From contig JASTWF010000329.1 in the NCBI GenBank assembly GCA_030390025.1, positions 1-64,000 of the forward strand: DNA of 64,000 nt, given 5' to 3'. This DNA is from Squalus acanthias. Taxonomy: Eukaryota. A program made the translations under genes and the position numbers. This document shows, piece by piece, positions 1 through 64,000 of the stretch. A model generated the notes under the pieces. The model searched no databases, was not told where the DNA came from, and worked only from the letters and a program-made list of their open reading frames with translations. The stretch's first letter is position 1. Each line of letters starts with the position of its first letter.

Positions 1-2342
1 CTCTCTGTTTATATTACACTAGACCCTATCTCTGTTTATATTACACTAAACCCTGTCTCTGTTTATATTACACTAGATGCTGTCTCTGTTTATATTACAA
101 TAGACCCTGTCTCTCTTTATATTACACTAGACCCTGTCTCTCTTTATATTACATTAGACCCTGTCTCTCTTTATATTACACTAGGCCCTCTCTCTCTTTA
201 TATTACACTAGACCCTGTCTCTCTTTATATTACATTAGACCCTGTCTCTCTTTATATTACACTGGACACTGTCTCTGTTTATATTGCACTTGGCCCTGTC
301 TGTTGATTTTGCACTAGACCATTTCTCTGTTTATATTACACTAGACCCTATCTCTGTTTATATTACACTGGGCCCTGTCTCTGTTAATATTACACTAGAC
401 CCTGTCTCTGTTTAAATTACACTAGACCCTGTCTCTGTTTATATTACACTAGACCCTGTCTCTGTTTATATTACACTAAACCCTGTCTCTGTTTATATTA
501 CACTAGATGCTGTCTCTGTTTATATTACAATAGACCCTGTCTCTGTTTATATTACACGAGACCCTGTCTCTCTTTATATTACACTAGACCCTGTCTCTGT
601 TTATATTACACTAGGCCCTGTCTCTGTTTATATTACACTAGGCCCTGTCTCTGTTTATATTACACTAGACCCTGTCTCTGTTTATATTACACTAGACCCT
701 GTCTCTCTTTATATTACACTAGACCCTGTCTCTCTTTATATTACATTAGACCCTGTCTCTGTTTATATTACACTAGGCCCTGTCTCTGTTTAAATTACAC
801 TAGGCCCTGTCTCTGTTTATATTACACTAGGCCCTGTCTCTGTTTATATTACACTAGAGCTGTCTCTGTTTATATTACACTAGACCCTGTCTCTGTTTAT
901 ATTACACTAGACCCTGTCTCTCTTTATATTACATTAGACCCTGTCTCTCTTTATATTACACTAGGCCCTCTCTCTCTTTATATTACACTAGACCCTGTCT
1001 CTCTTTATATTACATTAGACCCTGTCTCTCGTTATATTACACTAGGCCCTGGCTCTGTTTATATTACACTAGACCCTGTCTCTCTTTATATTACACTAGA
1101 CCCTGTCTCTGTTATATTACACTAGGCCCTGTCTCTGTTTATATTACACTAGACCCTGTCTCTGTTTATATTGCACTAGCCCTGTCTCTCTTTATATTAC
1201 ACTGGACCCTGTCTCTGTTTATATTACACTAGGCCCTGTCTGTTTATTTTGCACTAGACCCTGTCTCTGTTTATATTACACTAGACCCTGTCTCTGTTAA
1301 TATTACACTAGACCCTGTCTCTGTTTAAATTACACTAGACCCTGTCTCTGTTTATATTACACTAGACCCTGTCTCTGTTTATATTACACTAGACCCTGTC
1401 TCTGTTTATATTACACTAGATGCTGTCTCTGTTTATATTACACTAGACCCTGTCTCTGTTTATATTACACTAGACCCTGTCTCTCTTTATATTACACTAG
1501 ACCCTGTCTCTGTTTATATTACACTAGACCCTGTCTCTGTTTATATTACACTAGACCCTGTCTCTGTTTAAATTACACTAGACCCTGTCTCTATTTATAT
1601 TACACTAGTCCCTGTCTCTGTTTATATTACACTAGACCCTGTCTCTGTTTATATTACACTAGACCCTGTCTCTGTTTATATTCCACTTGACTCTGCTCTG
1701 TTTATATTACACTAGACCCTGTTCTCTGTTTATATTACACTAGACCCTGTCTCTGTTTATTTTACACTGGACCCTGTCTCTGTTTATTTTACACTTGACT
1801 CTGTCTCTGTTTATATTACACTAGACCCTGTCTCTATTTATATTACTCTAGACCCTGTCTCTGTTTATATTTCACTAGACCCTGTCTCTGTTTATTTTAC
1901 ACTAGACCCTGTCTCTGTTTATTTTACACTGGACCCTGTCTCTCTTTATATTACATGAGACCCTGTCTCTGTTTATATTACACTAGACCCTGTCTCTATT
2001 TATATTACTCTAGACCCTGTCTCTATTTATATTACTCTAGACCCTGTCTCTGTTTATTTTACACTAGACCCTGTCTCTGTTTATATTACACTTGACTCTG
2101 TCTCTGTTTATATTACACTAGACCCTGTCTCTATTTATATTACTCTAGACCCTGTCTCTGTTTATATTACACTAGACCCTGTCTCTGTTTATATTACACT
2201 AGACCCTGTCTCTGTTTATATTACACTTGACTCTGTCTCTGTTTATATTACACTAGACCGTGTCTCTATTTATATTACTCTAGACCCTGTCTCTGTTTAT
2301 ATTACACTCGACCCTGTCTCTGTTTCTAATCCACTCGGCCCT
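1..2342. repeat. 27-bp tandem minisatellite (consensus CTAGACCCTGTCTCTGTTTATATTACA), runs off the left edge
   Basis: Direct 27-bp periodicity over about 2.3 kb with scattered substitutions. Confidence 0.97.
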
Positions 2343-3231
2343 GCCTTAGTTATTACTGCACTAGACGATGCCCACAAATATTGGAAGTGGTTGGGGAGGA
2401 AACAGTGAAAGTAACAGTCAGAAAAAAAGATTGTGGAAACAGGAATAGTGCAAATTTCACTGGAGAGTAACCAGTGTTTAATCCCTTACCAAACGAAGGA
2501 CATAATAAGTCAGAGAAATATAGGTTTATTAACCTCACGTCAGGAACAGGTACAGTTTCATTTTTACCATCACTTGCACCAATCATCACCCACAGGAGGT
2601 TTATATCAGGAGCTTCTGTGTGATGGTGAGGTGATCACTGGACAATAAAGTGCAGAGACTGGTGGGTGGCTGCTCATTATCCTCGGTGTGATTTAATCCC
2701 CTTTCCCACTGAATACTGCGGACAGACAGGCTCACCTTGGGAACGAAATGGTCAGTGTGACATCACTTTCTAAACAAGAGCCCACAAGACAATGGGTTCT
2801 CAATAAATGTTAAAGGGATTCAATGCTCTGAAGTTACACTGTGAATAAAGGAAATAAAATGCTGATCAATAATGGCTGAAGATAATGATTTCTCTCTGTG
2901 GAATGTGCTTGTGCACATTAAGAAAGATGTGTTTTGTTTACACACTCACACATATAACAAACAGATTGTGTGAGCCCTTTTCAGTTGTTCTGCTTAACCC
3001 GATGTCATAATGCTGTGTGGACTTTAGGACCCTGCGGCAGCCCATCCGGTGTTACCGAGACCTTCCCTGGATACCAAGGCTGGGAGAGGCACTCTGGAAG
3101 GTATGGGGAGCTGGGACTTGTCCATCAGAGTAACCGACGGTACGAGAACTGAAACAATCTCGAGGTAGAGAGGAGAAAAGGCCCAAAAATGGAGCAGTCG
3201 GCAACAGGACATCAATTAGTCTCCTCTTATC

Positions 3232-3641
3232 AAAGAACATAAGAAATAGGAGCAGGAGTAGGTCATATGACCCTTAGAGCCTGGCCCGCCAATCAGTAAG
3301 ATCATGGCTGATCTTCTACCTCATCTCCACTTTCCTGCACCAACCCCATATCCTTTGATTCCCTTAATATTCAAAAATCTATCGATCTCTATCTTGAATA
3401 TACTCAAAGACCGAGCCTCCACAGCCCTCTGGGATAGATAATTCCAAAGATTCATCACCCTCCGAGTGAAGAAATTTCTCCTCATCTCAGTCCGAAATGG
3501 GTGATCCCTTATTCTGAGACTGTGACCCCTGGTTCTAGATTCCCCAGCCAGGGGAAACATCCTCCCTGCATCGACCCTGTCAAGCCCTGTAAGAATTTTG
3601 TAAGTTTCAATGAGATCACCTCTTATTCTTCTAAACTCTAA
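3232..3641 (-). mobile_element. CR1 LINE 3' fragment inserted in the 3' flank of ZNF copy 1
   Basis: ORF 3321-3668 encodes the CR1 ORF2 C-terminus (LEFRRIRGDLIETYKIL...RTRGHSLRI...RRNFFT). It has a CTTATGTT-type tail. The flanks rejoin as the uninterrupted paralogous sequence at about 13700-13760 (reverse complement). Confidence 0.9.
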
Positions 3642-3819
3642 TCTCAGAGACATCAAATATCGACACACTGTGTTATTATAAATATCAAAATATTAAACTC
3701 CAGCCCAGTTATGGGGGTTATTAACATCACCAGAAACAACCCCCAACTGTCACAATGTACATGGTTCAGTCCGGGATGTGATTAACAGCAGCAATAACAG
3801 CAGAATCCAACCCCTGCAG

Positions 3820-4662
3820 TCACTTGTGAACTCGCTGGTGTCTCAGCAGGCTGGATGACCGAGTGAATCCCTTCCCACACTCAGAGCAGGTGAACGGCCT
3901 CTCCCCAGGGTGAACTCGCTGGTGTGTCAGCAGGCTGGATACTTCAGTGAATCGTTTCCCACACACGGAGCAAATGAACGGCCTCTCCCCGGTGTGAACT
4001 CGCTGGTGTGTCAGCAGGCTGGATGCTTCAGTGAATCTTTTCCCACACTCGGAGCAGGTGAACGGCCTCTCCTTGGTGTGAGTACTTTGGTGTGTCAGCA
4101 GGTGGGATGACTGAATGAATCCCTTCCCACACTCAGAGCAGGTGAATGGCCTCTCCCCAGTGTGAACTCGCTGGTGTTTCAGCAGGCTGGATGCTTCAGT
4201 GAATCTTTTCCCACACTCGGAGCAGGTGAACGGCCTCTCCCCGGTGTGAGTACGTTGGTGTGCTGTGAGGCCGGATGACTGAGCGAATCCCTGTCCACAT
4301 TCAGAGCAGGTGAACGGCCTCTCCCCAGTGTGAACTCGCTGGTGAGTTAGAAGATTGGATGAACAAGTGAATCCCTTCCCACACACGGGGCAGTTGAACG
4401 GCCTCTCCCCGGTGTGAACTCGCTGGTGTGTCAGCAGGTGGGATGAACACTTGAACCTCATCCCGCAGTGAGAGCAGCTGAACGGCCTCTCCCCAGTGTG
4501 AACTCGCTGGTGTGCCGTCAGGTCGGATGACTGAGTGAATCCCTTCCCACACTCAGAGCAGGTGAACGGTCTCTCACCGGTGTGACTGCGATGATGAATT
4601 TCCAGCTTAGACGGGGAAATGAATCCCTTCCCACAGTCCCCACATTTCCACGGTTTTTCCGT
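3820..4662 (-). CDS. C2H2 zinc-finger protein (ZNF copy 1), 10 tandem fingers; start uncertain (ACG at 4662 or first ATG at 4461); coding exon acceptor at 5026
   Basis: Repeated CxxC-x12-HxxxH with TGERPF linkers. The frame is open from the TGA at 4699-4701 to the stop at 3820. TTTTACAG acceptor at 5027-5034 on the minus strand. Confidence 0.8.
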
Positions 4663-5239
4663 GGTGCGGGTGTCCTTGTGTCTCTCCAGGTTGGACGATC
4701 AGTTGAAGCCTTGTCCACACACAGAACATGTGTACGGTTTCTCCCCACTGTGAACGGTGCGATGTTTTTTCAGGCTGTGTAACTGGTTAAAGCTCTTTCC
4801 ACTGTCAGTGCACTGGAACTCTCTCACTCGGGTGTGTGTGTCTCGGTGCTTTTCCAGTCACACTGATGTTTGAAATCTTTTCCCACAGACAGAACAGACA
4901 AACATTTCTCCTTCCACATTCAAAGGCCGATGATATTCAGGTCCTGAGGAATGGAGTGACTCTGTCAGATCTTGACGTGATGTTTGGTTTAAGTTTCCCG
5001 TCTGCAAATCCTCCCCTTCCAATACCCTGTAAAAGGAGTTTACAAAACTCATCACTGTAAATACAGGATAGAAATTCAGAACAGACAATTCTAGTTACTG
5101 TGGAACATTCTTTCCTCTCTTGTTCCCCAAAGCTGTAAATCCCCGTCCCACACACTCTCCCTCCTCCCTGTGCTGAAATCCAAACCAATCGCACTTACTT
5201 CAAACTTTTTTCCTCTATTCCCAGTTTTCTGAGTGCCAC

Positions 5240-5525
5240 AACTCTGCGTTCAGTTCGACACTAACTGGTTCCACTCTCTCCCTCTCCTGCCCTGAAGGTC
5301 ATTCCTCTGACTGGTTTCATTCCTGCACTAACTTGTTCTGTGTCTCCGCTGAAGGTGCTGACTCTGGCTGGGTTCAGTTTTGCAATAACTGGTTCCTTCT
5401 CTCCCTCTCCTGCCCTGAAGGTGTTGACACTTGGCTGGGTTTATTTCTGCATGAACTGCTTCCTCTCCCTCCTTTGAAGGTGCTGACTCTGGCTGTGTTC
5501 AGTTCTACAATCGTTGGGTTCTCCT
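5240..5525 (-). repeat. Degenerate copies of the 63-bp ZNF-intron minisatellite
   Basis: Contains GAAGGTGCTGACTCTGGCTGGGTTCAGTT, the reverse complement of the 10270-12140 unit. Confidence 0.75.
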
Positions 5526-5721
5526 GTAGAAGAGGTAAGGTCAGTGACGGTCTGAGAATTGATGGTGTGGTGTTCAGTAGTGGGGTCATGGTCCAGGGGA
5601 GGCAGGAGGAGTTGTGTCTCTTCAAAGAAAAGGTTAATCTTGTAGCAACCGTGTTTTGCCAAACCGACTTTTAGCCTGTGTGTTAAATAGGTAAGTATGA
5701 TTCTTTACAGACCCTCCCAAA

Positions 5722-6808
5722 CCCATCTCCATTTCTCCTCATTTACAGACGCTCCCTGACCAGTCTCCATTTCTCCTCATTTACAGACGCTCCCTGACCA
5801 GTCTCCATTTCTCCTCATTTACAGACGCTCCCTGATCAGTCTCCATTTCTCCTCCATCTGCAGTCGCTCCCTGACCAGTCTCCATTCCTCCTCATTTACA
5901 AACGCTCCCTGACCAGTCTCCTTTACTCCTCCATTTACAGACGCTCCCTGACCAGTCTCCATTTCTCCTCATTTACAGACGCTCCCTGACCAGTCTCCAT
6001 TTCTCCTCATTTACACACGCTCCCTGACCAGTCTCCAGTTCTTCTCCATTTACAGACGCTCCCTGACCAGTCTCCAGTTCTTCTCCATTTACAGACTTTC
6101 CCTGACCAGTCTCCATTTCTCCTCATTTACAGATGCTCCCTGACCAATCTCCATTTCTCCTTCATTTACAGATGCTCCCTGACCAGTCTCCAGTTCTTCT
6201 CCATTTACAGATGCTCCCTGACCAGTCTCCATTTACAGACGCTCCCTGACTCACTTCCTCCCTGTCCCGGAGTTTGCCGCGGGGCCGCTTTGTGGACTTT
6301 CTGTTGTTTGCTCCACACCACAGATGGAACCCTGTGGGGTGGAGCAAACATTGCAACATTTGGCAAAGAAATGGATTCACTCAGGACAGACAGCAAGGAT
6401 TATTTCAGGAAAAAACACTACTGACTAGGATGGTCCCATGTTCAATCCTTGATCTGACCACTCACCATTTCTCCTTCATTTACATACGCTCCCTGAACAG
6501 TCCCCATTTCTCCTTCATTTATGACGCTCCCTGAACAGTCTCCAGTTCTCCTCCATTTACAGACGCTCCATGACCAGTTCCCATTTCTCCTTCATTTACA
6601 GACGCTCCCTGAACAGTCTCCAGTTCTCCTCCATTTACAGACGCTCCCTGACCACTCACCATTTCTCCTTCATTTATGACGCTCCCTGACCACTCTCCAT
6701 TTCTCCTCCATTTACAGACGCTCCCTGAACAGTCCCAATTTCTCCTCCATTTACAGACGCTCCCTGACCAATCTCCATTTGTCCTGCATTTACAGACGCT
6801 CCCTGACT
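5722..6808. repeat. 38-39-bp minisatellite (TCTCCATTTCTCCTCATTTACAGACGCTCCCTGACCAG) in two blocks split by unique sequence at about 6250-6455
   Basis: Direct tandem periodicity. Confidence 0.92.
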
Positions 6809-6849
6809 CGCTGGGGATTTCCCAGCACTTCCTGGTTGTCCCGGAGTTT

Positions 6850-7200
6850 GTATCTTAAACTGGCGGGTAGTTGTGGGGAGGCGGATAATGTTGAGTGTTT
6901 TCTCCGGGCCGGGCCTGGGGCCGCACTCGGGGTGTGAGCAGCCCGCGTCCCCCCGGGGTTTATTAACCCGCTCCCTGAGCTCTCTCACCTGATGTGTCAG
7001 CGGCTGCTGCCAAGGTTTGCGCATGCTCAGCTCTCACTGCCCAGGTGATTGACGGGAGCTCCGGGCCAATAGGAAGAGTGGGGCGGGGTTGGAGGACCGA
7101 GCGGACGGTTGGTTTTCCAACCAATCGGAGTGTATGAGGGGCGGGGCTTACGGCACCCAGTGGGCGGGGTTGAGCCCGGAGCTCCCTCATTGGCTGAAAC
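6850..7200 (-). promoter_or_regulatory. CpG-rich putative promoter of ZNF copy 1
   Basis: CpG-rich, with CCAAT boxes (about 7066, 7122), GGGGCGGGG GC boxes (about 7080, 7138, 7162) and an NRF1-like GCGCATGCTC (about 7019). Confidence 0.6.
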
Positions 7201-7239
7201 TCTGCATCATTTTCAAACATGATTTCTCTCAAACTCCAG

Positions 7240-7375
7240 GGACCATGCTAGTATATTACCCCCAATCCCATGAGCCCTAATTTTGTTTAATAACCTCTTG
7301 TGTGGCATCTTATCGATTGTTTCTGAAAATCCAAATACACCACATCCACTGGTTCCCCCTTTACTATCCTGCTCG
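7240..7375 (-). mobile_element. Short inverted CR1 RT fragment
   Basis: Translation DKMPHKRLLNKIRAHGIGGNILAW matches the CR1 RT seen elsewhere in the window. Confidence 0.8.
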
Positions 7376-7380
7376 TAACA

Positions 7381-9931
7381 AACAGTCAGGGGGAGATAGA
7401 GGAAAAGATATGTAGGCAAATCTCAGAGAAGTGTAGAAATAATAGGGGAATAATAGTAGGGGATTTCAACTTCCCCAATATTAACTGGGATAGTCAGAGT
7501 GTGAAAGGCTTAGAGGGTGCGGAATTCTTAAAGTGCATCCAGGAGAGCTTTTTGAGCCAGCATGTAGAAAGTCCTACAAGTGAGGGGGCGGTACTGGACC
7601 TAATTCTAGGGAATGTAGCCAGGCAAGTGGTAAAAGTGTCAGTAGGAGAGCATTTTGGTGACAGTGACCATAATTCGTTGAGATTTAAGGTAGTCATGGA
7701 AAAGGACAAAGATGGACCGGAAATAAAGGTTCTAAATTGGGGGAAGGCGGATTTTAACATGATAAGGCAGGATCTGGCCAAAGTGGACTGGGATCAGCTA
7801 CTTGTAGGAAAATCCACATCAGAGCACTGGGAATCATTCAGAAAGGAAATAGAAAGAGTACAGCACCAACATGTTCCCATAAAGGTCAAGGGTGGGACCA
7901 ACAAGTCCAGGGAATATTGGATGTCAAGGGATATACAAGAGTGGATTAGGAAAAAAAGGGAGGCTTTTGGCAGATACAAAGGACTAAAAACAGTGGAAGC
8001 CCTAGAGGAGTATAAAAAGTGCAGGGGTGTACTTAAAAAAGAAATTAGGAGAGCGAAGAGGGGGCATGAAAAAACACTGGCGGGCAAAATAAAGGAAAAT
8101 CCCAAGGTGTTTTATAAGTATATTAAGGGCAAGAGGATAACCAGGGAAAGAGTAGGGCCCATTAGGGACCAAAGTGGCAATCTGTGTGTAGAGCCGGAAG
8201 ATGTGGGCGAGGTGTTAAATGAATATTTTGCATCTGTGTTCACTATGGAGAAGGATGATGTAGGCATAGAAATCAGGCAGGGGGATTGTGATATATTAGA
8301 ACAAATTAGCATTGCGAGGGAGGAGGTACTAGCGGTTTTAGCGGGCTTAAAAGTGGATAAATCCCCAGGCCCAGACGAGATGTATCCCAGGCTGCTGTGT
8401 GAGGCAAGGGAGGAGATTGCAGGGGCTCTGACACAAATTTTCAGAACCTCTCTGGCCACAGGGGAGGTGCCAGAGAACTGGAGGACAGATAACATAGTAC
8501 CATTATTCAAGAAGGGTAGTAGGGATAAACCAGGGAATTACAGGCCAGTGAGCCTAACATCAGTGGTAGGGAAATTATTGGAAAAAATTCTGAGGGACAG
8601 AATTAGTCTCCACTTGGAGAGGCAAGGATTAATCAAGGATAGTCAGCATGGCTTTGTCAGGGGGAGATCATGTCTAACCAATTTGATTGATTTTTTTGAG
8701 GGGGTGACTAGATGTGTGGATGAGGGTTGTGCAGTTGATGTAGTCTACATGGACTTCAGTAAGGCTTTTGACAAAGTCCCGCATGGGAGACTGATCAAGA
8801 AGGTAAGAGCCCATGGGATCCAGGGCAATTTGGCACATTGGATCCAAAATTGGCTTCGTGGCAGGAGGCAGAGGGTGATGGTCAAAGGTTGTTTTTGTGA
8901 CTGGAAGCCTGTGAGCAGTGGTGTACCGCAGAGATCGATGCTGGGTCCCTTGCTGTTTTTAGTGTACATTAATGATTTAGATATGAATGTAGGAGCTATG
9001 ATCAGTCAGTTCGCAGATGACACAAAAATTGGTGGAGTGGTAAATAGCGAGGAGGGAAGCCTCAGGCTACAGGACGATATAGACGGGTTGGTCAGATGGG
9101 CAGAACAGTGGCAAATGGAATTTAACTCTGAAAACTGTGAGGTGATGCATTTTGGGAGGACTAATAAGACAAGGGAATACACAATGAATGGTCGGACCCT
9201 AGGAAGGACAGAGGATCAGAGGGACCTTGGTGTGCATGTACATAGATCCCTGAAGGCAGCAGGACAGGTAGATAAGGTGGTTAAGAAGGCATATGGGATA
9301 CTTGCCTTCATTAGCCGAGGCATAGAATATAAGAGCAGGGAGGTTATGCTGGAGCTGTACAAAACACTAGTTAGGCCACAGCCGGAATACTGTGTGCAGT
9401 TCTGGTCGCCAAACTATAGGAGTGATGTGATTGTATTGGAGAGGGTGCAGAGGAGATTCACCAGGATGTTATCTGGGCTGGAGCGCTTCAGCTATGAAGG
9501 GAGACTGGACAGGCTGGGATTGTTTTCCTTAGAGCAGAGAAGGCTGAAGGGGGACCTGATTGAGGTGTACAAAATTATGAGGGGCAAGGATAGGATAGAT
9601 AGAAAGGAACTTTCCCCCTTAGTAGAGGGGTCAATAACCAGGGGGCATAGTTTTAAGGTAAGGGGCAGGAGGTTTAGAGGGGATTTGAGGAAAAACTTTT
9701 TCACCCAGAGGGTGGTTGGAATCTGGAACTCACTGCCTGAAAGGGTGGTAGAGGCAGGAACCCTCACAACATTCAAGAAGCATTTAGATGAACACTTGAA
9801 ACGCCATAGCATACAAGGCTAGGGACCAAGTGCTGGAAACTGGGATTAGAATAGACAGGGTTTGATGGGCGGCGCGGACACGATGGGCCGAAGGGCCTCT
9901 TTCTGTGCTGTCTAACTCTGTGACTCTATGA
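7381..9931 (+). mobile_element. 5'-truncated CR1 LINE with a long open ORF2 (773 aa; end of APE, RT, C-terminus) and 3' tail
   Basis: GDFN, DKSPGPD, YRPVSLTS, AFDKVPH, FADD motifs and a TGACTCTATGAC tail. Confidence 0.95.
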
Positions 9932-9932
9932 C

Positions 9933-10255
9933 GTGTCCCGCGGGGACAATGTGACCTGTTCACACTGGAGGAGCCCAGCGCGCAGGCGCAGTGCCCGCCC
10001 GTATCTGGAGCATGCGCAGTGTCACTGTGAACCGGGCCCTCCGACCAGCAGAATTAGGCGGGAGAAGCCGTTTTTGCGCCGATTACGAATCAGGGGGCGC
10101 AGGGAGGTAACGCATCCGGCGGGTGAGCTTCATAAACACCTGGTGTAGGCCGCAAGCCCCGAATTAGAACCTACGGGTTCCGCGTTTGCAGCTCCGAGGC
10201 TTTTTCCCCGGCAATAGGCCCATGTTTGTAAAGGAATCAAAAGTGGGCGGGGCTA
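9933..10255 (+). promoter_or_regulatory. Repeated CpG promoter/first-exon cassette of ZNF copy 2
   Basis: NRF1-like GCATGCGCA and candidate donors GAG|GTAAC (10107) and CGG|GTGAG (10123). Paralogous cassettes at 25758-26030, 36600-37020 and 62981-63360. Confidence 0.65.
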
Positions 10256-10267
10256 CAGGGTCACAGG

Positions 10268-12142
10268 AGAACTGAACCCAGCCAGAGTCAGCACCTTCAG
10301 GGGAGGAGAGGGAGGGGAACCAGTGAGTGTAGAACTGAATTCAGCCAGAATCAGCACCATCAGGGGAGGGGAACCAGTGAGTGTAGAACTGAACCCAGCC
10401 AGAGTCAGCACCTTCAGGGGAGGAGAGGGAGGGGAACCAGTGAGTGTGGAACTGAATTCAGCCAGAATCAGCACCATCAGGGGAGGGGAACCAGTGAGTG
10501 TAGAACTGAACCCAGCCAGAGGCAGCACCTTCAGGGGAGGAGAGGGAGGGGAACCAGTGAGTGTAGAACTGAACCCAGCCAGAGTCAGCACCTTCAGGGG
10601 AGGAGAGGGAGGGGAACCAGTGAGTGTAGAACTGAACCCAGCCAGAGTCAGCACCTTCAGGGGAGGAGAGGGAGGGGAACCAGTGAGTGTAGAACTGTAC
10701 CCAGCCAGAGTCAGCACCTTCAGGGGAGGAGAGGGAGGGGAACCAGTGAGTATAGAACTGAACCCAGCCAGAGTCAGCACCTTCAGGGGAGGAGAGGGAG
10801 GGGAACCAGTGAGTGTGGAACTGAACCCAGCCAGAGTCAGCACCTTCAGGGGAGGAGAGGGAGGGGAACCAGTGAGTGTGGAACTGAATTCAGCCAGAAT
10901 CAGCACCATCAGGGGAGGAGAGGGAGGGGAACCAGTGAGTGTAGAACTGAACCCAGCCAGAGGCAGCACCTTCAGGGGAGGAGAGGGAGGGGAACCAGTG
11001 AGTGAACTGAACCCAGCCAGAGTCAGCACCTTCAGGGGAAGAGAGGGAGGGGAACCAGTGAGTGTAGAACTGAACCCAGCCAGAGTCAGCATCTTCAGGG
11101 GAGGAGAGGGAGGGGAACTGGTGACTGTAGAACTGAACCCAGCCAGAGTCAGCACCTTCAGGGGAGGAGAGGGAGGGGAACCAGTGAGTGTGGAACTGAA
11201 TTCAGCCAGAAGCAGCACCATCAGGGGAGGAGAGGGAGGGGAACCAGTGAGTGTAGAACTGAACCCAGCCAGAGGCAGCACCTTCAGGGGAGGAGAGGGA
11301 GGGGAACCAGTGAGTGAACTGAACCCAGCCAGAGTCAGCACCTTCAGGGGAAGAGAGGGAGGGGAACCAGTGAGTGTAGAACTGAACCCAGCCAGAGTCA
11401 GCATCTTCAGGGGAGGAGAGGGAGGGGAACTGGTGACTGTAGAACTGAACCCAGCCAGAGTCAGCACCTTCAGGGGAGGAGAGGGAGGGGAACCAGTGAG
11501 TGTAGAACTGAACCCAGCCAGAGTCAGCACCTTCAGGGGAGGAGGGGGAGGGGAACCAGTGAGTGAACTGAACCCAGCCAGAGTCAGCACCTTCAGGGGA
11601 GGAGGGGGAGGGGAACCAGTGAGTGAACTGAACCCAGCCAGAGTCAGCACCTTCAGGGGAGGAGAGGGAGGGGAACCAGTGAGTGTGGAACTGAATTCAG
11701 CCAGAAGCAGCACCATCAGGGGAGGAGAGGGAGGGGAACCAGTGAGTGTAGAACTGAACCCAGCCAGAGGCAGCACCTTCAGGGGAGGAGAGGGAGGGGA
11801 ACCAGTGAGTGAACTGAACCCAGCCAGAGTCAGCACCTTCAGGGGAAGAGAGGGAGGGGAACCAGTGAGTGTAGAACTGAACCCAGCCAGAGTCAGCATC
11901 TTCAGGGGAGGAGAGGGAGGGGAACTGGTGACTGTAGAACTGAACCCAGCCAGAGTCAGCACCTTCAGGGGAGGAGAGGGAGGGGAACCAGTGAGTGTAG
12001 AACTGAACCCAGCCAGAGTCAGCACCTTCAGGGGAGGAGGGGGAGGGGAACCAGTGAGTGAACTGAACCCAGCCAGAGTCAGCACCTTCAGAGGAGGAGA
12101 GGGAGGGGAAACCAGTGAGTGTGGAACTGAATTCAGCCAGAG
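10268..12142 (+). repeat. 63-bp G-rich minisatellite (GAACTGAACCCAGCCAGAGTCAGCACCTTCAGGGGAGGAGAGGGAGGGGAACCAGTGAGTGTA), about 30 units with 60- and 54-bp variants
   Basis: Direct tandem periodicity; it accounts for the 619-aa and 639-aa repeat ORFs. Confidence 0.97.
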
Positions 12143-12719
12143 TTGGGGAAGAAAACTGGGAGCAGAAGACAAATTGTCTTGAGATGTGCGATGTGTTTGG
12201 ATTTTAGCACAAGGAGGAGGGACAATGTGTGGGACGGGGATTTACAGCTTTGGGGGAACAAGAGAGGAAATAATGTTCCATAGAAACTAGAATTGTCTGT
12301 TCTGAATTTCTATCCTGTATTTACAGTGACGAGTTTTGTAAACTCATTTTACAGGGTATTAGAAGGGGAGAATTTGCAGATGGGAAACTCAAACCAAACA
12401 TCATGTCAAGATCTGACAGAGTCACTCAATTCATCAGGACCTGAATATCATCGGCTTTTGAATGTGGAAGGAGAAATGTTTGTCTGTTTTGCCTGGGAGA
12501 AAAGATTTCAAACACCAGTGTGACTGGAAAAGCACCGAGACACACACACCCGAGTGAGAGTGTTCCAGTGCACTGACTGTGGAAAGAGCTTTAACCAGTT
12601 ACACAGTCTGAAAAAACATCGCACCATTCACAGCGGGGAGAAACCGTACACGTGTTGTGTGTGTGGACTAAGGTTTCAACTGATCGTCCAACCTGGAGAG
12701 AGACAAGGACACCCGCACC

Positions 12720-13553
12720 ACGGAGAAACCGTGGGAATGTGGGAAGGGATTCAGTTCCCCGTCTCAGCTGGAAATTCAACATCGCAGTCACACCGGGGAG
12801 AGACCGTTCACGTGCTCTGAGTGTGGGAAGGGATTCACTCAGTCATTCAACCTGCTGTTACACCAGCGCGTTCACACCGGGGAGAGACTGTTCACCTGCT
12901 CCGTCTGTGGGAAGGAATTCACTTGTTCATCCAACCTTCTAACTCACCAGCGAGTGCACACCGGGGAGAGACCGTTCACCTGCTCTGTCTGTGGGAAGGG
13001 ATTCACTCAGTCATCCCACCTGCTGTCACACCAGCGAGTTCACACTGGGGAGAGGCCGTTCACCTGCTCCGTCTGTGGGAAGGAATTCACTTGTTCATCC
13101 AACCTTCGAACTCACCAGCGAGTGCACACCGGGGAGAGACCGTTCACCTGCTCTGAGTGTGGGAAGGGATTCACTCGATCATCCAGCCTGCTGAAACACC
13201 AGCGAGTTCACACTGGGGAGAGACCGTTCTCCTGCTCTGAGTGTGGGAAGGGATTCACACTTTCAGCCACCCTGCTGAAACACCAGCGAGTCCACACTGG
13301 GGAGAGACCGTTCACCTGCTCCGTCTGTGGGAAGGGATTCACTCAGTCATCCAACCTGCTGAGACACCAGCGAGTTCACACTGGGGAGAGACCGTTCACC
13401 TGCTCTCAGTGTGGGAAGGGATTCATTCAGCCATCCCACCTTCTAACGCATCAACGTGTTCACACTGGGGAGAGGCCGTTCACCTGCCCCGAGTGTGGGA
13501 AAGGATTCACTACTTCATCCAGCCTGCTGAGACACCAGCGAGTTCACAAGTGA
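12720..13553 (+). CDS. C2H2 zinc-finger protein (ZNF copy 2), 9 intact fingers plus one broken; no in-frame ATG (ACG at 12720); possibly a pseudogene; exon acceptor at 12354/12355
   Basis: Tandem C2H2 fingers with TGERPF linkers. Upstream there are TGAs at 12521 and 12681, a 1-nt frameshift near 12670 and a 9-nt deletion of the first Cys relative to copy 1. Confidence 0.7.
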
Positions 13554-14864
13554 CTGCAGGGGTTGGATTCTGCTGTTGTTGCTGCTGTTAATCACATCCC
13601 GACTGAATCATGTTCATTCTGACAGTTGGAGTTTGTTTCTGCTGATGTTAATAATCCCTATAACTGGGCTGGAGTTTACTATTTTGATATTTGAAATAAC
13701 ACAGTGTGCCAATATTTGATGTCTCCAAGATAAGAGGAGATTAATTGATGTCCTGTTACTGATTGCTCCATTTTTGGGCCTTTTCTCCTTTCTAACTCGA
13801 GATTATTTCAGTTCTCGTACCTTCGGTTACTCTCATGGACAAATCCCAGCTCCCCATACCTTCCAGAGTGCCTCTCCTAGCCTTGGTATCCAGGGAAGGT
13901 CTCGGTAACACGCCCGGGATCACTAAACACAAAACCCAGTCTGTTAATCACTTTCAGCTACTGGACTTAGCGTGTGTCCCACAGCATCTCTCTCACCTTC
14001 GATGTGTGAATAGAGCATCACGCCTGCAAACCTGCTTTCAATTTAAATTTGAATCCACTCAGCAAGTGTATTTAAAACAATACGTACAAGTAAACAGATC
14101 ACATCAAATAATTGGCAAAGGTTTAGAGTCAACAAGATGAACAAGTGAACACATCACGGCCCAATACCCCAGCTCTATATTCACAGGAGAAAGTCTGTTA
14201 TCTAACTCCTCGAGTGGACAGAATAGAGAAAGATCCCAACTCTAAGAACATCTAGAATCTGTTGTAAATATCTTTCAAATCCTGACTGGTCCAATCTGTC
14301 GGTTTCCTTTCAATTGAAGTGAATGGAAGATGAGAGGGGTGTTGGCATATGGACCTCGGTTAATTCAGCTTCTGAAAGGTGTTCATGTTTAGTTCATTCG
14401 ATATCGGGGAAAATGTGGTTGGTATCATTAGAGAGAGAGAGAGATTTCACTGAGCAACAGCTGGTGTTTGCAACCAACTGGCCTTGGATATTTTCATCAT
14501 AGAATGTTTCGATCAGAAATATGATGTTGGGATAAGGAAAGTCTGGAGACTAGTGGTTTGTGCTGCCCCAGGAAGGCCACAGTGTTTTTACCTGCTTCTA
14601 ACGTTGTTGATGTGTGTTGAAGAAAATGCAGACTTGTGTCTCTGGACTGTGCAGTAGCCAGAGACGACCATATTAGGCAATGCCAGCTCCAGTTTGATAA
14701 GAGGTTGATGGCAGAGCAAGAGATCCAGCAGTTTTAAGTATTTATCTCCCGTAATCTGCAGACATCGAATGTCGCAGCGTGCTGACAAAATTGGACTTCA
14801 GACTTTAACCTATTGGGTTCAATTATTGGGATCAATTGTTATAGAATTGAATTGTTATAGAATG

Positions 14865-15470
14865 GAAAAGTAGTGAAGTTATGCTAAACTTGTATTGAAC
14901 CTTGGTTAGACCACACTTGGAGCACTGCGTACAATTCTGGTCACCATATTATAAAAAGGATATAGAGGCACTGGAGAGGGTGCAGAGAAGATTTACAAGG
15001 ATGATACCAGAAATGAGAGGGTGTACCTGTCAGGAAAGGATGGACAGGCTGGGTCTCTTTTCTCTTGAAAAAAGAAGGCTGAGGGGTGACCTAATAGAGT
15101 TCTTTAAAATGATGAAAGGTTTTGATAGAGTAGATACAGAGAGAGTGTTTCCACTTGTGGGGAAGAGCATAACTGGAGGCCATCGATATAAGATAGTCAC
15201 CAAGAAATCAAATAGGGAATTCAGGAGAAACTTCTTTACCGAGAGAGTGGTGAGAATGTGGAACTCGCTACCACAGGGAGTGGTTGAAGCGAATAGTATC
15301 GATGCATTTAAGGGGAGGCTAGACAAGCATATGAGGGAGAAGGGAATAGAGGGTTATGCTGATAGTTAGATGGGGAGAGACGTGAGGGGGCTCGAGTGGA
15401 ACATAAACGCCGGCATGGACTTGTTGGGCCGAATGGTGTGTTTCTGTGCCGTATATCCTGTGTAATCCTA
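14865..15470 (+). mobile_element. CR1 LINE 3' fragment
   Basis: VRPHLEHCVQFWSP...LEKRRLRGDLIE...RRNFFTERVV. Confidence 0.92.
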
Positions 15471-15657
15471 TTTTCCAAGACACATTGCTCGAAGGGGAGG
15501 ATAAATGACTCGCATCCAAACACAATTGTTACTTTTGTCTTCTTTGTAAAATCACAAAGTCTGGGCATAATTTGTTTGTGAAATTAAAATTGATTATCTG
15601 GACTGGAAGTAATTGAATCAGGAAATGTATTTTATAATGATGTGTGTTTTGAAATTA

Positions 15658-16535
15658 TACTTGGAGCATCTCCTCATTAAAGATCACCCATTGTTCCGTT
15701 ACAGTTTTTCCTGTCAGTCTTTGGTTCCATTTTACCCTGGCTAGATCCTTTCGCATCCCATTGAAGTTAACCCTATTCCAGTTTAGAAGTTCCACTCTAG
15801 ATTGTTCCTTGCTCCTCTCCATTGCTAATCTAAATCTTATGATACGATGATCACTCGTACCCAAGTGTTCTCCCACAGACACTTGGTCGACCTGGCCCAC
15901 CTCATTCCCCAGCACCAGATCCAGCAATGCCTCCTTCCTAGTTGGGCCAAGAACATACTGGTCAAGGAAATTCTCCTGAACACATTTCAGAAATTCCTCT
16001 CCCTCCTTTCCCTTTACCCTAGCATTATCCCAATCGATATTTGGGTAATTAAAGTCCCCCAATATCACCTCTCTATAGCTCTTGCATATCTCTGCGATTT
16101 CCCTGCAGATTTGCTCCTCTACCTCCCTCTCACTATTTGGAGGCCTATAGAATACCCCCAATAGTGTGATCAGACCCTTATTGATCCTCAATCTAACCAA
16201 ATGGATTCTGTCCTTGTCCCCTCAAGAACATCCTCCCATTCCAACACTACAATGTCTTCCTTAATCAGCACTGCCACCCCACCTCCCTTTTTTCCTTCCC
16301 TATCCTTTCTGAACACCTTGTACCCTTGAATATTTAGTGCCCAGTCCTCACCGTTTTTAAGCCACGTTTCCATTATTGCCACATCATATTGCCACATGGC
16401 TAATTGTGCTTGTAGCTCACCAACCTTATTCACCACACTTTGTGTGTTTACGTACATGCATTCTAAACCCATTTTTGAATTTTTCGTAGTCTTTCTTAGT
16501 CTGCTCATATCTAATGTGGTACTACTTCCGCCTCT
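15658..16535 (-). mobile_element. CR1 ORF2 N-terminal (APE endonuclease) fragment
   Basis: LECMYVN...ETWL...YRPP...GDFNYP...SDH motifs, frameshifted near 16195. Confidence 0.92.
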
Positions 16536-17094
16536 AGTACACAGTCAGAGTGTGTTTTTGCTGATCTTAATAACCCCTATACCTGGGCTGGAGATTAATA
16601 TTCTGTATAAATATTGAATAAAGCAGCTTTGTTTCAAACACAGTGTATTGAATATTTGATTTCTCCATGATCAGAGGAGACTTATTGATGTTCTGTTACC
16701 GACTGTTCCATTGTTGGGCTTTTCTTACTCTTGATTATATCACTTCTCACCGAGTTCACCTTCGACCACATCGAACCCCAAGCTGGTTCCGTTTGACTAC
16801 ATGGCTTGTGGGTGTCATAGACTGAACTACAGTGTCTCACTTTATACTCATCTGAAATTCCTTTCAACCAACCCTTGAAAGAACTCTCTTGCTTCAGATT
16901 TGAAACCAGTTATTGTGTACATGGTTTAACACTTCTTGGATCCAACTCCTCCACAGGTACTGCATGTGACAGCCTTTGGAATGTTCTGATCTTTGTCATT
17001 GTCTTTGCTGATTGTGATGGTGCCCTTGATTTAATCTCCTGGAACTAACACACCGTGCACTATTTCCTGCATCGAGATCATTGTTTCAAATACT

Positions 17095-20000
17095 GAGCTT
17101 GAGCACAGAGCTTGGAGACAGAGCCGGGAGATTCGCAAACGCAGTGATTCACAAGCAGAGTGGGCGCAGGAATTGGTGGAGAGGGAGAAGGCGGTGGAGA
17201 CGTCTGACTGAAAAGGAGGAGTGGAGCCACAGAACCCAAGTTAATAGGCACGAGAGCAGAGCTGTGGGACAGCGAGAGGAGGGGCCGCAGATAAAGACAG
17301 GCCCAAGAGCCCGGAGGGAGCGCCAGTGTCAGGGAGCGAGGTAAGTGACCTCAGCACAAGGGAAGGAGCAGATTGGGGAGGGATTGTTTTTAAGTCTTGA
17401 GGTTATTTCTGTTAAGTTACTTAAAAAAAAGTTAGTTAATAGTCGAATAATTAAAAGCACAGCAGGGCAACTGGGTCCAGCGGATGCCCATCCTGTGCCT
17501 TTCCACCATCTACAAGGCACAAGTCAGGAGTGTGATGGAATACTCTCCACTTGCCTGGATGAGTGCAGCTCCAACAACACTCAAGAACCTCGACACCATT
17601 CAGGACAAAGCAGCCCGTTTGATTGGCACCCCATCCACCACCTTAAACATTCACTCCCTCCACCACCGGCGCACCGTGGCTGCAGTGTGTACCATCTACA
17701 AGATGTACTGCAGCAACTCGCCAAGGCTTCTTCGGCAGCACCTCCCAAACCCGCGACCTCTACCACCTAGAAGGACGAGGGCAGCAGGCGCATGGGAAGA
17801 CAACCACCTCCAAGTTCCCCTCCAAGTCACACACTTAGAAGGATCCTTCATCGTCGCTGGGTCAAAATCCTGGAACTCCCTCCCTAACAGCACTGTGGGA
17901 GTACCTTCACCACACGGACTGCAGCGGTTCAAGAAGGCGGCTCACCACCACCTTCTCAACGGCAATTAGGGATGGGCAATAAATGCTGGCCTTGCCAGAG
18001 ACTCCCACATCCCATGAACGAATAAAAAAAAATAGTGGGAACTCCAGGACACTTCCCGTGTCCTGGACAACCACGTGTGCAGGAGGTGTGGTCAGCTGGA
18101 GGAGTTCGAGCTCCGGGTTTCGGAGCTTGAGCAGCAGCTGGCGTCACTGCGGTGCATCCGCGAGGCTGAGAGCTCCGTGGACAGCACGTTTCAGGAGGTG
18201 GTCACCCCGCAGCTAATGAGTGCGCAGGCAGAGAGGGAATGGGTGACTGCCAGACAGAAGAGGAGGACCAGGCAGGTAGTGCAGGAGTCCCCGGAGTGCA
18301 TCTCGCTCTCCAACCAGTATTCTGTGCTGAGTACTGGTGAGGGTGATGGTTCCTCTGGGGAGTACAGCCAGAGCCAAGTCCATGGCACCACGGGTGGCTC
18401 AGCTGCACAGGGGTGGAGGAGGAAGACAGGGAAAGCAATAGTGGGAGGGGATTCAATAGTTAGGGGAGCAGACAGGCGTTTCTGCAGCTGCAGACCTGAC
18501 TCCAGGATGGTATGTTGCCTCCCTGGTGCCAGGGTTAAGGATGTCACTGAGCGGCTGCAGGACACTCTGAGGGGGTGGGTGAACAGCCAGAGGTCGTTGT
18601 CCATATCGGTCCCAACAATGTAGGTAGAAAGAGGGATGAGGTCCTGCAGACAGATTTTAGGGAGCTGGGAAAGAGATTAAAAAGCAGGACCTCAAAGGTA
18701 GTAATCTCTGGATTACTCCCGGTGCCACGCGCGAGTGAGTATAGAAATAGGAGGATAGAGCAGATGAATGTGTGGCTGGAGAGATGGTGCAGGAGGGAGG
18801 GCTTCAGATTCCTGGGGAATTGGGGCCGGTTCTGGGGGAGGTGGGACCTGTACAGGCCGGACGGGTTGCACCTCGACAGAGCCGGTACCAATATCCTCGT
18901 GGGGAGGTTTGCTAGTGCTGTTGGGGAGGGTTTAAACTAAGTTGGCAGGGGGATGGGCACCAGGATGTAACATTAGAAAGAGGAAATAAAGTGATCAAAG
19001 GATTGGGAGAGGCAGAGAGCACTACAGTAAGAAATAGTAAGGTATTAGGGGGGTCAAACTAAGAGAGAATACAGGATAGTCTAAGATGGGTTTACAGTGT
19101 ACGTATGTGAACGCACGAAGCGTAGTAAACAAGGTAAGTGAGCTGCAGGCACAAATAGCCACATGGGAATATGATGTTGTGGCAATAACTGAGACCTGGC
19201 TCAAAAAAGGGCAGGATTGGGTATTAAATATTCCTGGTTATAAAGTGTTCAGGAAAGGTAGGGAAGGAAAGATAGGAGGTGGTGTGGCAGTATTGGTCAA
19301 GGAGAATGTTACAGTGCTGGAGAGGGAGGATGTCCTGGAGGGGTCAAGGACAGAATCTATACGGCTAGAGTTAAGAAATAATAGAGGTGCCATTACACTA
19401 CTAGGTGTATTCTATAGACCACCAACTAGTGGGAAAGATATGGAGGAGCAAATTTGCAGAGAAATTACAGAGAGGTGCAAGAACTATAGAGCAGTGATAA
19501 TGGGGGACTTCAACTATCCTAATATAGACTGGGATAGTAATAGTGTTAAGGGCAGAGAAGGGGAAGAATTTCTGAAGTGTGTTCAGGAGAACTTTCTTGA
19601 TCAGTATGTTTCTGGCCCAACGAGGGAGGAGGCATTGCTGGATCTGGTTCTGGGGAATGAGGTGGGTCAAGTGGAGCAAGTGTCAGTAGGTGAACATTTA
19701 GGGAACAGTGATCATAGTATCATAAGGTTTAGATTAGCTATGGAAAAGGATAGGGAGCAATCTAGAGTAAAAATGTTTAACTGGGGGAAGGCCAATTTCA
19801 GTGGGATGAGAACGGATCTGGCCCGGGTAAACTGGAATCAAAGATTAGCAGGCAAAACTGTAATGGAACAACGGGCTGCCTTTAAAGAGGAAATAGTTCA
19901 GGTACAGTTGAGGTACATTCCCACTTGGGGGAAAGGCAGGGCAACTAAAGTCAGGGCTCCCTGGATGACGAAAGAGATAGAGAATATGATGAAGCAGAAA

Positions 20001-21704
20001 AAGAGCGCGTATGACAGATGTCAGGTTGCAAATACATCTGAGAATCAGGCTAAATATAGAAAGGTCAGAGGAGAAGTGAAAAAGAAACTGAGAGGGGAAA
20101 AGAGAGGGTATGAGAATAGAATGGCAGCCAACATAAAAGGTAATCCAAAAGTCTTTTAAATAGTAAACAGGTAGTAAGAGGAGGGTTGGGGCAGATTAGG
20201 GACCATAAAGGAGACCTACGCATGGAGGCAGAGGGTATGGTTGAGGTACTAAACGAGTACTTTGCATCTGTCTTCACCAAGGAAGAGGGTCCTGCCATAG
20301 ACATAGTGAAGGAGGAGGTAGTGGAGATACTGGATAGGATAAAAATTGATAAAGAGGAGGTATTAGAAAAAGGAGGGAGAGAGAAAACAGGGAACTACAG
20401 ACTGTTTAGCCTAACATCAGTAGTAGGGAAAATGCTAGAGTCTATTATAAAGGATGTGATAACAGGACACTTAGAAAATATCAACGGGATTAGACAAAGT
20501 CAACATGGATTTATGAAAGGGAAATCGTGTTTGACAAACCTACTGGAGGTTTTTGAGGATGTAACTGGTAGAATAGATAAGGGAGAACCAGTGGATGTGG
20601 TGTATTTGGATTTTCAGAAGGCCTTTGATAAAGTCCCACATAAGAGGTTAGTGTGCAAAATTAAAGCACATGGGATTGGGGGTAATATACTGGCATGGAT
20701 TGAAAATTGGTTAACAGACAGGAAACAGAGAGTAGGAATAAATGGGTCTTAATCGGAGTGGCAGGCAGTGACTAGTGGGGTCAGGGCTTGGGCCCCAGCT
20801 ATTCACAATACATATCAATGATTTGGATGAGGTAACCAAATGTAATATTTCCAAGTTTGCTGACGACACAAAACTAGGTGGGGTTGTGAGGAGGATGCAA
20901 AGAGGCTTCAAGGCGATTTAGACAAGTTGAGTGAGTGGGCAAATACATGGCAGATGCAGTATAACGTGGATAAATGTGAAGTTATCCACTTCGGTAGGAA
21001 AAACAGAAAGGTAGAGTATTGTTTAAATGGTGATAGATTGGGAAATGTTGCTGTACAAAGAGACCTGGGTGTCCTTGTACCCCAGTCACTGAAAGCAAAC
21101 ATGCAGGTGCAGCAAGCAGTTAGGAAGGCAAATGGTATGTTGGCCTTCATTGCAAGAGGATTTGAGTACAGCAGCAAGGATGTCTTACTACAGTTATACA
21201 GGGCCTTGGTGAGACCACACCTGGAGTACTGTGTGCAGTTTTGGTCTCCTTACCTAAGAAAGGATATACTTGCCATAGAGGGAGTGCAGCGAAGGTTCAC
21301 CAGACTGATTCCTGGGATGTCGTATGAGGAGAGATTGGGTCGACTAGGCCTGTATTCACTAGAGTTTAGAAGAATGAGAGGGGATCTCATTGAAACATAT
21401 AAAATTCTGACAGGGCTAGACAGACTGGATGCAGGGAGGATGTTTCCCTTGGCTGGGGGTCTAGAACGAGGGGTCACAGTCTCAGGATACGGGGTAGGAC
21501 ATTTAGGACTGAGATGAGGAGAAATTTCTTCACTCAGAGGGTGGTGAACCTGTGGAATTCTCTACCACAGAAGGCTGTGCAGGCCTAGTGACTGAATATA
21601 TTTAAGAAGGAGATAGATAGATTTCTAGACATAAAGGGGTATGGGGAGAGAGCGGGAATATGGTATTGAGATGGAGGATCAGCCATGATCATATTGAATG
21701 ATGG
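17095..21704 (+). mobile_element. Near full-length decayed CR1 LINE: 5' UTR, ORF1 (zinc finger/leucine zipper plus GDSL-type esterase, about 17460-18940, frameshifted), ORF2 from ATG 19086 (frameshifts, internal deletion near 20368)
   Basis: ORF1 CRRCGQLEEFELRVSELEQQL, GDSIVRG, VVVHIG, DGLHL. ORF2 APE and RT motifs. CR1 3' tail. Confidence 0.92.
17499..18032 (+). mobile_element. 3' fragment of a second LINE family (CR1/L2 group) with poly(A), nested in CR1 ORF1
   Basis: IYKAQVRSVMEYSPLAW...LDTIQDKAARLI...SLHHRR. It ends AATAAAAAAAAA and interrupts the ORF1 CxxC zinc finger (TCCTGTGCC | TGGGAACTCC). Confidence 0.8.
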
Positions 21705-22250
21705 AGCAGGCTCGAATGGCCAGATGGCCGACTCCTGCTCCTATGTGAAGGCATTCGAGAAGGTGCTGAAAAGATTTACGAGAATGGTTCCAGGGATGAG
21801 GGACTTCAGTTCCATGGATAGACTGGAGAAGCTGGGGTTGTTCTCCTTGGAGCAGAGAAGGTTGAGGGGAGATTTGACAGAGGTGTTCAAAATCATGAGG
21901 GGTCTAGACAGAGTAGATAGAGAGAAACTGTTCCCATTGGTGGAAGGGTCGAGAACCAGAGGACACAGATTTAAGGTGATTGGCAGAAGAACCAAAGGTG
22001 ACATGGGGAAAAACTTTTTACGCAGTGAGTGGTTAGGATTGGGAATGCACTGCCTGAAAGGGTGGTGGAGGCAGATTCAATCGTGGCTTTCAAAAGGGAA
22101 TTGGATGAGTACCTGAAGGACAAAAATTTGCAGGGCTACGAGGGAAGGGTGGGGGAGTGGGACTAGCTGAAGTGTTCTTGCAGAGAGCCGGCACGGGCTC
22201 AATGGGCCGAATGGGCACCTTCTGTGCTGTAACCATTCTATGATTCTACG
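21705..22250 (+). mobile_element. CR1 3' fragment (different subfamily)
   Basis: RFTRMVPG...LEQRRLRGDL...RTRGHRFKV and an ATTCTATGATTCTA tail; closely similar to 53516-54072. Confidence 0.9.
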
Positions 22251-22416
22251 AACACATTAAACTGTCACAGAATAATTACCAGTCATTTTTAGACTGGAAA
22301 CTTAACCCTGCCATTTCACTTTCAGTCAGGAACAGATCGCAGTTTGACACCTGATGTGTCAACAGGGTGGATGACCGAGTGTAGCCCTTCCCACACTCGG
22401 AGCAGGTGAACGGTCA

Positions 22417-22584
<168 letters not shown>

Positions 22585-23205
22585 CTACCCAGTGTGAACT
22601 CGCTGGTGTGTCAGCAGGTTGGATGATCGAGTGAATCCCTTCCCACATTCAGAGCAGGTGAACGGCCTCTCCCCGGTGTGAACTCGCTGGTGTGTCAGCA
22701 GGTGGGTTGAACACCTGAATCCCATCCCACACTCAGTGCAGGTGAACGGTCTCTCCCCAGTGTGAACTCGCTGGTGTTTCAGAAGGTCGGATGACTGAGT
22801 GAATCCCTTCCCACACTCGGAGCAGGTGAACGGTCTCTCCCCGGTGTGAGTGCGCTGGTGTACAGTGAGGTGAGATGATCGCCTGAACCCAGTCCCGCAG
22901 TGAGAGCACCTGAACGGTCTCTCGTCAGTGTGAACACTTTGATGGCGTGTCAGTTCCCTGGAACTTTTATAGCACTTCCCGCAGTCCGGGCATTTAAAAG
23001 GTCTCTCGTCAGTGTGAACTCGCTGGTGCTGCAGCAGGTTGGATGAATTAGTGCATCCCTTCCCACACTCAGTGCAGGTGAACAGTCTCTCCCTGGTGTG
23101 ACTGCGCTTGTGTCTCGACAGGCCAGAGGATCGGCTGAAGCCTCGTCCACACACAGAACACGTGTACGGTTTCTCCCCGCTCTGAACGGTGCTTTCTGCT
23201 TCCAT
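22585..23205 (-). CDS. C2H2 zinc-finger protein (ZNF copy 3), ATG 23205, 7 fingers, ends at a nonsense codon; further decayed fingers continue to about 22350
   Basis: [16 protein letters not shown]... The linker codon GAG is TAG at 22585-22587. Confidence 0.8.
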
Positions 23206-23429
23206 GCTCAAAGGTCCTGATGAATTGAGCGACTCTGTCAGATCTTGAAGTGATGTTTGGTTTGAGTTTCCCGTCTGCAAATCCTCCCCTTCTAACAGCC
23301 TGTAAAATTAATTTAAAACAGGAAAAAGGGAGGGTGAGAGAGAACCCACAAAAACACAAAGGCAGGTTGTGAAATTGAGTTGAATGAATCTGGGAATTTG
23401 TGGGGCCGGCACTAGAAAAAAGTGACCAT

Positions 23430-23740
23430 GAAAGCTGCCGGATTGACGTAAAAACTCAACTGGTTCACTAATGTCCTTCAGGGAAGGGAACCCGCCACCC
23501 GGTCTGGGCCTACTCAAGACTCTGGCCTCTATGGGAGGAGAGAGAGCGAGGTGGGAGGGGGAGGGTGAAGGAGAGCGACTTTATACATCTGCAACTCGAC
23601 GAGAACTTTGACAGAACCTCCCAAACACGCGACCTCCACCACCTAGAAGGACAAGGGCAGCAGGTGCATGGGAACACCATCACCTCCCAGTTCCCCTCCA
23701 AGTCACACACTATCCTGACTTGGGCATATATCGCCGTTCC
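23430..23740 (+). mobile_element. Fragments of the second LINE family in the ZNF copy 3 intron, duplicated at about 32830-33310
   Basis: CCACCACCTAGAAGGACAAGGGCAGCAGG matches 17760-17830, and the same block is present upstream of ZNF copy 4. Confidence 0.65.
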
Positions 23741-23807
23741 CACTCGGTGTTGCCCGGGCCCAGCGGCTCTGACTCGGGGCCTGAGACCCGCACTCGGTGT
23801 TGCTGAG

Positions 23808-24612
23808 GGTTCCAATCCTGGGACTGTACATGGGGATTCCAACCCTGGGACTGTACATGGGGATTCTAACCCTGGGACTGTACATGGGGATTCCAACCCT
23901 GGGACTGTACATGGGGATTCCAACCCTGGGACTGTACATGGGGATTCCAACCCTGGGACTGTACATGGGGATTCCAACCCTGGGACTGTACATGGGGATT
24001 CTAACCCTGGGACAGTACATGGGGGGTTCTAACCCTGGGACTGTACATGGGGATTCTAACCCTGGGACTGTACATGGGGATTCCAACCCCGGGACTGTAC
24101 ATGGGGATTCCAACCCTGGGACTGTACATGGGGATTCTAACCCTGGGACAGTACATGGGGGTTCTAACCCTGGGACTGTACATGGGGATTCTAACCCTGG
24201 GACTGTACATGGGGATTCCAACCCTGGGACTGTACATGGGGATTCAACCCTGGAACTGTACATGGGGATCCTATCTCTGGGACTGTACATGGGGATTCTA
24301 ACCCTGGACTGTAACATGGGATTCCAACCCTGGAACTGTACATGGGGATTCTAACCCTGGGACTGTACATGGGGATTCCAACCCTGGAACTGTACATGGG
24401 GATTTCTAACCCAGGGACTGTACATGGGATTCTTAACCCTGGGACTGTACATGGGGATTCTAACCCTGGGACGAACATGGGGATTCTAACCCTGGGACTG
24501 TACATGGGGATTCTAACCCTGGGACTGTACATGGGGATTCTAACCTGGGACTGTACATGGGGTTCCAACCCTGGGACTGTACATGGGGATTCCTATCCTG
24601 GGACTGTACAAG
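23808..24612. repeat. 27-bp minisatellite (GGGACTGTACATGGGGATTCCAACCCT), about 30 units
   Basis: Direct periodicity; shorter paralogous array at 33768-33970. Confidence 0.96.
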
Positions 24613-24789
24613 GGGCCCAGCTCTGGGGCTCTTCTGTTACAATTGTGTGGGATGTTAACCGTCTGCTCTGCTTTTACCAGCGCCTTCAGGAGAGATGGTG
24701 AGAAATCGGTAGTGTGGAGAGTCTGAATCAAATAACTGAGTCACTGATTTACTCTCCCGGGCACTAGGACCCGGTTGGGAACAGACACT

Positions 24790-26030
24790 GAAGCCCCGCC
24801 CACTCTTAGTTCCTCACCAAGATGACCGCGCATGCGCTTTGCTACTCACTGAATCAAAATGGCGGCCGTTATCCTGGACCTGTGACCGGGAGAACATAAG
24901 AAATAGGAGCAGGAGTAGGCCAATCGGCCCTTCGAGCCTGCTCCGCCATTCAATAAGATCATGGCTGATCTGATCCTCACCTGAAATCTAAAGAACACAA
25001 GAAGTAGGAGCAGGACCCGGCCACTCGGCCCCTGGGCCCGCAACGCCACCTACAGGGCCTCGACCGATCCGAACTCAGCCTCATGTCCAATTTCCTGCCC
25101 GCTCCCCGTAACCCCTAATTCCCTTTACTTCTAGGAAACTGTCTATTTCTGTTTTAAGTTTATTTAATGATGTAGCTTCCACAGCTTCCTGGGGCAGCAA
25201 ATTCCACAGACCTACTACCCTCTGAGTGAAGAAGTTTCTCCTCATCTCAGTTTTGAAAGAGCAGCCCCTTATTCTAAGATTATGCCCCCTAGTTCTAGTT
25301 TCACCCATCCTTGGGAACATCCTTACCGCATCCACCCGATCAAGCCCTTTCACAATCTTATATGTTTCAATAAGATCGCCTCTCACTCTTCTGAACTCCA
25401 ATGAGTAGAGTCCCAATCTACTCAACCTCTCCTCATATGTCAACCCCCTCATCCCGGGGACCAACCGAGTGAACCTTCGTTGCACTGCCTCGAGAGCAAG
25501 TATGTCTTTTCTTAAGTATGGACACCAAAACTGTATGCAGTATTCCAGATGTGGTCTCACCAATACCTTATATAACTGCAGCAATACCTCCCTGTTTTTA
25601 TAATCTATCCCCCAAGCAATAAAAGCCAACATTCCGTTGGCCTTCTTGATCACCTGCTGCACCTGCATACTAACTTTTTGATTTTCTTGCACTAGGACCC
25701 CCAGATCCCTTTGTACTGCAGTACTTTCCAGTTTCTCGCCATTAAGATAATAATAAGAGAAGCCCCGAAGCTGCAAACGCGGGACCTTCAGGTTATTATT
25801 CGGGGCTTGCGGCCTCCCCGACCACCCGCCGGTCAATTACTCCGCTCCGTTGGCCGCTTCTCACAGATTGGTCAGGAGCTGTTCCACAAGCACCGTCCTC
25901 TGAGATGACACGCACCGCGGATGCTCCAAACCCAGACGTGTCCCGCGCCTGCGCACTGGGCTCCTGTAGTCCTGGTGCGGCACATTCTCCCTCGCGGGGA
26001 ATGCTGGATAAAAGCCCCGCCATTGAAAGG
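24790..26030 (-). promoter_or_regulatory. ZNF copy 3 promoter cassette split by a CR1 insertion (24891-25755)
   Basis: NRF1 GCGCATGCGC at 24828-24837 and YY1-like AAAATGGCGGCC at 24856-24867. The two halves align in order with the uninterrupted cassette at about 63180-63360. Confidence 0.6.
24891..25755 (-). mobile_element. CR1 3' fragment, same subfamily as 29012-30930
   Basis: YYLNGEKLESTAVQRDLGVLV...EYCIQFWCP, nearly identical to the 29-kb copy. Confidence 0.93.
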
Positions 26031-26076
26031 CCACATTAAGGACTGGAACAGAGTTTACTGCGATTGCATTGAGCAC

Positions 26077-27968
26077 TGAACCATGTCCATACCCAGCCCT
26101 CCCCAATGACAAAATCTAAGCCCAGGCTGCAAGATTCTCAGCTCAGTTTGGTGCTGTGTGAACGGTTGAGCTCCGCACCCCGGCTGCTTGCGGGGAATGC
26201 TAGTGTGGAGGGCCCAGTGCAAAAGGCCTGGGGAGGAAAGGCTGTGAGATTTTCAACTCGGCGCTGTGTGAACGGGCTGCTCCACATCCCGGCTGCTCGC
26301 GGGGAATGCCGGTGCGGAGGGCCCGGTGCAGAAGGCCCAAGGTGGAAGACCCGGAAGAGAGTGGCCTGGGCGGGAGGCCCAGCACGGAGAACCCCAGGCG
26401 GGGGGCCCAGGGCGGGGGCGGCTGGTCGGCAGAGGTGGAGTCGGGAGATGCGGTTGGTGAGCATTGCTGCACTGGTTCTGAAAGTTGCAGAATGGTTTCG
26501 GGCCTGAATGAGTTCCAGCGGCCCAGCATCTGCTCTGCCTGGCGGTAGCTGTGAGGCTTTTTCTTGGTCATGGGACCGGTTTATGCGTCGCCATATTGGG
26601 GGAGGAAAGACAAACTGTTTCCATCTGTAATGGGGCGCGTGAGCAGTTACAAGATGGAAACTGTGAATGGTTAAAAGACGGAAAATAAAAGGAAATTAAA
26701 AGACAGAGCAAAGTAATATCAGTAAGGAATGATGAGTATTCTTTGATGGTTGGGTCCTGTGAGCGATAACAGCATGCAGAAGAAGATTTGAGTGTTCGGT
26801 CTTTTTACGGGATTTCAGGATTTTCCGTGGAAGGGCTGAAGACTGTGGACAAGGACTATGACTTTACATGGTTCGACAACATCAAATGATATTCGTTAAT
26901 GGATTGCCAATAGGACTGGCGTAGAACTGGTATTTAATTGTTTTGTTGGGAAGGTTTCAGGTTTTCTGTTTGAAAGCAGTTTACTTGAAGCTTAATTGAT
27001 TTTCTAATAAGGATTGTGGGAATTTGCACATGATGATGTATTGGTAGTTATGTAGGAATTTACTTTGCGGTTATTGTCTAGTGTTGGTGTGTTTGAAAAG
27101 ATAAAGTAAATTAATATTGGTAATTTATTGAACGAACGGATGCTCGAGTGAACGAACGGATGAACGATTCGAACGAACGCATTCATGCATATTGGAACTT
27201 ACACTCGATCGAACGACTGATCACTTGTGCAGTGATAGAACGAACGATTCGAGCGAACGCACGCAGGCGCGCACTTAGACAAATGATACGCACGCACGCA
27301 TTCAGACGTACATAATGGAACTTACACTTGATCAAACGAACGACCTCATGGGGTAGTGGTCGAACGAACGATTCGAGCGAACACAAGCATGCACATTGGA
27401 ACTTACACTCGAGCGAATGAATGATCGCGTGGTGAACGATCAAATGAACGATAATCGAGCGAACGCACGCAGGCGCGCACTTAGACAAATGATACGCACG
27501 CACGCACTCATACATACATATTGGAACTTACGCTCGATCGAACGAACGAACGCTTGAATGAACGAATGAACAATTGAATGAATGATCGAATGAACAATGC
27601 CCGTAGGAGTGGCGTAAAACGGGTTTTTTCTTGGTTTATTGGAATAAGTGTTATCTGTAGCATTTAATTGGATTATGATGGTGCTATGTGTTTGTACACT
27701 GGTGTTGAAATGGTTTTTGTTTTATGTGGAGTTAACTTTGAGATTTATTTTAAATCTAAAAAGTTGTGTGGTATTGTTTAAGGGTATTTGTACTGTAAAC
27801 ATTATTGATTATTTGTAAAATTAATCATTGCATTTATATTAACTATAAGGCTGTTTTTAAGGATTTATTTTTTACTGTGATGGATGAATGCAATGGATTT
27901 ACTATGTAATGGATTTACGATGTAATTGATGAGTTGTACAGGTATTATTGTTTTTGAATAAAAATATT
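26077..27968 (+). repeat. Solo copy of the 1.9-kb macrosatellite unit
   Basis: Matches 59594-61503 from TGAACCATGTCCATACC to GAATAAAAATATT. Confidence 0.9.
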
Positions 27969-28082
27969 ATAATGTTCTGATGTTTGTAATTGTCATTGCT
28001 GATTTTGATGGTCTCTTTGATTTAATCTCTTGTTATTAACATACTTTGCACTATTTCTTTATTCGAGATAATTGTTTCAAAT

Positions 28083-28212
28083 ATCACCAGGCCCCACCCA
28101 GTAACCATCTGATTCCACCGTCACATCTTCATGCATTACCTGCCCTCACTAGAGATAGTTTCACCACCATGACCATTCCCCATACTGAGGCTCTCTGATT
28201 CCCATTTATAGA
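28083..28212 (-). pseudogene. Truncated second copy of the PHF23/PHF13-like fragment
   Basis: Reverse complement of about 55340-55478. Confidence 0.65.
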
Positions 28213-29011
28213 CTCAGTGTAAATGGTCCCTGGAATTGGTGTCTCAGTGTAAGTAGTCCACACATAGAGAGGGTTCCCAAGGCCCCGCCCCCACACAGTG
28301 CGGATCCCCGTGCGTGGCCAACTGGGTCAGGATATAAAGAGACCGCGCGCTGTTCCTCCTCCCACTGCCTGTGGAATGGGGCAGAAATTTAAAGGGACAG
28401 GACTCCCCTTTCTCTGCGCATTTATATTTAAAGGGACAGTCTCGTTTATCTTGGAGTGCCAGCAGACTTCACTAAGAGAGTTCCCATTAACAGTCGCTCC
28501 CTTCTGTACAGTGATTGTAAAGCTGTCTATTTCAGTGACTTGAGCCTTTCTACAATGTCTCACTGTTTTTTGACGATCCATTTAACTTGCTTGGTTAATT
28601 TTCAAAGATTTCAGAATTTTGCTGTGTGACAAAGCTTTCCTTTAAAGATGGAATAGCATTTGTTTCAAAATATTCTGTTCTAACCCTCTCCCCCACCCCG
28701 CCACCTCCCTCACTTCAAAACACTTTGCACCACTGACTGGGAAGGCAACCAAGTTCCATCCTTAATCTGGGCTGTTAGTTGCTCTCAGCCAAGGCAGCAG
28801 TTCAGGGGTTATAATTGGCCTCAGTACCACTGGGCTAAGTGTAAAAATCAGCCAGTGCCCCTGCTCTTGATGGCGATCCAGTGACCTCAACTGGGAAGTG
28901 TATGGATGTCAATTGAGGACAGGATTGGACTCGGCTGTGATGCCTACCGCAGTGGAAATCCTGCTGACACTCACTGAGTCGGCTGACGGTGAGGCACTAG
29001 AGGTTAACTAA

Positions 29012-30930
29012 TAAGAACATAAGAAATAGGAGCAGGAGTAGACCAATCGGCCCCTCGAGCCTGCTCCGCCATTCAATGAGATCATGGCTGATCTGATCCA
29101 ACCTCAACTCTAAAGAACACATGAAGTAGGAGCAGGACCAGGCCACTCGGCCCCTGGGCCCGCTCCGCCACCCACAGGGCCTTGACTGATCCGAACACAA
29201 ACTCATGTCCAATTTCCAGCCCGCTCCCCATAACCCCTGATTCCCTTTACTTCTAGGAAACGGTCTATTTCTGTTTTAAATTTATTTAATGAAGTAGCTT
29301 CCACAGCTTCCTGGGGTAGCAAATTCCACAGACCCACTACCCTCTGAGTGAAAAAGTTTCTCCTCATCTCAGTTTTGAAAGAGGAGCCCCTTATTCTAAG
29401 ATTATGTCCCCTAGTTCTAGTTTCACCCATCATTGGGAACATCCTCACCGCGTCCACCCGATCAAGCCCCTTCACAATCTTATATGTTTCAATAAGATTG
29501 CCTCTCATTCTTCTGAACTCTAATGAGTAGAGTCCCAATCTACTCAACCTCTCCTCGTATGTCCACCCCCTCATCCCCGGAATTAACCGAGTGAACCTTC
29601 TTTGTACTGCCTCGAGAGCAAGTATGTCTTTTCTTAAGTATGGACACCAAAACTGTATGCAGTACTCCAGGTGCGGTCTCACCAATACCCTATACAACTG
29701 CAGCAATACCTCCCTGTTTTTATATTCTATCCCCCTAGCAATAAAAGCCAACATTCCATTGGCCTTCTTGATCACCTGCTGCACCTGCATACTAACTTTT
29801 TGATTTTCTTGCACCAAGACCCCTAGATCCCTTTGTACTGCAGTACTTTCCAGTTTCTCGCCATTAAGATAATAACTTGCTCTCTGATTTTTCCTGCCAA
29901 AGTGCATAACCTCACATTTTCCAATATTGTATTGCATCTGCCAAATCTCTGCCCACTCACCCAGCCTGTCTATATCCCCTTGTAGGTTTTTTATGTCCTC
30001 CTCACTCTCTACTTTCCCTCCCATCTTTGTATCATCTGCAAACTTTGATATGTTACACTCGGTCCCCTCCTCCAAATCGTTAATATAGTTTGTAAAGAGT
30101 TGCGGACCCAGCACCGACCCCTGCGGAACACCACTGGCTACTGGTTGCCAGTCCGAGAATGAACCATTTATCCCAACTCTCTGCTTCCTGTTAGATAACC
30201 AATCCTCCACCCATGCCAGAATATTACCCCCAATCCAGTGATTTTTTATCTTGAGTAATAATCTTTTATGTGGCACCTTGTCGAATGCCTTCTGGAAGTC
30301 TAAATACACTACATCCACTGGTTCCCCTTTATCCACCCTGTACGTTATATCCTCAAAGAACTCGAGCAAATTTGTCAGACATGACTTCCCCTTCATAAAG
30401 CCATGCTGACTTTGTCCTATTAAATTATGTTTATCTAAATGTTCCGTTACTGTCTCCTTAATAATAGACTCCAAAATTTTACCCACCACAGATGTTAGGC
30501 TAACTGGTCTATCATTTCCAGCCTTCTGCCTACTACCCTTTTTAAATAAGGGTGTTACATTAGCAGTTTTCCAATCTGCCGGGACCTTTGCTGAGTTCAG
30601 GGAGTTTTTGAAAATTATTACCAAAGCATCCACAATTCCTACTGCCACTTCCCTCAAGACCCTAGGATGTAAGCCATCAGGTCCAGGGGATTTATCCGCC
30701 TTGAGTCCCATTATTTTACTGAGTACCAATTTCTTAGTGATTTTAATTGTATTTAGCTCCTCCCCCACTAGAGCCCCCTGTTTATCCAGTGTTGGGATAT
30801 TCTTAGTGTCCTCAACCGTAAAGACTGAAACAAAATATTTGTTCAGCATTTTTGCCATCTCCATGTTTCCCACCATTAATTTCCCGGTCTCATCCTCTAA
30901 GGGACCTACGTTTGCCTTAACCACCCTTTT
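29012..30930 (-). mobile_element. 5'-truncated CR1 LINE with open RT-to-C-terminus ORF
   Basis: DKSPGPDG, RPVSLTS, AFDKVPH, GVPQGSVLGP, FADD. Confidence 0.95.
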
Positions 30931-31354
30931 TCTCTGGAGTTTAGAAGAATGAGAGGTGATCTCATTGAAACATACAAGATTCTGAAGGGGATTGACAGGG
31001 TAGATGCTGAGAGGTTGTTTCCCCTGGCTGGAGTGTCTGGAACTAGGGGGCATAGTCTCAGGATAAGGGGTCGGCCATTTAAGACTGAGATGAGGAGGAA
31101 TTTCTTCACTCAGAGGGTTGTGAATCTTTGGAATTCTCTGCCCCAGAGGGCTGTGAATGTTCAGTCTTTGAGTATATTCAAGGCTGAGATAGATAGATTT
31201 TTGGACTCTCGGGGAATCAAGGGAGATGGAGATCGGGTGGGAAAGTGGAGTTGAGGTGGATGATCAGCCATGATCTTATTGTATGGCGGAGCAGGCTCGA
31301 GGGGCCGTGTGACCTACTCCTGCTCCTAATTCTTATGATCTATTCTTATGTTCT
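30931..31354 (+). mobile_element. CR1 3' fragment (about 420 bp)
   Basis: MRGDLIETYKIL...RTRGHSLRI-like peptide and a CTTATGTTCTT tail. Confidence 0.9.
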
Positions 31355-31728
31355 TAATCTGCCCGGCAACTTTCCTTTCAGTGAAGAGAGACGAGAAAGA
31401 CCAAAGTGCCGTTTGCCCCTCTCAGTGTGGCCCTGAAGGACTGTGTCGAGGCTGTAGTTCTGTTCCCGCCGTACGATCCTCCCCCCAGATTGTCCTTTCT
31501 GAGCTCCAGCCAGGAGATGCTAAACACTCAGGTGGCAACGACAAAAATCCACAACAATGTGTTTAAAGCAAAGCTGAATTATTTGATATATATCCAGATA
31601 TTTAAACTCCAGCCCAGTTACAGGGGTTATTAACATCAGCAGAAACAAACCCCAGCTGTCAGTGTGAACATGATTCAGTTCAGGATGTAATTAACAGCAG
31701 CAATAACAGCAGAATCCAACCTCTGCTG

Positions 31729-32598
31729 TCACTTGTGAACTCGCTGGTGTTTCAGCAGGTGGGATGACTGAGTGAATCCCTTTCCACACTCAGAGCAGGT
31801 GAACGGCCTCTCCCCAGTGTGAACTCGCTGGTGTTTCAGCAGGTTGGATGACTGAGTGAATTCCTTCCCACACTCAAAGCAGGTGAATGGTCTCTCCCCA
31901 GTGTGAACTCGCTGGTGTCTCAGCAGGCTGGATGACCGAGTGAATCCCTTCCCACACTTGGAACAGGTGAACGGCCTCTCCCCAGTGTGAATTCGCTGGT
32001 GTTTCAGTCGGTCGGATGAATGGCTGAATCCCTTTCCACAGTCAGAGCAAGTGAACGGTCTCTCCCCAGTGTGAACTCTCTGGTGTGTCAGCAGGTTGGA
32101 TAACCGAGTGAATCCCTTCCCACACATGGAGCAGGTGAACGGCCTCTCCCCAGTGTGAACTCGCTCGTGTTTCAGCAGGGTGGATGACTGAGTGAATCCC
32201 TTCCCACACTCAGAGCAGGTGAACGGTCTCTCCCCAGTGTGAACTCGCTGGTGTATCAGCAGGGTGGATGACTGAGTGAATCCCTTCCCACACTCAGAGC
32301 AGGTGAACGGTCTCTCCCCAGTGTGAACTCGCTGGTGTATCAGCAGGGTGGATGAACACGTGAATCCCTTTCCACACTCAGAGCAAGTGAACGGCCTCTC
32401 CCCAGTGTGAACTCGCTGGTGTGTCAGCAGAGTGGATGACTGAGTGAATCCCTTCCCACACACGGAGCAGGTGAATGGCCTCTCCCCGGTGTGACTGCGC
32501 TGGTGACTCGACAGGCCAGAGGATCGGCTGAAGCCTCGTCCACACACAGAACACGTGTACGGTTTCTCCCCGCTCTGAACGGTGCTTTCTGCTTCCAT
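31729..32598 (-). CDS. C2H2 zinc-finger protein (ZNF copy 4), ATG 32598, 10 intact fingers, about 289 aa (longer if spliced to an upstream exon via the acceptor near 32693)
   Basis: Uninterrupted [19 protein letters not shown]...HQRVHK*. Confidence 0.9.
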
Positions 32599-33767
32599 GC
32601 TCAAAGGTCCTGATGAATCGAGTGACTCTGTCAGATCTTGAAGTGATGCTTGGTTTGAGTTTCTCGTCTGCAAATCCTCCCCTTCTAACACCCTGCAAAA
32701 TGAATTTAAAACAGGAAAAAGGGAGGGTGAGAGAGAACCCACAAAACACAAAGGCAGGTTGTGAAATTGAGCTGAATGAATCTGGGAATTTGTGGGGCCG
32801 GCACTAGAAAAAAGTGACCATGAAAGCTGCCGGATTGTCGTAAAAACCCAACTGGTTCACTAATGTCCTTCAGGGAAGGGAACCCGCCACCCGGTCTGGG
32901 CTTACACAAGACTCTGGCCTCTATGGGAGGAGAGAGAGCGAGGTGGGAGGGGGAGGGGTGAAGGAGAGCGACCTTATACATCTGGAACTCGACTAGAACT
33001 TTGACAGCACCACCCAAACACGCGACCTCCACCACCTAGAAGGACAAGGGCAGCAGGTGCATGGGAACACCATCACCTCCCAGTTCCCCTCCAAGTCACA
33101 CACTATCTTGACTTGGACAGATATCGCCGTTCCTACATCGTCGCTGGGTGAAAATCCTGGAACTCCTCACCTAACAGCATTCTGAGAGTACCTTCACCAC
33201 ACGGACTGCAGAGGATCAAGAAGAAGGCCCAGCATCACCTTCTCAACGGGCAACTGGGAACTGGCAATATAGGCTGGCCTTGCTAGTGACACACACATCG
33301 AATGAATTTAAAAAATCTGTATTTATAAAATGGATTGAAAGCCTCTACAGAAATACTTGTTCCTAAAACGATAATCTTTTACACTGTACGGACAGGGTCT
33401 GTTTAGCAACTTAATCTCCCCTAGAATCCACCTCCCTTCACAGTCTCACATTGGAAATTGTTGGGTCCCACTGGGCTCAGAAGTACTGGGGGTTAAACCC
33501 AGCAGCTTCTCCCCCCCCTCTCCACTCCAGCTCAAACTGGTGCAACAAGAAAGCCCAACACAGGAGGCCAGGGAGCAAGTTCCACATCCACCGCCCACCC
33601 TGATGCTAACCGGCTCTGAATTGCTCCCTCTGCTGTATAAATGGAATTTGTTGTGTTTCTTGTCTGGGGGAGGGGCTGCACCCGGGGGTTAATGGTGCCG
33701 GGGCCCTGGCCGCACGTCCGCCAGCTCTAACTCGGGGCCTGAGACACGCACTCGGTGTTGCTGAGGG

Positions 33768-33970
33768 AATCCAACCCTGGGACTGTACATGGGGATTCTA
33801 ACCCTGGGACTGTACATGGGGATTCCAGCCCTGGGACTGTACATGGGGATTCCAACCCTGGGACTGTACATGGGGATTCCAACCCTGGGACTGTACAAGG
33901 GGATTCTAACCCTGGGACTGTACATGGGGATTCCAGCCCAGGGACTGTACATGGGGAATCCAACCCTGAG
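33768..33970. repeat. 27-bp minisatellite, about 7 units, paralog of 23808-24612
   Basis: Same unit and same flanks. Confidence 0.93.
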
Positions 33971-34104
33971 ACTGGACAGGGGTCCCCAGCTCTGGGGCTC
34001 TTCTGTTACAATTGTGTGGGATGTTTACCGTATGCTCTGCTGTTACCAGCGCCTTCAGGAGAGATGGTGAGAAATTCGAAGTGTGGAGAGTTTGAATCAA
34101 ATAC

Positions 34105-35625
34105 CAGATGGCTTGCATCCCTGGTTGCTCAGGGAATTGGGGAAGGAGATAGCGGAAGGGCTTGCCATAATTTTCCAATCTTCCCCAGTGGCAAATGTGA
34201 CACCATTGTTCAAGAAAGGGTGTGAGGAAAATCCTAGTAACTGCAGGCCGGTCAGTTTAACATCAGTGGTCGGTAAAGTTTCAGAAACAATAATCAAGGA
34301 AATAAATTAACAGGCATTTGGAGAGGTTTAAGTTAATTAAGGAGAGCCAACACGGGTTTGTAAAAGGCAGATCATGTTTGACTAATCTAATTGAATTTTT
34401 TGATGAAGTAACAGAGAGGATTAATGAAGGGAATGCAATGGATGTTGTCAACATGGATTTTCAGAAGGCGTTTGACAAAGTACCACATAGAAGGATTGTT
34501 AACAAAATTGAGGCTCATGTAATGGGTGGGTCAGTGGCAGCTTGGATAAGGAATTGGCTTAAGGACAGAAAACAGCGAGTTGTGGTAAATGGCTGTTTTT
34601 CAGACTGGAGGATGGTGGACAGTGGTGTTCCCCAAGGGTCAGTGCTGGGGCCACTGCTTTTTTTGATATATATAAATGACCTGGATATTGGAATACAAAG
34701 TAGAATTTCTAAATTTGCCGATGACACCAAACTTGGGGGTGTGGCAAACAGTGAGGATGATATCAATCGACTGCAACAGGACATAGAAAGGCTAGCAGAA
34801 TGGGCAGAGAAGTGGCAGATGGAACTTAATACAGAGAAGTGTGAGGTGATGTATTTTGGCAGAAGGAACAGGGAGAGGCAATATACACTTAATGGCACAG
34901 TTTTAAAGAGTGTGCAGGGACAGAGGGACCTGGGAGTTAATGTGCATAGGTCCCTGAAGGTGGCGGGACATATTGAGAGAGTGGTTAACAAAGCATATGG
35001 GATCTTGGGCTTCATAAACAGAGGTATTGAGTACAAAAGTAGAGAAGTTATGCTGAACCTTTATAAAGCGCTGGTTAGGCCACAACTGGAGTATTGCGTC
35101 CAGTTCTGGTCACCACACTTTAGGAAGGATGTGAAGGTCCTTGAGAGGGTGCAGAGGAGATTTACCAGAATGGTTCCAGGGATGGGGGATCTTAGTTACA
35201 AGGACAGGTTGGAGAAGCTGGATTTGTTTTCATTAGAGCAAAGGAGGTTGAGGGGTGATTTGAGAGCGCTGTACAAGATTATGACGGGTTAGGATAGGCT
35301 AGACGGGGAATGGCTGTTCCCACTAGTTGATGGTACAAGGACTAGGGGACACAGATTTAGGTTTTGGGGAAGAGATATAGGGGGATGTGAGGAAAAACAT
35401 TTTACACAGCGAGTGGTGATGACCTGAAACTCGCTGCCGATGGAAGTGGTGGAAGCGGAAACACTCAATGTTTTCAAGGGTAGACTGGATAGGCACTTGA
35501 GGGAAATAAACTTGCAGGGCTACGGGGATAGAGCAGGGGAATGGGATTGAATGGATTGCTGTACAGAGAGCCAGCATTGACTCGATGGGCCGAATGGCCT
35601 CCGCTGTGCCGTCATGACTGTATAA
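34105..35625 (+). mobile_element. 5'-truncated CR1 LINE
   Basis: PDGLHP, RPVSLTS, SQHGFVKGRSCLTNL, GVPQGSVLGP, FADD. Confidence 0.93.
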
Positions 35626-36594
35626 AAGGTGCTGACTCTGGCTGGGTTCAGTTCTACACTCACTGGTTCCCCTCCCTCTCCTCCCCTGAAGGTGCTGACT
35701 CTGGCTGGGTTCAGTTCTACACTCACCGGTTCTCCTCTCTCTCCTCCCCTGAAGGTGCTGACTCTGGCTGGGTTCAGTTCCACACTCACTGGTTTCCCTC
35801 CCTCTCCTCCCCTGAAGGTGCTGACTCTGGCTGGGTTCAGTTCCACAGTCACTGGTTCCCCTCCCTCTCCACCCTTAAGGTGCTGACTCTGGCTGGGTTC
35901 AGTTCTACACTCACTGGTTCACCTCCCTCTCCTCCCCTGAAGGTGCTGACTCTGGCTGGATTCAGTTCCACAGTCACTGGTTCCCCTCTCCTCCCCTGAA
36001 GGTGCTGACTCTGGCTGGGTTCACTTCTACACTCACTGGTTCCCCTCCCTCTCCTCCCCTGAAGCTGCTGACTCTGGCTGGGTTCAGTTCTACACTCACT
36101 GGTTCCCCTCCCTCTCCTCCCCTGAAGGTGCTGACTCTGGCTGGGTTCAGTTCTACACTCACTGGTTCCCCTCCCTCTCCTCCCCTGAAGGTGCTGACTC
36201 TGGCTGGGTTCAGTTCACTCATTGGTTCCCCTCCCTCTCCTCCCCTGAAGGTGCTGACTCTGGCTGGGTTCAGTTCTACACTCACTGGTTCCCCTCCCTC
36301 TCCTCCCCTGAAGGTGCTGAATCTGGCTGGGTTCAGTTCTACACTCACTAGTTCCTCTCTCTCCTCCCCTGAAGGTGCTGACTCTGGCTGGGTTCAGTTC
36401 TACACTCACTGGTTCCCCTCCCTCTCCTCCCCTGAAGGTGCTGACTCTGGCTGGGTTCAGTTCTACACTCACTGGTTCCCCTCCCTCTCCTCCCCTTAAG
36501 GTGCTGACTCTGGCTGGGTTCAGTTCACTCACTGGTAACCCTCCCTGTCCTCCCCTGAAGGTGCTGACTCTGGCTGGGTTCAGTTCCACACTCA
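35626..36594 (-). repeat. 63-bp G-rich minisatellite (reverse orientation), about 15 units
   Basis: Reverse complement of the 10268-12142 unit. Confidence 0.96.
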
Positions 36595-36599
36595 AGGGG

Positions 36600-37020
36600 A
36601 CCCTGAGGCCCTGCCCACGTTTTTTCCTTTACAAAGATGGCCGTGCGAATCAAGATGGCGGCGAACAAAGACAATGCTTTCCTTTACAAAGATGGCCGCC
36701 CTTAGCCTCGGCCTGTTACCGGGAAAAAGCCCCGGAGCTGCAAACGCGGAACCTGTAGGTTCTCATTCGGGCTTGCGGCCTACACTAGGTGTTTATGAAG
36801 CTCACACGCCGGGTCTGTTACCTCTCTGCGCCCCGGTGATTCGTAATCGGCGTAAAAACCGCGTCTCCCAACTCGGCCCGCTCCCAGCACTCGCCTGGCT
36901 CTGATCACCGTGACACTGCGCATGCTCCAAATACAGGCGGGCACTGCGCCTGCGCACTGGGCTCCTCCAGTGTGAATGGGGCACATCCTCCCCGCGGGGC
37001 ATGCTGGGGAACATTGAAAG
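36600..37020 (-). promoter_or_regulatory. Repeated CpG promoter/first-exon cassette, probably serving ZNF copy 4
   Basis: Reverse complement of the 9933-10255 cassette, with YY1-like AAGATGGCGGC (36652-36662) and TGCGCATGCTC. Confidence 0.6.
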
Positions 37021-37164
37021 CCCCAATTAGTGAATGGAGAATGAGTTTCTGTGACCCCATTGAGAGAAAATTCATCAATAATTCACACAGAAACCCCAGT
37101 GCACGGGCACTCTGCCATGGTTCAGTCCTGGATGTGATTAATAACAGAATCCAAACCCCTGCAG

Positions 37165-37878
37165 TCACATGTGAACTCACTGGAGTCTCAGCAGGTGGGG
37201 TGAATTTCTTCCCACACACAGGATATTGAAACAGCCTCTCTCCAGTATCAATGCGCTGATCGTGCATCAGCTGCTTTGAACTTCGAAAGCTTTTCTCACT
37301 GTCAGAGTACTTAAAACAACTGTTCTCAATGTGGACACTCGGGAGTGTCAACAGTTGGGACAACGGAGTGAATCCCTTCCCGCACGTGAAGTATCTAAAT
37401 GGCCTCTCTCCGGTGTGACTGTGCTGGTGTGTCAGTAAATGGGATGATCGATTGAATCACTTTCCACATACAGAGCAGTGAATGGATTCGCCCTATTACG
37501 AACATATTAGTTTGGGAATAGATGAGATAAGTGAGTGATTCTCTTTCCACACTCTGCTGGTGAACGGCCTCTCCCCGGTGTGACTGTTTCGATGAGTTTG
37601 CACCTCAGACGGGCAACTGAATCCGTTCCCACATTCCCCACATTTACACTGTTGATTCAGGTGGGCGCACGAGTCTCACAGACTAGACGATTTGTTAAAA
37701 GTGGATCCAGGCACAGAACACGTGTTCTGTTTCTCCCCGCTGTGATTGGTGCTTTTTCTTTCTATATCCAAAGGCCGAATGATATTCAGGTCCTGATAAT
37801 CCGGTGAATCTGTCAGATCTTGAACCGATGTTTGGATTCAGTTTCCATCTGCAGATCCTCCCCTTTCTAATACCCTCA
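37165..37878 (-). pseudogene. Decayed C2H2 zinc-finger exon (ZNF copy 5)
   Basis: Residual TGERLF/TGERPF linkers and CGK motifs with stops and indels; the flanks are paralogous to copies 1 and 2. Confidence 0.8.
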
Positions 37879-38094
37879 ACTGGTGTTTACAACAGGATAG
37901 ACCTTCAGAACAGACACATCTAGTTTCTATACAACATTCTTGTCCCGGCTGTCCCTCCTAAGCTGTGAATTCCCCATTCTACACACTCTCCCTCCATCCT
38001 TACTGTCTAAAATCAACATTCATTACATCATCTGGGATTTTGTGTCTCCCCTTCTCTCCAGAAGTAACTGAATCTGGCTGGGTGCTCTTAGTTA

Positions 38095-38332
38095 ACCTCT
38101 ACATTTTGGTAGGAAGAACGAGGAGAGGCAATATATACTAAAGGGTACAATTCTAAAGGGGGTGCCTGAACAGAGAGACCTGGAGATATATGTGCACAAA
38201 TCGTTGAAGGTGGTAGGGCAGGTTGAGAAAGCGGTTAAAAAAGTATACGGGATCCTGGGCTTCATAAATTAGAGGCACAGAGTACAAAAGCAAGGAAGTT
38301 ATGATGAACTTTTATAAAACACTGGTCCGACC
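38095..38332 (+). mobile_element. CR1 fragment, left part; continues at 53516-54072
   Basis: HFGRKN...YKSKEVMMNFYKTLVRP ends at CCTC and resumes as CCTCAACTGGAGTATTGT (PQLEYC) at about 53517. Confidence 0.85.
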
Positions 38333-38346
38333 TCTCTGGAGTTTAG

Positions 38347-38718
38347 CCAAGTTCCGCACTCATGAGGATGGCCTCAATCGCGATATCGGGTTCATGTCAC
38401 GATACAGAACGTGACTTGACATCATGGCCGGTCTTCCCAGGTGTTTTTTTTTTTTAAAAAGACTAACACAAGAACACAAATTGACAGGATATGCAGCCAG
38501 CAGGTGGTTTGACACGTTGGACCCCCTGGGACACATCTCATTGTCTTGGCTGTGCTCTTAGTGTGTCTTTGATGTAGGGAAATATTTGAATAGATTTTGT
38601 CTGTGTTTAAATTGTGAATTCTGGGAGATTCTCTCACTGCTAACTTACCTGAGGAAGGAGCGACAGCTCCGAAAGCTTGTAAAATTAAATAAATCTGTTG
38701 GACTATAACCTGGTGTTG
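38347..38718 (+). mobile_element. Penelope-like element 3' fragment (end of GIY-YIG ORF plus terminal repeat), left part; continues at 53055-53107
   Basis: Encodes AKFRTHEDGLNRDIGFMSRYRT*, resembling PLE C-termini. It carries a hammerhead motif and is flanked by the 8-bp duplication GAGTTTAG (38339-38346, 53108-53115). Confidence 0.75.
38645..38682 (+). ncRNA. Minimal hammerhead ribozyme motif of Penelope type
   Basis: CTGAGGA-A, stem II GGAGC-GACA-GCTCC, GAAA, overlapping palindrome AAGCTT. Confidence 0.65.
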
Positions 38719-38785
38719 ATCTTTTTGGTTGGACAAACACAAATTTACTGCAAATCAATTAAAACTTTAAATGAAACTTAATAAA

Positions 38786-41700
38786 TCAAATTAAAATTTG
38801 AAAGTCCGGGGTGACGATGCACTCCAGTCCCCGCGGCGCCCACCGGTCGCGGAAAAACTCAAGCGTGCCGGCGGACACCGCGTGCTCCATCTCCAGGGCC
38901 ACCCGGGCGCGAACATGGCCGCGGAAGAGAGGCAGGCAATCGGGCCGAACGACCCCCTCGACCGCCCGCTGCCTGGACCAATTAATGGCTTTCTTGGCCA
39001 GGCCCAGGAGCAGTCCTACGAGGAGGTCCTCCGACCTACCCGCTCCCCTCCGCACCGGGTGACCGTAGATCAGGAGCGTGGGGCTGAAGTGCAACCAGAA
39101 ATTGAGGAGCAGCCCCTTCAAATAATGAAAGAGGGGCTGCAACCTCTCACACTCAATATAAATGTGATAGACGGACTCCTCTAGGCCGCAGAAATGACAA
39201 GCAGCCTGGGAGTCCGTAAACCTACTTAAAATCCTATTGCACGGGACTGCTCCGTGCAACACCCTCCAGGCCAAGTCCCCAATAGAACAAGGGAAGACTC
39301 CCGCGTAGAGAGCCTTCCAATGGGGACCTTCGCCTCCGCCGGACGGCAGGATGGTACGCCAAGGCGTGTCCGGACGGCAGACGAAGATGGCAAAGTGGAG
39401 AGTGTGCAGGAGCAGCCCGTACAGGAAACGCCTCCGTGCGGATTGAAAGGGCACGGAGGGCATTTCTCCGAGAAGGCTCAAGTGGTGAGGCGGCGGCTCC
39501 CGAGGGAGGATTCGGGGCCGGGCGCCGATAAGGAATTCCGTCCGAACGGGGGTCAGTTCGGACGGGATCGCCCCACGTGCTTGAGCCTCCTCGACACACC
39601 TAGTGGAGACGGGGCCCAGTGCCACTTTTAGCGACTCGATGGCTTTGACCGCGAGCCGGACGTTGACCCAGGACATGCGCCTCGCCAACTCCTCCGGCGC
39701 CATCCAGCCCGCTCCTCCGCCATCGAGCAGGTCCCCGACTCTGGTCACCTTACCGGGCACAGCCCTGCCCTCCGCCAGCCAGCCGAACCCGCGGTCGTGG
39801 AGGTGCGGATTCCTGAACAGCGGCTCCCGAAGGACGGCCGCCGCTCCTGACGGGGGAGAACTGCGCTCGGAGGCGACGCTGTTCCAAACCCATAGCAGTT
39901 CCTGGTAGAAGACAGGCAGCTCCCGCAGGCTGGCACGCGTGCCACCCACTCTCACAAACAGGAGCTGCGTGTCGTAATTGAGGCCGTGCAGCTGGCGGAA
40001 GAAATACGTCGCCAGCGCACGCCACCTAGGAGGATTCTCCACGTACAGGTATCTCTGCAGCGTCTGAAGACGGAAAGTCGCCGCCTGGGTGCGAAGGCAC
40101 ACCAGCGCCTGACCGCCCTCCCTAAGCGGGAGACTCAAAACCGCGGCAGAGACCCAGTGCTTCCTTTTGTCCCAGAAGAAGTCGACGAGCTTCTTCTGCA
40201 TCTTGGCGACAAACGCAGGGGGAGGGATCAAAGTGACCAACCGGTACCACAACATGGCGGCCACCAGCTGGTTTATGACCAGCGCTCGACCCCTGTAGGA
40301 CAACACTCGGAGCAGTCCTGTCCAGCGCCCTAGGCGAGCGGTGACTTTGGCCTCCAGCTCTTGCCAGTTCGCCGGCCAGGCGTCCTCGGCCGGGCTGAGG
40401 TAGACTCCCAGGTAGAGGAGGTGCGTGGTGCTCCAGGCGAAAGGCCCGAACTCCTCCGGCAGGGAGTCCACCCGCCATGGGCCCACCAGGAGTCCAGAAC
40501 ATTTCTCCCAGTTGATCTTGGCGGAGGATGCGTCCGAGTAAATCTGCTGGCATTCTCGCATCCTCCGCAAGTCGACGGGATCCGTGACCGCGAGGAGCAC
40601 GTCATCGGCGTAAGCCGAGAGGACCACCTCCACGCCCGGCCCTTGCAGAGCCAGTCCCGTCAACCTCTTCCGCAAGAGGCGCAGGAAAGGCTCCACGCAA
40701 ACGGCGTATAACTGACCGGACATGGGGCATCCCTGACGCACCCCCCTCCCGAAGCGAAGGGGCGCCGTCAAAGACCCGTTAACTTTAATCAGACACTCCG
40801 CGGCGGCGTACAGAAGTCGGATCCGGGCGACGAAATGCGTCCCGAACCCGAATGCGCGCAGAGTCCCGAAAAGATACTCGTGATCCACCCTGTCGAACGC
40901 CTTCTCCTGATCCAGGGAAAGGAAGGCGACCGACAGACCAGCCCTCTGGGAATGGTGGACCAGGTCCCGGACCAGATGGATGTTATCGTGGATACTCCGG
41001 CCCGGGACCGTGTAGGACTGGTCGGGGTGGATCATGCGGGCCAGCACGGTGCCAAGGCGAGCAGACATAGCCCTGGCGAAAATTTTGTAGTCCGTGCTGA
41101 GGAGGGAGACCGGGCGCCAGTTCTTAAGTAGGCGGAGATCGCCCTTCTTGGGCAGCAGGACGATGACCGCCCTGCGCCAAGAGAGGGGCATCTCCCCGGT
41201 CGCCAGACTTTCCCCCAGGACCCGCGCGTAGTCGTCCCCCAAGACGTCCCAGAACGCCCTGTGGAACTCCACGGTCAGCCCGTCCAGCCCCGGGGACTTG
41301 CCCCTCGAGAGCTGGCGCAGGGCGCCGGTCAGCTCCGCCAGGCTTAGCGGAGCTTCTAAATTCTCGGCGCCCTCCGGGCCGACCTTCGGCAGGTCCTCCC
41401 ACAAAACTCTGCGCGCATCCTCGCTGGACGGATCCGAAGAGAACAGAGCCCCGTAATAGGCCCGGGCCTCCGCGCTGATGCCCTCCGGATCCGAGACCAG
41501 AGATCCGTCGTCGGCCAGCAGCCCCAAGAGCTGCTTACGGACCCCCCGTCTTTTTTCCAGCGAGTAGAAGAAGGGGGAGCCGCGGTCCAGGTCCCGCAGG
41601 AGCTGGATCCGCGACCTCACGTACGCGCCTCGGGACCCGACCAGCTGCAGGTCCTTCAGCGCGCCCTTCTTCTCTTCGTACACCTTCCGCAGGGCCGGGT

Positions 41701-42686
41701 CCTCGACGACTTGACCGAGACGGGACTCCAGGTCGAGCACTTCTTTCTCCAATCGCCCGACCCGGGCCTCCCGCCTCTTGGTCGACCCCTTCGCGTACTC
41801 CTGACAGAAGACGCGGACGTGAGCCTTGCCCACGTCCCACCATAGCCTCAAGGAGGGGAAGCCTCCCCGCTTCCTTCTCCAGTCGGCCCAGAACCGGCGA
41901 AACGAATCCCGGAACCGCGCGTCCTCCAGCAGCAGGTTGTTAAAATGCCAGTACGCGGACCCCCCCCCGCGCGCGCAGCGGAGCGAGCTCCGCCCACACC
42001 AGGTGGTGGTCCGTGCACGGCACCGGCCGCATGGAAGCCGCCGGAACGCAGGAGACGTACGCCCGGGAAATGTAAAGGCGGTCGATTCTGGACCTTCCTC
42101 CTCCAGACCTCACGCTCGTGAAGGCGCTGGAGTCGGGATGGAGATTTCGCCAGACGTCCACCAAGTCGAAGGACCCGACCAGGTCCCGCAACTTCTCCAT
42201 CGCCGCCGGGCTTCGCGGGGGACCCGACCGGTCCCGCGCCTCGAGGGTACAATTGAAATCCCCCCCGAGGATGACGCACTCGCCCACGTCGATGGAGCCC
42301 AGAAGAGCGGACACTTCTCCGAAGAAGCGCACTTGCTGCGCACCGGTCCGGGGGGCGTACACGTTCACTAAATGGAGCGGCACGCCTCCCAGGCGAACAG
42401 TGACCTGGAGCAAGCGGCCCGGCACGTGCTCCTTGACCCTCAAGATCTCCGGCTGAAAATGCGGGGCCAGCAAGACAGCCACCCCGCAGGAATTGTTGGA
42501 GAGGTGACTCATGCTGACCCCTCCTTGCCACTCCAGGAGCCACGTGGCCTCGTCTCCCGGAACGGTGTGGGTTTCTTGCAGGAAGCACACCGCATATTTC
42601 CCGTCCCGAAGGACCGAGAAGTTATTGAATCTACGGCGCGCCTCCCTGCTGCCGTTGATGTTGAGGCTGGCTATGGTTATCTTCAT
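38786..42686 (-). CDS. Tx1 copy A ORF2 (APE endonuclease, reverse transcriptase, C-terminal CCHC), about 1299 aa with one +1 frameshift in a C-run near 41960-41968
   Basis: SLNINGS, LQETH, GGDFN, SRIDR, TDHH; KSPGLDG, WRPVSLL, LDQEKAFDRV, GVRQGCP, YADD; CHFC...H...C. Confidence 0.9.
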
Positions 42687-42711
42687 CTCAGAAGCATAGT
42701 GCAACCTCTAC

Positions 42712-44869
42712 CTAACGGAGGGGAGGGAGGGCGGTCACTGACGACCGCCACTCCCTCAGCAGCCCAGTGTGGAACGTCTTGAGCCGACGCAGCTCGAGCC
42801 GGCCAACGTCCTTGTCCGCGCCCATGATTTTAACGGCGGCGCGGACGGACACGACGAGCAGCGTCAGCTCCGACCACTTGTCGAGGGCCAGCCGGATCTT
42901 CTTGTGACGACCCTGGCTCATGGCCATAAAATCCCGGAGTTCCCCTACGGGGATGAGGGGAGAGTCGGTGAAGGGCACGAGGGCGTCCATCGCCTCGCTG
43001 CCGATGGACTCCAAATCGTCCTCGATGCCCCCCACCGAGTCCCCGTCCTCCTCCGGGAGGTCGTCACCGGCGGCCAACCCGTCCGTCACACAGGGTGCAG
43101 CGAACGGCTCGGCCGCACCGGCCGGCCCCGCCTCCGTCACGATCCCACCCCCAGGATCGGTGGCAGAGGAGTCCACCCTGGGCTCCTTCAGGGGCGCCGG
43201 GCCGGGAGGCGGCGGCGGCGGTTCGGGGCCCCCCCCCCGCCTCAGGCGCCGGGGCGACCGGAGAAACCGGGGAGAAAATAATCCCAAATTCCTCCAGCAC
43301 GTCCGGCGCCAACAACAGAGACGGAGTCAGGGGGCTTTCCGTCTCCCCGCCACCAACCTCCGACCCAGCGGGCTGGGGATTGCTACACTCCTCCACCAGG
43401 TCGAGCAGTCCCTGGGAGATATCTGGGTTATAAAAGGCGGGCTCGGCTTCAGCCTCTTTGGCCTCGCCCGCCCCAGTCCCCAGGACGCCCGACCCGGCGA
43501 GGAGCAACGGTTCCGGTTCTACATTTCCCTCCGCGGGTTGTTCCGCGCCCCCCCCCACGGGCAGGGTCTCTTCCCCATCCCCGGGAGGCACAGGTCGGAC
43601 AGACTCGGCTGTCTCACCCTCCCGAGGGACAGACGACCCCTGCCGATCGCGCGCGACGATGACGGTGGTGGGGTGGGGCGCAGCACCCGCGGCGGGCGAC
43701 TGCCCCCCTTTTGCGGAGGGACCTTCCTCCTCGCAGTCCTCCTGCTGGGGGCGGAGCTTTCTTTTTAACAAGTTGGGGCCCGGAGAGGGGGAGGCCTCCA
43801 TGTCTGCTGGGGCCTCCCTCTCTGCCCCCTTCCGACGACTGGGTTTCTTGGGCCCCTCGGGCCCGAGCCCGGCCGCAGGTCTTGATTTAGCTGCCTCAGC
43901 AGTTGCGGTCACGGTCACGGGCCCGGGCACGAGGACCCCCCCAGTCTCATGCGTCCCGACCAACTCCGCGATATACTCGGGCGTGAGTTCGGTCAATTCA
44001 GATGTTTCCTCCGCGAGGGGATCCGCCCTTAGGTGTTTAGTTTTCCTACGCGCCTTCCTTCCCCCCGGACGCTCTCCCTCCTCCCCGCCGGAGGCCGTGG
44101 TGGTGTTGGCCTCCGATTTCGACCGCGCATCCGTCGCCGTCGACGCGCGGACAGTATCAGGGGGAGGGGGGGCGGCGGCGCCAACCCTGGCCGCGCCAGG
44201 TGTCGTGGCGGCCTTGGAGGCGGGGCAGTTTTTGCGGACGTGCCCCACCTCCTTACAGGCGTAGCACCGCGCGCCGTCCGAGGTCCAGAAGACGCGGTGG
44301 GCGGTCCCCCCGTGGAGCACCGTGAACGCGCCGTCCGCGTCCTCCTCCCGCGCCAGCCGGACGAAAAGCTGGCGCCGGAAGGAGAAGACGTGCCGAAGGC
44401 TGGCTTCCCGGAAGCCGAGCGGGATGGGTGTGATCCCCGACCTCACCTCCCCCAGTTGACGTAGGTGGGGGAGGAGGAGCTCACCCGGAACAAAGGGCGG
44501 GACGTTGGAAACCACAATCCTTTGCGCGGTGGCCTCAAGGGGGTCCACCGGCAGGAAGGTCCCGCCCACGGTGAGCCCCTTCTCGATGGCCAGGGACACC
44601 GCCCGCTCCGACCCCAGGAAGAACACAGCCTTGCCGTACATTTTAGAGGCGGCGACGATGGCTGAAGGGCCGACAACCCCAGCCATGGCTTTTACACACG
44701 CCTCTATAGTCATGTTGGGGTGAGTGTAGCTCTTGACCCCATTCTTCCTCGTAAGGAGGGTAAAAGGTGACGGGGTAACAGGAGGACTCGTGGCTGCGGC
44801 CGTGGCCGCGGCTGCCACGCTCGCGTACGTCCTCGCTGCCCCCGCCACCGACGAAGATGTACTCGCCAT
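42712..44869 (-). CDS. Tx1 copy A ORF1 (RRM-like N-terminus, CCHC knuckle, long low-complexity tail), one frameshift in a C-run near 43229-43238
   Basis: IVAASKMYGKAVFFL, VVSNVPPF, CYACKEVGHVRKNC; the ORF is intact in copy B. Confidence 0.88.
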
Positions 44870-45952
44870 AATGGAGGGTTCTTTAAGGGCTACACTCACC
44901 CCAAGTCACAGGCCTGAAGGTGTTAATGGCCTCGGTTTTTTTTTTGTTTTCCCCCTGAGCAGAGGGAGCTCTTAAATTGAAGGCACACCTCTCCCTTTAG
45001 TTGATTGAATTGGGAGAGGGGCCTTCTCCCCTCTGCTCAATGGGTACTTAATTAAAAATAGATTGAGGTGCCTCTTAGAGAGAGAGGCAGAGAGAGACAA
45101 GAGACAAAGAGAGAGAGAGAGAGGGGGGTGGGAAGGAGGGAAGCCGCAAGGGCAGGGTCGCCACTCAGGATGGTGGGTGGGTGGGTGTTGGCAGGGGGGT
45201 GCACTCTCCGATGTAATAAAAGTCTTTGGTGGTGGTCTTCTGGTGGGGGGAGAAGATGTCTTCACCTGGGATAGCTGGAGATGCCCAGGCTCAGTCCTGC
45301 ACCAGGTCTTAACGATGCCCAATTGGATTAAATTAATTGGGGAACTTCACCTAGGCAGCTCCAGCTGTCCCAGGTCAGGCAATGGAAAGGGGTGTTTAAT
45401 ATGGTGTGTGCGGCCTAGCTTTTACAGAAGCCACACACACACACACACCCCTTAGATGTTCCGGCCCTCTTCTTTTCTTCTTTCCTCCCCCCACCTACAA
45501 AACAAAGTCTCTGGGAGAGTGCCCCAGAATCACACCCACCTGTAGCTGTTGTTCTTTCCTTCCTCCTCCTTCCAAACAGATGATGTTTGTTGTTGGTGTT
45601 TTCTCCCCTCTCTCCCTCTCCTAAAATGGAGGCCAATTGAGGAGGCAGTGTGGAAAGGCCTCTCCTCTGTTGTTAATGGCCTTGGCCTTCCTTTCTTTTC
45701 TTCTCCTCTCCTGTCCTCTCTCTCCAGGCACCTCAGTTGTAGTTGTTGGTTGTGGTTGGTGGTGGTCTGCTGTCTGGTCTCCTTCTCCTTCTCCTCTTCC
45801 TGCTCACAGAGACCACCACTCTGCTGCTGCTGCTTCAGCTGCTCACTCTCCTTCTACTGCTGCTGAGGCTATAACCTGGTGTTGATCTTTTTGGTTTGAC
45901 AGAACGCAAATTTACTGTAAATCAATTAAAACTTGAAATGAAACTTAATAAA

Positions 45953-48900
45953 TCAAATTAAAATTTGAAAGTCCGGGGTGACGATGCACTCCAGTCCCCG
46001 CGGCGCCCACCGGTCGCGGAAAAACTCAAGCGTGCCGGCGGACACCGCGTGCTCCATCTCCAGGGCCACCCGGGCGCGAACATGGCCGCGGAAGAGAGGC
46101 AGGCAATCGGGCCGAACGACCCCCTCGATCGCCCGCTGCCTGGACCAATTAATGGCTTTCTTGGCCAGGCCCAGGAGCAGTCCTACGAGGAGGTCCTCCG
46201 ACCTACCCTCTCCCCTCCGCACCGGGTGACCGTAGATCAGGAGCGTGGGGCTGAAGTGCAACCAGAAATTGAGGAGCAGCCCCTTCAAATAATGAAAGAG
46301 GGGCTGCAACCTCTCACATTCAACATAAATGTGATAAACGGACTCCTCCAGGCCGCAAAAATGACAAGCAGCCTGGGAGTCCGTAAACCTACTTAAAATC
46401 CTATTGCACGGGACTGCTCCGTGCAACACCCTCCAGGCCAAGTCCCCAATAGAACAAGGGAAGACTCCCGCGTAGAGAGCCTTCCAATGGGGACCTTCGC
46501 CTCCGCCGGACGGCAGGATGGTACGCCAAGGCGTGTCCGGACGGCAGACGAAGATGGCAAAGTGGAGAGTGTGCAGGAGCAGCCCGTACAGGAAACGCCT
46601 CCGTGCGGATTGAAAGGGCACGGAGGGCATTTCTCCGAGAAGGCTCAAGTGGTGAGGCGGCGGCTCCCGAGGGAGGATTCGGGGCCGGGCGCCGATAAGG
46701 AATTCCGTCCGAACGGGGGTCAGTTCGGACGGGATCGCCCCACGTGCTTGAGCCTCCTCGACACACCTAGTGGAGACGGGGCCCAGTGCCACTTTTAGCG
46801 ACTCGATGGCTTTGACCGCGAGCCGGACGTTGACCCAAGACATGCGCCTCGCCAACTCCTCCGGCGCCATCCAGCCCGCTCCTCCGCCATCGAGCAGGTC
46901 CCCGACTCTGGTCACCTTACCGGGCACAGCCCTGCCCTCCGCCAGCCAGCCGAACCCGCGGTCGTGGAGGTGCGGATTCCTGAACAGCGGCTCCCGAAGG
47001 ACGGCCGCCGCTCCTGACGGGGGAGAACTGCGCTCGGAGGCGACGCTGTTCCAAACCCATAGCAGTTCCTGGTAGAAGACAGGCAGCTCCCGCAGGCTGG
47101 CACGCGTGCCACCCACTCTCACAAACAGGAGCTGCGTGTCGTAATTGAGGCCGTGCAGCTGGCGGAAGAAATACGTCGCCAGCGCACGCCACCTAGGAGG
47201 ATTCTCCACGTACAGGTATCTCTGCAGCGTCTGAAGACGGAAAGTCGCCGCCTGGGTGCGAAGGCACACCAGCGCCTGACCGCCCTCCCTAAGCGGGAGA
47301 CTCAAAACCGCGGCAGAGACCCAGTGCTTCCTTTTGTCCCAGAAGAAGTCGACGAGCTTCTTCTGCATCTTGGCGACAAACGCAGGGGGAGGGATCAAAG
47401 TGACCAACCGGTACCACAACATGGCGGCCACCAGCTGGTTTATGACCAGCGCTCGACCCCTGTAGGACAACACTCGGAGCAGTCCTGTCCAGCGCCCTAG
47501 GCGAGCGGTGACTTTGGCCTCCAGCTCTTGCCAGTTCGCCGGCCAGGCGTCCTCGGCCGGGCTGAGGTAGACTCCCAGGTAGAGGAGGTGCGTGGTGCTC
47601 CAGGCGAAAGGCCCGAACTCCTCCGGCAGGGAGTCCACCCTGCCATGGGCCCACCAGGAGTCCAGAACATTTCTCCCAGTTGATCTTGGCGGAGGATGCG
47701 TCCGAGTAAATCTGCTGGCATTCTCGCATCCTCCGCAAGTCGACGGGATCCGTGACCGCGAGGAGCACGTCATCGGCGTAAGCCGAGAGGACCACCTCCA
47801 CGCCCGGCCCTTGCAGAGCCAGTCCCGTCAACCTCTTCCGCAAGAGGCGCAGGAAAGGCTCCACGCAAACGGCGTATAACTGACCGGACATGGGGCATCC
47901 CTGACGCACCCCCCTCCCGAAGCGAAGGGGCGCCGTCAAAGACCCGTTAACTTTAATGAGACACTCCGCGGCGGCATACAGAAGTCGGATCCGGGCGACG
48001 AAATGCGTCCCGAACCCGAAAGCGCGCAGAGTCCCGAAAAGATACTCGTGATCCACCCTGTCGAACGCCTTCTCCTGATCCAGGGAAAGGAAGGCGACCG
48101 ACAGACCAGCCCTCTGGGAATGGTGGACCAGGTCCCGGACCAGATGGATGTTATCGTGGATACTCCGGCCCGGGACCGTGTAGGACTGGTCGGGGTGGAT
48201 CATGCGGGCCAGCACGGTGCCAAGGCGAGCAGACATAGCCCTGGCGAAAATTTTGTAGTCCGTGCTGAGGAGGGAGACCGGGCGCCAGTTCTTAAGTAGG
48301 CGGAGATCGCCCTTCTTGGGCAGCAGGACGATGACCGCCCTGCGCCAAGAGAGGGGCATCTCCCCGGTCGCCAGACTTTCCCCCAGGACCCGCGCGTAGT
48401 CGTCCCCCAAGACGTCCCAGAACGCCCTGTGGAACTCCACGGTCAGCCCGTCCAGCCCCGGGGACTTGCCCCTCGAGAGCTGGCGCAGGGCGCCGGTCAG
48501 CTCCGCCAGGCTTAGCGGAGCTTCTAAATTCTCGGCGCCCTCCGGGCCGACCTTCGGCAGGTCCTCCCACAAAACTCTGCGCGCATCCTCGCTGGACGGA
48601 TCCGAAGAGAACAGAGCCCCGTAATAGGCCCGGGCCTCCGCGCTGATGCCCTCCGGATCCGAGACCAGAGATCCGTCGTCGGCCAGCAGCCCCAAGAGCT
48701 GCTTACGGACCCCCCGTCTTTTTTCCAGCGAGTAGAAGAAGGGGGAGCCGCGGTCCAGGTCCCGCAGGAACTGGATCCGCGACCTCACGTACGCGCCTCG
48801 GGACCCGACCAGCTGCAGGTCCTTCAGCGCGCCCTTCTTCTCTTCGTACACCTTCCGCAGGGCCGGGTCCTCGACGACCTGACCGAGACGGGACTCCAGG

Positions 48901-49852
48901 TCGAGCACTTCTTTCTCCAATCGCCCGACCCGGGCCTCCCGCCTCTTGGTCGACCCCTTCGCGTACTCCTGACAGAAGACGCGGACGTGAGCCTTGCCCA
49001 CGTCCCACCATAGCCTCAAGGAGGGGAAGCCTCCCCGCTTCCTTCTCCAGTCGGCCCAGAACCGGCGAAACGAATCCCGGAACCGCGCGTCCTCCAGCAG
49101 CAGGTTGTTAAAATGCCAGTACGCGGACCCCCCCCGCGCGCGCAGCGGAGCGAGCTCCGCCCACACCAGGTGGTGGTCCGTGCACGGCACCGGCCGCATG
49201 GAAGCCGCCGGAACGCAGGAGACGTACGCCTGGGAAATGTAAAGGCGGTCGATTCTGGACCTTCCTCCTCCAGACCTCACGCTCGTGAAGGCGCTGGAGT
49301 CGGGATGGAGATTCGCCAGACGTCCACCAAGTCGAAGGACCCGACCAGGTCCCGCAACTTCTCCATCGCCGCCGGGCTTCGCGGGGGACCCGACCGGTCC
49401 CGCGCCTCGAGGGTACAATTGAAATCCCCCCCGAGGATGACGCACTCGCCCACGTCGATGGAGCCCAGAAGAGCGGACACTTCTCCGAAGAAGCGCACTT
49501 GCTGCGCACCGGTCCGGGGGGCGTACACGTTCACTAAATGGAGCGGCACGCCTCCCAGGCGAACAGTGACCTGGAGCAAGCGGCCCGGCACGTGCTCCTT
49601 GACCCTCAAGATCTCCGGCTGAAAATGCGGGGCCAGCAAGACAGCCACCCCGCAGGAATTGTTGGAGAGGTGACTCATGCTGACCCCTCCTTGCCACTCC
49701 AGGAGCCACGTGGCCTCGTCTCCCGGAACGGTGTGGGTTTCTTGCAGGAAGCACACCGCATATTTCCCGTCCCGAAGGACCGAGAAGTTATTGAATCTAC
49801 GGCGCGCCTCCCTGCTGCCGTTGATGTTGAGGCTGGCTATGGTTATCTTCAT
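45953..49852 (-). CDS. Tx1 copy B ORF2, with 1-nt indels near 49311 and 47641
   Basis: Same motifs as copy A; the 3900-nt span equals 1300 codons once the two indels are corrected. Confidence 0.88.
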
Positions 49853-49877
49853 CTCAGAAGCATAGTGCAACCTCTAC

Positions 49878-52034
49878 CTAACGGAGGGGAGGGAGGGCGG
49901 TCACTGACGACCGCCACTCCCTCAGCAGCCCAGTGTGGAACGTCTTGAGCCGACGCAGCTCGAGCCGGTCAACGTCCTTGTCCGCGCCCATGATTTTAAC
50001 GGCGGCGCGGACGGACACGACGAGCAGCGCCAGCTCCGACCACTTGTCGAGGGCCAGCCGGATCTTCTTGTGACGACCCTGGCTCACGGCCATAAAATCC
50101 CGGAGTTCCCCTACGGGGATGAGGGGAGAGTCGGTGAAGGGCACGAGGGCGTCCATCACCTCGCTGCCGATGGACTCCAAATCGTCCTCGAAGCCCCCCA
50201 CCGAGTCCCCGTCCTCCTCCGGGAGGTCGTCACCGGCGGCCGACCCGTCCGTCGCACGGGGTGCAGCGAACGGCTCGGCCGCACCGGCCAGCCCCGCCTC
50301 CGTCACGATCCCACCCCCAGGATCGGTGGCAGAGGAGTCCACCCTGGGCTCCTTCAGGGGCGCCGGGCCGGGAGGCGGCGGCGGCGGTTCGGGGCCCCCC
50401 CCCGCCTCAGGCGCCGGGGCGACCGGAGAAACCGGGGAGAAAATAATCCCAAATTCCTCCAGCACGTCCGGCGCCAACAACAGAGACGGAGTCAGGGGGC
50501 TTTCCGTCTCCCCGCCACCAACCTCCGACCCAGCAGGCTGGGGATTGCTACACTCCTCCACCAGGTCGAGCAGTCCCTGGGAGATGTCTGGGTTATAAAA
50601 GGCGGGCTCGGCTTCAGCCTCTTTGGCCTCGCCCGCCCCAGTCCCCAGGACGCCCGACCCGGCGAGGAGCAACGGTTCCGGTACTACATTTCCCTCCGCG
50701 GGTTGTTCCGCGCCCCCCCCCACGGGCAGGGTCTCTTCCCCATCCCCGGGAGGCACAGGTCGGACAGACTCGGCTGTCTCACCCTCCCGAGGGACAGACG
50801 ACCCCTGCCGATCACGCGCGACGATGACGGTGGTGGGGTGGGGCGCAGCACCCGCGGCGGGCGACTGCCCCCCTTTTGCGGAGGGACCTTCCTCCTCGCA
50901 GTCCTCCTGCTGGGGGCAGAGCTTTCTTTTTAACAAGTTGGGGCCCGGAGAGGGGGAGGCCTCCATGTCTGCTGGGGCCTCCCTCTCTGCCCCCTTCCGA
51001 CGACTGGGTTTCTTGGGCCCCTCGGGCCCGAGCCCGGCCGCAGGTCTTGATTCAGCTGCCTCAGCAGTTGCGGTCACGGTCGCGGGCCCGGGCACGAGGA
51101 CCCCCCCAGTCTCATGCGTCCCGACCAACTCCGCCATGTACTCGGGCGTGAGTTCGGTCAATTCCGATGTTTCCTCCGCGAGGGGATCCGCCCTTTGGTG
51201 TTTAGTTTTCCTACGCGCCTTCCTTCCCCCCGGACGCTCTCCCTCCTCCCCGCCGGAGGCCGTGGTGGTGTTGGCCTCCGATTTCGACCGCGCAACCGTC
51301 GTCGTCGACGCGCGGACAGTATCAGGGGGAGGGGGGGCGGCGGCGCCAACCCCGGCCGCGCCAGGTGTCGTGGCGGCCTTGGAGGCGGGGCAGTTTTTGC
51401 GGACGTGCCCCACCTCCTTACAGGCGTAGCACCGCACGCCGTCCGAGGTCCAGAAGACGCGGTGGGCGGTCCCCCCGTGGAGCACCGTGAACGCGCCGTC
51501 CGCGTCCTCCTCCCGCGCCAGCCGGACGAAAAGCTGGTGCCGGAAGGAGAAGACGTGCCGAAGGCTGGCTTCCCGGAAGCCGAGCGGGATGGGTGTGATC
51601 CCCGACCTCACCTCCCCCAGTTGACGTAGGTGGGGGAGGAGGAGCTCACCCGGAACAAAGGGCGGGACGTTGGAAACCACAATCCTTTGCGCGGTGGCCT
51701 CAAGGGGGTCCACCGGCAGGAAGGTCCCGCCCACGGTGAGCCCCTTCTCGATGGCCAGGGACACCGCCCGCTCCGACCCCAGGAAGAACACAGCCTTGCC
51801 GTACATTTTAGAGGCGGCGACGATGGCTGAAGGGCCGACAACCCCAGCCATGGCTTTAACGCACGCCTCTATAGTCATGTTGGGGTGAGTGTAGCTCTTG
51901 ACCCCATTCTTCCTCGTAAGGAGGGTAAAAGGTGACGGGGTAACAGGAGGACTCGTGGCTGCGGCCGTGGCCGCGGCTGCCACGCTCGCGTACGTCCTCG
52001 CTGCCCCCGCCACCGACGAAGATGTACTCGCCAT
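49878..52034 (-). CDS. Tx1 copy B ORF1, intact, about 718 aa from ATG 52034
   Basis: Continuous ORF with CCHC knuckle CYACKEVGHVRKNC. Confidence 0.92.
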   Translation of the reverse strand: MASTSSSVAGAARTYASVAAAATAAATSPPVTPSPFTLLTRKNGVKSYTHPNMTIEACVKAMAGVVGPSAIVAASKMYGKAVFFLGSERAVSLAIEKGLTVGGTFLPVDPLEATAQRIVVSNVPPFVPGELLLPHLRQLGEVRSGITPIPLGFREASLRHVFSFRHQLFVRLAREEDADGAFTVLHGGTAHRVFWTSDGVRCYACKEVGHVRKNCPASKAATTPGAAGVGAAAPPPPDTVRASTTTVARSKSEANTTTASGGEEGERPGGRKARRKTKHQRADPLAEETSELTELTPEYMAELVGTHETGGVLVPGPATVTATAEAAESRPAAGLGPEGPKKPSRRKGAEREAPADMEASPSPGPNLLKRKLCPQQEDCEEEGPSAKGGQSPAAGAAPHPTTVIVARDRQGSSVPREGETAESVRPVPPGDGEETLPVGGGAEQPAEGNVVPEPLLLAGSGVLGTGAGEAKEAEAEPAFYNPDISQGLLDLVEECSNPQPAGSEVGGGETESPLTPSLLLAPDVLEEFGIIFSPVSPVAPAPEAGGGPEPPPPPPGPAPLKEPRVDSSATDPGGGIVTEAGLAGAAEPFAAPRATDGSAAGDDLPEEDGDSVGGFEDDLESIGSEVMDALVPFTDSPLIPVGELRDFMAVSQGRHKKIRLALDKWSELALLVVSVRAAVKIMGADKDVDRLELRRLKTFHTGLLREWRSSVTALPPLR

Positions 52035-53054
52035 AATGGAGGGTTCTTTAAGGGCTACACTCACCCCAAGTCACAGGCCTGAAGGTGTTAATGGCCTCGG
52101 TTTTTTTTTTGTTTTCCCCTGAGCAGAGGGAGCTCTTAAATTGAAGGCACACCTCTCCCTTTAGTTGATTGAATTGGGAGAGGGGCCTTCTCCCCTCTGC
52201 TCAATGGGTACTTAATTAAAAATAGATTGAGGTGCCTCTTAGAGAGAGAGAGGCAGAGAGAGACAAGAGACAAAGAGAGAGAGAGAGGGGGGTGGGAAGG
52301 AGGGAAGCCGCAAGGGCAGGGTCGCCACTCAGGATGGTAGGTGGGTGGGTGTTGGCAGGGGGGTGCACTCTCCGATGTAATACAAGTCTTTGGTGGTGGT
52401 CTTCTGGTGGGGGGAGAAGATGTCTTCACCTGGGATAGCTGGAGATGCCCAGGCTCAGTCCTGCACCAGGTCTTAACGATGCCCAATTGGATATAATTAA
52501 TTGGGGAACTTCACCTAGGCAGCTCCAGCTGTCCCAGGTCAGGCAATGGGAAAGGGGCGTTTAATATGGTGTGTGCGGCCTAGGTTTTACAGAAGCCACA
52601 CACACTCACACACACACCCCTTAGATGTTCCGGCCCTCTTCTTTTCTTCTTTCCTCCCCCCACCTACAAAACAAAGTCTCTGGGAGAGTGCCCCAGAAAT
52701 AACACCCACCTGTAGATGTTGTTCTTTCCTTCCTCCTCCTTCCAAACAGTTGATGGATGTTGTGTTGTTTTCTCCCCTCTCTCCCTCTCCTAAAATGGAG
52801 GCCAATTGAGGAGGCAGTGTGGAAAGGCCTCTCCTCTGTTGTTAATGGCCTTGGCCTTCCTTTCTTTTCCTTCTCCTCTCCTGTCCTCTCTCTCCAGGCA
52901 CCTCAGTTGTAGTTGTTGGTTGTGTTGGTGGTGGTCTGCTATCTGGTCTCCTTCTCCTTCTCCTCTTCCTGCTCACAGAGACCACCACTCTGCTGCTGCT
53001 GCTTCAGCTGCTCACTCTCCTTCTACTGGCTGCTGAGGCTATAACCTGGTGTTG

Positions 53055-53107
53055 TGCGACTTCTCATTTTTGTCCACCCCAGTCCAACGCCGGCATCTCC
53101 ACATCAT
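53055..53107 (+). mobile_element. Remainder of the Penelope-like terminal repeat
   Basis: TGCGACTTCTC...GTCCACCCCAGTCCAACGCCGGCATCTCCACATCAT, followed by the second GAGTTTAG. Confidence 0.7.
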
Positions 53108-53515
53108 GAGTTTAGAAGAATGAGAGGTGATCGCATTGAAACATACAAGATTCTGAAGGCATTGACAGGGTAGATGCTGAGAGGTTGTTTCCACTGGCTG
53201 GAGTGACTAGAACTAGGGGGCATAGTCTCAGGATAAGGGGTAGGCCATTTGAGACCGAGATGAGGAGGAATTTCTGCACTCAGACAGCTGTGAATCTTTG
53301 GAATTCTCTGCCCCAGAGGGCTGTGAATGTTCAGTCTTTGAGTATATTCAAGGCTGAGATAGATAGATTTTTGGACTCTAGGGGAATCAAGGGATATGGA
53401 GATCAGGCGGGAAAGTGGAGTTGAGGTGGATGATCAGCCATGATCTTATTGAATGGCGGAGCAGGCTCGAGGGGCTGTATGGCCGCATCCTGCTCTTATT
53501 TCTTATGTTCTTATG
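53108..53515 (+). mobile_element. CR1 3' fragment (its first nucleotides lie at 38333-38346)
   Basis: Closely similar to 30931-31354. Confidence 0.9.
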
Positions 53516-54072
53516 TCCTCAACTGGAGTATTGTATCCAATTCTGGGCACCACACTTTAGGAAGGATGTGAAGGCTTTCAAGAGGGTGTGGAAAAGATTT
53601 ACAAGAGTTGTTGCAGGGATGAGTGACTTCAGTTACATGGATAGACTAGAGAAGCTGGGATTGTTCTCCTTGGAGCAGAGAAGGTTGAGAGGAGATTTGA
53701 TAGAGGTGATCAACATCATGAGGGGTCTAGACAGAGTAGATAGAGAGAAACTGTTCCCATTGGTGGAAGGGTCGAGAACCAGAGGACACAGATTTAAGGT
53801 GATTGGCAGACGAACCAAAGGTGAAATGAGGAAAAACTTTTTTACGCAGCGAGTGGTTAGGATCTGGAATTCACTGCCTGAAAGGGTGGTGGAGGCAGAT
53901 TCAATCGTGGCTTTCAAAAGGGAATTGGATAAGTACCTGAAGGAAAAATGTTGGCAGGGCTACGAGGAAAGGGCGGGGGGAGTGGGACGAGCTGAAGTGC
54001 TCTTGCAGAGAGCCGGCATGGGCTCGATGGGCCTCCTGCTGTGCTCTAACGAGTCTCTGATTCTATGATTCT
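53516..54072 (+). mobile_element. CR1 3' fragment, right part of 38095-38332
   Basis: PQLEYCIQFWAP...LEQRRLRGDL and an ATTCTATGATTCTA tail. Confidence 0.9.
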
Positions 54073-54729
54073 AGAGCCTCACCATCAGCTGACTCAGTGA
54101 GTGTCAGCAGTGACAGCAGTCCAATCCTGCCCTCAATTGACATCCATACACTTCCCAGTTGATGTCACTGGGTCTCCATCAAGAGCAGGGGCAGTGGCTG
54201 ATTCTTACTCTTAGTTAGCCCAGTGGTACTGAGGATAATTATAGCCCCTGAACTGCTGCCTTATCAGAGATCAAGTAACAGCCCAGACCAAGGATTGAAG
54301 TTGGTACCTTCCTAGTCAGTAGGGCAGAGGGTTTTAAAGTGGAAGGGGGAGAGTGAGAACAGAATATTTAGAAATAAATAATTCTCCACCTTTAAACAAA
54401 ACCTTCGTTACACTGCAAAATTCTGAAGACTTTCAATATTAAACAAGCAAGTCAAATGGATCATCAAAAATAGTGAGACATTTTAGAAAGGCTCAAGTCA
54501 CTGAAACAGACAGGTTTTCAATCACTGCACAGTACAGAAGGGAGCGACTGTTCATGGGAGCTCTGTTAGTGAAGTCCGCCGACACTCCGAGATAAACGGG
54601 TCTGTCGCTTTAACTATAAATAGGCAGAGAAAGGGGAGTCCCTGTCCCTTTAAATATCTGCCCCATTCCCCCAGGCAGTGGGAGGAGGAACAGCGCGCGG
54701 TCCCTTTATATCCTGACCCAGCAGGCCCC

Positions 54730-55200
54730 GCTCTGTGTGGGGGCGGGGCCTGGGGAACCCCATCTGTGTGGGGGCGGGGCCTGGGGAACCCGCTCTGTGT
54801 GGAGGCGGGGCCTGGGGAACACGCTCTGTGTGGGGGCGGGACCTGGGGAACCCCATCTGTGTGGGGGCGGGGCCTGGGGAACCCCATCTGTGTGGGGGCG
54901 GGGCCTGGGGTACCCGCACTGTGTGGGGGCGGAGCCTGGGAAACCCGCTCTGTGTGGGGGCGGGGCCTGTGGAAACCCCTCTGTGTGGGTACGGGACCTG
55001 GGGAACCCGCTCTGTGTGGGGGCGAGGCCTGGGGAACCCGCGCTGTGTGGAGCCGGGGTCTGGGGAAGCCGCGCTGTGTGGGGGCGGGGCCTGGGGAACC
55101 CGCACTGTGTGGGGGCGGGGCCTGGGGACCCACTCTGTGTGGGGGCGGGGCCTGGGGAACCCGCTCTGTGTGGGGGCGGGGCCTGGGGAACCCACTCTGT
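54730..55200. repeat. 31-bp GC-box minisatellite (CTCTGTGTGGGGGCGGGGCCTGGGGAACCCG), about 15 units, followed by about 30-bp repeats to 55340
   Basis: Direct periodicity. Confidence 0.93.
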
Positions 55201-55343
55201 GAAGGGACCACTTACACTGAGACACCAAATCCCGGGACAACTTACATTGAGACACCAAATCCAAGGACCACTTCCTCTGAGAGACCAAATCCAGGGACCA
55301 CTTACATTGTGACATCAAATCCAGGGACCACTTACACTGAGTC

Positions 55344-55697
55344 TATAAAATGTGAATCAGAGAGCCTCAGAATGGGGAATGGTCATGGAGGTGAAACCAG
55401 CTCCAGTGAGGGTGAAAGGCAGGTAATGGATGAAGATATGACGTTGGAATCAGATGGTTACTGGTGGGGCCTGGTGATAGGTTATTGTCACAAGCCCTTT
55501 TCAGGCAGGCCAATGATTGGATGTAACCAGAACAACACCTGGATCCGCCTGTTCTTGTCCCCAATTCTACTGACCCTGATGTATTTTTCTGTGTAAAATG
55601 TAGAGATGTGAAAGAAGAGAGGAAATCAGGCTTGGGCCAGAAAGAAGGTTCCTTGAATGAACAATTCATGAGGCTGTTTTCTGACTCATCTGCATGA
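55344..55697 (+). pseudogene. PHF23: PHF23/PHF13-like C-terminal PHD-finger pseudogene fragment
   Basis: GETSSSEGERQVMDEDMTLESDGYWWGLVIGYCHKPFSGRPMIGCNQNNTWIRL, then after a frameshift PDVFFCVKCRD. This resembles the recalled PHF23 sequence [54 protein letters not shown]. Confidence 0.8.
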
Positions 55698-56309
55698 GGT
55701 TAAAACACCATGAAATGAAAGAGAACATGTCTAGTGACACTGACGTTGTCAATAATGGTTTCTATCCCTAATCACTGTCTCATAGCCTCACATCCTAACC
55801 CGAACCCCAGCCCCTAAACCCTAACCAAGGATTACTGACAGGGATCAATGGAGGAGCTAAAGACCTGATAAAGGAAGTATTTGAAACAATTATCTCGAAT
55901 AAAGAAATAGTGCAAGGTATGTTAGTAACAAGAGATTAAATCAAAGAGACCATCAAAATCAGCAATGACAATTACAAAGATCAGAACATTTAAAAGGCGA
56001 TCACATGCAATATGTGTGAAGGAGTTTTTACTAAATCTGATCCAAAAAGGGTTAAATGATACAGAAAATAACGGATTTCAAATCTTATGCAGGATAGTTC
56101 TATAGAGGGGTGGACACTGCAGTTCAGTCTATGACACCCACAAGCCATGTACTCAAACGGAACAAGCTTGGGGTTAGATGTGGTAGAAAGTGAACTAGGT
56201 GAGAATCGTTATAATCTAGAGTAAGAAATGCCCCAAAATGGAACAGTCAGTAACAGAACATCAATGTGTCTCCTCTTATCACAGAGAAATCAAATATTCA
56301 ATACACTGT

Positions 56310-57725
56310 ACAATAGCAAAATACTGCGGATGCTGGAAATCTGAAATAATGACAGAAAATGCTGGAAATACTCAGCAGGTCAGGCAGCATCCATGGAGAG
56401 AGAAACAGAGTTAACATTTCAGGTCTGTGACCCTTCGTCAGAACTGGAAAAAGTTCGAGATGTAACAGATTTTAAGCAGGTGCAGAGAAAGGGGATGGGG
56501 AGGAAAGAACAAAAGGGACGGTCTGTGATTGGGTGGAAGGCAGGAGTGGTTAAATGTTGCAAATGGGGATGGCAGAATCATCAACAGCTGAAAAAATAGG
56601 GGCAGGGGTTATAGTCTGAAATTGTTGAACTCAAAGCTGAGTCCAGAAGGCTGTAAAGTGCCTAAACAAAAGATGAGGTGCTGTTCCTCGATCTTACTTT
56701 GAGCTTCTTTGGAACAATGTAAGAGGCCGAGGACGGAGAGGTCAGAGTGGGAGTGGAGCGGAGAGTTAAAGTGACAAGTGACCGGAAGCTCGGGGTCACC
56801 CTTACGGACTGAACGGAGGTGTTCGGCAAAGCGGTCACCCAATCTGCGTTTGGTCTCCCCAGTGTAGAGGAGATTGCATCGTGAGCAGCGAATACAGTAT
56901 ACTAAATTGCAAAAGTACAAGTAAATCGCTGTTTCAGCTGGAAGGGGTGTTTGGGGCCCTGGACAGTGGGAAGGGAGGAGGTAAAAGGGCAGGTGTTGCA
57001 TCTCCTGCGCTTGCACGGGAAGGTACCGTGGGCAGGGGAGGGGCTGTTGGGGGTGATTGAGGACTGGACCAGGGTGCTGCGGAGGGAGCGGTCCCTTCGG
57101 AATGCTGTAAGGGGAGGTGAGGGGAAGATGCGTTTGGTGGTGGGATCACGCTGGAGGTGGCGGAAATGGCGAAGGATGATCCGTTGAATGTGAAGGCTGG
57201 TAGGGTGAAACTGAGGACAAGGGGAACCCTATCGTGGTTCTGGGAGGGAGGGGATGGGGTGAGAGCAGAAGTGCTGGAAATGGACGGATACGGTTGAGGG
57301 CCATGCCAACCACGGTAGAGGGGAATCCTCAGTTGAAGAAAAAGGAAGGCATTCAGAAGCACTCGTATGGAAGGTGGCATCATCAGAACAGATGCGGCGG
57401 AGACGGAGAAGCTGTGAGAATGGAATAGAGTCCTTACAGAAAGTGGGGTGGGAGGAAGTGTAGTCCAGTTAGCTGTGGGCTTATAGCGGATGTTTGTCGA
57501 TAGCCTATCCTCAGAAATGGAGACAATGAAGTCGAGGAAGGGAAGGGAAGAGTCAGAGATGGACCATGTGAAGGTGAGTGAAGGGTGGAAATTGGAAGCA
57601 AAGTGAATGAAATTTTCTAGTTCAGGGTGAGAGCAGGAAACGGCACCAATACAGTCTTCAATGTACCAGAAAAAGAGGTGAGGGAGGAGACCTGAGTAGG
57701 ACTGGAACAAAGAATGTTCCTCTTA
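56310..57725 (-). mobile_element. Penelope-like element fragment (part of RT, GIY-YIG endonuclease, terminal repeat)
   Basis: WYIEDCIG (degenerate YIDD), LPFLD, LVYCIRCSRCNLLYTGETKRRLGDRFAEH...EEQHLIFCLGTLQPSGL. Confidence 0.88.
56410..56447 (-). ncRNA. Minimal hammerhead ribozyme motif of Penelope type
   Basis: Minus strand reads CTGACGA-A-GGGTC-ACA-GACCT-GAAA-TGTTA. Confidence 0.6.
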
Positions 57726-57844
57726 TCCCAGTGCGGAGGGGCAGGGGCGATAGCAAGAGGCCCAGCTGCCAGTGCGGAGGGGCCGGGGCGTTGAGTGAGA
57801 GGCCCAGCTGCTTGTGGGGAACTCCAGCGCAGAGGGGCCGGGGC

Positions 57845-60800
57845 ATAGGGCCCAGTGTGGAAGATCCAGAGGAGAGTGGCCTAGGCGGGAGGCCCAGCAC
57901 GGAGAACCCCAGGCGGGGGGCCCAGGGCGGGGGCGGCTGGTCGGCAGAGGTGGAGTCGGGAGATGCGGTTGGTGAGCATTGCTGCACTGGTTCTGAAAGT
58001 TGCAGAATGGTTTCGGGCCTGAATGAGTTCCAGCGGCCGAGCATCTGCTCTGCCTGGCGGCAGCTGTGAGGCTTTTTCTTGGTCATGGGACCGGTTTATG
58101 CGTCGCCATATTGGTGAAGGAAAGACAAACTGTTTCCATCTGTAATGTGGCCCGTGAGTGGTTACAAGATGGAAAATGTGAATGGTTAAAAGACGGAAAA
58201 TAAAAGGAAATTAAAAGACAGAGCAAAGTAATATCAGTAAGGAATGATGAGTATTCTTTGATGGTTGGGTCCTGTGAGCGATAACAGCAAGCAGAAGAAG
58301 ATTTGAGTGTTCGGTCTTTTTACGGGATTTCAGGAAGTGGATGGCTTCTTTTTCCATGGAAGTGCTGAAGACTGTGGAAAAGGACTATGACTTTACATGG
58401 TTCGACAACATCAAATGATATTCGTTAATGGATTGCCAATAGGACTGGCGTAGAACTGGTATTTAATTGTTTTGTTGGGAAGGTTTCAGGTTTTCTGTTT
58501 TGAAAGCAGTTTACTTAAAGCTTAATTGATTTTCTGATAAGGATTGTGGGAATTTGCACATGGTGATGTACTGGTGGTTATGTAGGAATTTACTTTGAGG
58601 TTATTGTCTAGTGTTGGTGTGTTTGAAAAGATAAAGTAAATTAATATTGGTAATTTATTGAACGAACGGACGCTCGAGTGAACGAACGGACGAACGATTT
58701 GAACGAATGCATTCATGCATATTGGAACTTACACTCGATCGAACGAATGATCACTTGTGCAGTGATAGAACGAACGATTCGAGCGAACGCACGCAGGCGC
58801 GCACTTAGACAAATGATACGCACGCACGCATTCAGACATACATATTGGAACTTACACTCGATCAAACGAACGACCTCATGGGGTAGTGGTCGAACGAACG
58901 ATTCGAGCGAACGCAAGCGTGCACATTGGAACTTACACTCGATTGAACGAATGATCACTTGTGCAGAGATAGAACAAACGATTTGAGCGAACGCAAGCAT
59001 GCACATTGGAACTTACACTCGATCGAACGAATGATCACTTGTGCAGTGATGGAACGAACGATTCGAGCGAATGCACGCAGGTGCGCACTTAGACAAATGA
59101 TACGCACGCACGCATTCAGACATACATATTGGAACTTGCGTTCGATCGAACGAACAAACGAACGCTTGAATGAACGAACGAACAATTGAATGAATGATCG
59201 AATGATCGAACGAACAATGCCAGTAGGACTGGCGTAAAACGGGTTTTTTCTTGGTTTATTGGAATAAATGTTATCTGTCGCATTTAATTGGATTATGATG
59301 GTGCTATGTGTTTGTACACTGTGGTGTTGAAATGGGTTTTGTTTTATGTGGAGTTAACTTTGAGATTTATTATTTTAAATCTAAAAGGTTGTGTGGTATT
59401 GTTTAAGGGTATTTGTACTGCAAACATTATTGATTATTTGTAAAATTAATCATTGCATTTATATTAACTATAAGGCTGTTTTTAAGACTTTATTTTTTAC
59501 TGTGATGGATGAATGTAATGGATTTACTATGTAATGGATTTACGATGTAATTGATGAGTTGTACAGGTATTATTGTTTTTGAATAAAAATATTTGAACCA
59601 TGTTCATACCCAGCCCGCCCCAATGACAAAATCGAAGCCCAGGCTGCAAGATTCTCAGTTCAGTTTGGTGCTGTGTGAACGGGTGAGCTCCGCACCCCGG
59701 CTGCTTGCGGGGAATGCCGGTGCGGAGGGCCCAGTGCAGAAGGCCCGGGGAGGAAAGGCTGTGAGATTTTCAACTCGGCTTAACTCGGTGCTGTGTGAAC
59801 GGGCTGCTCCACATCCCGGCTGCTCGCGGGGAATGCCTGTGCGGAGGGCCCGGTGCAGAAGGCCCAAGGTGGAAGACCTGGAGGAGAGTGGCCTGGGCGG
59901 GAGGCCCAGCACGGAGAACCCCAGGCGGGGGGCCCAGGGCGGGGCAGCTGGTCGGCAGAGGTGGAGTCGGGAGATGCGGTTGGTGAGCATTGCTGCACTG
60001 GTTCTGAAAGTTGCAGAATGGTTTCGGGCCTGAATGAGTTCCAGCGGCCCAGCATCTGCTCTGCCTGGCGGCAGCTGTGAGGATTTTTCTTGGTCATGGG
60101 ACCGGTTTATGCGTCGCCATATTGGAGGAGGAAAGACAAATTGTTTCCATCTGTAATGTGGCGCGTGAGCAGTTACAAGATGGAAACTGTGAATGGTTAA
60201 AAGACGGAAAATAAAAGGAAATTAAAAGACAGAGCAAAGTAATATCAGTAAGGAATGATGAGTATTCTTTGATGGTTGGGTCCTGTGAGCGATAACAGCA
60301 AGCAGAAGGAGATTGGAGTGTTCGGTCTTTTTATGGGATTTCAGGAAGTGGATGGCTTCTTTTTCCGTGGAAGGGCTGAAGACTGTGGACAAGGACTATG
60401 ACTTTACATGGTTCGACAACATCAAATGATAATCGTTAATGGATTGCCAATAGGACTGGCGTAGAACTGGTATTTAATTGTTTTGTTGGGAAGGTTTCAG
60501 GTTTTCTGTTTGAAAGCAGTTTACTTGAAGCTTAATTGATTTTATGATAAGGACTGTGGGAATTTGCACATGGTGATGTATTGGTGGTTATGTAGGAATT
60601 TACTTTGAGGTTATTGTCTACTGTTGGTGTGTTTGCAAAGATAAAGTAAATTAATATTGGTAATTTATTGAACGAACGGACGAACGATTTGAACGAATGC
60701 ATTCATGCATATTGGAACTTACACTCGATCGAACGAATGATCATTTGTGCAGTGATAGAACGAACGATTCGAGCGAACGCACGCAGGTGCGCACTTAGAC

Positions 60801-62980
60801 AAATGATACGCACGCACGCATTCAGACATACACATTGGAACTTACACTCGATCAAACGAACGACCTCATGGGGTAGTGGTCGAACGAACGATTCGAGCGA
60901 ACGCAAGCATGCACATTGGAACTTACACTCGATCGAACGAATGATCGCGTGGTGAACGATGAGACGAACGATAATCGAGCGAACGCACGGAGGCGCGCAC
61001 TTAGACAAATGATACGCACGCACGCATTCAGACATACATATTGGAATTTACGCTCGATCGAAAGAACGAACGAACGCTTGAATGAACGAACGAACAATTG
61101 AATGAATGATCGAAAGATCGAACGAACAATGCCAGTAGGACTGGCGTAAAACGGGTTTTTTCTTGGTTTATTGGAATAAATGTTATCTGTAGCATTTAAT
61201 TGGATTATGATGGTGCTATGTGTTTGTACACTGGTGTTAAAATGGTTTTTGTTTTATGTGGAGTTAACTTTGAGATTTATTATTTTAAATCTAAAAAGTT
61301 GTGTGGTATTGTTTAACGGTATTTGTACTGTAAACATTATTGATTATTTGTAAAATTAATCATTGCATTTATATTAACTATAAGGCTGTTTTTAAGGCTT
61401 TATTTTTTACTGTGATGGATGAATGTAATGGATTTACTATGTAATGGATTTACGATGTAACTGATGAGTTGTACAGGTATTATTGTTTTTGAATAAAAAT
61501 ATTTGAACCATGTCCATACCCAGCCCGCCCCAATGACACAATCGAAGCCCAGGCTGCAAGATTCTCAGTTCAGTTTGGTGCTGTGTGAACGGGTGAGCTC
61601 CGCACCCCGGCTGCTTGCGGGGAATGCCGGTGTGGAGGGCCCAGTGCAGAAGTCCCGGGGAGGAAAGGCTGTGAGATTTTCAACTCGGCTTAACTCGGTG
61701 CTGTGTGAACGGGCTGCTCCACATTCCAGCTGCTCGCAGGGAATGCCGGTGCGGAGGGCCCGGTGCAGTAGGCCCAAGGTGGAAGACCCGGAGGAGAGTG
61801 GCCTGGGCGGGAGGCCCAGCATGGAGAACCCCAGGCGGGGGGCCCAGGGCGGGGTGGCTGGTCGGCAGAGGTGGAGTCGGGAGATGCGGTTGGTGAGCAT
61901 TGCTGCACTGGTTCTGAAAGTTGCAGAATGGTTTCGGGCCTGAATGAGTTCCAGCGGCCCAGCATCTGCTCTGCCTGGCGGCAGCTGTGAGGATTTTTCT
62001 TGGTCATGGGACCGGTTTATGCGTCGCCATATTGGAGGAGGAAAGACAAATTGTTTCCATCAGTAATGGGGCGCGTGAGCGGTTACAAGATGGAAAATGT
62101 GAATGGTTAAAAGACGGAAAATAAAAGGAAATTAAAAGACAGAGCAAAGTAATATCAGTAAGGAATGATGAGTATTCTTTGATGGTTGGGTCCTGTGAGT
62201 GATAACAGCAAGCAGAAGAAGATTGGAGTGTTCGGTCTTTTTATGAGATTTCAGGAAGTGGATGGCTTCTTTTTCCGTGGAAGGGCTGAAGACTGTGGAC
62301 AAGGACTATGACTTTACATGGTTCGACAACATCAAATGATATGAGTTAATGGATTGCCAATAGGACTGGCGTAGAACTGGTATTTAATTGTTTTGTTGGG
62401 AAGGTTTCAGGTTTTCTGTTTGAAAGCAGTTTACTTGAAGCTTAATTGATTTTCTGATAAGGACTGTGGGAATTTGCACATGGTGATGTATTGGTGGTTA
62501 TGTAGGAATTTACTTTGAGGTTATTGTCTAGTGTCTCGATCGAACGAACGAACGCTTGAATGAACGAACGAACAATTGAATGAATGATCGAATGATCGAA
62601 CGAACAATGCCAGTAGGACTGGCGTAAAACGGGTTTTTTCTTGGTTTATTGGAATAAGTGTTATCTGTAGCATTTAATTGGATTATGATGGTGCTATGTG
62701 TTTGTACACTGGTGTTGAAATACTTTTTGTTTTATGTGGAGTTAACTTTGAGATTTATTATTTTAAATCTAAAAAGTTGTGTGGTATTGTTTAAGGGTAT
62801 TTGTACTGTAAACATTATTGATTATTTGTAAAATTAATCATTGCATTTATATTAACTATAAGGCTGTTTTTAAGGCTTTATTTGTTACTGTGATGGATGA
62901 ATGTAATGGATTTACTATGTAATGGATTTACTATGTAATTGTTGAGTTGTACAGGTATTATTGTATTTGAATAAAAATAT
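57845..62980 (+). repeat. Tandem array of a 1.9-kb macrosatellite: partial unit to 59593, full unit 59594-61503, internally deleted unit 61504-62980
   Basis: Identical junction GAATAAAAATATT-TGAACCATG at 59581-59602 and 61491-61512 (period 1910 bp). Confidence 0.93.
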
Positions 62981-63360
62981 CTTGTTCACACTGGAGGAGC
63001 CTAGTGCGCAGGCGCAGTGCCCGCCCGTAGCTGGAGCATGCGCAGTGTCAGTGTGATCAGAGCCATGCGAGTGCAGGGAGCGGGCCGATTTGGGAGACGC
63101 GGTTTTTGATCCGATTACAAATCAGCAGGGCGCAGGGAGGTAACGTACCCGGCGGGTGAGCTTCATAAACACCTGGTGTAGGCCGCAAGCCCGGTATGAG
63201 AACCTACAGGTTCCGTGTTTGCAACTCGGAGGCTTTTTCCCGGCAATAGGCCCGGGTTAACAGCCGCCATCTTTGTAAAGGAAGGCTGCGAGTTTGTGAG
63301 TCGCCATCTTCATTGAGTAGTAGAGCGCATGCGCGGCCATCTTTGTAAAGGAACCACCAG
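62981..63360 (+). promoter_or_regulatory. Repeated CpG promoter/first-exon cassette of a sixth ZNF copy whose coding exon lies beyond the window
   Basis: Paralog of 9955-10255, with NRF1 GCGCATGCGC at 63325-63334 and YY1-like GCCGCCATCTT at 63262-63272. The window ends in sequence matching 12187-12253. Confidence 0.65.
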
Positions 63361-63394
63361 TGGGCGATACTTCAGGACGTGGCTTCAGGATCTC

Positions 63395-63918
63395 AGTGAG
63401 TGAACTGAACCCAGCCAGAGTCAGCACCTTCAGGGGAGGGGAACCAGTGAGTGTAGAACTGAACCCAGCCAGAGTCAGCACCTTCAGGGGAGGAGAACCA
63501 GTGAGTGTAGAACTGAACCCAGCCAGAGTCAGCACCTTCAGGGGAGGAGAGGGAGGGGAACCAGTGAGTGTAGAACTGAACCCAGCCAGAGTCAGCACCT
63601 TCAGGGGAGGAGAGGGAGGGGAACCAGTGAGTGTAGAACTGAACCCAGCCAGAGTCAGCACCTTCAGGGGAGGAGAGGGAGGGGAACCAGTGAGTGTGGA
63701 ACTGAACCCAGCCAGACTCAGCACCTTCAGGGGAGGAGAGGGAGGGGAACCAGTGATTGTAGAACTGAACCCAGCCAGAGTCAGCACCTTCAGGGGAGGA
63801 GAGGGAGGGGAACCAGTGAGTGAAGAACTGAACCCAGCCAGAGTCAGCACCTTCAGGGGAGGAAAGGGAGGGGAACCAGTGAGTGTAGAACTGAACCCAG
63901 CCAGAGTCAGCACCTTCA
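63395..63918 (+). repeat. 63-bp G-rich minisatellite, about 8-9 units
   Basis: Same unit as 10268-12142. Confidence 0.95.
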
Positions 63919-64000
63919 GTGTGTTGGAGATGGTGCGATGGGTTTGGATTTTAGCACAGGGAGGAGGGAGAGTGTGTTGGATGGAGATTTACAGCTTTGG

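What the first reader, a model, noticed from the sequence alone, without database searches (positions are those of the whole stretch)
38703..53054. Sequence-specific Tx1 retrotransposon stacked twice into one 16-bp site in a Penelope-like terminal repeat
Seen: three exact copies of CTATAACCTGGTGTTG (38703-38718, 45869-45884, 53039-53054) bound two full-length, same-orientation Tx1 LINEs with the same termini (TSD-A-TSD-B-TSD). Removing both elements and two of the TSD copies restores a contiguous Penelope-like terminal repeat (...CTGTTGGACTATAACCTGGTGTTGTGCGACTT...). The copies differ by substitutions spread along their length, for example in the 3' UTR, so they are not identical duplicates. 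Established: several Tx1-clade families are target-specific (Xenopus Tx1L into a DNA transposon; others into U2 snRNA, tRNA clusters, 5S rRNA or microsatellites), and each insertion regenerates the target. Inference: this family's APE endonuclease recognises a Penelope repeat, making it a retroelement that parasitises another retroelement. I do not recall a Penelope-targeting family but cannot verify novelty.
Basis: partly seen in the sequence, partly recalled or inferred. Interest (0 to 1): 0.88.

Follow-up and report, generated by a model that had tools for sequence, protein, structure and literature searches.

The report
Tx1 LINE targeting Penelope element tails
Two copies of a young Tx1-type jumping gene sit head to tail in one exact 16-letter spot near the end of another jumping gene (a Penelope-like element), and across this genome the family lands at that spot almost every time: a new target for a known habit of this LINE group.

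Summary
Three exact copies of CTATAACCTGGTGTTG bound two full-length minus-strand LINEs: A (38719-45868, 7150 bp) and B (45885-53038, 7154 bp). Removing them restores a contiguous 3' tail of a Penelope-like element (PLE).

- **Clade:** ORF2 has APE and RT domains. It is 51% identical over all 801 aa to Xenopus Tx1 ORF2, against 134 bits to human L1 ORF2p.
- **Site specificity:** 58 of 72 exact A-type 3' ends follow the exact 16-mer. 30 of 32 sampled 3' ends lie in this site. 97,107 empty sites exist.
- **Host:** a PLE with an RT, a GIY-YIG-like C-terminus, head-to-head insertions and a minimal hammerhead-like motif 32 nt upstream of the site.
- **A versus B:** they are not local duplicates. 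Each has a near-identical 3' 682-bp twin elsewhere (B an exact one), yet they differ from each other at 12 sites in the first 1 kb.

Stacking is the family's norm, with arrays of up to 7, and is roughly 50-fold commoner than equal targets would predict. Most full-length copies (439 versus 63) carry a heritable PLE-derived 5' leader; A and B lack it.

Tx1 families that target other transposons, LTR retrotransposons included, are in print. I found no PLE target in print.

The parts
38344..38414 (+). Remnant of the host PLE ORF (end of the GIY-YIG-like domain, stop TGA at 38412-38414). The host copy is 5'-truncated here.
   Evidence: blastn to the PLE in L061 gives 97.6-97.9% identity over 38344-38718. 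The L061 ORF translation ends ...GLNRDIGFMSRYRT*.
38415..38702 (+). PLE 3' UTR / pLTR-equivalent tail upstream of the target. It contains a minimal hammerhead-like motif at 38649-38678: CTGAGGA, a bulged A, GGAGC-gaca-GCTCC, GAAA, then palindromic GCTT.
   Evidence: Read. The same layout is found in 18 of 33 distinct upstream pieces, with GAAA 32 nt before the target and one compensatory helix II variant, GGAGT/ACTCC. There is no Rfam hit.
38703..38718 (.). Target-site duplication, copy 1 (CTATAACCTGGTGTTG).
38719..45868 (-). Tx1-clade LINE copy A, 7150 bp. 3' UTR 38719-38785 with no poly(A). ORF2 38786 to about 42686, frame broken near 41960. ORF1 43064-44869 (601 aa, cut short near 43229 relative to B). 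5' UTR 44870-45868 with the 'type-1' 5' end.
   Evidence: ORFs. Pfam finds RVT_1 at 3.7e-38, Exo_endo_phos at 6e-13 and zf-CCHC. The 3' 682 bp is 99-100% identical to 43 other places in the genome (44 matches including its own).
45869..45884 (.). Target-site duplication, copy 2, shared by A's 5' end and B's 3' end.
   Evidence: The same head-to-tail junction occurs 21 times in the genome.
45885..53038 (-). Tx1-clade LINE copy B, 7154 bp. ORF2 is in three pieces (45953-47773, 47289-49199, 49277-49852), with frame breaks near 47640 and 49310. ORF1 49878-52034 (718 aa). 5' UTR 52035-53038 with the 'type-1' 5' end.
   Evidence: The 3' 682 bp has an identical copy at C251:33116-33797 and 38 more places scoring 1217-1226 bits against 1231 for itself.
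53039..53054 (.). Target-site duplication, copy 3.
53055..53108 (+). Last 54 nt of the host PLE tail (TGCGACTTCTCATTTTTGTCCACC...CACATCATG).
   Evidence: blastn shows 100% identity to L061 over 53039-53108. The same tail follows the target in uninterrupted copies.

Best explanation
A and B are two members of one young, high-copy Tx1-clade LINE family. The family integrates, always antisense to its host, at one fixed site in the 3' tail (pLTR-equivalent) of a very abundant Penelope-like element.

**Likely mechanism (inferred from how APE-type LINEs and Tx1L work).** The element's endonuclease nicks the strand that reads ...CTATAACCTGGTGTTG^TG. The 3' OH primes reverse transcription of the LINE RNA, whose 3' end is ...CCAAAAAGAT with no poly(A). 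The second strand is cut 16 bp away, so each insertion duplicates the 16-mer and leaves a copy of it at both ends.

**What this implies for the window.** One host site received two separate insertions, from two sub-lineages that differ in their 3' UTR. The result is TSD-A-TSD-B-TSD.

**Shown:** the anatomy, the clade, the site specificity, the host's identity, and that A and B are not recent duplicates of each other.

**Inferred:** that the endonuclease (rather than, or together with, RNA-target pairing) sets the site; the order of the two insertions; and why stacking is so frequent.
For: - **Anatomy.**
- **Clade.** The 801-aa RT/C-terminal ORF matches Xenopus YTX2/Tx1 ORF2 at E 1.5e-255, 868 bits, 51% identity and 100% coverage. 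The best solved relative, human L1 ORF2p, scores only 134 bits over residues 2-365.
- **Site specificity.** The exact junction of the 16-mer plus the first 12 nt of the element occurs 413 times, against 0 for the reversed control. Of 72 exact copies of A's terminal 30-mer, 58 are preceded by the exact 16-mer. Of 32 distinct 3' ends in the 30 best-matching loci, 24 have the exact site and 6 have the same site with small junction variants. The remaining 2 lie in unrelated DNA, and both of those flanks end in GTGTTG.
- **Independent events.** Beyond about 60 nt the flanks differ between loci: different PLE sub-variants, head-to-head centres and truncations.
- **Empty sites.** There are 97,107.
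- **Host is a PLE.** It has an RVT_1 ORF ending in a GIY-YIG-like motif. That motif aligns to the PF01541 hit of a 45%-identical turtle homologue. Shark homologues are 79-90% identical. Head-to-head inverted pairs are flanked by short duplications. The layout is a minimal hammerhead as described for PLE pLTRs (PMC4209133, passages).
- **A and B are separate events.** A's 3' 682 bp has 43 other matches at 99-100%. B's has an identical copy on another contig and 38 more near-identical ones. A and B differ from each other at 12 sites in the first 1 kb. Over the first 6 kb, A-B (45 mismatches) is no closer than A or B to a copy on contig C8 (40 and 37).
Against: - No cleavage assay exists. The two off-target flanks that end in GTGTTG fit primer-RNA pairing as well as they fit endonuclease specificity.
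- No phylogenetic tree with reference clades was built, and Repbase/Dfam could not be consulted.
- Stacking is much too frequent for equal, independent choice among targets. 27 of the first 100 listed junctions lie one unit length (7.08-7.21 kb) after another, and 21 of 63 type-1 5' ends are occupied. Yet LINE-adjacent sites are under 1% of all exact sites.
- Array neighbours tend to share a 5'-end type. Recombination or some local process therefore contributes to arrays and cannot be excluded for A/B.
- A and B share the rarer type-1 5' end.
- Spanning reads could not be obtained.
Confidence: 0.8

Rival explanations
1. The tandem, and the arrays in general, arise not from repeated endonuclease-mediated insertion at the regenerated site but from local processes. 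One candidate is unequal exchange between copies or between occupied alleles. Another is a multi-unit cDNA made in one event, when the reverse transcriptase jumps from the 5' end of one LINE RNA to the 3' end of another.
For: Stacking is roughly 50-fold above what equal targets predict. Array neighbours often share variants: C1 j3 = j4, C5 j2 = j3 and j4 = j5. Type-1 5' ends cluster together in arrays. Arrays of identically 5'-truncated short units exist, such as the 763-782 bp units in L064, and these are hard to explain by independent insertions.
Against: Arrays are heterogeneous. They mix A-type and B-type 3' ends and hold two or three 5'-leader types in one array. A and B differ by sub-lineage markers that have identical twins on other contigs. 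The spacer in the window is exactly the 16-bp duplication, as expected of a staggered cut. Even unequal exchange between alleles would still need two separate insertions at the same site.
Confidence: 0.13
2. Assembly artefact: a single insertion, or two haplotypes of it, was laid out as a tandem.
For: The window lies on a numbered minor contig (C2550). The repeat is 7 kb long and 99.2% identical. I could not lay spanning reads.
Against: A and B carry different sub-lineage markers and different frame breaks. Unit-spaced arrays of 2-7 copies occur at many places on the largest contigs.
Confidence: 0.03
3. The shared flanks reflect co-amplification of a LINE-plus-PLE composite (segmental duplication, or the PLE carrying the LINE along), not site choice by the LINE.
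For: The immediate 40-60 nt of flank are nearly the same everywhere.
Against: Further out the flanks are unrelated and belong to different PLE variants and structures. Both sides of insertions carry the 16-bp duplication. 97,107 empty sites show that the flank is simply the conserved host sequence.
Confidence: 0.02

Closest known systems
Tx1L of Xenopus laevis (type element of the Tx1 clade), which inserts at one site in the non-autonomous DNA transposon Tx1D
   Same: The ORF2 here is 51% identical to Tx1L ORF2 over 801 aa. It has APE + RT, inserts at a fixed site inside another, multicopy mobile element, and has a site-specific habit (PMC4494074, passages citing Christensen et al. 2000).
   Different: The host is a retroelement (PLE), not a DNA transposon. 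The element sits antisense in the host's 3' tail, next to a ribozyme-like motif. Long unit-spaced arrays are common.
Crocodilian Tx1-Mar families and their SINE passenger SINEU-3 (target Mariner-N4_AMi); Tx1-8_Crp and Tx1-4_AMi (targets: LTR retrotransposons); Tx1-9_AMi (Harbinger) (Kojima 2015, PMC4494074, passages read)
   Same: These are Tx1 families that aim at other transposons, retrotransposons included. Tandem insertions 'sandwiching a TSD' of 16 bp are ascribed to sequential insertion. Some of these families carry acquired 5' heads.
   Different: The target class here (PLE) is not among those listed in the passages I read; 'Penelope' occurs 0 times in that paper. The acquired 5' leader here derives from the target element itself, not from U1/U2 snRNA genes.
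Keno, Kibi and Koshi (Tx1-clade elements specific for U2 snRNA genes and microsatellites; Kojima and Fujiwara 2004, as cited in PMC4494074)
   Same: Same clade, with a sequence-specific target in a multicopy sequence.
   Different: Different targets. Fish 'pol-like' relatives are only 35-38% identical to the ORF2 here.
R1/R2 of rDNA
   Same: They insert at one conserved site of a multicopy host sequence. Pairing of co-transcribed target sequence with the target has been proposed to sharpen integration (as cited in PMC4494074).
   Different: R2 uses a restriction-like endonuclease. The ORF2 here matches R2 proteins only weakly (49-75 bits).

Membership tests
Tx1 clade of APE-type non-LTR retrotransposons | ORF2 with an N-terminal apurinic-like endonuclease followed by a reverse transcriptase | tested here: met
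   Exo_endo_phos scores 6e-13 (A) and 1.4e-9 (B). RVT_1 scores 3.7e-38 and 1.5e-37.
Tx1 clade of APE-type non-LTR retrotransposons | RT/ORF2 groups with Tx1L rather than with L1 or other clades | tested here: met
   By similarity only: 868 bits, 51% identity and 100% coverage to YTX2_XENLA, against 134 bits to human L1 ORF2p and 75 bits or less to R2. No tree with reference clades was built.
Tx1 clade of APE-type non-LTR retrotransposons | Target-sequence preference (Kojima's criterion: one kind of sequence in more than 20% of flanks) | tested here: met
   58 of 72; 30 of 32.
Tx1 clade of APE-type non-LTR retrotransposons | C-terminal zinc-binding motif of ORF2 and a CCHC knuckle in ORF1 (features recalled as usual for the group) | tested here: inconclusive
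   zf-RVT scores 24.4-25.8 bits, below the 27.5 cut-off. zf-CCHC scores 20.9-21.6 bits, at the 20.8 cut-off.
Penelope-like elements (endonuclease-bearing) | Single ORF with an RT followed by a C-terminal GIY-YIG endonuclease | tested here: met
   RVT_1 scores 1.2e-8 on the L061 ORF. Pfam GIY-YIG does not hit that ORF itself. Its residues 467-516 (VVYLIRC..WYIGET..NGH) align to the PF01541 hit (25.7 bits, cut-off 22.6) of homologue P0144, which is 45% identical over 533 aa. Other homologues carry a precomputed PF01541.
Penelope-like elements (endonuclease-bearing) | Complex insertions (partial tandem or inverted copies, variable short target duplications) | tested here: met
   L061 holds a head-to-head pair with 1055-nt arms that are 100% complementary. 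Inverted pairs are flanked by direct repeats of about 9-11 bp of host DNA, and both outer ends are 3' tails. Both-strand cleavage and extension are reported for a PLE (PMC11167929, abstract and first part of the main text).
Penelope-like elements (endonuclease-bearing) | Hammerhead ribozyme motif in the terminal repeat | tested here: inconclusive
   A hand-made scan finds CUGANGA, a 4-7 bp helix II, GAAA and a palindromic AGCU in 18 of 33 distinct pieces, with one compensatory change. This fits the min-HHR description in PMC4209133 (passages). Self-cleavage was not tested.
Rfam hammerhead families | Match to a curated covariance model | tested here: not met
   No hammerhead match at E<=1 in 18.5 kb of the window or in 65 kb of loci. 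None at E<=10 in a 171-nt piece holding a canonical copy.

The most novel reading that the evidence does not exclude
The family has captured part of its own target. Most full-length copies begin with a heritable leader of about 55 nt taken from the PLE tail, so each insertion plants a fresh, complete landing site at its own 5' end. Copies then pile up into arrays far more often than equal targets allow, which implies either preferential integration next to resident copies or multi-unit cDNAs. On this reading the LINE both exploits a ribozyme-adjacent conserved stretch of 97,000 PLE tails and seeds its own targets.
Probability: 0.35. Interest if true: 0.65.

Novelty: new member of a known kind. 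Interest (0 to 1): 0.45.

Why it matters
Site-specific LINEs show how a retrotransposon can pick a 'safe' multicopy landing site, and their endonucleases are natural sequence-specific nickases.

This family adds a third class of retroelement, the PLE, to the known Tx1 targets. It offers a very large natural experiment: 97,107 empty sites, hundreds of occupied ones, and near-identical young copies.

Its site lies 32 nt downstream of the GAAA of the PLE's hammerhead-like motif. That stretch may be conserved because it matters to the PLE itself.

The excess of stacked copies and the target-derived 5' leader bear on how LINE arrays form. That question is usually inaccessible because copies are old.

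Tried and rejected
- **Rfam.** No hammerhead family was found in the window, in 18 loci, or in a 171-nt canonical piece. A weak HDV-ribozyme-like hit at 36967-37050 is at chance level (E 0.86).
- **Pfam GIY-YIG.** It does not hit the shark PLE ORF directly. I used an aligned homologue instead.
- **Long-duplication model for the PLE-like spacer.** I considered that the spacer at most head-to-tail junctions is a long local target duplication, and rejected it. In the C1 array the spacers differ at 4 sites from the PLE flank of the same array. The C5 array holds two spacer types. The rare CAAATCAAG spacer variant is followed by a LINE 3' end 51 times and by PLE sequence 77 times, whereas overall there are 413 occupied and 97,107 empty sites.
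- **Sequencing runs.** 24 were listed and no RNA holder was listed. Of the four runs laid, all are short assembled contigs, and no listed piece bridges the A/B junction with 31 letters on both sides. The tandem could therefore be neither confirmed nor refuted by reads.
- **Genome allowance.** Within-array versus between-array divergence therefore rests on one extra full-length copy and on 12 short junction pieces.
- **Not done.** No tree, no Repbase/Dfam look-up and no structure prediction.
- **Literature searches.** Searches for a Penelope-targeting Tx1 family returned no paper describing one. Repbase Reports are not in the library.
- **Earlier notes.** Look-ups by place and by sequence returned nothing.
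Full report
**Observation.** The 16-mer CTATAACCTGGTGTTG occurs exactly three times in the window, at 38703, 45869 and 53039. No additional match appears at up to 2 mismatches, and 0 of 100 shuffles reached three matches. Between the copies lie 7150 bp (A, 38719-45868) and 7154 bp (B, 45885-53038). A and B align with 58 mismatches (36 transitions, 22 transversions) and 20 gap columns, 99.19% identity. The differences cluster in the 67-nt 3' UTR, the ORF1 region and the roughly 1-kb 5' UTR. The central 3 kb of ORF2 has 6 mismatches. The bases just outside the 16-mer differ at every boundary, so the duplication is exactly 16 bp.

**The elements.** Both lie on the minus strand. Each has an ORF1 with a CCHC knuckle and an ORF2 with Exo_endo_phos, RVT_1 and a sub-threshold zf-RVT. 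There is no poly(A): in element orientation the 3' end reads ...GTCCAACCAAAAAGAT. As assembled, neither copy is intact. Relative to each other, A has single-base frame breaks near 41960 (ORF2, between APE and RT) and near 43229 (ORF1, 601 against 718 aa). B has breaks near 47640 and 49310, both in ORF2.

**Clade.** The 801-aa RT/C-terminal ORF of A matches the Xenopus 'Transposon TX1 149 kDa protein' at E 1.5e-255, 868 bits, 51% identity and 100% coverage. Sea-turtle and other 'YTX2'-named proteins follow. The best solved relative, human L1 ORF2p, reaches 134 bits over residues 2-365 only, and R2 proteins 75 bits or less. I therefore file the family in the Tx1 clade by similarity. No tree was built.

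**The host sequence.** By blastn, an uninterrupted element from contig C1 (L061) matches window 38344-38718 and 53039-53108, and the two query ranges overlap by the 16 nt. In L061 two copies lie head to head, with 1055-nt arms that are 100% complementary. The longer copy has a 569-aa open frame with RVT_1 (1.2e-8). It ends ...VVYLIRCSKGCSRAWYIGETMQTLRQRMNGH...GLNRDIGFMSRYRT*. Pfam's GIY-YIG model does not hit this frame. The stretch does align to the PF01541 hit of a 45%-identical turtle homologue, and many 40-45% homologues carry PF01541. The closest proteins, at 79-90% identity, come from sharks, so the genome is probably that of a cartilaginous fish.

In 30 loci chosen by the left flank alone, the tail after the site ends at variable points. 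Inverted pairs are bounded by short direct repeats of host DNA. This fits the reported cleavage and extension of both strands by a PLE protein (PMC11167929, abstract and first part of the main text).

Upstream of the site, 18 of 33 distinct pieces show CUGANGA, a bulged A, a 4-7 bp helix II with a variable loop, GAAA and a palindromic AGCU. The GAAA lies 32 nt before the 16-mer, and one variant is compensatory (GGAGT/ACTCC). That is the 'min-HHR' layout described for PLE terminal repeats, including pairs on opposite strands 100-700 bp apart (PMC4209133, passages). Rfam finds no hammerhead, so the ribozyme remains a motif-level reading. In the window the host copy is a 5'-truncated tail only: the last 71 nt of the ORF plus the 3' UTR.

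**Site specificity.** The window's genome is held (3.71 Gb; the window is contig C2550).
- A's 3' 682 bp has 1861 first-look candidates, and the 44 scored matches are 99-100% identical.
- The junction of the 16-mer plus the first 12 nt of the element occurs 413 times, against 0 for the reversed control.
- A's terminal 30-mer occurs 72 times, and 58 of these are preceded by the exact 16-mer. The 14 others include 5 in one array of 287-bp units.
- Among 32 distinct 3' ends in the 30 loci retrieved with an element-only query, 24 have the exact site and 6 have the same site with small junction changes. The other 2 lie in unrelated DNA, and both those flanks end in GTGTTG.
- Beyond about 60 nt the flanks differ from locus to locus, so these are separate events.
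- The empty 26-mer across the site occurs 97,107 times, so occupancy is about 0.4%.

**Are A and B separate insertions?** A's and B's 3' UTRs differ by sub-lineage markers. B's 3' 682 bp has an identical copy at C251:33116-33797 and 38 more places scoring 1217-1226 bits, against 1231 for itself. A's has 43 other matches at 99-100%. A and B differ from each other at 12 sites in the first 1 kb. In a three-way alignment with a full-length copy from contig C8, the first 6 kb give A-B 45, A-C8 40 and B-C8 37 mismatches, in a mosaic pattern. The condition 'A and B far closer to each other than to any other copy' is therefore not met. The order of insertion cannot be told from these data.

**Stacking is the rule, and too frequent.** Of the first 100 listed junctions (of 413), 43 have a same-strand neighbour 7.0-7.3 kb away, and 27 gaps are one unit length. 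20 of 65 loci hold two or more junctions, with arrays of up to 7. The window's kind of 5' end (type-1...CTGCTGAGG next to the 16-mer) occurs 63 times, and 21 of these abut the 3' end of another copy. LINE-adjacent sites number about 500 against 97,107 empty ones. Equal, independent choice would therefore give well under 1% stacked junctions. This roughly 50-fold excess is my estimate, not a tool result.

Arrays are heterogeneous. They mix A-type and B-type 3' ends, and hold two or three leader types per array, which argues against plain tandem duplication. Neighbours are nonetheless often alike. Arrays of identically truncated short units also exist. A local bias, recombination or multi-unit cDNA must therefore contribute.

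**A target-derived 5' leader.** Most full-length copies do not start like A and B. In + orientation their 5' UTR (CTG)n runs into GCTCCT[TC/CA]GTCAG-CA-GCTCCGAAAGCTTGTGATTTCAAATAAAnCTGTTGGA, followed by the 16-mer. That is an inverted 13-nt half of the hammerhead-like motif followed by 38 nt of PLE sequence up to the site. This junction occurs 439 times.

The leader travels with the LINE. Spacers in the C1 array differ at 4 sites from the PLE flank of that array, and the C5 array holds two spacer types. The rare CAAATCAAG variant is followed by a LINE 3' end 51 times and by PLE sequence 77 times, and many of those 77 lie one unit beyond an occupied one. Loose ends in contigs of two coded organisms continue with the same leader. 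A and B belong to the minority without this leader.

**Comparison with what is known.** Passages of Kojima 2015 (PMC4494074) state several points.
- Tx1L inserts in the DNA transposon Tx1D.
- Keno, Kibi and Koshi insert in U2 genes and microsatellites.
- Crocodilian Tx1-Mar families insert in Mariner-N4_AMi.
- Tx1-9_AMi inserts in Harbinger elements.
- Tx1-8_Crp and Tx1-4_AMi insert in LTR retrotransposons.
- Tandem SINEU-3 copies 'sandwiching a TSD' arise by sequential insertion.
- Some families carry U1/U2 heads.

Targeting another mobile element, a retroelement included, and stacking at a regenerated site are thus both in print. 'Penelope' does not occur in that paper. Four searches found no paper describing a PLE-targeting Tx1 family. 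Repbase and Dfam could not be checked. It is not independent evidence, but I re-tested its claim here.

**Verdict.** This is a real, young, site-specific Tx1-clade LINE family whose target is a fixed 16-bp site in the tail of a PLE, and the window shows two separate insertions stacked at one site. It is a new member of a known kind. The more unusual features are the target-derived leader and the excess of arrays. They lie outside the window's two copies and are only partly worked out.

Noticed in passing
L063:2234-2380 and 9402-9548; L065-L076; genome-wide counts: Most full-length copies of the family (439 against 63) begin with a leader of about 55 nt derived from the PLE tail. The leader is an inverted half of the hammerhead-like motif plus 38 nt up to the site, and it travels with the LINE. 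A rare spacer variant is LINE-linked: 51 copies are followed by a LINE 3' end and 77 by PLE sequence, against 413 occupied and 97,107 empty sites overall.
   Followed up: partly
Genome G000, e.g. C8:78131364-78174420, C5:87172747-87201482, C2:164562682-164584255: Unit-spaced (about 7.17 kb) head-to-tail arrays of up to 7 copies are common and heterogeneous in sub-lineage. Stacking is about 50-fold above what equal choice among targets would give.
   Followed up: partly
L064 (C18:15295000-15303000); C3256:710475-712169; C8:141706905-141710928: There are tandem arrays of short units (763-782 bp, 287 bp, 346-1324 bp). Each unit is a 5'-truncated or internally deleted copy ending at the same point and separated from the next by the 16-mer. 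These could be recombinational amplification or a short non-autonomous derivative.
   Followed up: no
L005:2189-2271, L014:2190-2311, L017/L018: Head-to-head PLE pairs form near-perfect hairpins that Rfam scores as assorted plant or animal miRNA precursors, far below their gathering scores. In L017/L018 both arms of one such pair carry a LINE, tail to tail.
   Followed up: no
window 36000-36621 and 54634-55341: A 63-bp minisatellite (about 9 copies) lies left of the locus, and 30-31-bp tandem repeats (about 14 plus 4 copies) lie right of it.
   Followed up: no
window 36967-37050 (+): A weak HDV-ribozyme-like match (29.4 bits, gathering 50, E 0.86), which is at chance level.
   Followed up: no
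window 53110-53400 (+): Directly right of the PLE tail the sequence reads like the 3' coding end of a CR1/L2-type LINE (a motif recalled from memory, not tested). The PLE copy seems to have inserted into or beside it.
   Followed up: no
runs X1-X19 (coded organisms A-D): Runs labelled with four different coded organisms hold half or more of the sampled words of the A/B junction stretch, so near-identical copies of the family occur in several related organisms.
   Followed up: no
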